Positions 1 to 64,000 of a stretch of DNA of 64,000 bases are shown here, piece after piece. How positions within the stretch are numbered: position 1 is the first letter of the stretch; the number at the start of each line of letters is the position of its first letter. This DNA comes from Styela clava (Eukaryota), in the NCBI RefSeq assembly GCF_964204865.1, contig NC_135256.1, forward strand, positions 9,858,001-9,922,000. The letters run 5' to 3'. The position numbers and the translations under genes were made by a program. Below the pieces are notes generated by a model that saw only the letters and a list, made by a program, of their open reading frames with translations, did no database searches and was not told where the DNA came from.

Positions 1-207
1 GCGCATACTTCAGGAGCACTATAAAAATAGTGCGTAGAATTTCATTCTACCATCATTAGTATGATAAAATACTGTGACATATTCAATACAAAAAAATAAT
101 AAATTCAAAGTTTAATCAAAAATAGCTTCCAGAATAAAACAACAGTTATCTGTACCGTCGATGGCGCAATCGCAACACTATTGTTGTCGCTCTAAAATTT
201 GCCGACG

Positions 208-704
208 ATCAAACGCAAATTCTGATATCCTTCAGGATTTACGAATATTAATGATGAAAAAGTTGAATTCCTACTACTTCAGACAATAGAATCCAAAACA
301 ATATACATAATGGATGAATATATATATACAATTTATTCGGCAAATTCATGGAAGCGGAGACACTTCTAATGTCGCATATAACAAGCAAGGTGCAAAACGA
401 AAAATTAAACAGATTCTCAAAAATGGAAAACAAAATCATAAAAATGTTAACGTACATCAAACAAAAATTTTGATATCCTTAAAGATTTACGAATATTAAT
501 GATGAAGAAGTTGAATTTCTACTTCTTCAGACAATAGAATCCAAAACAATATACATAATGGATGAATATATATATACAATTTATTCGGCAAATTCATGGA
601 AGCGGAGACACTTCTAATGTCGCATATAACAAGCAAGGTGCAAAACGAAAAATTAAACAGATTCTCAAAAAATGGAAAAACTTAATCATAAAATTGTTAA
701 CGTA
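208..704. repeat. Tandem duplication of ~248 bp in the 3' UTR region of UNC93A-like paralog 1
   Basis: TGATATCCTT(c/a)A(g/a)GATTTACGAATATTAATGATGAA starts at 223 and again at 471; the copies (~208-455, ~456-704) are near identical and both end in GTTAACGTA. Confidence 0.95.
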
Positions 705-713
705 GATCTTTGT

Positions 714-3700
714 TCAGAAGCTTGTCAACTCGCCTACCGATGGGTTCGTACGATATGCACCGTTTTGTATTCCATGAGAGTCACCAAGCGACGACTTTTG
801 ACCTGTCTGACCGTTGGATATATCAGCGGCTGTTGGGTTCTTATCTCGTCTCTTTTCCAAGAACTGAAAATTGTTAAGGCATAAAGTATTATGTACATAA
901 TACTAATGAAAGCTAAATTCTGCAGACTGCTATCTACATTTTTGTAAATAACCTTACTATTAGATTTATTATATATTGGTTATCAAAGAGATGCGCACTA
1001 AATTTCGTTAAGTATTTTGCAGCACACAAATGTATATATACGTACGTACTCAATGCAGCTTCAATTTATATTACACAAATATGGCAACACTGAAGTAAAA
1101 TGTCGTGAATCGTGAGGTCTCATTATCACGGACGGTTTCTTATAGGTTTACTCCGAATTAGAGCCAAAGGGTCAAAAAATGTTAGTAAAAATTGGCATAA
1201 GCATAGTTTTCTTTTATTTTTTATACCTAAACTTGGGAACTAGGCATTCGCGTCGAAATGTTTACCAGACCCATCATGGTTTTTTAAGGTTCTTGGTAGT
1301 AAGTTGTCTTGCATTTGACACAAAAAATGCATTCAAAGTTACCAATTCCATCAAAATCTATTATTTTCCACGGCCAATTGCGCTATTATTCAAACACAGA
1401 CGTACGCCTTGGCTTCTATCCCAATCAGAAGTTTTGCTAACGTTACAAGTGTTTCTACTTTGTTATTGATCAAGTGGTTTTGTTTATTGATAATCTGCAA
1501 GATACGGATTATTTTTGTAAGGGTATTCAACTCAAGGCCATCTTTCTTATTTTTGGTACAAGACATATATATACAAGAAAAACGAGAATAGGTACGGTTC
1601 TTGAACTAGCTTGAGTCTCTCAATGCTATAATAAAGTGCTTGTGCTCCGCGCACAATCAGTTGAGAGAGAAAAACTGAATGTTTTACAACACTAACCTCA
1701 ACAGCAAGGTATAGGCTCATCCCAACAATCAGAAAACTGAGAAGAACGTATAGTTTTATGTAGACACAGATGAAACTTTGATAAGCAAAAGCAATAACGA
1801 ATCCTATAGACTCCCACAGGCGATAATTTGCGAAACTTTCTTCTTGTCGATTAAAGAAAAGCACTCCATACAAAGCTGTAACAGAACACCAACATCAAGT
1901 TTAGAACACCAACATTACTTTCGTATAGAATAACTGAATCAAATTATCTGAATTGTAATAAGCAATATAAGACATATTGTAGAATCATAACTTAAAGGTA
2001 TACAATCTGTACATTACTGAACAGTCTCGGTAGCTAACAGCATTATACTGTTTTAAAATATAGTATGTTCATTTTTTCTCTAGAGATTACTATGAAATCT
2101 TTTGGTGCTATCCACGGCATTTTTTTTTATCCGTTTAATTAACGGTAGTGTGTAAACCAGGAAAATTGTATAATTCATTGGATAGATAATATTAGAGTGA
2201 ATTTGACCATTCAACTCACCGTTCAGTTGTGTTTGCCACACAGCATCGGCCATTCCCCAAAATGCCGGTATCACGAAGAAAGGGGCTGGACTTGTTGGGT
2301 ATGGAACCCATACCTGTTATATATTATACGAATGATCAAATTTGTGATGTACTGGAAAGGTCGTGATATATATATGATCAGCGTAAACACCGCCGTGCAT
2401 TTGATTCAATAGAGGATGTGCTGGAATTACTGAATTTTCTGAATAATTACGAGAAGTATACAATGTTACTCAGAATAACTTAATTACTTCTTATATAAAT
2501 CTACTAAATGTCAGCAAGGTTCTGCAACCCTCAACGTTCAAGACTGGTACCGATGTCCGCAATTGTATATGGTTTTGTTTACCCATGTAACCCCAAACTA
2601 TCATGCCAATGAGCTGATAAATATGTACAAAAAGATTCATTATTAACTTAACACAAGACAGAGCAAATACAGAGTTAGGAGGCGTGTCTGTTCAAAATCA
2701 GTAAGCAAACTGTTTGCTTGCGTCCGCGCACCTGTGCACTTAGGAAGGTCATTGATGTGACCGTAAAAACTGTTTCAAATCAACAATTCTTTTTAATTTG
2801 AATGTCATATCACGTGAAATAACGGATTCGGTATGATTCAATATGCATGAAAAAATTTTTCTCGTGAAATACACCAAAAGTATGCCTGAATACAACAATT
2901 TCACTTGCAAGACTTGCCTAGGCAACTAGCTGTTCATCGTTGCCTGGAAGTTTAGTTATAAATATTTTTAAAAAGTTCGCATCACTATTAACGCCTACGG
3001 TCAATGCAGTCAACAAAAGCTCACCAGTAGTGTAATAATAATACCAAGATTTATTAGAGTTGACAAAGAGAACAGTGGTATTCTGCCTGTATATTTTTCT
3101 ATACGTCCGAAGAGGAACGAACAGATTGAGTTAACACCTCCAAAACAAATCATAATAAAGCCAATCCAGTTGACAGCAATCGGACATGTTATAAATGACT
3201 GTAAGATAAAAGTATTTGGTTATGATTAGATAGAATACATTATATCAGTTCCGTTATGATATTCCTGAGAAGGCAATATCCGCACTTCAGACAGTTTCGT
3301 TTATTTACTTCCGCTCAACTATAGATGTACAATATTTCAATAGCAAAATTTTATCTTTTTAAAAGAAGTGTGTTCAATGTCCGTTTACAGGTAATTAAAA
3401 TTGAAGAGCCCGTCGACAAAGATATCCGTTCTAGTCACCATTCTAATTTTTAACCTCAGCACCATTACACGTCCATTCCAGTAGAAAGTGTTGAATCAAG
3501 TTGTGCATATAAACATGTAACAAAATGTCAAAAGCTTTCTGGGAATCTGTTTCCGATTAGAAATCATTGAAATTGAATACATCAAACCACACGTTAGTTA
3601 TATACAATAAATTGGACACAGCCTTCTGGTATTTCTGCAAGTTGATAAGGTGTATGGGAATACTAAAATTTAGTTTGACAAGGACTGTAGAATGGGTATT

Positions 3701-6700
3701 GTTCTTCATTGTACAAAACGCTTAACATACAAGCCCCCATAGATATGATTAAACCAACAAATGTAAAATAGCACATATTTTTACCACGGATATCACTTTA
3801 GTCCCATCATTGTTGCTCGCAATTCAATTGCTTTTGCATGAGTGCCCCTTTCAATTTTGTAGTAAAGAATTAAATGAAATTGCAAATAAAACTGATACCT
3901 GAGTGTAGTCGCCCGTTATGAATGCTTGCTCAAATCCAGAATACATTGTTATAATGATCAACATAATTTGACGTCGATCTTTCATGTGCAAGAATGTTGC
4001 GGAAAGAAGTTCTTTCGTTCCTCGACTTTCATTGTCTCTGTTCAGAAATATAATATCAAAAATTACCGCATGTACCATTACATTTTACTATTTAATTTTC
4101 AGAAAGTACACCCATACTATTGTTTTTTTTTTGTTCTTAGATACCAGAATTTTCACAAGCAGAAAGGCATGTTAGGTATAGCAAATAATACAATATCATT
4201 GTTTTAGGGAATGGGAAAATGTTAAATGTCTGCCATCCTTTTAGCTTAAGATCACTAAAAGTAATTTATAAATTAGCGAAACACCATTATTTCGTTGCAC
4301 TTCAATATAAAAAGCGCTTATAATTATATATTTTCGTGTATGATTTTCACAATAGCAACGGAACTTTAAGATAAACCATAAAGCGGTATCACAATAAAGA
4401 TTCGTTGAATTATAGTTTTGCGATCTGTGTACACAAGCCAGACTTGTCACGGCTGGTATTTTTAGCATTCCCAAATATTTGCGTTTCCAATCTTATATTT
4501 ATGATGGCAGAGCAGGTTGAAGGATGCAAGTTTATTTTGAATTTTATCAAACGAAGCTAACAAAATTTACCCGGAAACGTTAAGTTCTATTACTCTGAAT
4601 TAACAAGCGGTAACCTCACCTAATCACAATTCTGTCCACGAAAAACGCCATGTTTGCCGCAGCTAGAAGTCCAACGGCCGTGTAAATTCCCATCAATATG
4701 TAAATGGTCTCGTCTGGAATTTCATCTTTAGTTGAATCGGCTTAAATTAAGATGTTTACTTTTAAATTAAAAATGAAATTAGTACTTAATATATTAAACC
4801 AAACTGTACAATTTGATCAATAGAAGTTTAAGTACAATGAAAGATCTCTGATATATAGTGATCAGGGCGAGGAATGATTAACAACTACTCAACAGATATC
4901 AGACAGTCAACGGCCACTTTACCAATTGACTGTCATTTCAGGTGGTGCTCTCTTTTCATTGCATATTCACATAAAATTAATTATCCAGGACTTTACTTCC
5001 GTAGTCCTAATCATAAAATCGCTTGGTAAATACCAGGAAATTTCTAACGAATAAACCACAAAATGCATGAACAATGATTACTGCTGACTGTTAAAAACGA
5101 GGCAATGAAAAGTTGCGTATATATGTAAGTTGAACCTTATATAATTAAACTATAGGTTCATGACAGCAATATAAAACGGCTGTTAAACTTCATTGAACAC
5201 CGATTACTGGTATACTTTTGCGCTATTTCCACTTCAAATTCCGATAACTTTTGTGGGTCAGGAGTACTTTTGCCATGAATAATGACCAAGGCCAAGCACA
5301 AATAATTCGTAAAAACATTCAAACCTCTTCCAGTGCCATTCTGACAATCATTGGCACCACAGAAATTTTCAATCCTTACTTTCTCTTCTTCACTAACACT
5401 ATCTGGAAACTCTGTAATAAAAATGAGGCGTTTGAAATCATGCGAGTACTTAGAATATTTGGATCATTTACATCAAATATGGAGTTGAACAAATTTTTTT
5501 ATCAGTATCTTCAGGTAACTTTACAACACCTGCCGTTACCGTAAGGTTACACCTATGAAATTACGTATATATATATATTATATAAACGTGCAATTCTATA
5601 TGAATTTGCTATCAAAGCTTACCAACATGCCAAAGTGTAATGTACTTGTTACGGAATAATACAATGGCAAATCATTTATATTTATGCAAAAATAATCAAG
5701 TTTAGAATTTACGAAAACATAAACGCTGTATAAATAATGAATAAATAATCGTACCAAGACTGGCTGTATTCGCTGACGAGAGCACAAATGATGAAATCAA
5801 ATTTCCGATGATTTGATTCATTTGAAATATCAGGAAGAAAATCCCAAAAAATCTGTTGACAACTGCATCCACACTCTCATTGGTCAATCTTGCGTATCTA
5901 TTAGTAAATAAATATTATTATCTCTATCCTTCTGCTGATTTCAAAAACGGATTCTATTATACCCACCTTTTCGCCACAGTCGTCAGGTAGGTACATTTTG
6001 CTGACCACAGAGGTGCGCCAGAGAAGCCTAAAATAATAGAAGCAGGCACCAATGTCCCCCATGAGGGATAAAAATTAGCGAGTGAATAGCACGTGTATCC
6101 GAGAATCGAACCGAATATTGTCCATTTACATCCAATATGTCTGATAACTAAACAAAATTAAAAATTTCGATTAGGGTTACGCGGGATAAGTGATGTTATT
6201 TTCGGACAGTCGAAGCATTTGACAAATGTGACAAATCAAATGTGCCAAAAGGGGTTGTGATGGTTTGGGATGCAAATGTTTCAATATATATATACTATGT
6301 CTAATTTTGCTTGTTCAATTACTCTGACATTGTGAATCAATCTGGAGTTTGTCTTCTTCAATGTAAAAAAATAAAAGAATTATAACTTTGCATACTACAG
6401 AACGTCAATGCTTAATTCTATGCTGGAGGTGTACCAATTCAACGGTAATCGTTTATTCTATTTAAGTATTCAAAAACATATTAAAGTCGTAACTGATGAA
6501 TAGTCGTATACTATAGCAATAAAGGAATTGGGATGAGATTTTGAAAGATCTCTCATTAATTTTATCGATTTAAAATAAACATGTAATTTTGTTGAGATTC
6601 ATCATGAATTTGAGTCACATAACAATTTGAAAAATATGAATTTCTGAAAATCAACAATAGGAAGTTATCTCAGTCCGCCAAAATATAGCATAACACAAGT

Positions 6701-7802
6701 TTATACCCAAGTTTTAAAAATAATAATAAAGATAGTAAACAACAAACTGAAAGTTGGTGTAAACATTGCAGAGACGATAAGAGATCCATATATGATGGAT
6801 AGAGATCCCGTTCCTAGGCCTTCGTCCGGATTCAAACTAGACTGAAGATTCGATATTCCTGCAAATGCCGTGAAATTGAGAAGAAAAGAAAGACAAATCA
6901 AAAGAATGTTCTTCATAATGTTGAATTTTTCTTTCCTAAAAATTAAAAAAAATTTGGATTGGTAAATAATTCTGGTAACGTTGAGGCATGGAGTGCTTTA
7001 TATGAAGAATAATTTCAGAAATTCATTACCCAGACAATAAAGATTTTTTATCCATCCACAATCCAGTGTAAATCAAAGTAAAACTACTCATCTTTAAACC
7101 TGGATCTGGTTATTAGCTCATTCAGCATGTTCCATGCGTGATAAAAAGTTCAACCTTATGTTGAAAGATGATTGTGTGATGCAGTGCCGGTTGTTCATCT
7201 CTTATATTTAGAATTCAGTGCTTTCATTTAATGTAATGATTTTGAAACACTTAGGTCTCTTATTAGTAAGATCCATAAATGTGTGTTGTTTACTCAGATT
7301 AAAACCGTTATTGTCTTAGTCAATACAAGCGATGATTCTAATTTTCGGATTAGTACTCCCGTCAGTATCGATACTAAACAATCAGTTTACAGATTTTTTG
7401 ACGATAAGCACACACAGACTAAATGACCTTGAGTAATACGTATTGTGCAAATATTTTGTATATCGGATGTCGTTTATGCAAGTTTCTATATGATTTGTAT
7501 ACGTAAAACAAACCTAATGCTGAAAGCAACAAAAAGTCAGTTTATACTTTTATTTTTGTATTTTTTTTTCACTTGACATTACTCCGAGTCGAATCAGATG
7601 ACAATATTTGTTGAGCAATATTTATTAATGCAAAATAATATTCTCTTTCCAAACCTAAAAATTCTGTCCTAATTAATGTACAAAAAGCAAAATAAAGTAT
7701 CTTTAATTTTCAAAGTACGTGATTTTACCTGACAGCATCGTGATCAGAAAGAGAAACTTCGTCGTACACTCTCCTATTGGACGTAGCGGATTCAGCTTCC
7801 AT
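714..7802 (-). CDS. UNC93A: UNC93A-like MFS membrane protein, paralog 1 (11 coding exons)
   Basis: Exons (minus): 7802-7729, 6935-6748, 6147-5967, 5897-5755, 5411-5325, 4740-4620, 4037-3899, 3198-3025, 2313-2220, 1875-1697, 863-714, all GT-AG with frame kept. UNC-93 motifs: KNILLICLSFLLNFTAFAGISNLQSSLN, APLWSAKCTYLT, RFFGIFFLIFQ, FCGANDC, YSGFEQAF, WGMADAVWQTQLN, FANYRLWESIGFVIAFAY. Ends ...GELTSF*. Confidence 0.93.
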
Positions 7803-10213
7803 ATTTAGGCAACTCAGAAAGTAGCTTCAGATTAAATTCTTACTTTGATTAAACAAAAGTTAGCATATAGACGTAGCCAGTATCTAAAACTCCCTATAAT
7901 ATAATCCAAAATTGGAAATCAAGAAATATCTGAACCTTATCTCTACTCTTACATTTCTCAGAAATTTATTTTCGCTTACTCCTTTTATTGATATTTCGCT
8001 CCTTTCGTACATGCATGCATAACACAAGAAAAACGATTCTCCCGTATATCTAATCGCGTTTTAAATCAGAACAATATATGGTAATTGGTATCGGAATGCT
8101 GACAAAAACTGCACTTGGACTTCACGTTTGCTTTCATTGTATCCAGCAATACCTCACTGTAATGTTGTAGCTATTGTCATCATGTACCCGTCAAAAACAA
8201 TTTAACAAGATTCTAAGTTAATCAGTAGTCAATCGCATTCCCAGCGCCCATTATTGAACTGCTCGACAGCACGCACCGGAAGGAAAGAAAGCTTAGTTGT
8301 AATTTGAATTTGTTTGCACGTCAAAGATTACATATTTACTTTTCCTGCTTTACCGCTCATCCAACCTATTGTAAAAGCTGTTGAAGTATTGTTACAAAGT
8401 TACAGCATACCATTTTAAACATGTTTTATAGGACGGGGATTCATTATTAAAACTGGAGAGACTAGACGTTTTTTACATTGTTTGTAAAACCCAAATACAG
8501 AGAAATTTTGTTACAGTGCGTCCCAAGATATTAGAAGGACTTTCTTTTAACATATTTTCAATTTTATATGGGTCTTATATGCTCATAAATCTCCCTCTCG
8601 CCAATGTCTACACTAAACTATCTCTGAACAGTTGTCTTCTAATTCTAAATAATAGTGACAAATCTGCATAGTGAACGAGTTCCAAAATAAGGCTTATCTT
8701 TTTACACAGTAACTAACAGTGTGTCTAATACAACTAGCTGTGAACTTTTCTAGAAATAAAATCTATTATATATATATATATAATATCATGAGTATTTTTT
8801 CCTCGTATTTACTCGTGTCTGTTAATTTCAGCAATTACTATATATTCCCGATTGAAGTTCAAACACAAACGTAATCACAAACGTAATGAAGTGTGTGGAA
8901 CTGGGTAGTATCAGGTTGATCCACGGCGCTCAACGTTTTATATAGAAGCACTGTGAGGGTTGCATTCGAGATTTAGCCATTCAAGACACCAAATACAAAA
9001 TTATAATATCAGTTCGAGATAATTCAAGGTAATTTACCAGGAACAAAGTAAATCCCCGAAAGTACTGAATTAATTGTTACGTAAAATATGTAAATATGAT
9101 GAAATCGGTTTATGATAATTTCCTCATTTTCAAGTTCATCAATCTACGTACGAAGTTAAAACCCTAATCTTTTTTCCAAATTCGCATCAGTTCGATTACA
9201 TATTTTAGCAGCAGCTATTTAACATTATTTTTAAAGATGACATGACAATCGTAATTGTTCGATGATAAATTTATTTGTGTTCGTTCCTGAATTGCTGGCT
9301 ATTCAGCAACAGATATTCTTACTATATATCTGCGATGTCAGTGACTAACTTGGCATCCTCTTTCCTCGGGCATAAAAACAATTCAATAAAGCCTTAGTGC
9401 TACAAAGCTCTATTATATATAGCAGCTTGCTTTCATTCAGCACCACAAATTGGCCAAATTAATATTCCCATGGGTCAAATTAATACTTCGACGAAGAATG
9501 ACTTGTAAATAGTATAATACTGAAGTAATATGTATAATTATTGCTACATTTCCTGCTATGTAACTGCAATTGAATCGCATTTCTGGTAAGTAGTGATTCG
9601 AATCAGCACTGTTCGTTTTTTGATGAAGCGATGATCTACTTGTGATTATAGCATCGATCATAGTATGCATCAATAATGTTCTCAACAATGTTTTCCTAGT
9701 TAGAGCAACCAGTGTAATAGGTTTTAAGCTTAAAGCAATGTTCTTGTAGTGCAAGATCAAATCTGACATACCCAAAAAATATTGTGCATAGCGAGCACCA
9801 AATATGCAGCTGTTGTTGTTCATGATATTACGGGAAGGGATAAAGCGGACCGGACATAAATGTTACAAATTCTCTTGGTAAAACTTTGTCTTCTTATTCA
9901 ATTGAAACAATTTTTAATTATTCTAAATTCAAAGACATGATAAGTTGGTAAATTATAATGCAGCCAACGATTTACTGATTTTTACACACACATTATGCAA
10001 TTGAATCGAATACTAAACTATTTTTGGCTACAACGCAAGCAACTGCATAACTAGTTAATACCTTGTGTAGTATTGAATAGGATTTGAATGGGATATTGAA
10101 GTTTAATATATTGATGTAAACATAGTTTCAACAAGAACGTGCGTAAATAGAGTTGATACACAAAGATCCATAATGTTTTAAACTGAAGATTGATTCAGAA
10201 ATTTCGACTTTGT

Positions 10214-11961
10214 TCAAAAACTTGTTACATTGTCTTCTGGAATCTGACGTACGTTGTCAAATGACTGTTTTCGTTCGGAATGATCTTTTGATGTATTAGC
10301 AGATTTATGATTCATCTTCCGTTTTCTTTCTAATAACTGAGATGAGAATAAGATAAATATAACAGTCTTTGAACCATAATACATCGATTATGTTTAAAAC
10401 GTATGGGAAACACATAAAGGTTATAGTAAAAATACAGTTATCAGTGCCTCAAACATAAATACACATCTACAGTTGTCTCAATCATTTTGCTGCAATGCAT
10501 TTTCATACAATCAAAGTGATTTATAAAGCTACTATAGTTAAATGAAAGTTTATAATTAGTATCCAAAGTATATGTACAAAATAAAGTCATACTAATCAAA
10601 TTTAGATCTGTTTGGAACAAAGTTGCGCAACAACAAATCCTATGGATTGCCATAACTTATAATTGGAAAAACTTTCTTCTTGTCGGTCAAAGAAAAGTAT
10701 GGGTTATTGCTATAATAAAATTATCAATTCGTGACGTTAAATTAAATTTTTAGTCCTCCAATTCTCGAACCATAGAAAGAAGAATGACGTAATTATAGCT
10801 ACTACCATTTAACCTCTGACAGATTTTTACAGGCCTTGACTCCAAACGAGACATTAAATTATGACAGCACCTCATATTAAAAGGATTTTTTTGATCTAGT
10901 ACTGACGCTGTTTGAAGAAAATTCATTCTTAAATAAAGAAGTATCCATATTTTATATTATCGTATTCTTCGCAAATAATGAGCTCTGCCACTATGTGACA
11001 AATTCTCACTATTTGTTGAAACCCAGTTAAATTTTTTAACCTGAATTTCAAACATCAAATGACAATATTTGAACTCACCGTTCAGCTGCGTCCGCCATAC
11101 TGCATCAGCAATTCCCCAGAACGCTGGAATAATGAAGAAGGGAGCTGGACTCGTTGGGTAAGGAACCCATACCTGTAAAAGAGTGGATAAGACTGTATAC
11201 ATGCTGTAATGGATGATTCGGTGTCACTATGGGTGAAAAATCTGACCAGTTTTGAGGTGAGTGGGATCACAAACAACAATCCTAGTTATTCCTCGACCCT
11301 CACTCATTTTGTAGGAAATCTCCACTCTCCCTTTTCATAGATTAGGAAAAGAAGTGCAATCTGATAAACCTGGATTATTATTATCATATTAATAATAATT
11401 ACTTACTAGTAGTGTGGTAGTAATAGCAAATGAGATGAGAGTTGAGATAGAAAACAGAGGCACTCGACCCGTGTATTTTTCAATTCGTCCGAAAATAAAC
11501 GAACAAATAGAATCAACAGCTCCAAAACAAATCATCATCAAGCCAATCCAGTTGACAGCAATCGGACATGTTATAAATGACTGTAAAATAATTGTGCTTT
11601 TACTGATCAAAAAGGAATTTATAAATTTGTAGACAAGTATTATTCGTGTAATCTACATTGAATTATACTCTGCTGTACTACAATAGTGAATCAGTTTAAA
11701 AACAATGCTATGATTCAATGCTGTAAGTGAATGAATCGTGTTGCTCTATGGCCTACGCAGTGCAAACTTCAGAATTTGATTGTAAATTTTCAAATTCTGT
11801 AAAAAAATATACCAATTGACACCTTGGTGTAATCACCCGTTATAAAAGCTTGTTCAAATCCCGAGTATATTGTGATGATTATCAACATTATTTGATATTG
11901 ATTTTTCATATGAGAGAATGTTCCGATTAGAAGTTCCTTCGCTTCTCGGCTTTCATTGTTT
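10214..11961 (-). pseudogene. UNC93A-like pseudogene: exons 1-6 deleted, exon 10 truncated
   Basis: Copies of exon 7 (11961-11823), 8 (11580-11407), 9 (11172-11079), partial 10 (~10699-10626) and 11 (10336-10214). Relative to paralog 2, exon 10 has lost its splice acceptor and a ~213 bp block containing its 3' half and donor. No exons 1-6 present. Confidence 0.9.
11214..11385 (+). mobile_element. Possible 5'-truncated retroposon (SINE/LINE 3' end) in pseudogene intron 8
   Basis: ~150-170 bp present here but absent from the matching intron of paralog 2 (~26815-26840); ends in a short (TTA)n-like tail GGATTATTATTATC. Confidence 0.4.
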
Positions 11962-13261
11962 CTATAAAAAATAACCATTTTTGTATTCATTTGAGAAGCT
12001 GGCGGTACATTTCATTATGACAGGTTTATGAGACAACAAGTTAAATGGAGATGAACAGACTCATCACAATTAGATGACGATCCATTTGAGGTTGTGCAAA
12101 AAACTTTTTACTCGAGCGTAACCAATCCAGTTCGTTGAAAAATGGACATATGACGTCGATTGAGAAAAAAGAAATTATATTCGATCGTGGCAATGATAAA
12201 CACCCCCATGTATGCGCACATTGAATTGGCGTTCTTGTTCTCTTTTTTCCTTCCAACTTACAACTTTATTGTATATGTCACGTCAGACTTCATCTCAAAT
12301 GGCAAAATATAAACAAATCAAACTCTGTATCGGATGAAAATAACACTTCACTGCATCTTGCATGTACCCTATTCAACCCCCCTTCCAATAACATTTTCCC
12401 GTGATCAACGTTTGTTGTTTATCGAATAAAAGAGACCGATTCTGCTATCTCTTTCTGCCACGCTCACAGCTAATCCTACCAATGACTATATCCCTTTTTT
12501 GTCTATTAGTACTTTTATTGCGGTACATCGCCAGTACCCCTGGCCTTCCCCATGCAGGAAGGCTGAAACAGTATTTATACAAATAAATACGAATGATATT
12601 GAACGTGAACCTTAATAAAAAATGAATTGAACATGTAATGAAAATAACACTTGTCAGTATAAAAGTAAATAATCCGGGTTATCCAACTAGGTCAGCCCCC
12701 CCAACGAAATATGAAATAAATGTCGGATGCTCGTCGAGTGGCTCGTGATCTGGCGGATATATAATCAAAGTGTATAACGTATGAATCGACGCCAGTCGCG
12801 GCCAACCCGCCGAACAAAAACCACACAAAAAACAACAACAAAAAATAACGTAAAAATACTCTTGCTGCGAAGGGCTGGCCAACTCGGCAATGGGTTCTAA
12901 CCGACTGTATAATAGGTACTTCGCCTCTTACTATCGACTGGATTGAAAAGATGAAAGGTGTGAAGTGGTCGCAGAAAGAAAAAAAAAAAAAACTAAAGGC
13001 AATTGATCAAAATTATAATTTGGTGACATATGACATATATCTAAATAAAAATTGACATAATGGAGGCGAGCGGTATGAAACTATATATATATGACATATA
13101 TAGTGCTCCATGCTTATTGCCGAGCGTGAATTTGTGGAAGTAAGTGGTGGGGAGGGGAATAAATTACAACCAAATAAATTTAGAGCCACTGGATCAGTGG
13201 AGTTATTTCAGTGAGCAAAGGGCTCAAACTGCCTCGGGAAATCGCTAGTGGGATACAACTG

Positions 13262-13451
13262 TGTGGTTATGACCAATCCAATTATAAAACAATCACTCAA
13301 GCTCATGAACACATCTCATACACACACTAAGAAATTAAAGACAGAGTAGAATACAGTGTCGGAAAAGAGAATAAAGTCAGAATAGCCGACAGTGTCAAGA
13401 AGTCCGCACCAAGCCCGATACGTGAATTGAAATACCAAGATCGGAGCCACA
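13262..13451 (+). mobile_element. Solo LTR (190 bp)
   Basis: Starts TGTGG and ends CCACA (5-bp inverted termini); flanked by 4-bp direct repeat ACTG (13258-13261, 13452-13455); internal TATAAAA (~13283) and AATAAA (~13370). Confidence 0.65.
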
Positions 13452-13937
13452 ACTGCATTGCCAAATCTTATACGGTACCGGTGTCGAAGTCCACCCGGTG
13501 TCGACTATCGTACCCATTGGGGGTTTTATACACCTAAATGACCGTAACCCATAAAAAAAAACTCTCGACTTTCGCTAAACACGAGAACCGCTGAAATGCG
13601 GTAACGGAACCGCTACAGTAAATTGAAGTATACAATTACACTGGTATAGGTAAATTTATCTAGGTACACACTTGAATGAAACATTTTCGTGCATGCTAAT
13701 TTACTATATAAGCCCATTATTCACTGTTTGAGTATCCTATTGGATCGTATGGTATTGCGATCGATCAAAACGGTACCGTGGTGGTACGACGGAGTTGATG
13801 ATAAATATTGTCGCGTTGTTCGATAAAGACTTCTGGTGCAGGAACTGGTGCGACCGTGGCTGTTTGTCGTGGAACGTCAGACGAAAACTGTCGTCCACCA
13901 AAACAACAAGCCAATATATACTTTATTACTCCTAAAA

Positions 13938-14683
13938 TCGAAATGTACGTGAGTGCAAATGTCCGGGGGTGCAAATGTACGTGTAATGCGTACAAAATAA
14001 TTGTACGCATAGACGTGGACATTTACACCCATGGAGACTGGAAGTAAACGAGTTTTTTTGCCATTTGCGTCGAAAATGGGGCATGCTAATGTTATTACTA
14101 GTAACGAATGCGAACTCACTGCATATCCCCCCGCGATAACCGTAATTTTATTTCCTAGCATCGAGCAAATCCTCGAGACAAGTGAAAAACAACTGGAAGT
14201 GGTAGACATCACTGTGGCGTAATAAAACAACTTAAGACAAGGGTCGTAAACAACTTGATCGACATATGATATATATATATATATACATATATATCCCCCA
14301 GGCCCCAATATATATATATATATGCTGTACTCGCCAAGTAGAGTTTGTTTTCTACTTTTTTTTCATCTAGGTTTAATTATTATTTCCTATCAAAGCGCGT
14401 TAATCAACTCTGACATAATAAATTTAATTGTGGCAAGTTTTCATAAGGTATACCGTAATTGCTTTCGAACACCGACGTGATTTTGACAGTGTTTGCGTTA
14501 TTTTGTTAAAAAAATGAACGACAAAGTGCAAAAGTGGCTGCAAATGTACAGTGGTGAAAGTATACGTAGGTGCAAATGTATATGTTTGCAAATGTACGTG
14601 GATTCAAATGTCCATGGGTACAAAATGTACGTGCAATTGCATGCAAATGTCCATAGGTGCAAATGTACTCGAGGAGTGCAAAT
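13938..14683. repeat. Degenerate ~15-bp GTGCAAATGT(AC/CC) repeat arrays, probably subterminal repeats of a decayed DNA transposon
   Basis: Several GTGCAAATGT-like units at ~13940-13982, an inverted unit GGACATTTACACC at ~14017, and a longer array at ~14525-14683. Confidence 0.6.
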
Positions 14684-15370
14684 ATATTTTAGAAATAATA
14701 AAAAATGCCTTATATTTCGAAATAAATTGGTAATACTAATTTATATCAGGTGTTCCAGAAATCGACCTTTTTTAAACTTAAAGCATGCATCCAATATAGT
14801 CCATGGTAATATTACGTCAACCGTATCGGTATGCAGAAGATGACTACGCAGACAACCGGTAACAATTTTGTTAGCTCACAGATGTTTTACAATCGTCCCT
14901 GGAGGCCATTATCTGATGGGCAACAAAGAAAAGGCTAGTTTGGAGGATATTTCCCACATAGAACGGGAACGATTTGGTCGAGATTGTTTTATTGAGTAAA
15001 AAGGTAAATATGCCTTATTTTTCCCGGTAAAACTCGAAGATCAAATGACCCATGACAGTATGTTTGAGTTTAAGATCATCCGATTCAATATAATGGGTAA
15101 AGTTACAAAGTAATACAACTTTATGTTGTACGGTATTTAGTTATATAAAAGAAGTTAGTTCCACTTTACCAACAGTTCAGGTCGAAGAAATGCTTTGACG
15201 TCATCATTCAAAATCTTCGAATAAAATTGTGTAAGCGTACAATGTACAAAAGAGTACAAGTACATTGGCCGAAGAAGCGAATGCTCGGGAAAGCTTCCAC
15301 TCAAAAAGAGAAGTCATTAATAAAAACGCTGAGTATATTCCTGAACAAAATTGTTTTTGACGTACTTAAT

Positions 15371-15652
15371 TGAGACACACTTAACACTTTACACAGTAAA
15401 TCAGGGGTGAACCAAAACACATCGCACTTAACGCAGTAAAACAGAAGTGAATCTAAACACAATATTATGCAGCCCTCTCGGCAAGCCGGAACGATACGTC
15501 ATCAAATTGGTCGATTCGAGAAAGGCAGTACATGTAATCAGTAATCAGTGTTGCAACAATAAAATGACCTATTGTGTGAAATGAAATACACTATTAAAAT
15601 GAAAGGGTCAAATACATTATAATCCATAGTTACACAAGGCACATTCGCTACA
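15371..15652 (-). repeat. 3' LTR (282 bp)
   Basis: Direct repeat of 20229-20485; PPT at ~15655-15664. Confidence 0.93.
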
Positions 15653-16344
15653 CAATTCCCCCTCGACAGTAAAAATTTTGGAGTCCGGCCGCCGAGAGAT
15701 GAAGTGAAAGAAAACAAAATAACACGAATTAATAAAAGATATTAGTACGATATGATGAATAATGTCTAAGATATACGAAAGAATATACGCCGTTTACGAG
15801 AGAAAACAAAAATACGAGAAAAAAATTCAAAGGGTCTCTAAGTTGCTTAGAAATGCTTAACATTTTAAAATGGAATTGTAACGCAATAGTAAACAAAATG
15901 GCGACAATACTTGAAGGAAGGGACCTAAAAGAATGTAAAACAGCTTTGATGTTTAAAGGAGGGGCCTAAGAAGAAACAAATGGCGGATTTAGTACTTAAG
16001 TATTACACCGAAATTGGTTTGGTGTTTAAGATTGTAAAATTGGCGTTAGAGGTTATTTGAAACAAACTATTAAGAAAAAATCCTGTAAATTGAATAATTA
16101 GTAATTTGACAGATTATTGAACCATTGAATCCCTGAAATTGTACCTGAATCAAATTTTGTATGAAGTAAAAGAACTCATGATATCTAAAAAACAACACAT
16201 TGATTAAAAACAAGTAATTACAAGTACATACACAGAAAAGAAAACTGACACTACACAATTTTTTTATTTGTATGTTTTTTTTTTTATATTTAAATTCTTA
16301 TAGTAAGGTGTTTTGATGTTTTATAATGGATAATAAGAGAAAAA

Positions 16345-17401
16345 TTAATAAAATACAAGACGAATAAAGTGATAAAATACAAGATGATTAATAACGAGGC
16401 GATACATTGCGAGATACACACCATATACAATTCGCAACGACCGCCGGAATCGAGTTGACTTAATAGGGTGGGGATAAATTAAAAGGTTGTTACAGTCAAA
16501 CTTTCGACTCCATTTGAGCTTGGGGGCGCTCGCATCTGAGAAGTTGCTAGCATTTTCCATCGATTCATCGTCAATTTCGACATCGGATAACGGGTGTATT
16601 TCTTGTTGTTCGTTGAATTGTACGACGGGTTGTCGTGGTATGCTGAGAAGTCGTTGTATTGGTTGCAGCAATCCATTTGTTAATGCACAGCGAACGGACA
16701 TTCGGCAGTTTGGCAAACTTCGATAGATGAAATAACCTATGTAAAGCAGGAGTACAACGAATAAAGCGTAAATGAGGCCAAATAGCGGCTACGCCTCTAT
16801 GACGTAATCTGACAATGTTTTCGCAGCTGTCATTTACGTTTAAAACTAAGCTATTGTATGTACGATAGACTTCGTCTGATTCAAAGCAAGATTTCGTTAG
16901 TTGAGAGCAAGTTTCGAAGGTAAGGCTTTGGCCAATGATCGGTATTTCCAATCGGTAAGATTGCCCGATACATTGTAATGTAACAAGAGTTAGATAGCGT
17001 TGAATTTCGGAAAGTTGCGAGCTCTACAAGCTTTCGAATCTTCAACATTCCAAACAAATGTAAACCCACCGTTCCGGAAAAAACCGGAATTGGGTGCGCA
17101 TTGGCTGAGGTATTTGAACGTGTTTTTGGTTGCGCTTGACGAAGAACAGCCATGAAATGGTTCGCCAGTAGGTCGTACGTTTACGATCTTGGTATCAACA
17201 CTTGCAAGAAGTGTAGATGTGGATGTTTGCTGAACAATTCTTTATCGTATGAAGTTTGTGTCGATTGCAAATGGCTGGTTTGCGTATGTCGTAAGTCTGT
17301 CTATGTAACGATTTGTGGCATAATTTCAGTGGTCCCTCAACGGCTTGCGTTCTCATACAAAGCATGACAAAGCAAAGTAATGTGTAGTGAAATATGGTCA
17401 T
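16345..17401 (-). pseudogene. Decayed env-like type I membrane glycoprotein of the Gypsy element
   Basis: ATG at 17401 gives signal-peptide-like MTIFHYTLLCFVMLCMRTQA; Cys-rich fragments across frameshifts (LKLCHK...PAICN...KNCSAN; CAPNSGFFRNGGFTFVWNVEDSKAC at 17100-17026; ETCSQLTKSCF...VNDSCEN); TM helix LFGLIYALFVVLLLYIGYFIY (~16785-16723) followed in frame by a tail RSLPNCR...; lies between pol and the PPT. Confidence 0.7.
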
Positions 17402-20104
17402 CAGATATCCATCTGAAATTCGCTTGATAGAATAAAGTCTTTGCTTAAATGGCGTGGGCGTTTTCTCAGCCTTCGCGGCCGATTTGATTTTTGCTGATTT
17501 GACATTTCCGGAGACGGCCCCAGTCGATGCGCTGAATCTGTAAAATGAATTATTGCATCGCAATTTGATCGTTTCGTGCTTGTATCGGATATCGTATTAT
17601 TATTTGAAATATTGAAATTGAAAGTCCGTGGACGCGAAATCGTGATATCGCTCGCCGGTCGTTCATTTGATTTGGCGCCAAGATTCCTATCCTCAATATC
17701 TTCATGCAATAGGTCAGAAGTTGGTAGGTGTGCAACTTTTAAGTTGTCAATTGAACATTCATACGGCTTTGAGTTCCGGTCGACGATAAAATGCTTACTT
17801 CCACGATTTAAGACCTGGAAGGGTCCTTCATAGAAGTTTTCCAGTCCTTTTCTTGATCGACTGATTTTGATAAAAAAATGGCTACAATTTCTCAAGTCCT
17901 TTGGTATATAAGTTTTTCTTGGAGGCTGTTTGCGTGTTGGATTTGAACAGAGATTTCTGAAAAATCTCTTAAGTTTATTTACATATGTATGAGGGTTAGT
18001 ATTTGTCGCGTCTGGTTGCGGTTCCACAAATTGTCCTGGAAGGCGTAATGTTGATCCGTAAACTAACTCAGCAGGGCTGAAACCCAAATCTTCTTTAACA
18101 ACTGATCGAATACCAAGTAATACAAACCCAAATTCGGAAACCAGTCAGATGGATGTTCACAAGCTCTAAGAGAAGCTTTAACAGTTCGATTAAGACGCTA
18201 AACTAAAAAATTTCCTTGAGGACGATATGGCGCTGTTAATATATGTTTTGAACCAAGGAACATCATGGAATCTTTCCAAGTTGTTGATGTAAATTGCGGT
18301 CAATTATCTGTAATAATTTATTATATAATTATTAGTGAAAGCGTGTACGATTGTATTAGTTAAACTGTCCTTCAATGGAACACAATTGGATATCTTGTAT
18401 ATCTGTCAATTATCATAAGCAAATAAACATAACCATGAGATTGAGGGAGTGGTCCAAGTAAATCTACGTTGATAGTGCTAAAACGTTCATCTGGAACTTT
18501 GATGTTTTTCAATACTGTGCGTATGTGTCGTTGAACTTTTGCTTTCTGGCATCGTATGCTCTCACGAACAAACTTACGGTTGTCTTTACTCATAATCGGC
18601 CAGACATACCTGTCTTTTATAAGTTGTTGAGTTCCTGATATTCCTGGATGACACAAATTATGAGTTAGGTTGATAATGCGATATCGTAATGAAGTTGGAA
18701 TATATGTTCGAGGTTTGCCAGCGAGACTGACGTCACAAATAATGTTTCTTGCCAATCCTGGGACTGGTAATTGTACTAACTGTAGAGAATGCTTGCTTGC
18801 GTTCGTTAGAAGTTGCTTTAGCTCGTGGTCATTTTGTTGTGCGTTATAGATGTCAATTAACGGGATAATTTCCTGTTGAGGAACAATGGCATTTATTCCA
18901 CCATGCTCTGCGGGGTGAATTTCAATTCGGCTCAGTGTGTCCGCTGCGATATTCAATGCACCGGCAATGTGTTCTACTGTGAAATCGAAAGTTGATATGT
19001 ATTCAAGCTGACGGGCCTCCCCTTGGATTAATCGCTCTTTCGGACTTTGAATAGCCTGTACCAGGCTTTTCGAGTCTGAGATTAATTGAAATTTCCTGCC
19101 TGTCAATTCATGCCGAAAATATTTGATAGATTCAAAAATAGCCAGAAGTTCCTTGCCAAAAGTAAAATAAGTTTTCTGGGGGCCACGAAGGGCTCTCGAA
19201 AACATGCCCAGAGGTCTCCATTGATTATTTTCAAACATTTGCAAAACACCTGATATTCCAATGTCAGATGCATCAGTAATTAAACAAATGGGTGCTTGAT
19301 GATGTGGATGAACCAAAAGCGTAGCTTTGGCTAAAGCATGTTTAATGTCATCAAAAGCTTTCAAAGATTCATCATTCAATTTGATTCGAGAACGTTTACT
19401 AGGCTTCACAACTGTCATCTCATTTAATGGTCGTATAATGGTAGCAAAGTTATTTACAAAACGATTATAATATGTACAAAGACCATTGAAAGATCTTAAT
19501 TCTTTCAATGTGTTCGGTTGAGGATATTTTTGCAATACTGCCACCTTGTCGGCTAAGGGTTGTATTCCTTCGGGCGTAACATGATGGCCCAAGAATTTAA
19601 TTTCTGATTTGTTGAAATGGCATTTATCTGGATTTATAGTAAGTCCATAATTGTGTAAGCGTTCTAGAACTTGATCTAATGTTCTTCCTCTGTTTTGGTT
19701 GCAATGAGAATATCGTCGAAGAATACAAATATATTGTCGATGCTCGCTAAAACTTCGGTCATGAAATAATTGAACGTCGCTGGGGCAGATGCTAGCCCGA
19801 AACAAAGAGTTTTACACATGTACATCTTATTTTTGCAGGAAAAGGCTGTTTTTGGTTGATCCGATTCCAAGATAGGAATATGATTATAAGCTTTTGTGAG
19901 ATCAAGTTTAGTGAAATGTCGACAGCCATGCAATTTATTGACAAAATCGGACAAGTGTGACACAGGGTGTTTTTCCTTGATCGTGATTGAATTCAAAAGT
20001 CGAAAATCGAGGCACAGCCTGATAGCATTAGAACCCCGCTTTGGAACGATGGTAACTGGAGAATTATAAACGGAATTACATGGAATTATATCTAAGACTA
20101 TCAC
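17401..20104 (-). pseudogene. pol: Gypsy pol remnant (RT, RNase H, integrase) with frameshifts and stops
   Basis: RT: SPVTIVPK, RLCLDFRLLN, FTKLDLTKAYNHIP, FGLASAPATF, VFFDDIL; RNase H: ITDASDIG, KELLAI, ADTLSR; integrase: HNLCHPG, VDLLGPLP, TDN*PQFTS, FSPAELVYG, YEGPF. Frameshift near 19680; stops in the catalytic core (~18200-18310). Confidence 0.95.
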
Positions 20105-20228
20105 CCTATATATTGAAGTTCGATTCCCGCGTTATTGTTTTGACACGCGTTGTGGAATGTTGTTGATGCTAATCGTTGTTGTATATTATAGGAAGATGCA
20201 CAATCCAAATTCCGAAAACAGATAAAAT

Positions 20229-20485
20229 TGAGACACACTTAACTCTTAACACAGTAAATCAGGGGTGAACCAAAACACATCACACTTAACGCAGTAAAAC
20301 AGAAGTGAATCGAAACACAATATTATGCAGCCCTCTCGGCAAGCCGGAACGATACGTCATCAAATTGGTCGATACGAGAAAGGCAGTACATGTAATCAGT
20401 AATCCGTGTTGCAACAATAAAATGACTTACTGTGTGAAATGGAACACACTTATAATCCATAGTTACACAAGGCACATTCGCTACA
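20229..20485 (-). repeat. 5' LTR (257 bp)
   Basis: Direct repeat of 15371-15652 lacking a ~25 bp internal segment. Confidence 0.93.
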
Positions 20486-21153
20486 GAACTCTAACTTCAG
20501 TTTAAGTTTACCAATACTTTAATGACGTTCTTCATATTGTGGGTATGTAGTAAAGACAGCAAAGTAAATATGTAATCTGTGACTGCAAACAACTTCGAAT
20601 TTCTGTACTATGACGATCTCATTGCAACAAAAGAATTCATGCACGTTGACAAATAATGAAATGATGGGATATAGTCTGTGATAGGATTAGCTGTTTGCGT
20701 TGCAAAATGAGATAGCAGAATCAGTCTCTTTTATTCGATAAACAATGAACGTTGATCGTGGGAAAATATTATTAGAAGGGGGGATTTAAACAAGGTACAG
20801 GCAAGATGCAGTGTAGTGTTATTTTTATCCGATACAAAATTTGACTTGTTTATATTTCGCCATTCGAGATGAAGTCTGACTTGATAAACAATAAAGTTGT
20901 ATGAGATTGTCATTTGTATATTAGCCTACTGTATTTTGTTATAAGCGCTTGCGGGGAGGAAAAAAGGTCTTTCTTTCAAAACGATTACAAATGTATCACT
21001 CGAATATTTTCGTTCAAAAAATAATACCTTTTATATACCTCTTATACATATATTATGTTTAAATCACCAATATATCGTTAATATGTAAAGCTTATCTTTT
21101 GAACACAGTAGCGCTGTTCTTTACTGGAGAATTATTTTTGAATTGCTGTGAAA

Positions 21154-23983
21154 ATGGAGGCAGGGAATCCTAGCAAAGATGCACCAACGCCCGGCAATGC
21201 CACTCAATACGAGGAAGTTTCACTTTCCGATCACGATGCCGTCAGGTAAACTAAACGAAGTTTTGCAACTTTATTTTTTATCGCCTTGACCAGCACTTTG
21301 TCGGCGGTATAATTAAAATAGCAGATAAACTTCAAGTTTTGATGATATATACTTAACAAAATATAGTGTTAATCAAATACTGAATGGAATGCGACTCGTG
21401 ATTTTAAGTGATTTTTTACTGCCGTTTTAGGAAAGAAAAATTCAACATTATGAAGAACATCCTCTTAATTTGTTTGTCATTTCTTCTGAATTTCACTGCA
21501 TTCCACGGAATATCAAATCTTCAGTCTAGTTTGAATTCGGATGAAGGTTTGGGAACGGGATCTCTATCTATCATATATGGAACTCTGATTATCTCCTCAT
21601 TGTTTACACCAACTTATGGTTAGTGTTTTTCATTTACTCGTACGCAATCAACAAAACATTGCATGTTTTCATAGTTTCAGAAACATTCTTTATAACTGAA
21701 TCAAAGGTTGTAAATGGATAATACTTTATTGTTACTGGTATCGTGGCAATTGTCTGTTCAGTTTAAAAATGATAGACAGTTCAAAATGCTCGATTTATTT
21801 TGTGTTGATTGCGCAAGTACACAAAGGTCAGGAAGTCTGAACCAATTGAGTGAGCATTCTCACAAGAAAAAGGATAAGTACATTTCGTTAATTGTTTTAT
21901 TAATTAATTTGTATTCAATTAATTTAAATTTCCTAGCGATTAAAATATCAAATTGAAACTGCAAAGTTACACATATATAATAATTGTACAAATGGTACAC
22001 ATAGACTACGGTACATTTTTATTTAATTGATTTGAATCCGGAGCTTACCATTATTACTACTAGTTTTCTTTTTCGATTTTCAGTGATAAGACATCTCGGA
22101 TGCAAATGGACGATGTTTGGTGCGATTCTGGGTTACACAACGTATTCACTTGCAAACTTCTACCCGACATGGGGAACATTGGTTCCCGGATCAATTATTC
22201 TAGGTATTTCTGGGGCTCCTCTGTGGTCAGCAAAATGCACGTATTTAACAACAGCTGCCAAACGGTGCGTTAATTGAAGTTTGCTATTAAAATTTAATGT
22301 TGATCTAACTGAAATCTTATATATATTTGTCTTATTATGTATTCCATCTCTTTTCTATTGTTAGATATGCACGATTGTCGCGGGAGAGTGTAGATGCTGT
22401 TATCAACAGATTTTTCGGAATATTTTTCCTAATATTTCAAATGAATCAAATCATTGGGAATTTGATTTCTTCATTTGTTTTATCGACGGCTAACACAACG
22501 AGTTTAGGTGAGAATCTTGTAGACTAAACGTGTTAGTGTATTTATATTTCATTCCAAAGATTGCGTACCTGTCGATGTAAACTCTAAAAAATGACATTTT
22601 TATTTATATAAACACTTGTACACTTTGTAATTGGCTCATTTTAGGGAATGAAAACAACATTGAATGGGGTCATTATATAATATGAACATGCCTATCACTT
22701 CTACTCTCTCTATATATATGACAAAACAATATTATAAAGGGGAATTCGATCCGATGCCAATTACATTACCAATTGTATGCGTGATCTTTATTACGGATGT
22801 GAAGTAGAACGTGGTTATTTACTAATATATCGTCACGCTAATAACCGAATTGCGTAAGTCCTTTTTGGCGATTTTGAGTTTTTTATAAAATAGGTATTTA
22901 TGTGATGCTGCGCACCTGTCTGTTAACTCATATTTTATTTTAAGAACTCCGAAACCCATAAAAATGGTGATTTAGTATGACATGCACATTTGTGCAATTG
23001 TTTCGTCATAATGAATTATCATTGTTACCGCAGGACTATTGTGACGTCACAAAGGCAAAATGACCTCCGCTAAGTATTTTCGAGTTTTTGCATATCGGAT
23101 TTTTAGCCTAGCGCGTAATAATTTGAATTTATACTACAGTATAGGAAGGCGTGCACTTGTGATATTCACTGTCCGAGTCCAATACACCTTGGTTGGCTTT
23201 TATATTGGGTGCATTGCTGTTTTATTCTTTATATTTTATCTTAGTCTTATTTCGGTGGATGTGCAGAACGTGTTATATTGATGAAATATATATTTTTAAA
23301 CATAAAAAATAATGTAATTGAAACTGATTAATTATTTTGGGGATTAGACATTGTAGATACTGAGAATTACATTCGTTTTGGAATGTTTAGTTTTCAGGAC
23401 TGGTGCATATAGTAAAGTTGCAAAATTGCGTATGTCCCCAAGTCACAGACACATTTCTGCCTAAGTCACAGTGCGCCATTATGACGTCACTTAACTACGT
23501 CATGCAAATGACCTTAAATCCGGCTACGATCAAAAATTGAACCATGGCAAATTATTGACTCTCAATGACATAATCGGTTATTAGCGTGACGATATATAAA
23601 ATAAGATATCTAGAGAAATTTTGAATCTGCGAGGATTGCCATGCCAGTAAAATGTAATAGTGAAATAAAATATATAGTGGACGTGTTCACGGTCACGTCT
23701 TTAAACAATTTTTTGCAGACTTTGCATTCGTGACTTTTGACAACGGGACAAACTAAATGCATATTTATACGAAATTTAACCGTAAAATGCAAAAAGGCTC
23801 ATCGCGATCAAATACTTTTTTGATAAGCATTACGAAAAATTGTATAAGGATGCTATAACCTGAGTCACAGTCGATAGTTATGAAATACGCAAACTGCTAT
23901 TTAGGAATATGCAGGGTATCCATAAAACCACCTAACAAAATATTACATATAGTCAAATGATGATTTTTATAAATTGATAACAC

Positions 23984-24020
<37 letters not shown>

Positions 24021-27000
24021 ACACTAAAGTTTGCATACAATAGATGTATTGCATGTTCTAATCAAAGAAAGGTTTGAAAGATTTAATAAATGTTAGATAA
24101 CTCAAACCTATCTGTTTCGCTAGCAGAGGTTTCTAACCTTTTAGTGATTGCGTACCACTTTTGTGTTTTTTATCTGGACCCGACAAAACCCCCTTTTGAG
24201 GTGGGGAACAATGGCACAAGCATCGCGCTATGTGAGTATTTTATGTGGCACTACATCAACTTTAGACCTTTCTGCAGAGTTCCAACGTATTAATTTTATG
24301 AAGTAACAACGTATTAATCGCGTGCAAAATCGCAGGAGAATTTGCGTCGTCTGTCGTTTGAGCTGAAAGAATTTATTCCGAATACATACAGTATGGAAGA
24401 TAAAGCGTTGTAGCCATATTTTAGCCAATTTAAAAGATTATTGTTTCAATAATTCAAACTACTCGTCTAACACTCAAAAAGCTTCCGCGTACCACAGGTT
24501 GAGAGCCACTAGCTTAGAAATGCAAAACAAAATTCATGAATAACTTTTGGTGTCTGAGTAATGTAAGATCACTCGTTATTTATTACCAAATAAATGAAAT
24601 ATGCCTACATTAACGCCCGAGAAGACAGATAGGGGAATAATTTCGCGGGTCGCCCTACCTACATATTCACGTAACGGAAACAGGCAACTGGTAGACATCA
24701 CGTACGCAAATTATTAGTTAACCCGATTTCAGCCTCAATTATCTTATCTTTCTTTGAGTTAATTACGTTAATAATTTTACTTGCCAAAATCACGATTATT
24801 CTCTTGTTTCTGAACAATGCTTTATTGTTCAATATATCACATCAGGTTCAACGTGTCGGTTGTTGAGTAATTATTGCTATTAGCCCAATCCCTGAACTGA
24901 TAGACGATCAAAGCCAATGTTTTCAGCAAGTCAAAAACATTACATAAAATCAAGTACATAACGATTTTAAATATTTCATAAATGTATACTTCGTAATAAA
25001 AAAGCAATTTTTTTTTATCTAAGAGTTCCCAGATAGCGTCAGCCAAGAAGAAAAGTTGAGAATCGCGGAGTTCTGTGGTGCCAATGATTGTCAGAATGGA
25101 ACTGGAAGAGGTGGATATGATTTTATTTGAATGAAATTATAGGCTATTTATTAACTTAGCCAAACACGGTTCAATGTTTAAAACACAACATACCAGTTTG
25201 ACCATAGTATAAGGCTGGACAAGTCGTCCATGTTCGGTACATATTTTAGCTATTACTTGTTTGTGTCACGTTATAAAATCCAATTTGTTTTATTAACTGA
25301 CACACGCTGACCCTCTTCAGTGATGACAGAAAATATTATATCATGAAATTTCTCTTAATTACACATAAAATAAAGATGTTTTACTCGTTTCCTCTTACTC
25401 GTCTTCTTTCCGCATTGACTCAAAATTTCATTACAAGATTATTATAGTAAATAATGAACTTTTTTAATAAAGATAGAAAAAAAAACATAATTTATATGAA
25501 AATGATATTAAGTATCGTATAATTCTACATCAAATTGTTCCATATTTTAGAATAGTTCTAATCGCAACACGTTCTACAGATGAACTAAGTAATATATACC
25601 TCTCATACAACATTCTCTCAAACAATAGTCTCTATTTTAGACGAATCAACCAGCGAAGCAATTCCAAATGAGACCATTTATATATTGATGGGAATCTACA
25701 CGGCAGTTGGTTTTTTAGCCGCAGCCAATGTAGGATTATTCGTGGACAAGATTATTATCAGGTTAAACTTCTGAAATTTTCAACCTACGTAATCAATCAC
25801 GTGACTGTTACACTTTACGACTAGTTGTTACGAGACTTGTTGTTTAAGAATTAAGCATGAAAAATATTTTTCTTTTCTTCTTCTAAAGTGAATTTTTCAA
25901 AAAAATCAAAATGTTAGAGTAGAAGTTTCAATTTATCGGCAAGAGAAAACGGGAATGTTTTACTAGCGAGTACTTCTGTATCCTTGAATTGAATTAGATA
26001 CGTGATACGGGAACAAGGGCGCCAATTCAATGAGCGCCTATCATGGTTGGGTTGTTCATTGCCATGATCCACGATCGAACATAATTTCTCCATTGTTCAA
26101 TAATAATCGACGTCATATTCCATTTTTCGACGAACTATATTGGTAACGCTCGAGTAAAAAGTTTTTTGCACAACCTCGAATGTATCGTCATCTAATTGTG
26201 AGTCTATCCTCTCCTATTAACTTGTAGTCTCATAAACCTGTCATAATAAAATGTACCGCCTGTTTTTAAATGAATACAAAAATGGCTATTTTTTTATAGA
26301 AACAATGAAAGCCGAGGAGCGAAGGAACTCCTAATCGGAACATTCTCTCATATGAAAAATCAATATCAAATAATGTTGATAATCATCACAATATACTCGG
26401 GATTTGAACAAGCTTTTATAACGGGTGATTACACCAAGGTGTCAATTTTGAATAATTTTTTACAGAATTTGAAAATTTCAAATCAAATCCTGAAGTTTGC
26501 ACTGCGTAGATAACATTCAATCAAATGATAACATTGCTCTTCAACTGATTCATTATTCCAGCACACCAGAGTAATCAATAAATCACTTTTTGTTCAGTGA
26601 ATGCGCAATTATTTTACAGTCATTTATAACATGTCCGATTGCTGTCAACTGGATTGGCCTGACGATGATTTGTTTTGGAGCTGTTGATTCTATTTGTTCG
26701 TTTATGTTCGGACGAATTGAAAAATACACGGGTCGAGTGCCTCTGTTTTCTATGTCAACTCTCATATTTCTTGCGATATTTATCACACTACTAGTAAGTA
26801 ATTATTGATATATGATAATCATTCATAATTACAGAACATTACAGCATGTACAGTCTTATTCACTCTTTAACAGGTATGGGTTCCTTACCCAACGAGTCCA
26901 GCTCCCTTCTTTATTATTCCAGCGTTTTGGGGAATTGCTGATGCAGTATGGCAAACGCAGCTGAACGGTGAGTTCAAATATTGTCATTTGGTGTTTGAAA

Positions 27001-28070
27001 TGCAAGTTAAATTTTGATCGAGTTTCAACAAATAGTAGGAATTTGTTACATAATGGCAGAGCTCATTATTTTCGAAAAATACAATAATATGAGATATGGA
27101 TACTTCTTTGATTAGGAATGGATTTTCTTTAAACAGCTTCTAGTTCTAGTTCAAAAAATTTTTTCTATTGTGAGGTGCTTTCACAATTTCAGTGTCTTGT
27201 TTGGATTCGAGGCCTGTAAAAATCTGGCAGACGTTAAATTGTATCAGCGCCCTACTCCTTTCTCTAGTTCAAGAATTAGAGACATAAAAATTTAATTCAA
27301 CGTCACGAATCGCTACTTTATTATAGCAAAAGTTACTAATAACCCAATGTTTTGCAGCTTTGTACGGCGTACTTTTCTTTGACCGACAAGAAGAAAGTTT
27401 TTCAAACTATAAGTTATGGGAATCCATAGGATTTGTTGTTGCGTTCGCTTACCAAAGTTACGTTTGTGTCTACGTCAAATTATACGTACTTCTCAGTTTT
27501 CTAATTGTTGGAATGAGCTTGTATCTTGCTGTAGAGGTTAGTATCACATTGAATTCTTTTTACGTTCTCTGCATATTCTTTCACCCCACATAGATCAATC
27601 CAAAGTGAACACTGACCTACATTCGCTTTTCTAGCCAGTATTTGCTAATTGTTTCGCAACTTTGTTCCAAACAGATCCAGATTTGATTAGTATGACTTTA
27701 TGTTTTACATATATATACTTTGAATACAAATTGGAAACTTCTTCTTAACTAGTAGCTTTATAAAGCAATTTGATTGTATGCTAGTGCACTGTAGAAAAAT
27801 GATTGAGACAACTAGATTGTATTTATGTTTAATTAAGGTACTGATAAGTGTAGAGTAATTTTACTATAACATCAATGTGTTCCCTATACGTTTCAACCAC
27901 AATTGATGTATTATGGTGCAAGGATTATTTTAATATTCTCATTTCAGTTATTAGAAAGAAAACGGAAGATGAATCAAAAATCTGCTAATACATCAAAAGA
28001 TCATTCCGAACGAAAACAGTCATTTGACAACATACGTCACAATCCAGAAGACAATGTAACAAGTTTTTGA
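21154..28070 (+). CDS. UNC93A: UNC93A-like MFS membrane protein, paralog 2 (11 coding exons)
   Basis: Exons 21154-21245, 21431-21618, 22084-22264, 22365-22507, 25024-25110, 25641-25761, 26300-26438, 26620-26793, 26874-26967, 27358-27536, 27948-28070; same intron positions, phases and UNC-93 motifs as paralog 1; ends ...DNVTSF*. Confidence 0.93.
22828..23594. mobile_element. MITE copy 1 (TIRs TATCGTCACGCTAATAACCGA, TA-rich target) in UNC93A-2 intron 4
   Basis: Terminal inverted repeats; near-identical second copy at 53756-54586; this copy lacks ~55-60 bp inside the right TIR. Confidence 0.9.
23988..24017. repeat. (TA)n microsatellite
   Basis: About 15 TA units. Confidence 0.9.
24124..24511. 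mobile_element. Degenerate hAT-like MITE
   Basis: Left CAGAGGTTTCTAACCT and right AGGTTGAGAGCCACT are imperfect inverted termini; GCGTACCAC is repeated subterminally; no clear TSD. Confidence 0.5.
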
Positions 28071-29144
28071 ACAAAGTCCAAATTTTCTAAATCAAACTTT
28101 AGTTCATAACATTTTGTGATCTTTGTATAACTTATACTCTAAATACGCACGCTCTTGTTGAAACTATGTTTACAACAATGTAATAAGCTGAATATCCCAA
28201 TGAATCTTATTATATTCATAATGCGTCACCAGATATTATTGGGTTGCTTGCGCTGTAGCAAAAGTCCAGTCTAGTAATATATATCATCAATTGCATAACA
28301 TGTGCGCAAAAATCAGTAAATCTTCGACTGCGCAATAATTTACCAATTTATCACGTCTTCGAATTTGGAAAAACTAAAAATTGTTTTGATCTAATCAGAA
28401 GAAAAAGTTTAACCAACAGAATTTGTAACATTTTTGTCTGCTCTGGCTCTCTTTATCATTTCCCGTACTATCATGGAAAACAGCTGCATATTTGTTGCTC
28501 GATATGTACAATACTTTTTCGGTATCATACAAGGCAATTTTTCGTAATTTTCTTCGACTGCCGGATAGCACAATGTTGACTACACATTCTCAGGTGCTCA
28601 TCAACCGTTTGAAAAACAGTGTCAAAACGTGGTGAAACGGTGATAAAATCATTTGATTTGAATCACTGGTCATCACAAATGCTATTCAACTGCAGTTACA
28701 CAGCAAGAAATGTAGCAATCATTATATATACATATTACTTCAGTATCATACTATTTACAAGTCACTATTCGTCGAAGCCATGATTTGTCCCATGGGACTA
28801 TTAATTTGGTCATTATGTAGCGGTGAACAAAAGCAAGCTGCTATATATATATATATAATAGAAGCCCTGTGTCTGTCGGACTGATTTTTTATATATGTCC
28901 AAAGAAAGAGATAAAAAGAGGAGGCCCAGTTAGTAACATTAAGGCGGTGTTCGGTTAGTAGACGATTGGCAACTATGCCCTATGGAAAATTGTCACAAAA
29001 CAAATTCATCTTGTCAGTGATAACCAATTGTACAAGTGAAACGCGCAAGAGAAAGATAGAAAGCGAGCGGGACTTGGCGAGCGCAGTAGGCTATCTACCT
29101 ATTCCATCCGATTACTATATCGAGTAAACGGAATCGCAATGTAC

Positions 29145-30184
29145 CAGGGTTGCCAACTGTTCAGCGATAAAATAATCTAGAATCTCAACAACAAAAAATC
29201 TAAAATAATTTAAATTTAAAAAATTATAATCCAAATATACGAAAGTTACATTTTCAATAAAAAAAAAAAACGAAAATTTTGCCGTAAAGAATAATAATTA
29301 CTTATATCAACACGTCTTTTGGAACATAAGTAGTGTAACTGAAGTATTTATCATGAAAAGAATTGAAAGCTTGTTGCGTCCTTCCGAGTTCTCACGGAAA
29401 ATGATGTGTACCAGACGTCAGATGTTAAAATATTATTTGCAATTAATTTAGAAGAATAAAAATAACATGATCTCTTTCAACGAAATAGTAAGTATATTTG
29501 TGAGCTTTCGTTAGATCATGGACTAACTTCTTCAAAAAATACAAGATATAACTGTAAATATAAAAGATCATATAAATTTAGTCTATTATTGAGTTTCCTA
29601 TAACTGGATATATATGGATGCTATCGTATCATCTTAGAATAGCCGGTCTAACTGATTTTTGTATTATTCATAATCCATCAATATGGTGGGAGAATTCCCA
29701 AACTTAAATAACAATAAAAATAGAATATGATTCGGTATTCTGGATTCGATTAAAGTATTCTAGAATAGTAAATTATTCTATATTTCCCATCCCTACTTAT
29801 AGGGGTAAAATTAGTGAACAACAGTATTTCGTGATTTCAGATTTTCGCATAACAACAGCATTCAGTTCACGCCACTTTCAGAGTATTCAATACTGGACAT
29901 TTTTTCGGCTAACCTCTCTCCTTGTTTTGAACACTATTAATCTTGATTGGAAAACTTTTCTGTATTATATCCAGGAATCCTATCTCTTTAAATGTACTGT
30001 TAGGTACTAGTGAAACGAACTTCACTTTTTTGTCACTAAAGAACAATGCAAAATAACATTTGTCAAAATAATCTAAATGAATACTAAAATAATCCAATAA
30101 GACATCTAAATAAGTATTTCTTCCATCTAAATTATACGAAAATAATCTAAATCTAGATTAAAATAACCCAAGTTGGCAACACTG
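29145..30184. mobile_element. Non-autonomous hAT element (1040 bp)
   Basis: TIRs CAGGGTTGCCAACT / AGTTGGCAACACTG; perfect 8-bp TSD CAATGTAC (29137-29144, 30185-30192); AATCTA(A/G) subterminal repeats; no transposase ORF. Confidence 0.92.
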
Positions 30185-30610
30185 CAATGTACACCACACT
30201 AGTCTTTACTTTGCATTGTTGCGTCATAATGTGTACCTATGAGAGTTGTTTTTTGCCTGCTTCGAGGTTTTCCTTCATCTGAGGTCATAAATAACAAGAA
30301 GACAATTCTCAATATGGACAAGGAGGCCAAAACGAAAAATTTTACCCACAATTTCCGCAAAAACCATATCCTGAACGAAGCGGACTGTCCCAGGTTGCCA
30401 GTTTCAAGGTGAATTGAAGTTAGGGTTCCCAACTTAGTGCTAAACCATTCTGGGACACCTTAATGTCTAGAATTTGCAAATTGATGCAACACGAAAGACA
30501 TTAAAAGCAACAGCGGTTCAAAAAAGCGAAAACGAGGTAATGTTTACGGCCACGCCTAAAGATCTGTCTGAGTGAAAAAAGTGTCTGAGCGGATGCGAAA
30601 AGGGAGCATT

Positions 30611-30646
30611 GTTACGTCACTTTTTGGATCTTGCTGATTGGCCAAT
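30611..30646. promoter_or_regulatory. Candidate promoter: CRE-like TTACGTCA plus palindromic double CCAAT box ATTGGCCAAT
   Basis: Motifs at 30612-30619 and 30637-30646 in a relatively CpG-rich patch; no protein-coding gene identified nearby. Confidence 0.35.
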
Positions 30647-32474
30647 GAGACGAAGTAAACGAGGAAGTCGATGCTCGTAGAAAGGTCCAATAAGGGACAT
30701 TCATAACCTTTGACCTGTTGCGATTTGATGCAAAAAGAGGTGACGACTGCTTTTTCTTGTTGAAGGCCGACGCGACTAGGTCTGTCTTGCATTGTTTCTT
30801 ATGAATACTGGAATGTCACGGTGTTTCGTAGCGGGAACTAAAAGATACTATTGGGAAAAAACTAAATGTATTCTGAGACAATATGTCATTTGAGTAAAAA
30901 ATCGTGTTGAAATGGGAGGTATGGTTGCTTATGAGTACAGGTGCCTTGGGTGCCGGTGGTAGCAGCTCAAAAAGTACCGGTATGTCAAAGTAAATGAAAG
31001 TTATCCTATTTACTTCTGCAAATGGTATGAGATAAGATTGGTTATAGCTTTGATCATTAATAATGGCATACTTATGTTGAAAAAGTATATCACATTTTTT
31101 CAGATGTTCACGATTTGAATACCGATAATTACAGCAGAACCCCTCCATGCTTGAGCTCATACAACATTCATCAATCATCATAGTTGCTGTGTAATTGTAC
31201 ATGGATCATTTGGTTGAAATACAAAACCACCTTTCTTAAGAAGACTTGTATCTGTATGCTGGGAACTTCTCATTCTCATTTATAAAAAAATTACGGACAG
31301 AAGTTTCATATGATTGAAATAGCAAGCACATCACTAAAGAACACCATAAGCAGAAAATCTGTATCTGATTTCTTGGAACCTCTCAGTTCCAATTATGAAA
31401 AGTCACAATCGGCAGTTTATGGTCAAATATAGAATTTTGCTATGCTATCCTTGATCTAAATATACCCAAGCACAGATAGAAGACATCGCTTCACTCACAT
31501 ATTAGCATATAGATTACGCCGATGCCCAGTGTTTTTTTTTTCTCAGGTGCAAATGACAAAATCACTGTACTACCTTAATTTCTTATAACAATTCAGCATT
31601 TTGGGAATAGTAATCATTCTTGTTACGGGTGCCATCCCCAGGTAAGAATACACAATGGAATTTATTCAACTTGTGTGTGAGATATAACTTGTTAAAAATA
31701 TACATTTTGGCTGTCTTCAAGGTTCCAGGCAAGAGTGGATAATTGAAAGGTTGCTAGCTAATAGTTCAGTATTTTCTAGAGATTTTACTGAACTGGTTAC
31801 GGTTCTCTCATTTTTAACATCTGTAAGAGCTTCTTTGACATCACTCAAACTCCTTGCTCAAACAATTCCAGTAGAAACACGGCAGGTAAATGCTAGTTCG
31901 GAAGTCTGTAATTGTGAACTTTGTATACCATACAGTAGACTGATTAAACCCCTTTATTGTCTCAGTATGTACTCCACAGAAGCCAGTTTTTTTAAGATAT
32001 TCTTGAATAGTTGGCTTGGTATTTCTATCAATGTACAGCAAATTTGTTGATTAGGTTTTAAGAGCTCAAGCATGAAGCATTTTTTTTCATCTGTTAGTGT
32101 TGTTGACAAATTGTAAACGTCTGAAACGAAAAGTGATATACTTACAATTTACATACTTACTCTGAAATTGTTTGTGAGCACAGTTTTTATCTAGGTATAA
32201 CGGTAGTCTGGTAGTGTTATTACTTGTAAACAACAATGAAAACTCATCGGCATATTTCTCAGTTGCATATTTTCAGTATTGGCGGGAAAATAAATTACTC
32301 ATCACATATGGAGGGAGGCCTACGGTACATGTGCACGTTATTTTTACTAAAATACCGAACGCATCTGAAAACAGTATTTCATGAATTGATTTTGACAATA
32401 TGTTCTCCGTTTAGTTATAGGGTTTCTTAAGTTTAAAAATGGTTTAATGTGAATTCATGTATGCGCATTTAGTG

Positions 32475-33332
32475 TAGGGTTGGATCATCCGGATAGCGGT
32501 TATTCGGATAACAGAGAGGTATTTTACTATCTGATATCCGGATAATATTATGACGGTTAACCGGATAATAGAGCAATATAAATAATGTATATGCGCATTA
32601 GTAATTTTTATATTTTTTGTTGAGTGGCGTCTTGACTTCTCCCAGACTCCAGAGCATATAATAACATATTTTATTCACACTACTCTGCCCATATTTTAGC
32701 CACCAATTAGGTTGAAAAGCATTGAATGTGTGGGTGTGAGTTTGTGGCTTTTTGCTCGGGTGTGGCTTTTAGTTTATTGCGTGTATTGAAGGAACGCATT
32801 TCATGATGGAACAAGCCAGGACTTAATTCCAAATACTTCGTAATCTATGTGATCTGTGTGGCATTTCTAAATTTTCGGTATACGAATGCATGTAATGTGC
32901 ATGTTTTCAACTTCCTAAATTTTCCTATTGTGCAAAATAACCAATTTGTGGCTGATTCGAGCATTTTAAAATGTCTTTCCATAATAACTCTGTTCAACGT
33001 ATCTCTCGATTGCGTCGACATACGTTAAAATTAAAGCACTTCTACTATAAAATGTCACCGCATTCTGCATACCGGTATATGAAAATACGTAGTAAGATGC
33101 ACAATTAAATTCAGTTTTTATTCGTATTTTTGCGATCTTGCGAATTTGAGCTATTCACAATAGAACTGTGTGGTGGTTTTTGGTCAATTCGCCGTGAAAA
33201 TCTTGCGAAATCGGATCTTTAAAATTAGCAGCATTTTAAACTATCCGGTTGACTGGATAGTTAAAATACGGAATACCCGGATATATCCGTTATCCAGATA
33301 ATAAAAATTCTAGGTATCCGAACTAACCCCTG
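32475..33332. mobile_element. MITE-like element with CCGGATA subterminal repeats
   Basis: TAGGGTTG... / ...AACCCCTG termini; clustered (T)CCGGATA / TATCCG(G) motifs at both ends. Confidence 0.5.
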
Positions 33333-33398
33333 CTCTTTATCGACAACTAGTGTTTATTCAGAAATACCTAGCTACTTGCTGGTGTTTTGATAATTTGA

Positions 33399-34270
33399 TT
33401 GCCCAAGGGCAAAGCGTATATATAATATAAGCGAGGCAACGCTCTGACAATGGACGCCATCTTGTGCCTATTGTTCTCGTGAATTTAACACGGCGCCTTA
33501 TGAGAAGTTCCAACACAATTATTGAAACATACCTATTATTTTCACTAATATTTTAGGTAAAATATTTTTGAAGGTCGTGTTTTGAAGTAGAATCTTAGCC
33601 GTACATGCTTATATTGTTTCATGTTGGCCAAATTACATTTATAGTACATTAAATTGTCTTTGAAGACAAGTATACCGGTTCCGAGTTGCTTCCGAAGTAA
33701 ATCGGCTATTCTAATCGTCATAATTAACCATTTGACAATGGCGTTCCTTATGACGTCACAGATGAAAAGTTGTATTTATTCGTCGAAATTACCGGCCGAA
33801 CCAGCTTTGCTTCAATGGTCGTTTCTATTTTCTGGTTAACATTTTTCGTCTGTCAAGCTCCATAATGCCCTATTGCTCAGCTGCAAGCTGCGCTAGAAGA
33901 ACAAATGACATTGTAGGATTGTTGCGGAGGCATTTTACAGCCTCAAATTGGCGTATCAGTATAAAATCTTTGAAAAAATGACCAAAAATGGTTCTACGCT
34001 GTGTTTGTGGTCAAATTTAACGCATTAGATAGTTTTTTATTCCTAATTGCGTTATATATTTAGATAGCATATATCTTAAAGTTCAAAATCCACCCTTCGG
34101 TTTCATTCTAGACCTTATAACAGCGGACTTATTCGATTCGGTACAAAAACACGACGAAAATTTCCCATAAGACTGCATTGTTTCGCGTTTCCCAAATAGG
34201 GCACAAGATGGCGTCCATGAACTTGTTTAACATTAGGCAAGTTGGTTGCCGGCCGTTGCCCAAGGGCAGC
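33399..34270. repeat. Imperfect inverted repeats ~0.75 kb apart upstream of BIN3 (foldback/MITE-like)
   Basis: ATGGACGCCATCTTGTGCC (33450-33468) and its reverse complement GGCACAAGATGGCGTCCAT (34200-34218), each with an outer TTGCCCAAGGGCA. Confidence 0.6.
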
Positions 34271-34642
34271 AAAGTGAATATAAAAGTTATAGTCACTTTG
34301 GATGGCAGTGGTTGGTGTGTTACGGTAGCGGTGCAAATGTTTTAGATTCTCTGAGATTTGTCTAAGACTTCAAGACTAATCAAGTTCCGTATTGTCACTA
34401 AAATTAAATTTGACAAAAAATCTCATCAATAGCTAAAAGAAAGTCTGAAAGTGGACGGACGTAGGCGGGTACGTGCGATTTCTGATCCAGTGATCGGTTA
34501 AACTAGTGCCAGTAGCCTAGTGTTGAAGTGTGGTGGCCGGGTGGTGTTTATAAATTCACAAATCTGTTGGCCTGCTGCTCATCTGACCAGGGCACGTCTG
34601 TGCCTGGAAATAGCAGCTGTCGCCTGGTCGTGCACCACCGAT

Positions 34643-37600
34643 ATGAGCTTGTGAGTTTTATTGCTGTATTCTGGTATTGTACCGGTACCGGTACTGTTAT
34701 TTATTTATTTTATAACAGTACCGGGTACCGTATTATTTTTGTTTATTTTCAGTCTTCTCGCAAACTTACTGGCCTCAGAAGTTGTTTAAAAATAATTATA
34801 TTTTGTACAACTAGACTACAATTGTTAGGACATTCAGACATTACCGTACCGGTACCACACCTACCAATCACCTTTTCTTGCACAACTGTCTGTATAAAAG
34901 ACCATATTATACATATTTGCTTTAATTATTGATTTATTTTTTTAATTTTAATTATTTGAAAGAGGGGGGGAGGTAAAAGAAAAACTTTTAAATACTGTGT
35001 TAAAAAATCATTTTTTGTATGTGTTTCAGAAACTGGTTTAAAGGTCGCAAAAGTCTTCCAGCGGAAAAGGACGTTGCCAGAGAATATATAAAAATACAAC
35101 AGTATGTATTTTCAAAATTGAAAATTTGTTTTTCTGCATTTGTACTATGTGCTATGTAATTCTTAATTTATAGTCCTTATAATAATTGAATGTATCACAT
35201 TCACATATGAATTTTTATTCTTGTTATATAGACTGTCCATATCTGGAGCAAGTTCAGATAAAACTATGAGATTTGATATTCATATTTTTTTCTATTTTAG
35301 CAATCCGATTTTTCGTATCTGTGTTAACTCATGTGTTTAATGCAATGTGGGATAAAATGACATATCCAGAAATTGGAATCAAAAAATCCAGTTTCAGAAG
35401 TTTTTAATAGTTGCTCAGTAGTCAAAAAGGTTATTTCATTTGATTTTCCCAGTGCAAGCTCAAACTAAAATTAAGTATTAATATGAAATATGTATTATCT
35501 GATCAATTTACAAACATACCCAATGATATCATTATGAATTATAATTACTGGTATATAAAAAATAATGCCTATTACATTCTAACAATTTGTCCATGATATA
35601 TTAGATTAAAACACATTATTTCCTTTATTCATACAGTGCGGAAGAAGCAAGTAAAAGACTCTTTAAAGATGGTAAAAAATTAGCAGACGCTACAGTTGTA
35701 GCTGGAAGAGCTGCTACAAAAGTTGGATCAGACTTTAACACATTAACAGGAGAGAATGAATGTGGTAATATTCTGAAGAAAACAATGAGTGATTGTGGAA
35801 GGATGACTCAAGATAAAGTTGGTGAATTATTTATTCTGCCAAAATGCCAAAAAAGTTAAATAACAAAACTGCCCTATGTACTACATGGGAAGCTTAAACT
35901 ATGGACAATTACAAAATAGTATACAGGGAGTCCTCGACTTACGACGTTGTTCTGTTCTCAAGACACGGTGTAACCCGAATTTTAGTGTTAGTCGGAACAT
36001 TATACTGTACAGTACATAAATTATTCTATACATATCGAACTGTATTGTAAAGTATGGTACTGTAATAAAATGTACAAATAATGCAAAAAAGTACTTTAAA
36101 AACAGAAAACAATTCCATATCACATGAATAAAAGCAAATACTGTACAGTGCAGTATTATCTTTTATATTTTTTATGGAGTGCATTCGTAACGTCAAAACA
36201 GCGTTATTGAGTGCGCGTTCGTAACCTCGAAACAGCGTAAGTCGCGACCGTCGTAACCCGAGGACTTCCTGTACATGAATTTTTGATTTTATCCCAAACA
36301 ATTTCACATGCCATTTTTCCAGATAACTGACTTGTAATATGTTAATCCATGTTTTCACTCATTAATTTCATAAAATTAGGCACCAGAAATCCCCTTAGTC
36401 TTGATGTAAGTGCTGCATGTGTTCAAAACTGTATAATACAACTGAAGGTTTTATCACTTGCGGAAAAGATGCAACTGAAAGTTATTCAATGATGCAAACA
36501 TGATTGAATTTATAAATTATGAAAATTTCAACTTAAGCTAATGCATGAATACCGGTATATTTCATTGTGTTTAACTAATCATTTATTAATATTATGCATT
36601 TTTTTAATTTCATGCTCCGATCTATCTGACTTCATACGTAGACTCCATTTTGTATTCAGAATCAGCTAATCCAGAAGACATTGGTTGATCCCATGAAGAA
36701 ATATAATTCAATTTTTCCACATCTCAACTCGCAGATAAAATCACACGAAAAGTGTCAGCAAGAATACAAAAGATTACAGGCAAAAGTTGATAAATTGAAT
36801 GAAAAGGAAGAAACTGGATCAAATTTGGTGAAAAAGCAAAATGTTAGTAGAGTTATGTTTAAGCCAAATTTCTCAACTGATCAACAAATTAATAATTGAA
36901 TTATCATTTCAAAATATTCCCTCGTATTCAAAACACTTTACACGAGTGAAGGAAGCAATTAGTAATCAATTATGGATTTAACCAACCAACAAGAAAAGTG
37001 ACAATTTACTTTCTTGAATAGAATACTAGAAATTCTTAATATTTCTGTCAGCGAATGTCCTAATGCTAACAGATACAGCAACCTATTATCAATACAAAAT
37101 AATGAAAAACATTTTAGCAGCTGTATTTCTGTTATCTTGTAAACTGTTCATCTCATATATAAAAAATTAAACATTCCGACTTTTCAATATATTGGTAGGC
37201 ACTGAGTGCATATGGTGTACATAAAACTTGTATTTTAAAGTCAAACTTTTATAACAACAAATCTCAAATAAAAATGTGGCTTGTTAGGTCATTTTCTTTG
37301 ATGTTGTGCAATACCTTACCATTACTAGAAATATATTTTGTACAAATTTTCAGTTGAAAAAAGACCTCACACCTGTAAAGGATGAATTTGAAGCAAAGCA
37401 CTCCATGCTTCTTGATGAGTTTCCTGCTTTTTATAACAGCAGATTACAGTATTTACAACCTCTGTTTGAATCTCTTGTATTGACACAGGTATAACGAGGT
37501 TTCCAATGTTTTGCAATTTACCTTACCCCTCTATATTTGTTAATGAGTATTTATTTATTTGGTTAGCAGGATCCAATGAAACTTTGAGTAACTCCGGCTC

Positions 37601-37900
37601 CATATAGCATGGTAAGCTTGGCCCCAGCTCAAACAAAATATTAAGACTTCAGCTATGCCCGTAACAGATGAAAAACGTACTCAAATACATTTTACTTCAG
37701 ATTATGGAAAAAATTCACTTCAATATGAACAAAAATATTTATGTTTACTTTTTTCTCAGTCCTGGCATCACAATGAATTGAATAAATTATTTAACACTGC
37801 ACTCAACGATCTTACAAATGGAGAACCAGAACGAGATCTGGAAGAAGACGTCAGGGAAACATTGGAGCAAATCAGAGCTTTGAGTATAACTCAAGACTGA
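34643..37900 (+). CDS. BIN3: Bridging integrator 3 (N-BAR domain), 6 coding exons
   Basis: Exons 34643-34650 (ATGAGCTT|gt), 35030-35101, 35637-35817, 36660-36842, 37354-37488, 37760-37900. Motifs IQKTLVDPMKKYNSIFP, YKRLQAKVDK, FYNSRLQYLQPLFESL, QIRALSI match human BIN3 as recalled (IQKTVIEPLKKFGSVFP, YRRLQAKVEK, FYGSRLDYFQPSFESL, ELRALSI). Confidence 0.92.
35924..36271. mobile_element. pogo/Tigger-like MITE in BIN3 intron 3
   Basis: TIRs CAGGGAGTCCTCGACTTACGAC / GTCGTAACCCGAGGACTTCCTG flanked by TA on both sides. Confidence 0.85.
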
Positions 37901-40900
37901 ACACTAAACAGCATCCATTAGGTTCGAACTTTATGCTGCCAGCCCTATTTTATGAAATGGTAGTATGTGTGATGTATTTATCAATTTTTATTTGTCCTCG
38001 CATACATAATGAGACATCCGTATTTGTATACTTTATCTTATATTCAATCGTTTTATTAATACTAGATATTATATAGATGTGTTATGCATCTGGCTCATGC
38101 TACAGTTTACATTTTTACAACCTGATATTGATGTGAGTGTGACACAAACCATCATCTCCTTGTCAGGCTTAATTTAAAAATGTATATTGGAAGTTTTGAA
38201 AAAAATTGGATTGTTTTGCGCCCCTACTTCGATACCTGATTGTGTTTACCTTAGCAGACTTTTTATACTGCTTCAGAGTGCTACTATTTTATTTTTGTAG
38301 GCTTGAATAATCTTATCATTGGTGTCCTTGTATTCATATAATCGTGCTTATTAATCTTTTACCTTCAGTTTTTTTTATTGTATAAGAGATGTATATTTTA
38401 ATTTCTAAAATTCTTGGATTGAATTATTTTTGTGAAAACTCAATTACCAGATAATTTTACCTTTTTACAGCTAAAGTTGATATAGATTAAATATTGGTGC
38501 TGCTAGCAGTTATTCTAAAGAAAAAATTATATTTTTAATCTGTTTTTTAAAATTGTATGTTTTTTGACCTTTAATCACTCCTGTAGGCAGTTTTGAAAAT
38601 GAAATTATACATTATATTAACAACTGATGCTTACAAAAGTCGCTTTTTGAATATTCGCTTTGAATATCATTCATCATAAAAATAATCCCTACCCAACAAG
38701 AATTTAGCAAAGCTATTTGTTGGTCTGCTAAATTTAAACCTTAAGATTTGATGCATTGAATATTTGGCAAGTTGTCTCCATTCAACTGATTGTAGTAAAT
38801 TATAAATATGTTTTGACTGCTAATTTCAAGGCGTTATGTTTCATGATTAATTTTCATTCTTGCAATAAATCAGAGTTAAATAAGTCTCTGAAATATCAGT
38901 CTTTTCATCGTTTGTCAAGTAAGATATTTGCTACTACAAAATGGATCCAACCAGTGAAGCTGTTTCATTGTCAGTTTATATATTCTTCAGTAATCCATTC
39001 AAAAGGTTCTTTATTTTTTTAATGTTGAATATTTTGATAATCTGATCTTTTAATCTCTCAATACTTGTTTTTTGATGCTTCCCTTCATCCAATTTTTGTT
39101 TTGAACCAAAAGTTGTATAAAATCCCTCCTGCTTTAGGACATCTGTATATTGGTAAAGATGTACTTGCGAGTACGAAAACCATGCCATCGTTTATTTTAT
39201 TTTGAAAAATGAGTAAAAAATTTTGATGTACTTCATTATACTTTATAAACAAGTGTGAACCTTTTGAATGCTCCCTCAAATGAGCTATTATGATATAGAT
39301 ATTTTATTGTGATTATTATAATTCTTTTGTATATGTAATTGATAATAAAAACACTGGTTGATAACGTTTTTTTGTATATAAAGAAAGCGGGTTAAGGACA
39401 TTTCCTAGTCGAAAATTCCATCAGAGCGCCATTTACACTGAACCAGTAACAACACTATAGGTGTCGCTGCTTGAAAACCTAACCAGGTCCCTCGCGAATC
39501 CTGTCGCGCGACTAACTTTACTATTTTATTGGACACGTAGTGGACATAACGATCGTTTCAATATTATGTTGTTGTTGTTCTTAGACACGTTTTGAAGATA
39601 TCGCTTTTCTCTTTGATAACTGGACTAATTGCTTTGAAATTTTCAGTGAGTAAAGATTATATTTTTTGCTAGAGGGCTATTACTTTTATTTTTTGCTATG
39701 ACGTCATCAAAATTATATGGTGCTAGGTGTCCATATATTTGAGTATAGTACTCTTGTTTATTTTCTGTACCAATCATTGTGCATTTGTTTTTGTGACAAC
39801 AAACAAATATTGATAGATAGAAGGTGGATTCCATCCGTCTCAAAGTGGCTCGACTTCTTTTTCTTCGTCACAAGTTTAGCATCCAATAACATGTCTGACA
39901 GCTTTCCACGAAAATATATTCAACCACTTCCATTGATCTTATTGCACTTAGACTAATAAACTGTATTTCGCACATGGAGATGAAAATTTCTCGGCTGGAG
40001 TTTTTTTGGAGTAAGGTATCCGACAATCCGATATCGCGGCGTGTGATTCTGGACGCCTTGCAAAATCAACGCGTCTAACTGCACCACGGTACAAAAATAT
40101 CAATACAGGAAAGTTGCCAATAAAGTGTAACTCGATTCAACAAATTACATCAATTTCAAATTTGATTTGAGCGATGAATACTGCAAAGGTCATGCAGTTG
40201 CAATGCCCGCAGAAAAAATGAATCTAATGACTGCAAGATTGCATTATTCGCTGAGTTCATAGTGCATTTACTTGTTACTATTCAAATGCCGTTTAACGTA
40301 GGTCTTTGTACAAATTTAGCTATAGATTCTGTTGCGGAGTATTTTTTTAACGTTTTGTCCATAGCATTAGCCATAGCGACTGGTATTATACGGATTGGGT
40401 ATTAGAGTGAACAGAACATGGACTACGGAAGCAAATTTATATATTTGGAACATTGAAAAGGAACTCCACAAGTATGTGTACCAATATGTAGGAAACTAAT
40501 TTTGTTCGCCTATTTTACATCAAGTTGTGTAAAAGGACTGAAACATATGAGTAGGAGGATATTCACTTAGCTAACACAGACAGTCCCCGAACTCGTTATA
40601 GAACTAAAATAACAAAAATCGGAATAAAATTATGGCTCAGCCCTAACCTGGTAACACATACTTCGGGAGTAAATGACAAGTCATTCGGATTTCGGAGGAC
40701 TAGACGCATACTATAGTTAATCTACATTCATTCCAAAACATCGATTTCTCAGATGTGTTTCGTATATAAATTCGGCATCCAAACCAATTGAGTGGCCAAA
40801 AGAGTTATTAATCTAAAAAAGACGTAAGTTTAAATAGTAGTTCCATGATTGCAAGATTACAATCTCCGAAGAGAGACAAAAAGAACAATAATATAAAAAT

Positions 40901-42115
40901 ATATATAAAGCACATCAATACTTTTTACAGTTGAATGATCTATTTTGTTTCGCGAAATGCGCTGGGTAAATACATGCATTTTGTTTCCGCTGTTTGTTTC
41001 TGCTGAATGTCGATGTTGGGACATTGATCGCGTAACATACTTCGTGCTAAACAACTCATTGGTATTTTTGATACAGTACCAGGGAACTTTCAAGATGAAA
41101 AATTTCTCTTAGAGAATCGTACAGAGTAACCAAACTATTTTCGAACTAGTTTTCAATGCGCATCATTATCTGTAGGACAGTCGGAAAATTTTTGAAGTTT
41201 ATCCGTGCTACAGGTAATATTATTCGTGAATGGATGGTTCTGATCTTGATCCAATCTTTTCTCGAATGACATATTGTTAGGGTTGCAGTCATCAAAAATA
41301 GAAAGTATACATCGATATTGTGGTTCTTTCAAAGCATAGTGTGCAATGTTTTCAAATCGAGATAGACAAGAACAACGTTGGCAGGACACAGTGAAATGCT
41401 TTTTGCCGACTCTCGTCTTGATTACTTCGCCGTGTTTCTTCGCAAACCGGCCGAGCGGGATTTTTTCTCGGGTGCAAAGGGACATTCTCTTTGTTTTAAT
41501 ACGATGCTTTTTGTAAATAGTCTAGGTTTGTCATTCGTGCAGCAGCGAATGAGTTTATTGTTTACATCTATTTCGAAGATGTAGTAACAATAACGCTTGC
41601 AGAATATCGGATGCTATGTATATATGTTTAATCGTGACTTCAGTCCTCCAAATTTTCTGACATATTAGATAGTTTATATAACAATTATATATATATGGCT
41701 GTCGTGGGTCAGGAAAGGTAGCCTACGGTGAATGTAATTCTATGTTTATAATGTCTGTATCTTATTTTAATATGTCATGCTTGTAGGCAAGGTTTGTAAT
41801 AATGACTGCATGGGTGTGCATAAATGCACTCACTTAGTGACCAATTTTTCCATTAATCATCGCGGAGTTAACAATAACAAAGCGCTTTCGCTTTTGTATT
41901 CGTGCTCATCTCCGTATACTACGTCTTCCAGTAGTGTTTTAATACAGTTTTGTTAACGTAAATATTAATTTTGTGCTTGGAAAGATCGCCCTCGCTTTGC
42001 TTACTTCATGAAAAACGCTAACTAACACTAATAGATAAGTACGGTACTGTTACGGGGGAACATTCACGTCAACTTTTTCGTTCAACAGTATTAATTTACT
42101 CCGTATTAACTTGTA

Positions 42116-45100
42116 ATGTCGAGCGCAGAAACTAGCATTCTCCATCCGGTCGAAACTCGATCAAAATCGATGCAAGAATACAAATCCTGTCAAGATGGCG
42201 ATGCGAATAATTCAGCTTTAATGACCGAATTTCCTCCTAGCAGTGAACCAACACCCACGATGCAAAATTATCCCGCAGGTAACGTAGAATTTAACTTACT
42301 TTGAGCGTACACTGATTTCAACTTATGCTGACAAGTTAGGAACGGCACTATATCTACTTCGCGACCCGGACTGCGTGCTTATTTACGAAAAAAATGGGGG
42401 TTTATCTCCCACATTGATATACGATTTTACATAGAAATGTAGGCCTAAATCAAATATAAAGTTAAGTTTTACGAATATCCGAAACTCACTATTTCCGTCT
42501 CAAAGTGTTTACTTACTCGGCAAGTATTTCGGGTGTGCCGTATGAGGAAAAGAAAAATCTGGCGCTAGCCTCACGAAAAGCGTAATAGCATCTATTACGT
42601 AACAAACAATGTTGCACTCTCAACAACACCGCTGTACAGTAATCTGTTATGCGGTCGATGCCTACATTTAGTCATGTATTTTCTTGCTTGCCGAATTACC
42701 ACCAATGCTGGTCAAATTCACTCTTAAGGGGTAAACTTACTCTTAAAGGGGTAAGTAAACTTACCCCCGGTTGAGAATTCTTTGGCCTAATATATAGCGA
42801 CACTAAGCAAGTACTATATTTCCAATATTTTGATATGCCAGAAAAGTAAAAATAAATTAAACCCTTCTTTTTGAACCTGATTTGGAGGAACTAAAATATA
42901 CTTCCCGGCATTAAATCATTTTAGTATATTTCAACTTTGGCCGCCTTCTGGAGTGAGCGATATGCGACGTTTGTACTATTGTTGTGTACCATTTCTATCA
43001 TTTTCTGTATAGGCTCATGCAACTCATATTACGGTGGTCCAACACCCGCTGGTTATGCAGATTATACAGATCGATTTTCAATGGGATATCAGAGAATGGG
43101 TCCGACAATAACTTTGACAAGCCACAAGTAAGAAACTTTTCAGTCCATTTATCATTCCAGCTTCGTATTACTAAGTAATGTAAATAAATATCCCAGCTAT
43201 GCATTTCTATGCCATTCATCTACTAACTTTAGAAGTTAGTCTGAATTGTATTATTTCGCTAAATTTATTATTTCGTTGAGATACGTTCGGGGTTTACTGA
43301 TTGCACGTATTTGTTTTTGATTGAGCTTTTCCCAAAAATTTGGTACCATAATATCTCCTCCACGAGAACCAAATACACTATAGGGCTGTTAATAATTATG
43401 TTTTACCAGAATTCAATTTGGATGTCAGCAAGCGCCTCCTCCGCCTTCTTACGGCAGGCAACGATCAGACGAACCAGTTTTGCGACATGACCATTGTCTT
43501 TTGCAACCTGCACAGGCGAAATGTAAGTTATAATAAGTATGTTAGGTTAGCTGCAGTTTTATATTAAAATTTTTTATTGATTGCATCGAGGATATTTCAG
43601 TCAGATATTTTTGTTGGCGGCTATCGCGCGATTGAAATAGCATCGGTTATTATTTGAATAATTTTTGCGTATTTTAGCTTGGGCTGATACATCAGTTGAA
43701 CATACTCCGGCTCCACCCACGACTTCAGCTCCTACGAAACCCAACAACAGAGGAAGAACAACTTATTCTGATGCACAGGTAAACGCGATTTGTAATGAAT
43801 CGGCGAACCTAGCCATCAATGTACAGCTCACCCCTTGAGCACAAGATCCAATGTTTGTTATAGGCCTTTGATACATTCTGGTGTTGTTCCTTGCTTTAGT
43901 AATATAATGAATCTGTTTCCGTCTAGATTGCCGAATTGGAAGGGGTGTTTCATAGTAATCCATATCCAACTGCTCAAACGCGGCAACACCTTGCTTGCAA
44001 AATTGATGTTCCTGAAGGAAAAGTTAAGGTAAGCCATCAACGGTATCAAAACTTAAGCGAAGCATGCGAAATGAAAAGTTGTATTATCGTATAAATTTCA
44101 TCATTTTAATTGTATCCCAAATAGTTATCCAACTTATCCATACATTCAGTGCATGTCATTTAATAGTAATAATTATGACGATGTGTCAAAACCTGGCACT
44201 TGCGGCATTAAATATTTAAGAGTGGTATAAATTGGAACATTTTAAGCATATTTAAGAAGTTAAGTAGACTAAAAAATATACAGTCTAGTGCCACGGTTCG
44301 AGTCGACAGCAATAAATAGATAACTTAGAGGCTCTCTAGTACAGGTGTGGCCAACCCGCGGCTCGCGAGCGCATGTGGCTCTTGCCCCAGTTTTATGCGG
44401 CTCTTCTCTTGGTTATTTTAAGGAAAAAATACTTGCAGACTGCGATTCATCTTGTTCCAATTATATGATTCATCGTGCATTCTTCGCCTTTATTCTCTAG
44501 TACTTGGCGTGAGCCATACGCGATTGTGTTTTTCTAGTTTATCAGTATTACCACTTCGCGAGGTGATGTATGTGTTTACATACTCATGTTACATACTGCT
44601 TCTTTTAGATATGGTTTCAAAATCGTCGAGCGAGAGCCAAGAAGATAAAGATGGGTTGTGGAGGAGGAAATTGGCGAACTGGCCATAACGAATCGAAAAC
44701 TACCGATGAGCATACAAATCAAAATAACAACAATATGAAATCCGATTGCAGCAAACTTTCATCAATTGACTCTTCTTCCATTTCAATCAATTCACTTTTA
44801 CCTTTACCTACAAAACCTATAATTGCTGCCAGTAAGTGGCCAGGGTCCTCCTGCATGCATCCGTGGAGAGCACCTTACCATCCCGAAGCCAGTCACTCAT
44901 GCAGAATGCATTCACATCCCCAGCCTTATTGTTCTGGACATTCGGGATGCTCATGCGCTCCAACTGGGCCAAGAAATGTCAAAATGTGGAATTGGGGTTC
45001 TGGAAATTATATGCCACAGCCTTGCCATTCAATGTACAAACCTGAGTTGGACGATTACAGAAACCCTGCCCATAATTCATGGGATTCCCATTGTGCTTTC

Positions 45101-46171
45101 GGGAACGCGCCTGACATTGTAACAAAGACGTCAAAAGTTCGATTAAACGATTCAAGTATAAGTAATGGCGAAGAAAATACTTCTAATACGTCAAAACATG
45201 AAAACCCCCACGATACATCTGCATCCGAGACAGAACAGATGAATACATCGGAGAGATTTTCTGAGAGCGCCAAGATTATTAATCCTTATGACGCCGAAAC
45301 GTGTTCCATTGCACCGACGTACAACTCTCATTTTTATCCGGGAATAATGCCGCAAGAGAGACGACAAGCAATGGAAGAACTATCCAGCCCACCACCAATT
45401 CGAAGACTAATTTTTCCATTCCATACTCTTACTGATGTTAAATCCGTAAAACCGGAAGCAGGGACAATGGGATCTTCTCCTTACCCTACCGTTTACACGA
45501 GGCCGCTCACGACGCCATCAGAAAGTGGATATATTGTTGGACCGAGGGGATATCAAAATCCAACTTCTGCCCAATTCAATATCCAGGCAATTAAAATTCC
45601 AGATTCCTACCAGCCTTATCCATACCTTACCACAACATCGCGCTACTCAGACGCCACTCAATATAATCTTGAGTCAGATGGATACAATCATGCTTATCAC
45701 ATGGCAAGCAAGTGGAATCCTCACTGTCCCGAAACAAATTCTTATCATATTCCGCCAGCGGCCGTAGATGACGAAAATCGCCAAAACTCGCTAAATGACC
45801 AAGATAAAGCCGTCAGCGACGACGGCGAGGCAACTGATGACGCAGTTGATGAAGTAGGAATGATGGAGGGTGATAAACAGGACGAAAGAGCCCAGGACGT
45901 TAAATCGTTTTGTTACGACACAGAAGGGTCACAAAATTTTTCGGCTGACTGTTGGACAAATCGTCCATCAACCTCAAGCATTTTGGTAAAAGCAATGGAA
46001 TTTGCCACAAATGAAGGTGTGGATACTAAGGACGGCGTTGAAGATAGTAATGAAAATAGGATTTCTGGACTTGCTAGTGATGTAATACCACCTGTCGATT
46101 CAAGCGCGGTTTGGTCCAACCAACTCATAAATGGAATGTATCCATCGGTATCCGCTTCTATGGTTGGGTGA
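42116..46171 (+). CDS. Divergent PRD-class (Q50) homeodomain transcription factor, 6 exons, 718 aa
   Basis: Exons 42116-42278, 43013-43127, 43410-43522, 43678-43778, 43927-44028, 44609-46171 (2157 nt, GT-AG, open frame). Homeodomain NNRGRTTYSDAQ|IAELEGVFHSNPYPTAQTRQHLACKIDVPEGKVK|[14 protein letters not shown] has R5, L16, F20, Y25-P26, W48-F49-Q50-N51, R53 and the PRD-typical intron between positions 46 and 47. Confidence 0.9.
44342..44405 (+). mobile_element. Truncated hAT (Charlie-like) left end in intron 5 of the homeobox gene
   Basis: CAGGTGTGGCCAACCCGCGGCTCGCGAGC...GTGGCTC...GCGGCTC preceded by CTCTAGTA; no matching right end seen. Confidence 0.5.
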
Positions 46172-49100
46172 GAGCGTTTATATTATGCGACTGACAATTA
46201 TTTCTGCAAAATGTTTTCAGAAAATTCTTTTTAATTTTCATAATTGTTAATTTCTTCTTAATTGCCAAATTAAGTTTTTCACATACGCTTGCCATGTTCC
46301 ATTGTTAATGAACTTTTGTCTTTTGTATTTGATCTGTATTTTCTAGCTGACAATCAATTTCGGTGCAATATTGTATAGCTAGATAAAATAAACTTGATTT
46401 GGGTATTCACTGAAAAGCTAGGTATGCATTGTTGTTCCTCTTGCTGGTGACAAATTGCTTTCTCAATCTCTTGACTTGTGTTCCTGTTACGGTGTATCGC
46501 GTTTGCGCCAGGGTTTTGGTGGTAATTTTAAGTCAAACATTTACTTTGTCCAGTTCTCTAATATTATGAGTTGCGGTTTAATATCGATACGTTACAGTTG
46601 TACATAGATAAAAACTGAATACATCATAAATCAATTTGTTCTCACTATTTTTATGGATGTGGATCGACTTTCTCAACTCAATTTTTTCAATCTAATTTAT
46701 CTTATTCCTTGTAATCCAATTTTCATTACGAACAAATTTGTATTTTGTACACAACTTTTCAATGCGAAACATGAATATGGGTTATTTAGTACCTATCCAG
46801 CCATATATTGATCAAGTTCAGCTATCTGTCATGGATGCATGATGAAAATAAAAATCAATTTATTGATGATAAAATATTAATCACGAGGTAATACCATCAA
46901 AAACATGCTCGAGATAATTGTAAAATATAACATTCCATATTTTTTAGTACGCTGGGTGTTTAGTCGAAAATCAGTCCGTTCAGCACCCGCAACACAATGG
47001 CCCATAAGTGAAATTTTATTGTTATTCGTTATCACTGTCAAGAAATATCGTCCATACAATGTTTACTGGCCTACCTTGGTTAGGTTTGTACACGCTACCA
47101 TTCGTTACTGTCACAATCTATTATTTAATTATTGTACTACTTTATTTTTGCCATCTTATGAAATCAATCACGAGTTTCCATTGCCAATCATTTATGTCGC
47201 ACTAATAAACTATTCGTTTAACTTGGGGAAATAAAAAGACAATCACGAAATATTATATTCGTATGATTTTTGTACTTTTTGGCAGTGGAGATTTAGCAAA
47301 ATAAGTCTAAAATCATATGTATATTGGAAAGAAGAAATCTTATTATGTACGGGAGCCATACCACATATCGGGTTGTAACTCAAATTTATAAGTTCACCAA
47401 CTCAAAGCTGGGATGCGTAAAGAATAATATGTTTACAACATAGCATATACGAGAGTTTTAATTATACCATTGTACGTTCAATCAACAGTAACTTAGAAAT
47501 GGGGGTGACTTCGATATAGAATCAGTAAGCAGTAGTTTGTTTTCAATTGATACTGAAAACACACCACAAAAATTAAAAATCAACTCAGAAATAACATTTC
47601 AAAGGAAAACACTGAAAAATTATACTGGTTATCGAGCAGACATCTTTTACGAGGCAATACCAGTAGTTGATATAATTATAAAAGAAAGAATTTGAATAAG
47701 TAGAAACATTAGAAAAAAGTATATATACGAAATCACGTTTAGTTGGATATCATGACTCTTCCATGATATGATTAATGGAAAAAGTGTTACCATTTTTTAC
47801 TATTATTATTATTTTTATATCAGAAGACTAGAAGCATCCTCCTTTACATTGTCAGCTGCTATGTACGCAGATATTTTTCCGCAGTATACTTGTTGTAAGC
47901 GCCAATTCTAAAAGCGGAAATGTAACGATATTGTAAAACATGTTCGATTGGGCATCACATACAACTCGTTTCGAATTTTGTACATGGCCTTGTTTGCGTA
48001 GTTTCCCGCTGAAATGTTTGAATATATTAATTCTGACGTCTTTTTTATAAAATTGATACAGATGTAGAATTACGCGGCAAAATTATGCCATATAATTTTC
48101 ATATTTCCAATGAGTCACGTATTTGATCTTTACGTTAAACAGAACTAAAATCAAAAATTCATTTTGAAGTTTGTTTTGTATATACCTCGCCGACTGCAAA
48201 TTTACATTCGAAAAAATGATTTGCTTTATTTTGAAAAACATAGAAAGATGTCTTCAACTAGCCATTGTCTGTTTCTTTAACGTAAAATCCCTGTTTTCAT
48301 GGTTCGAATTAATATGGCGGCTTGTAAACAAATTAAAAATGGAGTCCATATCAAAATAAACCGAACGACGTGCCTATTGAACTGATCTCTGAACTTCGTG
48401 ACTAGTATGAATCGGTTGAGTAGGAGACGGGTCGAATTCCAAACACCCGTCACTGGGAGTGCACAGATGAGGAAAAGCAATCTCCCAGTTGAAAACAATA
48501 CTATTCTTCTCTCGATGCCGCCAGTATTACTCATGTCGCACCGTTTCTAGCTTTCATTTTGCCGGAAACAGAAGCAATTTATCATATAGAGTGCTGAACA
48601 ATAAGACCAGTCTGTCATTGACAGATTATGACTACAAAATCTGTCAGTCTATCCTCGTTACAATTTTATAGTCGAATTTCTCGTTGTCAACAAGAATGAG
48701 AGAAAAAAGCTCTGTTTCTGGAGTCTCCTTAACTGGGAAATTGTCGATTAATAGAACGATATATGATAACGGCATTAATATATATATTGAACTGTACCCG
48801 ACTTTGTAATGCACATTCATTGAGATCCCACGATCCGGTAACTTCTCATTACAAAGTTACATATAAAGGCTATAACATACGCCAATGCAGATATAATATA
48901 TAGATTGAGTAAAACACCGTGTATATGGTAAATGTGGCCGTATTCTCCTGTTGTCGCTTGGTCTACGTTGTCGAAATAATTAATTCAAATGGCGTGCTAA
49001 TAAATTTCAACCTTTAGAATGTGTCAGAATTATTTTTGAAAACAAATTGCTGTTCTTAACCTGATTTTAGTAACTAGTATAATTAATCTTTTCTTGACAG

Positions 49101-50587
49101 ATAAGGGGAAATATTGAATTCATTGGAGCATGTTCGACGAAACAATTACCCTGTTAAGTATTGTTAGCTCGTTAAAAATAAACTATGATAAATTCATATT
49201 TCTGTGTAAGGTGATTGCAAAACAGGTTTTAATAAATATTGCTTATAATTAATATTCGCCAAGCAAGAAACATTACCTCCACCTCATTGGATTATTCCGA
49301 GTGTGTCAATAAGATGTCGGGAAATATTTGGTACATGTTGCCTATCCTCTCCCCATGCGCATTTTGATTATATTATACATACTCGTTTGCGCATTCTCGT
49401 TACCAATTCACAACTCGTGCTTGAAGTTTTGAAGGATCCCATCATTTAGGGCTTTTAGACCAAAGAATTATCTGCCCTGCTTCTATTGGGAAAGAATTTC
49501 AAATACCGACTGATTCTTAAATTCATAACACGGGATTGAATAGTACAGTTCGAAAAATTGATATTGGCTGTATATGATTTGTTGATAATTTTGTGGTTTC
49601 GCATCGAAGAACTTTGGAATTTTATTGTCATTTTTTATTGCTATTACGTCTCAAAGGCGCCTCCAGAGGTTTTGAGTGGCCTATGCGTACATTTATTACA
49701 TACAAGATTTCATATAGTTAATGTTGCACACTGTGGTATTACGTATCTGTAAGTCTAAGCATTATTCACTTATTCATTACTCTCCGATAATGCTTATGGA
49801 CTTACAAATATATGCTTGTCTCTCTTCTCTTTTGTCATGCATATTGTTTCAGAAGTAGTTTGAGACACTTTCAAATAACATTATTACTGCGCGACTGAAT
49901 GCCGATAAAAACTGAGTTGGTACGGGGCATCCTTTCCAGGCACCCCGGCTCATTATTGTCATAAAATTTCCGCGTATATTTATTTGTATACTTTTACTTT
50001 TCAAAACTTATTAATTACTCAAACCCAGCAATTTACAGTCTCCCAACAGTCGCCAACTCAGGCTACATTAATTACAGCATCCAGGCGCCGTGATAATTGC
50101 AGGAAGAGCGCGGCACGTTCTTTCATCTAATATAGATCATTTAAAGCAATGTAGTCGTTAAAATTATCTCCATAACTATTTCACTTCCTAACAATCACAA
50201 ACAATACTAATCCATTTCCACTCGATAAATACCGTATCGCATTCAGGCACGCGCCATGACTCGGTTAAAATTGGTTTGATATTTTGCACTATGGTTTAAA
50301 ATTGGTTTAATATTTATGGACTATGCTCTGCTTACAGATGCAAGTAAACAAAAACTTCAAGAGAGACTTATTGTCTATTTTTGGTCAGAATATGTCATAT
50401 TTTCTCACTTCATAGAAAGAAGGAAATGACCAGAACGATGTACATGACTCAACTGCGTCGCCATCCGTGCACACCGAATCCAAATCATAAAAAAAGCATA
50501 TCAATTCGAAATAATATTTTATTAAAATGATATGAACAGAAAACAGATTTTTATTTAACAAAAAGTATCAATAAATTGCTGGAAAAG

Positions 50588-52199
50588 TTACTGTAAAATT
50601 GGTAGAGGCATCGATGCGTGCCGATTTGCATCAGTGATGTTACCCGCGTAGAATGGTGGATATGCCGGATACACAAAGTCTGAGCGTTTTGATGTATATA
50701 TTTGATGCATTGAGTTTGCCAACAGAGTTTCTGTATTTCCTCGTGATATGGTATCTGAATAAGCACCTCGGACTTCCGAGTGTGTTACCGGTGACATTGT
50801 CGATGGTAACCCACAGTATATATTCGAATATCCCGAGTAAGCGGGCATAGCTGTCATTAACGGTATTCCAGGGCCGGAAGTTGAGCCAAGGACGGAACAG
50901 GCCGCAGCTGCAAACTTCGCTTGCTCGATCTTTGCTTCTTGCAAGCGCTTTGACTTTGCTCTTCGATTTTGAAACCAGATTTTAACCTGGTAAGTACAAA
51001 ATTCATTATGTTATATAATACTATCTATTTACGGTGTAAGTTACAGCTATTTCTGTAGTAGCACCTCTTATAAATTCGTAAAATGTATCATACTTTTCAT
51101 TTGCCTATTTTTTTGAAATTTCTGGCATTACATTTATAGCAATATTACATTTATATATGATTTATACTAAAGTTAGGTTTTAAGGGCATTGAAATTTCAC
51201 TACAAAGAATACAAGGATTATAAATGTATGAACATTAAAACGTTCTAAATCAATTTACTAGTTCACCGCAGTTGTTGCGATGTTTGGTAATGATGATTTT
51301 CAGAAAAAGTTGCCTATTTCTTGGCATTAAAAATTGTCACCTTATAATATTATCACAAAAAAATAAAATCACCTGTGTTTCCGATAGTTGAAGCGACGAA
51401 GAAAACTCAGCTCTTTCAGCGATAGAAAGATACTGCTTTTTAGCGAATTTGTTCTCCAATGACAGAAGTTGGTGAGTTGTAAATGGGGTTCGAGGTTTTC
51501 TGTTTGGCTTGTGTTTTCTCAAGTTTGAAAATGCTGTTCCTGAAATATGAGAATAAATATTAAATAATTCTGTAAATAAAATAGTCATTGCAATTACAAA
51601 TATACAGTAACTAAAGAAAAAAATTAATGAACTGAATAGTAAAAATGAAATACTTGAAATATATTTTTAAAATACATTTCTAAGAAGTTATTCAAATAAT
51701 AAGCCTGTTTCTTACCAGAATCTGATTTTTCATGAGACTTTCTTTGTGGAGTGGAGTGTAACGGACTTGGTGAAGAACTAGGTGATATAGATAAGTTGCT
51801 TCTTGCTGGAGACAATGATTGTTCAGAATGATTTCTTGTTGATGACACGTTTTCCAAAAATGTGTAATCTCTTCCAATATGATTTTCATTAGTTTTCATA
51901 ACATTCACTACATCAGCATAAAATCTGGGATTGAATGTGGAGTTCGAATTTTCGATTAAATTTTGCACTGTAGATGATTCCTTTGTTTTACTCGTGCTCC
52001 CTTGTTTTCCGATTATCGATTCTATTGAAAAAGAAAATCTTGGTGGCTTGTTTTCGACAGTTTCAATTGTCGTTTTGATTTCGGTAGCTTCATTTCTGTC
52101 ATTGAACATTGTATTGGAAATGTCTAAACCAGTAGATTCCTCACGTTCATATTTTATTCTCTGGTTTTCGTCACCTACTGAACTCAATCCGTTTGACAT
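50588..52199 (-). CDS. Msx: Msx homeobox protein, 3 coding exons
   Basis: Exons 52199-51716, 51539-51373, 50986-50588. eh1 motif FSIESIIG; [50 protein letters not shown]|[21 protein letters not shown] is diagnostic of Msx. Confidence 0.97.
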
Positions 52200-53755
52200 T
52201 TCAGCTTGTTAGTATTCTAAATAAAGTAATTATATATCTAAATATTATATATGAGTTAAAAATAAGTCATTTATGGTATCTTAGGAAGATCAAATGTACT
52301 GTATCCTGTTGCCAACATGACGAGTCTTTTAAAACTGCACCACAAGGTATCGCGGCAAACTACGATCTGAATAATTTTTCAACGTTTATCTGATATATAA
52401 GTAGAGAGAGTGAAAGTGTAATTAACTCATCTCGACGCGTGCGCCAATGATCCTGCACGAGCCCCATCCTCTACCCGCATTGTTCTCTTAAACCCTAGCG
52501 GACGTCTTTCAAGTCTGCATTGAGATAATCGGTAAAGCGATAGTTAATTGCCGAAAATCGACAGACTGGCGAATTATTGCAACAAGCGATACAATACACC
52601 AATTACAAGAAATTACGATATCAGTGTTCGTTCACGAACTAGACCTCGACTGGGCGTCAGTCGTCTTCACCAGTAAGGACACGGTGAATGAAACGCTAGA
52701 ATTCAACAATCTGGTCGTAGTAATAAGTGAAAACGTTCTTGAAACACAACCAATTTATTACTCCAAAATAGTTAATTAAAATCTACTTCGCTAATATGAG
52801 AAATAATTGCCAGAAAATCTTCGATATACCAAAACGCGGCATGTTGTTTTAAGGGCAAACACGATTTCACGGACTGACATGGATAATAAATTAGAAAATG
52901 ATTATTCTGAGAGATATTAACGCGGATGGTACATATCGCGCCTCAACGAGCAACTTCTTTAAAGTAACGCTGTTTCCTCCATCCGTGTCGAATCGTTTCG
53001 ACGCCCAATATTGAACCATATTGAATCGTCCCTGCACGCACTAATCTATAATACGCGTGCTTCCATATTTGTGATTTCTCATTAAACTGATCAGCAGGGT
53101 TTCTGTTTCATAATTGTTCTAGCTAATAAACTATTTGGGAGTACTTGAACTATTATTTTATTTTACAGTGTACCTGAAGCATGTTATAATAATATTCAAA
53201 TTTTGGAAAAATTAACTATATTAACAGTTTTCAACTGCATTTGGTTATGATGAATGGGCAGTGAGTTTTCAGTGTTACTCAGTGGTATAATCTGTAAATT
53301 TAGCTCTTCATATTCTTGATGAAATGGTATCACGAAAATGATATCCAATATATATTCAAAATTTATTTGCCTCATAACCGCCATAATATTAGTAAATGGG
53401 TATATTAAAGTAGTTATAACTTCATTCATAAACCAGTAACTTTAAATATTGGATTTTGAAATTTTTTTTTTTTGAATATCACGATTTCCACACGTTTATA
53501 CTATAATATCACTTTCTTGGACATACCAGTAGATCCTCTTGAACATACCTTTTCAACTCGGGGTACATGATTGGGCTCGATAGCTATACACCTTTCATAG
53601 TATATATTGAGTGAATATTGAATATTTCGATCATCGTATTGCGGTTTTTATTCACCCCAAGCAAGGTTAAAATGCTCAACTAATAGTGGAAGGAAAACCA
53701 ACAAGAAGTTGGTTACCACCATTTTCATTAAATTTTTTCAACAAAATTTATTATA

Positions 53756-54586
53756 TATCGTAACGCTAATAACCGAATTGCGTAAGTCATTTTTGGAGAT
53801 TTTGAGTTTTTTTTTTATAAAATAGGTATTTATGTAATGCTGCGCACCTGTCTGTTAACTCGGATTTTATTTTAAGAATTCCGAAACCCATAAAACTGGA
53901 GATTTAGTATGACATGCACATTTGTGCAATTGTTTCGTCATAATGAATTATCATTGTTACCGCAGGACTATTGTGACGTCGCAAAGGCAAAATAATCTCG
54001 CGAAGTATTTTCGAGTTTTTTGCATCTCGGATTCTAGCTTAGCGCGTATTAGTTTGAATTTATACTACAGAATAGGAAGGCGTGCACTTGTGATATTCAC
54101 TGTCCGAGTCCAATTCACCTTGGTTGGCTTTTATATTGGGTGCATTGCTGATTTATTCTTTATATTTAATCTTAGTCTTATTTCGGTGGGTGTGCAGATC
54201 GTGTTATATTATTGAAATATATATTTTTGAACATAAAAAATAATGTAATTGAAACTGATTAGCTATTTTGGGGATTAGGTATTGTAGATACTGAAAATTA
54301 CATTCGTTTTTAGAATGTTTAGTTTTCAGGACTGGTGCATATAGTAAAGTTGCAAAATTGCGTATGTCCCCAAGTCATAACACATTTCTGCCTAAGTCAC
54401 AGTGCGCCATTATGACGTCACTTAACTGCGTCATACAAATTAACTTAAATCCGGCTACGATCGAAAAATTGAACCATGGCAAATTATTGACTCTCAATGG
54501 CATAACAATATCATTAGGAAGTTTTTTACGTTTTTCTCAAAACTGCTAAAAATGACTTACGCAATTCGGTTATTAGCGTGACGATA
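53756..54586. mobile_element. MITE copy 2 (full length) upstream of Msx
   Basis: Long TIRs TATCGT(a/c)ACGCTAATAACCGAATTGCGTAAGTCATTTTT at both ends; internal sequence near identical to 22828-23594. Confidence 0.92.
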
Positions 54587-55446
54587 TGTATATATTTAAA
54601 TGTTTGTCAACAGTGAGGAAAATTTCGTTTCTTTTTGTTTTATATTTTAATCTGGTAGTATAGTTTGTGAAATACCGTAAAATCGTCGTGTTACGCCAAT
54701 ATTTATGGAGAAAATGAGCGATGTAGACCAGAGTATAAATTGAAGTAAAATATATAATATTGTTCCGCGGCCAAGTAAACTACGTGCTTCGAACTAGAAA
54801 TGTCTCTACATGACCAATCCCTATCGATTTCCTCTCCCCTATTATGCTATACTAGATTTCAAATCATCGGTTAATTGATGGATGGTCATTTAATAAATCG
54901 CAAATTGCCATATATCGCTTCATTAAGTACATAATAACTTATTCTCGATTTTTAATTATGTTGTTTGTATACTTGTTATTTTGCAACATATTGCGCGTTA
55001 ACAATGCATGTAATATATATACTCGCTGGCAATTAAAATTCATTTTATCGCAGTGTCGACAAAGGCAATGTTTTTTGATTTTCAAGTGTATATATAATTC
55101 AACCTAGCAGCCGTATATGATATAGCTAATCACATATAAACAGATCTTGGAAAGCTTTGAAATGACTATGCTTCCCGTTCTCGTTTAAAGCATTATTGAG
55201 AGTAGTAACGCTTTAATAGTTCTCCTTTTTCGGGTTACTTTTCTTTCCTGAAGAATAAAAATTCCGATCACAAACTCAAATAATACCATTTTTATATTAT
55301 AATCTTTATTGTACTTTCCGGATTTACAACGGCTACAATTCTATTTGTAATATTAGTTGAACTTGAAAAATTGAAGATAGTAGGTTTTTTTTAACATGCA
55401 TTGGATTTGGATAAATATAAAAATAAATATGAAATCGATATCTTGA

Positions 55447-58400
55447 TTATTCGTTCCTTTTGCGCTGCCGCGCACAAACGGTTGCTTGTCTGGTCATTTC
55501 ACCGTACGTTTGACCAAACACAAATCTTCTATCTGTCGAAAATGAAAAAAAAAATCACTGAAAATCATTCCCTCAAATGCTCTCTTCCGATATATTATCT
55601 AACAGGCATATTAGATTTCGATCATGCATTTATTGTATCACAAAAGGAGCTATAATATACAAAATACTGAATAATTGCACTACACTTTGATAACGTATTG
55701 CAGTAATAACAAGTTGAGTATGATATCATTTGTGGTATCCATATTAGCATTGTTCAAAACTGATTGTACTGGCTAAACAAACTTACGTGGAACGTAACCG
55801 GTATACCGCGGTGTTAAGCCTTCAGGATGATAAGGCGAAACCTTGTTTTTAACCCAAGGTGGAACTTCATCAGGTTCAAAGTTCGGATTAACTGGCTGTG
55901 CAATTATTTTTTCACGGTTCTCTTGGTCTTTCTATACAAAAGTAAAAACGATATATACTTATATAAAATGGAACATATAGATAACGAACAGCAAAACCAG
56001 ACGGCAAGGGGACGTTAGCAGTAGGTATTTATGTCTAAAAAATACAACTAGGCAGAAGTTTGACTGATGTTTCTTAAAAATCTAATATCATAATTTTGCT
56101 CAAACAATACTCGAACAACTTGAAGAACGAAAAGTTAATTTTTGATAATATTATCAGGAATATGAGAATATTATCATTTCTTACTTGAAAAGCCATCATC
56201 CCTTTTTGATTAGCTTCAGCTTTTCGTTTTCCCAATGCAATATCTGTTACGTTCACTCTCGGAACGTATCCTGTCCATCCAACTTTGGGTGGCTCCGCAA
56301 AATTATTACGTTTGGTATCTGTGACGATATTAAATGGTTCTTCACATAGCAGGGGTGGCCAACACGTTGATCGCCACGTCTCGAGTAGTCGATCGCGTCC
56401 GATGTTGAGCGAATTTAATGTCCAAAAAAATTGCCTTGAAACAGTTTCGTGAAGCGCCAGTTATTTGTTTTTAAACAGGATGAATGCAGTACTGAATATG
56501 TGCAAAATTCGATATAGGTAGGCTTCACATATTATTTGAGTCTGGGTAATTCCGAAAGACCATATTATTACGTAACAAATGCAAGTTTCGTCGTTCCAAG
56601 ATTAAAAAAAATGGGGTGCCGAGAATAGTAATAAATTGTATTCGCAACGATAGAACTGGCATCAGAATGCCCAATTTTTAATAATTCCGAGCGAGCGAAG
56701 AATTGCACTTGAGGAAATTGTAAATACGATACTGAAGTTTGAGCAGTCACGTAACAAATATGGTTTGATAATATTTATTTTTCACTGTTTAAAAAATACT
56801 TTGCGCGATTTCTTGATGGTTTTCAACGCTTAAGCCTAAAAAATATTCAGGCGTTATACCTGAATCGTGTGATTCGAATAAATCTTAAGTAAATGATAAA
56901 ACATTTACCCCGGGTACAATCATAAAATCAAATTAACAGCTTAAATGGAACATGAAAAAATATTGTGTCGATTTCATTGAGGTTGCGCTCATAAAGCCAA
57001 GCTTCGTGGCAGCGGTGGATTTTTTCGTATGCGTGAGCGTGTGTGCAGTTATCTGCATATTCAGTACCCGTTTGCTTTATGTATGACCTTATTACCGATC
57101 AGTCGATCGCGGTCGAAAGCAGGTTGGCCACCCCTGTTCTATAGTAAAGTTAATATGATCCTATAGCAGTAGCCACCATTCATACATATTCGGCTATTTC
57201 AAGCAAATATGTTAGAAATATCAATTGATTTTAGGCGAAAAGATTTACGAAGTGATAAACCAAATCACCATTTCATCAATATTGGAGGTCGTCTTTGTCA
57301 ACTGTGTGGGAATTTTCTCTTCAAAAAAAATATTTACGATTAGAATTTGATAAACTCTGCGTAACCGAGGTGTTAGATTATGAGGAAACGTCAGCATAGA
57401 TCTTCTGAGTAATATTGCACAATTGGCATCGCCGGAATGCATTAATTTTACGAGGTGTGTGTCGCCTGCAGTTGGCGCCGGTGAAATATACCCGTCACAG
57501 CGCGAAACGAGACGTCAGCCAGACAAATTAATTTTAAAGTAATATTTAATAATATAAAGATGATAAAATTAATTCGTGGGAATAACAAAAGAGCAATACT
57601 ACGCGGAAATTATAGAAACTATCGTAAAATAAAATTTGTTCCTAATTATTTTAAAGTAATATTTTTGCTTGTGTACAATCATATTGAAATTGGTGTTATT
57701 AGCTTTTATTGTGTCCCAAAAAAGCAGTCTTATTGTTCAGGATGTACGTATCAGACATATCAACGAAGTTAATTGCTCCTAAAGTTAACGAGTATATGGT
57801 AGAAAGACATGCATTCTAAGTATTCATCACAGGCGACGAAACAAGATGACGTTGCATGCTGTGAACCGAAATCTCTCAAGAATTTTAGCCGAGCTTGGGT
57901 GTTAAGTTGGCTACGTTAACCGCAAGTTCATTAAGGTTGTTTTATCGAGCTTTATGCAATTCACCTGGTAAAACGTTAGGCATTGACATTGTATTGTACG
58001 CTTTGATTTTTTCCAAAACGTCATCAGCACTCGCTATCGGTGTAAGCTTCTTAGATTGTTTGACTTGTGATTGTAATCTATTCATTCTTCGATCAACTTC
58101 GTGTTTTTCTTCGAGAAAAGTACCAATACATCTTGTAACGTCGTCATTGTAATTTTCTCCATAATTGTATCGTCGATGTGGAACATAGCCTAGATACAAA
58201 ATATATATGTTTTCACTGAGATGGTTCTGGCATAACTTGATCCGACAGGGTCGATTAGCCCACATTAGTTGAGAAGTGAGAAGCAACATAAATTTACTGA
58301 TTTTCGAGTTTTAAGCAAATTATTTCATATCATAGACAAACTGCAATGCGGTTTGAACTTTATCGGGCAGATGAAGCTCGCATGTATAATTTTTCTATTA

Positions 58401-60710
58401 TGTCTAAGAATTGTATCCATGACTTTGGCCATATCAAGTGATATTTTTAATGTTGTGAAAATATGACATTCCAGTTATAAAATGATGTTTTCAAGAAAAA
58501 TCATTGTGGTTCATATAACATATATGTGTATTGAAAAATACTTACTTGTGAGCTTACTAGTAATATCATATTTCTGAAATGTAAAATTTTACAGATTTGC
58601 ATTGCACGTTAAAAGTGTATATATATCTACTATTAGAAACTACTATGCTGAAAATAGTGTTTAATTCTCCCGATAGGAAAATAATTGTTTACTTAAAGAG
58701 AACCATGAATTGCAGACTCACCTGTGTATCCCGGGACCATATTATCAATATATTTATTCAGTCCATTATCTTCTCGTTTTTCCGAAAGACCTGGTTTTGA
58801 CTTAGGTGGAATTGGAGGGAGAGGTTTCCGTACAATTTGAGTCTTGGACAATTCTTCGCAGCTTTTGGCGTACGTGTCTCCGAGTTTGTACTTGTATTGC
58901 GGTAAATATCCAGTGTACCTGACAAGAACAAAAAAAATAATATTATAGTAAAGTTGTTTGAATTGCGTTAGATTGCAAATGTCTGCAAATGAAGAACATT
59001 TTTTAGCAACAATCACTACCTACATACTACTAATTTTATCACCATCACTATGATTGGTCATGTAACTATACCCGGGGTTTTCATCCTTTCCAGTGCTGAG
59101 GACCCGTTTGATGAATTAGATCAGGGTTTCACAAACATTTGATGTTACGAAGCCCGTGAAGAGGCTGACTCTTATTTACGGAGCCCACAATAAATTTACA
59201 AAAAAATAAAAACACGTCGTTATTTGCCGATTAATGTCCCTGAGCAAACTAAAATTACTGTTTTTATTGATTTGGATGTATTTGTTGCTTTGTATTTATA
59301 TATATTCAAAATATTCAATAAGTAAATGAATAGCTTGCGGAGCCCCTAGGTTTCTCTCACGGAGTTCCGGGGAACCTGATTTAGATGAGTGGTTTAGAAC
59401 AGTGGCTTAAAACCAAGGTTCCGTGGAAACCTAGGGTTCTGCCAGTACAGTCCTGGGGTTCCGCAATTTTACATTCAAATAAAATACTTATTAATATAGG
59501 TTGTTTAAATACCGTATGATCGAATACATAAGGTTTCAAAATATTATTAAAGTTGCTTCACTTTGAAGGCCATTTTGTTATACCAGTATTACGTTTGCTT
59601 GTATAAAAGTATTTTATAAGTAACGCTAATCTGCTCTAAAATATTTTTTATCAACTCCTCAGGAAGTTACATTTTCATCCCAGTATAAGCTTCAACTACA
59701 ACTACAGTAACTACCAAGTTTAGTTTCGCAGTTTACACGACTTAATTTGTCCAATCACAGCACGCAAGACCGTTTTGGAGTACACGAGCGATCTAGAAAT
59801 TGGTCAAAGGGTAACGATGAAAGGAACAAGGAAGGTTTCAGAAACCCTGCTCTGGAATATTTCATTGGGGTTACGCTCCACCGAATGGGTTGAAAACCAC
59901 AGATCAAGTTGAAATCTCCTTCGAATAAAACTATCCAATATTGTTGTGTACAAATTGTCAGAAACAATGCTTCTCATCCGAACTACACAGGGAAAACCCC
60001 TTCAGATTGGAAAATGAATATATATATTCGCTTAGATGACATACTCAAGAACAGACAGTGTCAAGGGTCACTTTGAAATTGGCAAATAATGGACCCCCAG
60101 GATCACCCAATATCTAATTTAGAACTCTCTGTTTTGTATGTGATGTTCTGCTTTTCGAAGAGAAATCTTGATTTAATCAATCCCAATTAGTAAAACGGAC
60201 ACAATGACTATAATCCTAAGATCGTCGCAGGGCACCGCCTCAGTCGAATACCAATATATTTACCATCTTAAACGGGTTTCATTTAAATGGGATTGTGGTA
60301 TATAACATTCATAACTACGATGGTTGAAGTGTTTACTACTGGATTTCTCGCTGTCGTGGGCCGATTCAAGAAACCTCTATTATCGGTTACGGCCTAAGTT
60401 CGCGCATGTGGAACGATTATCTGTTAAGTCAAGGTATTCCTGGACTGCACAATCGAAGAAAATGTGGTTTACCATTAGATGCTATGTTATCGAATTCTTT
60501 TGTGCCTTTAAAATAATACAAAATACAGCTTCTTCGACCGAATGATTGATAAAGAACTGAACGCCAATCTTAAAACTAATTTATGTCTTGAGACATACTA
60601 CTGAATAATCGCACTTACCCTGGTAAATGAATCCCTTCTCTTAGATTCGAAAAATTTCTTCGATGTTCGATACCCCAGAAGGGCCAAGAGTTTGTCGCTG
60701 CAGCAGGCAT
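55447..60710 (-). CDS. SPMIP5: C10orf82/SPMIP5-like (FAM166-related) ciliary or sperm microtubule inner protein with repeated PGYTGYxP motifs, 6 exons
   Basis: Exons 60710-60619, 58918-58722, 58189-57965, 56318-56185, 55931-55787, 55532-55447. Four repeats: LPGYTGYLPQYKYKLGDTY, VPGYTGYVPHRRYNYGENY, VGWTGYVPRV, PRYTGYVPHRRFVFGQTYG. Family is secure; exact ortholog (SPMIP5 vs FAM166) less so. Confidence 0.78.
56350..57136. mobile_element. Non-autonomous hAT (Charlie-like) element
   Basis: Perfect 14-bp TIRs CAGGGGTGGCCAAC / GTTGGCCACCCCTG; subterminal GTCGATCGC motifs; degenerate TSD (TCACATAG / TTCTATAG). Confidence 0.85.
59122..59378. mobile_element. Short hAT-like MITE
   Basis: CAGGGTTTC... 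/ ...GGAACCTG termini, GGAGCCC subterminal motifs, 8-bp TSD AATTAGAT / ATTTAGAT (7 of 8). Confidence 0.65.
59400..59902. mobile_element. Degenerate hAT-like element
   Basis: CAGTGGCTTAAAACC vs GGTTGAAAACCACAG; GGGTTCCGC subterminal repeats; left end re-occurs at ~63028-63090. Confidence 0.5.
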
Positions 60711-62851
60711 TTTTTTAAATCTTTGTCTATATATAATGAGGTTTACCTAACGTCTTTCATTTTTACCTTTTTATATTAATTATTTTGTCTGTTTAAATGT
60801 CGAATTTACTAGAATTGAGCTGAACAAAATGGACTGTTCATGTCAGATTAGAGATAACTAATATTCCCCTAACTTAACTGGGATACTCAGATTCGCTATT
60901 TTTTACTCTCCTATGCAATTGGGGCCTTGCAACATAAAAGTACTACGCTGATGATCGCTAATCTTTCGTAAGCGGCCAGTGGTTCATGAAATTCACTTTA
61001 CGTAGATTTGTCTACTGTAAATCATCCATGAAGGATATACAACAACCTCGTGTCACTTTGCTCAGCTAGGGTTTTGTAAACATGTTTCAGGCATGTTCTC
61101 GTCGACACAATGAATTCATAACAATTGAAGGAGGCGTGTATTGTTACCTATATGAAATGAACAAAACCGCCTTAAAATATATCTATGTATTGCGTCGCAA
61201 CTTCCGCGTCTTGGTTTATTCGACAACCAAATGTTTTTCGCGCTTTGCTGCAAAACTGTGCCAGATTTCGAAACAATTGATCGCACTAAACTGATAGCAT
61301 TTTTTCCCGAAAGTCTTTGTGCGGTAAATTAGGATTTTACAAGAAATTCGACAATTGATAGTGCAAATCGATAGTACTGCTAGTAACGGATTGAAAATAA
61401 TGATAATAAAAAACACAGTCACAAGCAGAATATGATTACTATGAGTAAGAACGACACACGTCTGATCGCAAATAAAGTGGAACATATTTCGGATATTATT
61501 TGAAACTGAACTACCCTGAATCTCTTAAACATAACATAGCACGGAATTTCAAATTATTTTTTCTTTATTCTATACGAGCCAAAAGAATAGGCTCTGAGTG
61601 AATGGTACTTAGCGCTAAACTATTACTTTCGAGTTAGATTAAGCTATTCAGATATCAATACATATAACCTCGAACGAAGTGGCTTTCCCATTATCAGAGA
61701 TACTTTTGTTTTCAAAAACAACAAACTATGAATGATGGCTTAGGATTGCTTTTGTTAAATTTATGTTATAAAGTCCTTCTTTTCATTGCGATTGATAACA
61801 AACAAAATCTTTGAAAAACATCCCGAATAAAATTATTAGAGCAGTCAACCATTATTCCAATACTTCAATTAATAGGGAAACGTAATTTCATCCGTTCCGT
61901 AGGCATATTTATTGCCTGACAGATTCCGACTTTCCTTCAAACGAAAACAATAAATAGGCTATTCGTTTCTAAGCTGAGCCTAAAATTTCGGCATTGGAAT
62001 TTTGGTAAGTGCTTTAGAAATATGGCCGTGAATTGTTAAACAGATAGTCTAATAAGAAGCGGAACGGCTTAAATTTTCGGAGGGAGGAATCATATTTAAT
62101 AATTGACAATCTTTCACTAATGTAAATTGAGCAATTTCAATGTGTTAATTAAATACCAACACGTTTACGTTGCAAACAAAACTAAATTAAACGCGAAAAA
62201 TTAACTTATCCAGAATGGGTCGTCTGTTCGCTGAGTATCTGTCGCCTGTCATCCTTTTACATTTAATACTACTACGAAAAATAATTTCTGAGGGTAAAAT
62301 TTCAACCAGCACTATAAATATTACCACCTATACAGAGACATGAAAACCAAACTTTCGTATGTAAAATATTATCTGAAAACATGCTTTCCTGCTGCCATAT
62401 AAACTGTATATATATATATTACTGTCCATATCGATTTCATAAATGCTCGAGAGTGAAACTTGATAGTCATTTAACCGAAACAAAAACAATTAAACCCTTG
62501 TCAATGTTTGAAAGGTCAATAGTTCACTCATTCTGTGAGCCAGAGTACCAATACTAGAGCAAGATATTATAATACCATGGTAAAGTGTTTATTGTACACT
62601 TGTGATACAAATATTAACATTGGTTCGTTAATGATTTAATAATCGCAACTTCACTCTCTATTGGTGGCAAACGAGAGGTGGAGTGGAGACAAATAAGCAC
62701 TTCAGCCTTGGTGGATTAAATGAATATATTAAATCGGTGGATATGTTTGTTTACTGGTTTAAATATATACGACCAAATAAACTATCGGAAAAATTCGTTA
62801 TTTGTGCCAGTCTAGTAAGCGTTTCCATTTCATTTTAAAGTACGTATACTT

Positions 62852-63150
62852 CACGGGTGGGCAACGCTTTGCCGAGTGTTTACATAAGCTGGGCATTTAG
62901 AATTTTTTTGTAATCAGAATTCCCTGCCCCGAACAAAGTTTTCAACCTGATCCAACCACCCAGGTACGGTTGGATTTCATTTACATCGTTTGATATGATA
63001 AAGTAATGAAAACAGTCCAGACTAATACAATGGTTCTTGACCTGGGTTCCGCCAGTCTATTTCAGGGGTTCCGCAAGTTTACATTTAAATCCCAGAGTCT
63101 ATATCTGACATGGCAAACCATTGCCCGCGGCCCAAATCCAGCCCGTTGGC
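62852..63150. mobile_element. Cluster of decayed hAT terminal fragments
   Basis: CACGGGTGGGCAAC (~62852); CAATGGTTCTTGACCTGGGTTCCGCC...GGGGTTCCGCAAGTTTACATT (63028-63090, related to 59400-59480); CATGGCAAACC...GCCCGCGGCCCAAATCCAGCCCG (~63109-63145). Confidence 0.4.
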
Positions 63151-64000
63151 GGGTAACTCAAGATGACGAATAGTACGGCTCGTATAGAATAATTGTCGCG
63201 TCGGTGTTTGGAGACCTATTTTTAAGGTTCGACAAATTATAGGCATAGATTGTGATATATTCTAATCAATAGATTTCTGTGCATTAATTTGGCTCCAGGT
63301 ATACTGTAACTTACTGTTTTGGTATTATTGCCCTTCTCAAGTTTGAGAGATTGGTCAAGTTTTATTCTTGGGGTGACTGTTGCGAAATGTAAACCCCACA
63401 AAAATGCGTACTTGGGTAAACGCAGATAATATCATATTATTTCAAACCACTTAAAAACAAAATCATGTACGTTTCACAAAACGACGCCAACTGAGTACGG
63501 CGGTTTGTCGTATTTAATTCACAAGATGCTAAAGAAAAATCTTACATGTTTCCTATGCCATCTTAAGATTTTATAATATATATATATGTATATTTTAACG
63601 ACCTTCAAATTTAAATTTGGAAAGTCATTGAATTACATTTAATTTCAAAAACCTCCCTCGGGTTGCCGCTGCATTTTTGTTGACTAATTCCTACTGACTA
63701 CTAAGAACCTTTAAATGACATGAAAGTTGAGTTCCTCATATTTATCTTGTCCGACTTGACGAACGAACTGAATGTTTTTTTCGCAGAGTCAAAGTACGCT
63801 CGAGGCCAATAATTTTACCTGAAGCAGAATACGGCTACTCATATGCTTAATAAATGTATTCGGGGAGTAAAAATTTTGTCTTTGCTCCATACTGGAGTCA
63901 ATTGTCAACTACATAACACAATATATCTAATGTGAAACCTTATTAGAGTTAAGATATCTATTTTGAAAACTTTAGAGGTTTTTGAATTAATTTGGAGTCG

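Follow-up and report, generated by a model that had tools for sequence, protein, structure and literature searches.

A dead Ty3/gypsy element of Styela clava with the remnant of a predicted gB-like envelope gene, and relatives that point to a spliced env message

INTRODUCTION

An envelope-like glycoprotein gene between the integrase and the polypurine tract (PPT) of an LTR retrotransposon raises two questions: where the gene came from, and what the element and its relatives do with it. Such a gene was noticed in a window of 64,000 nucleotides of the ascidian Styela clava (the window being the whole stretch of DNA that was analysed). The initial annotation described it as a captured env, likened its cysteine pattern to the class III fusogens of rhabdoviruses (G) and chuviruses rather than to baculovirus F, and proposed that it might represent a separate env acquisition in this host.

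Class III glycoproteins occur likewise in BEL/Pao LTR retrotransposons; nematode Tas, for example, carries an env resembling herpesvirus glycoprotein B (gB). The superfamily differs, as the pol of the element studied here is of the Ty3/gypsy type. Mosquito BEL/Pao elements with a chuvirus G have also been described (bioRxiv 10.1101/2020.02.15.950899). Within Ty3/gypsy, env genes of gB type are reported across animals, and nine ascidian elements are assigned to cysteine type C3 in the survey of Chary and Hayashi (PMC13524379, eLife 2026).

RESULTS

The window holds a dead Ty3/gypsy element with an env remnant

The element lies on the minus strand, as do all features described in this paragraph and the next, and this copy is dead. 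Its 5' LTR starts with TGT and extends from 20485 to about 20094, with a gap of ~66 nt; the LTR interval first proposed, 20229-20485, proved to be only the part held in common with the truncated 3' LTR. The inner end of the 5' LTR is fused directly to the reverse transcriptase (RT), so the primer binding site (PBS), leader, splice donor, gag, and protease are absent. The pol remnant (17404..20093) retains RT, RNase H, and integrase in several broken frames (Pfam RVT_1, 3e-22; RT_RNaseH_2, 4e-25; Integrase_H2C2, 8e-14) and is 95% identical to the pol of a full-length copy, L049. Beyond env, a long 3' untranslated region of about 830 nt (15665..16495) leads to the PPT (15656..15664) and a truncated 3' LTR (15368..15652), which keeps 284 of about 492 nt and differs from the 5' LTR by 10 mismatches. 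Assignment to Ty3/gypsy follows from the LTRs, the PPT, and the pol order PR-RT-RH-IN, the protease being seen only in full-length relatives (Pfam RVP, E 7e-5 in L033).

The env remnant itself occupies 16496..17401. It begins with the start Met of a hydrophobic, signal-peptide-like segment at 17401, and this segment and the start of the ectodomain (17135..17401), with an NCS sequon (17242-17228 context), are interrupted by a stop and a local frameshift. An ectodomain fragment follows in two frames (16778..17109), with a cysteine motif and the sequons NVS (16977-16963) and NDS (16837-16823). The transmembrane (TM) helix, LFGLIYALFVVLLLYIGYFIY, lies at 16785-16723 in a frame different from that of the signal segment, and the cytoplasmic tail (16496..16722) contains a frameshift near 16525. 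The signal segment, sequons, TM helix, and tail named at the outset are thus all present. Of the interval first given, 16345..17401, the start stands and the end moves to 16496, the stretch 16345-16524 consisting of out-of-frame read-through and 3' untranslated sequence. The cysteine motif, first written C-x3-G-x7-FVW-x7-C, has the actual spacing C-x4-G-x8-FVW-x7-C.

On either side of the element are several UNC-93-like paralogues, arranged both in tandem and in inverted order, at ~1700-12500 (minus strand) and ~20670-28850 (plus strand), with PF05978 matches at 11793-12011 and 22005-22274; one minus-strand UNC-93-like copy seemingly lacks its first exons. A repeat of ~750 bp, probably a small mobile element, is present in two copies 94-99% identical (22825-23573 and 53753-54505). 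Degenerate 16-bp tandem units at 13934-13980 and 14535-14668, possibly a decayed DNA transposon, flank ~600 bp upstream of the 3' end of the element.

A sister copy preserves the whole env reading frame

A DNA search of the S. clava genome with the env region returned at least 50 matches. At least 17 other places match nearly all 1076 nt at 89-93% identity, and a few match at 83-86% with long extra blocks. One of the latter, L014, contains a natural, uninterrupted open reading frame (ORF) of 648 amino acids with no stop, and so answers the question of whether other copies hold a continuous signal-ectodomain-TM frame at this position. Its signal peptide, judged by eye, is followed by an ectodomain with seven sequons and 17 cysteines, a TM segment, and a tail. 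The TM helix of the window corresponds to the sole strong hydropathy peak of this ORF (about residues 543-578; hydropathy-window starts 543-560).

The window pieces align to L014 residues 2-91, 177-227, 218-288, and 552-640 at 65-73% identity (E 7e-24 to 2e-35 and 4e-19), and matches of this strength indicate that they are not chance resemblances. The alignment bears out the suspicion that the copy is both frameshifted and internally deleted: the remnant corresponds to residues ~2-91, 177-288, and 552-648 of the sister ORF, with residues ~91-177 and ~287-550 missing. It also shows four segments in two frames rather than the three frames first counted.

The ectodomain is predicted to have a gB-like class III fold

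Pfam analysis of the L014 ORF returned Glycoprotein_B (E 3.1e-10, 40.4 bits), just below the curated cut-off of 43. Against PDB sequences, herpesvirus gB accounted for 20 of 21 matches at E<=10 (best 3.7e-6), and for all 22 matches (best 1.2e-10) when the query was a profile built from nine natural S. clava env ORFs. The four env pieces of the window gave nothing significant with Pfam, because the gB-matching core (about residues 300-500) sits in the deleted part. A furin-like R-x-x-R site, which together with a fusion peptide characterizes F-type (class I) proteins, was looked for in the L014 ORF and none was found.

A word-indexed homolog search with the intact env retained none of 6868 candidates at E<=0.001; a profile search found 420 library homologs. 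An alignment of 115 rows was assembled, including 109 library relatives picked by length from the best 150 of the 420, plus 5 further ORFs from the genome. With this alignment, AlphaFold2 produced a monomer model of the L014 ectodomain with pLDDT 84.5 and pTM 0.58, the last 60 residues being of low confidence; single-sequence prediction gave pLDDT 34 and no usable fold. The best Foldseek match in the PDB was human cytomegalovirus (HCMV) gB (E 1.8e-21), at a TM-score of only about 0.5, and VIA-align of the model with HCMV gB aligned 425 residues (Z 16.3, rmsd 5.6). In the viral library, herpesvirus gB ranked first, and behind it came rhabdo-like, entomopox, nyami-, and chu-like glycoproteins. 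A host cellular protein had been named as the outcome that would speak against a viral origin; none is among the structure matches listed.

Overall, the model predicts a herpesvirus gB-like class III fold for the L014 ectodomain, in agreement with the initial preference for a class III fusogen over baculovirus F. The narrower likeness to rhabdovirus G and chuviruses gives way to herpesvirus gB, the chuvirus-, nyamivirus-, and rhabdovirus-type proteins appearing as further class III matches. Sequence similarity to gB covers the central helix and crown region and the predicted fold aligns about 425 residues, whereas the L014 protein is shorter (648 aa), is 12-19% identical, and belongs to an element without a gH/gL partner.

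The env type is shared among ascidian elements

The ten domain I-II cysteines of L014 are spaced 19,34,72,7,17,41,7,8,13, near-identical to the 19,34,71,7,17,38,7,7,12 of Clavelina element 7 (PMC13524379), the latter counted by eye. Comparison of the spacing by eye places L014 domains I-II in the "Tunicata C3" pattern described in the survey, and therefore indicates that no separate capture took place in this host. The same source gives gB-type env with these ten cysteines for elements from three ascidian genera. Within S. clava, at least four diverged lineages (A/B, C, D, and E, the window copy belonging to family A and L014 to the B type) carry gB-type env; their pol proteins are 33-56% identical to one another, and the env proteins of the other lineages are 26-28% identical to that of L014. 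A Phallusia protein is the fifth library match to the L014 env among those listed (E 3.7e-132).

These results bear directly on whether a rhabdovirus-G or chuvirus-like glycoprotein was separately and recently captured in this host. In the viral library, glycoproteins of chu-, nyami-, xinmo-, and rhabdo-like type do match strongly in structure (E to 8e-20). Weak scores on Monjiviricetes_fusion or Rhabdo_glycop_FD are obtained for one family E env and for some library matches, and Ty3/gypsy lineages have gained env more than once according to the survey (PMC13524379). However, the best matches in both sequence and structure are to herpesvirus gB, the same env type accompanies all four lineages, and the cysteine spacing recurs in Clavelina. 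We consider such a capture very improbable, as it is largely refuted by an architecture common to the ascidian genera in the survey. On these comparisons, the gB-type env of S. clava belongs to a lineage known already from other ascidians, and the window copy is a new, decayed member of it.

The published ascidian C3 elements, described there as HSV/gB-type "ancient errantiviruses", are alike in gag-pol-env order, signal peptide, gB-like ectodomain, and TM, and at least one published member is primed by tRNA-Trp (PMC13524379). The survey takes intact elements with three uninterrupted ORFs, whereas the copy in the window is broken and comes from a subfamily that lost env. In C, D, and E, some copies retain uninterrupted gag, pol, and env (e.g., L033, L038, L045), and LTR pairs are 99-100% identical in C and D.

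Side observations on the wider set of env sequences were as follows. Loci L031 to L047 comprise at least three further env-carrying families, including a family C fragment (L031:7300-9900) that lies no more than about 4 kb from a telomeric CCCTAA-type tract at the end of a contig. At nine or more loci, a ~270-bp env fragment (env residues ~162-251; L014:2644-2979) stands by itself, the rest of the gene being absent; its depth in public contigs is very high, and it may ride in another high-copy repeat. Loci with only the short fragment (L020-L026, L028, L029) and a more diverged partial lineage (L027, L030) were kept outside the copy counts. Beside a B-type env fragment, L017:3659-5175 contains two adjoining intronless ORFs of 225 codons, the first a cyclophilin by Pfam and the second of similar appearance.

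The lineage carries CsRN1 hallmarks

The CsRN1 clade is marked by a CHCC gag motif, a tRNA-Trp PBS, 4-bp target site duplications (TSDs), and TGT...ATA LTR ends (PMC2582038). Full-length family A relatives of the window element (L048, L049) encode gag and a pol of 1167-1168 aa. The CHCC motif was present in seven of seven gag ORFs from four families, as CX2HX9CX3C exactly in five and with CX4C in two (family A), and the CCHC motif in none of the seven. TSDs of 4 bp flank 15 of 18 two-LTR copies, the others being one of 5 bp, one with 3 of 4 matching, and one truncated; the LTRs end TGT...ATA; and pol is in the -1 frame relative to gag in 4/4. In the B copy L013, the PBS matches the host tRNA-Trp complement over the first 13 nt, and family A copies have the same 13-nt stretch with one insertion and 0-1 substitution. 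The tRNA-Trp genes of the host are interleaved with tRNA-Cys genes in a long array (G000:C10:6856932-6939346, L071) with about 60 motif matches over 82 kb, 8 genes being confirmed in 3.5 kb; four single-site matches of the motif were rejected as tRNA genes.

A reverse transcriptase-RNase H (RT-RH) tree was built from the four S. clava families and 42 sequences chosen from the best 120 of 909 homologs, a length filter having dropped none. The four families group (FastTree support 0.994) with unnamed elements encoding CHCC/DUF7041 gag, apart from chromodomain elements. Named references for CsRn1, Tor, Mag, and Cigr are missing from the best 120 of the 909 and hence from the tree, whose topology is only indicative. 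Of the RT placement suggested initially, against Tor, CsRN1, and insect errantiviruses among others, what can be said is that the RT speaks for neither Tor nor the insect elements and that the hallmarks are those of CsRN1. Judged by the four hallmarks, the lineage of the window element would be tied to the CsRN1 clade. CsRn1, PwRn1, and AgCR also have the -1 gag-pol overlap (PMC2582038); in contrast, PwRn1 and AgCR are without env, and in family A the gag motif is CX2HX9CX4C rather than CX3C and the PBS is imperfect. A third, env-like ORF is reported for Boudicca and Saci-3 (PMC2582038).

Env-only copies join exactly at probable splice sites in three families

Six family A copies of about 3 kb (L002, L004, L005, L009, L010, L067) consist of LTR, PBS, leader, env remnant, untranslated region, and LTR, with 4-bp TSDs in five. 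In each, the leader is joined at the position of a GT donor, some 140 nt beyond the start of the PBS, to the position of an AG acceptor inside the 3' end of integrase, in the window at 17539-17538 on the minus strand, with 17537 as the first exon base of the proposed env subgenomic mRNA. Env-only copies of family D (L035, L043) and family E (L046, L047) use donors and acceptors of their own, so that in all ten (A, 6/6; D, 2/2; E, 2/2) the joint falls exactly where full-length relatives have GT and AG. As GT and AG each occupy 4.6% of positions, GT plus AG would be met by chance at about 0.002 per family. The AG is kept in all 16 unspliced A copies. The same joint, with GT...AG ends on the element strand, is found in public contigs; in contig set X2 it is carried by one contig with 27 nt on its short side, for which a genomic env-only copy could be the source.

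The leader supplies an ATG in phase with env in all six spliced A copies. In L005 the frame is open through the signal segment, and in four of the six it stops after 4-5 codons. By reading, the leader ATG is also in phase in B (L013) and E; in family D, no leader ORF running into env was found. Uninterrupted env ORFs are kept in three env-only copies (L035 of D; L046 and L047 of E).

All six ~3-kb A copies have one junction, as from a single deletion, and a tree built from the region that they share has little depth, as would be expected of one non-autonomous subfamily of ordinary internal-deletion derivatives. Against this, the junction takes out precisely GT...AG in canonical context, the same happens in two other families with unrelated sequences, the chance expectation is low, and the six copies form no single clade in the shallow tree. 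An internal-deletion origin is accordingly rejected by three independent exact joints, and we give it hardly any credence. The joints argue instead that the env-only copies likely arose by retrotransposition of spliced env mRNA, and a copy of this origin may later have spread as a subfamily in its own right. There is precedent on both counts: Drosophila ZAM and Beagle produce a spliced env mRNA that includes a short exon located before gag (PMC12992720, PMC4276936), and the spliced, retroelement-like SD' RNA of MLV exemplifies re-integration of spliced RNA (PMC2925334). The strings "CsRN1", "splic", and "subgenomic" are absent from the main text of the Chary and Hayashi survey (PMC13524379). 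A search of the literature, with subscription papers mostly outside it, found no report of a CsRN1 element with gB env or of spliced env-only copies of gB-type elements.

Family A probably lost env and kept copying gag-pol

The family A set comprised 22 copies (the window, 15 with pol, and the 6 spliced copies), copy numbers being lower bounds. The two env blocks missing from the window (about residues 91-177 and 287-550) are missing in all 22, and none of the 22 has the signal segment and TM in one ORF. The best single-ORF env cover is 62-221 of 648 aa, and frames vary between copies. Among the 15 pol-bearing copies (window excluded), six have an uninterrupted 1168-aa pol and three of the 15 a full gag as well; 12 have two LTRs, with 0-8 mismatches between them, and the gag-pol copies of family A are young. 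The B type was represented by ten loci, one with uninterrupted env and none with complete pol, and because of this the direct intact parent was not seen as a whole element. In no element among the 22 A and 10 B loci are all three ORFs uninterrupted.

Shared polymorphisms were counted per codon position, and the counts were 12/2/30 for pol, 4/4/10 for gag, and 15/15/13 for the env remnant. The bias differs between pol and env (Fisher p 5.6e-4, on small counts from 14 copies for pol and 22 for env), and the env remnant is flat over codon positions (p 0.91 versus equal). The pattern indicates purifying selection on pol and none on the env remnant. Fixed A-versus-B env differences are distributed 20/19/35 (p 0.04), and env therefore appears to have been constrained before its loss.

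The persistence of the remnant in 22/22 A copies, and of the acceptor AG in all the unspliced ones, might suggest that it was retained for a function, as a secreted decoy, a small membrane peptide, or a regulatory RNA element. The varying frames, the short single-ORF cover, and the flat codon-position counts speak against such a role, and the acceptor overlaps integrase coding sequence; we regard it as quite unlikely. A somewhat less unlikely alternative, although still one that we doubt, is that env-less A copies spread between cells with Env borrowed in trans from B-type or env-only copies. The uninterrupted B-type env of L014 and the intact env of the D and E env-only copies could provide such a source, and B-type env is covered, through most of the larger deleted block and with about 99% identity, by contigs from two public runs that were guessed to be RNA. 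However, contigs as such cannot demonstrate expression, and those from runs guessed to be RNA cover both the A and B subfamilies. B-type loci are moreover few and fragmentary, and A exceeds B in full-length copies, as in the env-loss pattern described for flies, in which env loss goes with a shift to germ-line expression (PMC13486581, PMC12992720). The simplest reading of the counts is that family A likely lost env and kept copying inside cells.

DISCUSSION

With good confidence, we interpret the locus as the env remnant of a predicted gB-like class III protein, carried by a dead Ty3/gypsy copy whose lineage has CsRN1 hallmarks; its intact relatives likely splice their Env message, and the A subfamily likely spreads within cells without env. 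The proposal of a separate acquisition in this host is the part of the initial annotation that we abandon.

In the life cycle that we propose, gag and pol would be made from the full-length RNA by a -1 frameshift, and tRNA-Trp would prime reverse transcription. A GT-AG intron would excise gag-pol and place a short leader exon, with its ATG in frame, onto env. The resulting Env would be a type I membrane trimer that fuses enveloped particles with a neighbouring cell; by analogy with Drosophila, the passage would probably be from soma into the germ line. As the spliced RNA would retain LTR, PBS, and PPT, its occasional packaging and integration might give rise to env-only copies. The A subfamily, having suffered two deletions in env, would have gone on to spread without an Env of its own. 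The Drosophila errantiviruses gypsy and ZAM, for which infectivity has been shown, differ in having an F-type (class I) env and a pol of another clade (PMC12992720, PMC4276936, PMC13486581).

A bolder version of this proposal, which we offer as speculation and think rather unlikely as a whole, is that the CsRN1-clade elements of this chordate are working endogenous retrovirus-like agents that produce a stand-alone gB-type fusogen (no gH/gL) from an mRNA spliced in the manner of retroviruses. That mRNA would have been re-integrated repeatedly, giving env-only proviruses of which some keep an intact env. These proviruses might supply Env in trans to relatives that have none, or furnish a class III fusogen that the host could domesticate.

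Env loss with continued copying has so far been worked out mainly in flies and vertebrates. After the 2026 survey, which lists gB-type elements in ascidians, the env itself is unsurprising (PMC13524379). What the present analysis adds is that env-only copies fix the env splice sites in three families, a subject on which the text of that survey is silent; that four hallmarks would link the lineage to the CsRN1 clade; and that one subfamily appears to have lost env while its gag-pol continued to be copied under selection. These additions are modest, and they make questions of expression and life-style testable. They also point to an invertebrate chordate system in which one may ask how a minimal gB-like protein fuses membranes without the herpesvirus helpers and when an envelope becomes dispensable.

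Follow-up and report, generated by a model that had tools for sequence, protein, structure and literature searches.

The 64-kb stretch of Styela clava DNA analysed here (the window) contains a homeobox gene, LOC120328458, whose coding sequence occupies positions 42116–46171 of the forward strand. Six exons contribute 2157 nt, or 718 codons plus a stop. All five introns are bounded by GT..AG, and direct reading together with phase arithmetic gives phases of 1, 2, 1, 0 and 0. Exon 1 (42107..42278) starts where the transcript contigs begin, contains the ATG at 42116 and codes for residues 1–54 and the first base of codon 55; its donor, read from the sequence, is CAG/GTAACG. Exon 2 (43013..43127) encodes residues 55–92 and part of 93 and is followed by the phase-2 intron, and exon 3 (43410..43522) continues to residue 130, ahead of a phase-1 intron. 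The final 36 nt (43743–43778) of exon 4 (43678..43778) encode homeodomain residues 1–12, NNRGRTTYSDAQ, and a phase-0 intron follows. Exon 5 (43927..44028) supplies homeodomain residues 13–46, comprising the first two helices and the turn with the NPYP and VPEGKVK segments, and also ends at a phase-0 intron. The start of exon 6 (44609..44650) encodes homeodomain residues 47–60, the recognition helix with Q50. The remainder of that exon (44651..46171) is an open reading frame of 506 codons that specifies the C-terminal tail, residues 213–718, predicted to be disordered, and then the stop. An earlier note on this DNA had read the frame at 44651 as the tail of a 718-residue protein, and it does indeed open with M213, the first residue past the homeodomain. 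The 3′ untranslated region (46172..47236) is covered by contigs that extend beyond 46900; its end near 47236 is estimated from transcript contig size, and AATAAA signals at 47204 and 47230 lie just before that point. No tRNA or Rfam matches were found in the 64-kb window.

This locus is a genuine, spliced and transcribed homeobox transcription-factor gene. Three independent studies supply spliced contigs (X1/X3, X5 and X6) with the junctions 43127/43410, 43522/43678, 43778/43927 and 44028/44609, the last two being those for which the earlier note had proposed a transcript check. The first junction, 42278/43013, is also present in X1 and X3, which are single contigs of 3231–3233 nt. Transcript contigs differ from the genome in exon 6 at nine synonymous and two non-synonymous sites, indicating purifying selection. 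The gene is single-copy in the S. clava genome. Our model is identical to the RefSeq entry XP_039250884.2, ‘uncharacterized protein LOC120328458’; this public 718-residue protein was used for whole-protein analyses, other searches being run exon by exon, and tblastn maps it back onto the window exon by exon. The description of the gene as hidden therefore does not hold: RefSeq already contains it, and the cloning of the Ciona counterpart dates back years.

In version 1 of the RefSeq entry for this locus the model was truncated and frame-shifted and bore the name ‘aristaless-like 3’, which was dropped in version 2 and is best abandoned. In a survey of Styela transcription factors (PMC8122590), the contig that holds an MSH-B-like homeodomain gene shows no neighbouring gene of this type. 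That listing hints that the EVM annotation used there missed LOC120328458; the survey models are unmapped and we conclude nothing from it. The practical gain for Styela itself is small: LOC120328458 can be labelled a PRD-like homeobox factor orthologous to Ciona NP_001071802.1.

The protein is organized around a single homeodomain (residues 153–212), with approximately 150 disordered residues before it and approximately 500 after it. The full 60-residue domain is assembled from exons 4, 5 and 6 in segments of 12, 34 and 14 residues, as the earlier note had proposed, and the two phase-0 introns fall after homeodomain residues 12 (between Q164 and I165) and 46 (between K198 and I199). The Pfam Homeodomain profile (PF00046) matches exon 5 alone with 30.9 bits (gathering cut-off 22.9; E=2.4e-7) over profile positions 12–45, the start of exon 6 continues the match at positions 46–57, and the RefSeq protein scores 73.5 bits (E=1.2e-20) over residues 155–210. 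In the AlphaFold model, helices span residues 162–174, 180–190 and 194–214, with pLDDT above 90 for about 157–214 and below 50 almost everywhere else. Each residue that had been singled out is in place: N1, N2, G4, Y8, N23-P24-Y25-P26 (N175-P176-Y177-P178), the VPEGKVK segment and Q50 (Q202). The recognition residues I47, Q50, N51 and R53, together with R5, are intact. On the RefSeq protein, Pfam detects the homeodomain only, with no paired domain, no second homeodomain and no OAR match at E<=0.01. The tail is long, of low complexity and poorly conserved in sequence. A word search with exon 6 matched only the Styela protein itself, leaving the tail with no detectable relatives by that route.

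Orthologues are present in Ciona intestinalis, C. savignyi, Phallusia and Clavelina, and one further transcript is unplaced. The C. intestinalis protein (NP_001071802.1; BAE06655.1; Q4H2X2) is 744 residues long, derives from a cloned cDNA and is recorded as ‘transcription factor protein’. When a family homeodomain profile was run with HMMER against 1.84 billion representative proteins, members scored 127–136 bits and the best outsiders at most 78 bits, with no more than 32 of 60 residues identical. The unplaced transcript (P0059, from Logan) scores 88 bits against this profile, and its nearest relatives are the ascidian family. What marks the family is a distinctive homeodomain, with the pattern xxRGRTxYS..Q..[EQ]LE..[FY]..N[PA]YP followed later by [IL].V..[GSA]K[VI], together with short conserved motifs in the tail. 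Among these is SPPxIRR(F/L)xFPF, which in Styela is SPPPIRRLIFPF (residues 458–469; 45386..45421). It occurs in the Styela, Ciona, Phallusia and Clavelina proteins, is degenerate in P0059 and is absent from all other collected proteins (155 at homeodomain scoring and a few more later). A second motif of the other members, RFPVI, is not recognizable in Styela. As the earlier note held, the gene fits no nameable family. Given the gap in score and identity, the term orphan stands at the level of ascidians; it fails for Styela itself, where the gene has orthologues in Ciona, Phallusia and Clavelina. ‘Lineage-specific’ must likewise be widened, as the gene is conserved in each of the three ascidian orders covered, the first represented by Ciona and Phallusia, the second by Clavelina and the third by Styela.

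LOC120328458 thus belongs to a family known so far from ascidians only (plus the unplaced P0059) and most likely encodes a sequence-specific transcription factor with one PRD-like Q50 homeodomain; as a whole, this explanation has a probability of roughly 0.8. The foremost alternative is that the gene is no tunicate novelty and represents a strongly diverged ascidian orthologue of a known bilaterian or vertebrate PRD-class family, with Alx and the fast-evolving Isx, Nobox, Sebox, Mix and Dux as candidates. Ascidian genes evolve fast, the first RefSeq version carried an aristaless name, ALX4 and Aristaless are among the top solved-structure matches, and DUXA and ISX are among the top outsiders in the profile search. 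NOBOX likewise has Y8 and an N-terminal homeodomain with a long tail behind it. Against this, a 50-bit gap separates members from outsiders, whose identity is at most 32/60, and canonical PRD-like genes of S. clava, those resembling Phox2, Rx, Shox and Unc4, stay close to their vertebrate counterparts, so fast evolution alone fails to explain the gap. The lack of a Pfam match to an OAR or a second homeodomain, and the position of the family outside the ISX, DUXA and Rx-like groups in a tree of top matches, also argue against such an origin, which we regard as unlikely. Membership in particular families was considered separately. Alx/aristaless was rejected on a score of just 49 bits for ALX4, the absence of an OAR by Pfam and the withdrawal of the RefSeq name, and Dux on a single homeodomain stretch by Pfam instead of two.

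Within the homeodomain superclass, P26, Y25, Q50 and the intron between residues 46 and 47 favour the PRD-like class without a paired box, in line with the Q50 paired-like character that the earlier note had recognized from the same features. Loci of the Styela genome that resemble Phox2, Rx, Shox and Unc4 are also interrupted after homeobox residue 46. Among solved structures compared as single domains, PHOX2B, CRX, ALX4 (49 bits), Paired and Aristaless match best, at 54–48 bits. The class assignment is nevertheless not clean, and a derivation from the ANTP class (NK-like), perhaps by duplication near Msx with later convergence on paired-like features, has to be weighed. An Msx gene lies a few kilobases away, tail to tail with LOC120328458. 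Helix 3 opens with K46-I47 and reads as in many ANTP-class domains, and ANTP-class structures score only about 9 bits lower: GBX1 and Ubx reach 45–43 bits, and Engrailed, Gbx and Ubx are within approximately 9–12 bits of the best PRD matches. In a tree built from the 99 homeodomains with the highest scores, as opposed to a curated all-PRD set, the family groups together (94/78, unstarred). Its unstarred sister group (92/67) consists of Hox-like domains. On the other side, all of the top five structure matches are of the PRD class, and LOC120328458 shares its 46/47 homeobox intron with PRD-like genes of S. clava, while the neighbouring Msx homeobox is interrupted at 44/45. P26 is present here, whereas its absence is a proposed synapomorphy of ANTP-like homeodomains according to a preprint (10.1101/2023.03.14.532566). 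We consider an ANTP origin highly improbable. A decaying, non-functional locus or an annotation artefact, as the long, poorly conserved low-complexity tail and the faulty first RefSeq model might suggest, is contradicted by the intact 718-codon frame over six exons with canonical splice sites, full-length spliced transcripts from three studies, the 9:2 substitution pattern and the retention of homeodomain and tail motifs across ascidian orders, and its likelihood is negligible.

On the reading of an ascidian paired-like factor, the homeodomain would bind the TAAT-core sites typical of Q50 homeodomains, and the conserved linear motifs of the disordered tail would recruit partner proteins. The gene may well correspond, on somewhat better than even odds, to Prdtun1 (Prd-A) or Prdtun2 (Prd-B) of Ciona, and on that reading its activity would fall in the egg or the early embryo. 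Prdtun1 and Prdtun2, as the tunicate nomenclature calls them, are described as tunicate-specific PRD-class genes that are maternally supplied, and zygotic transcription of Prdtun1 has been reported at the 16- to 32-cell stage. The literature searched yielded no text tying NP_001071802.1 to either gene and no mention of NP_001071802, BAE06655, Q4H2X2, XP_039250884 or LOC120328458; ‘Prdtun’ and ‘Prd-B’ were missing from the supplements examined of the Ciona proteome paper. By analogy and from the Ciona Prdtun literature, a role as an early-embryo developmental regulator is plausible. A more specific proposal, which we find doubtful, is that the gene is a tunicate invention: a maternal paired-like factor whose SPPxIRRFxFPF motif recruits a specific partner and whose action coincides with zygotic genome activation or shortly precedes it. 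If true, it would parallel in function the lineage-restricted PRD-like genes Dux, Obox and Tprx, which drive transcription in the early mammalian embryo, and would be directly testable in ascidian embryos. Lineage-restricted, fast-evolving PRD-like genes have repeatedly been tied to the earliest embryonic gene activation in mammals, and ascidians are a classic system for maternal determinants. A conserved paired-like factor restricted to ascidians, whose tail motifs are defined, would be inexpensive to study in Ciona or Phallusia by knock-down, SELEX and deletion of those motifs.

Compared with canonical Q50 paired-like families (Phox2, Alx/Aristaless, Rx, Shox and Prrx), the Styela protein has the same Q50, Y25-P26 and phase-0 intron at 46/47, and likewise combines a three-helix homeodomain with the absence of a paired domain. 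Its homeodomain is only about 45–53% identical to theirs, however. Positions 1–4 read N-N-R-G where the canonical families have a basic arm, and Y8 and K46-I47 stand in place of F8 and Q46-V47; the OAR motif and octapeptide are missing and there is an extra intron after residue 12. The earlier note had considered this intron unusual. It is present, but an early additional homeobox intron is not unique to this gene, as the Phox2-like gene of the same genome has one after residue 14. The fast-evolving vertebrate genes Dux, Isx, Sebox, Mix and Nobox provide a second comparison: they too are lineage-restricted, have divergent homeodomains and are hard to place, and two of the top outsiders in the profile search, DUXA and ISX, come from this group. 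Dux, in contrast, has two linked homeodomains where the Styela protein has one, these vertebrate orphans do not group with the ascidian family in the tree (identity at most 32/60), and a common early-embryo role is an analogy only.

The closest likeness is to the ascidian orthologues. In Ciona, Phallusia (CAB3254105.1 in P. mammillata) and Clavelina, the homeodomain is 68–77% identical to that of Styela and occupies the same place, approximately 150 residues from the N-terminus. As in Styela, it is followed by a long disordered tail with the SPPxIRR(F/L)xFPF motif. The C. intestinalis orthologue ends in the same three residues, MVG, as the Styela protein (46160..46168), and an NWR patch just past the homeodomain is common to C. 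savignyi and Phallusia. The tails are otherwise almost unalignable with that of Styela, and overall identity is 24–28%. Styela has one copy, whereas a near-identical pair, LOC143463236 and LOC143463237, is present in Clavelina. Ciona Prdtun1 and Prd-B/Prdtun2 are, like the gene described here, PRD-class homeobox genes without orthologues outside the tunicates.

The window corresponds to 9858001–9922000 of contig 8 in the Styela clava assembly. LOC120328458 is composed of six exons on the forward strand: exon 1 (42116–42278), exon 2 (43013–43127), exon 3 (43410–43522), exon 4 (43678–43778), exon 5 (43927–44028) and exon 6 (44609–46171). Each was placed by reading the sequence, by aligning the public protein to the window and by phase arithmetic. 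The exons sum to 2157 nt, or 718 codons plus a stop, and all five introns have GT..AG ends, with a pyrimidine tract ahead of the AG and phases of 1, 2, 1, 0 and 0. The homeodomain (HD) spans residues 153–212 and reads NNRGRTTYSDAQ / IAELEGVFHSNPYPTAQTRQHLACKIDVPEGKVK / 14 further residues. The sequence, the protein alignment and the phases agree with the earlier note in dividing it over three exons, with breaks after HD residues 12 and 46. Exon 5 alone matches Pfam homeodomain positions 12–45 (E=2.4e-7), and the start of exon 6 carries on at 46–57. The 506-aa ORF opens at M213, the first residue past the HD, and is indeed the tail of this protein, as had been proposed. Whole-protein analyses used the public RefSeq protein; other searches were run one exon at a time.

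Nine runs guessed to be RNA contain roughly 50% of the words sampled from this 4.4-kb stretch, the share expected from the exons alone. Transcript contigs of four of these runs (X1, X3, X5 and X6) from three studies were aligned to window positions 41400–46900. Single contigs of 1.3–3.2 kb omit every intron at the predicted positions with GT..AG ends: those of X1 and X3 begin at 42107 and contain all five junctions, and those of X5 and X6 contain the last four. Both junctions for which the earlier note had sought RNA-seq confirmation (43778/43927 and 44028/44609) are among them. The contigs extend ~1.06 kb into the 3′ UTR, with an expected end near 47236, just past AATAAA at 47204 and 47230. 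Contigs and genome differ at 11 positions in exon 6, nine synonymous and two non-synonymous, indicating that the long tail is under purifying selection. The product is an intact, expressed and selectively constrained HD protein with a predicted disordered tail in which several short motifs are conserved.

Contrary to the earlier note, the gene is not hidden. Exon 6 is a 99% match to a RefSeq protein of Styela clava, and a cluster look-up shows that XP_039250884.2 (718 aa, ‘uncharacterized protein LOC120328458’) equals the proposed model at every residue. Its first version, XP_039250884.1 (396 aa, ‘homeobox protein aristaless-like 3’), is truncated at the N-terminus and frame-shifted at the end, and its length results from a frame error in that earlier model. 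Compared with window 45301–45435, it closes in the +1 frame of exon 6 (…TFLSGNNAARETTSNGRTIQPTTNSKTNFSIPYSY). Transcript contigs back an uninterrupted exon 6 frame.

Two further features of the window lie on the minus strand. A homeobox gene at 50591–52199, which we take to be Msx from its HD, is arranged tail to tail with LOC120328458. Its first exon (ORF 52199–51627) encodes an eh1-like FSIESIIG motif, its middle exon (~51504–51373) HD residues 1–44, ending SETQ, and its last exon (50983–50591) resumes the HD, giving a 44/45 homeobox intron. The remains of a Gypsy-type retrotransposon, containing long ORFs, occupy ~16300–20100; the 477-aa ORF (18372–19805) resembles RNase H plus integrase and is flanked by ORFs at 19676–20104 and 17401–18087.

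We put the probability that LOC120328458 is PRD-like at roughly 80%. The HD carries Q50 and Y25-P26; a paired domain was not found in the protein. The Styela loci matched by exon 5 presumably include Phox2-, Rx-, Shox- and Unc4-like genes, judging by their domains. Each is broken after HD residue 46, with the next exon beginning VWFQNRR, in line with what the earlier note said of the 46/47 intron; the neighbouring Msx is split at 44/45. The Phox2-like gene (contig 18, 13136429–13139521) also has its homeobox in three exons, with introns after residues 14 (…SSQLK|ELERVF…) and 46, and the three-exon arrangement is therefore not unique. The 12/13 position, described previously as unusual, does differ from that of the Phox2-like gene, but introns in helix 1 are not confined to LOC120328458. 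In a comparison with solved structures, PHOX2B (54 bits), CRX, ALX4, Paired and Aristaless lead the single-domain matches; GBX1, Ubx and Engrailed score 9–12 bits lower.

Relatives were sought by a word search with the HD region, followed by a profile search with HMMER that covered 1.84 billion representative proteins. The word search returned four, at 69–75% identity: Ciona savignyi H2ZJE4 (a partial model), Phallusia mammillata CAB3254105.1 (688 aa) and two Clavelina lepadiformis genes, LOC143463236 and LOC143463237. HMMER added Ciona intestinalis NP_001071802.1 (BAE06655.1, Q4H2X2; 744 aa, a cloned cDNA labelled ‘transcription factor protein’) and P0059, a 381-aa protein that comes from a transcript assembly and has the ascidian family as its own closest relatives. 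Scored with a profile of the family's 60-residue HD, members reach 127–136 bits (41–46/60 identical to Styela), P0059 88 bits (35/60) and the best outsiders at most 78 bits (at most 32/60). These outsiders are mixed: primate DUXA, frog ISX, a caecilian ‘Pax-6-like’ and a sea-cucumber ‘Rx-B-like’ protein, and hypothetical proteins from a bivalve, a fly and a nematode. Since the canonical paired-like genes of Styela remain near their vertebrate counterparts, the ~50% HD ceiling is not merely general ascidian divergence. In a tree limited to the 99 best-scoring HDs, the family and P0059 stay together (94/78, unstarred), apart from the groups of ISX, DUXA and Rx-like domains. Its weak sister group is Hox-like (92/67), a placement that probably reflects helix 3 sequence.

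Beyond the HD, the family proteins are scarcely alignable. They share NWR directly after the HD and a tail motif, SPPxIRR(F/L)xFPF (Styela residues 458–469); a family RFPVI motif is not recognisable in Styela, and a terminal MVG is found in Ciona and Styela. All four motifs are absent from the other hits collected in the homologue searches. AlphaFold, given a seven-sequence alignment, predicts a confident three-helix HD (pLDDT above 90), with nearly everything else below 50 apart from a small rise at the SPPxIRR motif. By analogy with homeodomains in general, R5, I47, Q50, N51 and R53 would contact TAAT-core sites, and the conserved tail motifs may serve as docking sites for partners.

The Ciona literature makes maternal or early-embryo action plausible. 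Tunicate-specific PRD genes are recognised by Ciona workers in two papers: Prd-B/Prdtun2 is among the known maternal factors, its protein being detected in the egg, and Prdtun1 is one of the genes whose high maternal expression masks their zygotic transcription at the 16- to 32-cell stage. NP_001071802.1 is probably Prdtun1 or Prdtun2, because it is an orphan of paired-like type and belongs to a cDNA set from the same laboratory; no text tying it to either was found in the literature searched. Such ‘orphan’ families are defined by Holland et al. (PMC2211742), the vertebrate ones including Dux, Isx, Mix, Nobox and Sebox. The idea of a lineage-specific orphan stands in that no family can be named, but the gene is not exclusive to Styela, being conserved in Ciona, Phallusia and Clavelina. 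Our results confirm what the earlier note observed and support its interpretation in part: the gene is a real paired-like gene that fits no family we can name, but it has an annotation, is shared among ascidians and has probably been named in Ciona before. LOC120328458 is single-copy in the Styela genome, where the runner-up match to exon 5 is only 47–52% identical, whereas Clavelina has two family genes; these are near-identical, their locus numbers are consecutive and both lie on a single chromosome-sized contig, which suggests a recent tandem duplication.
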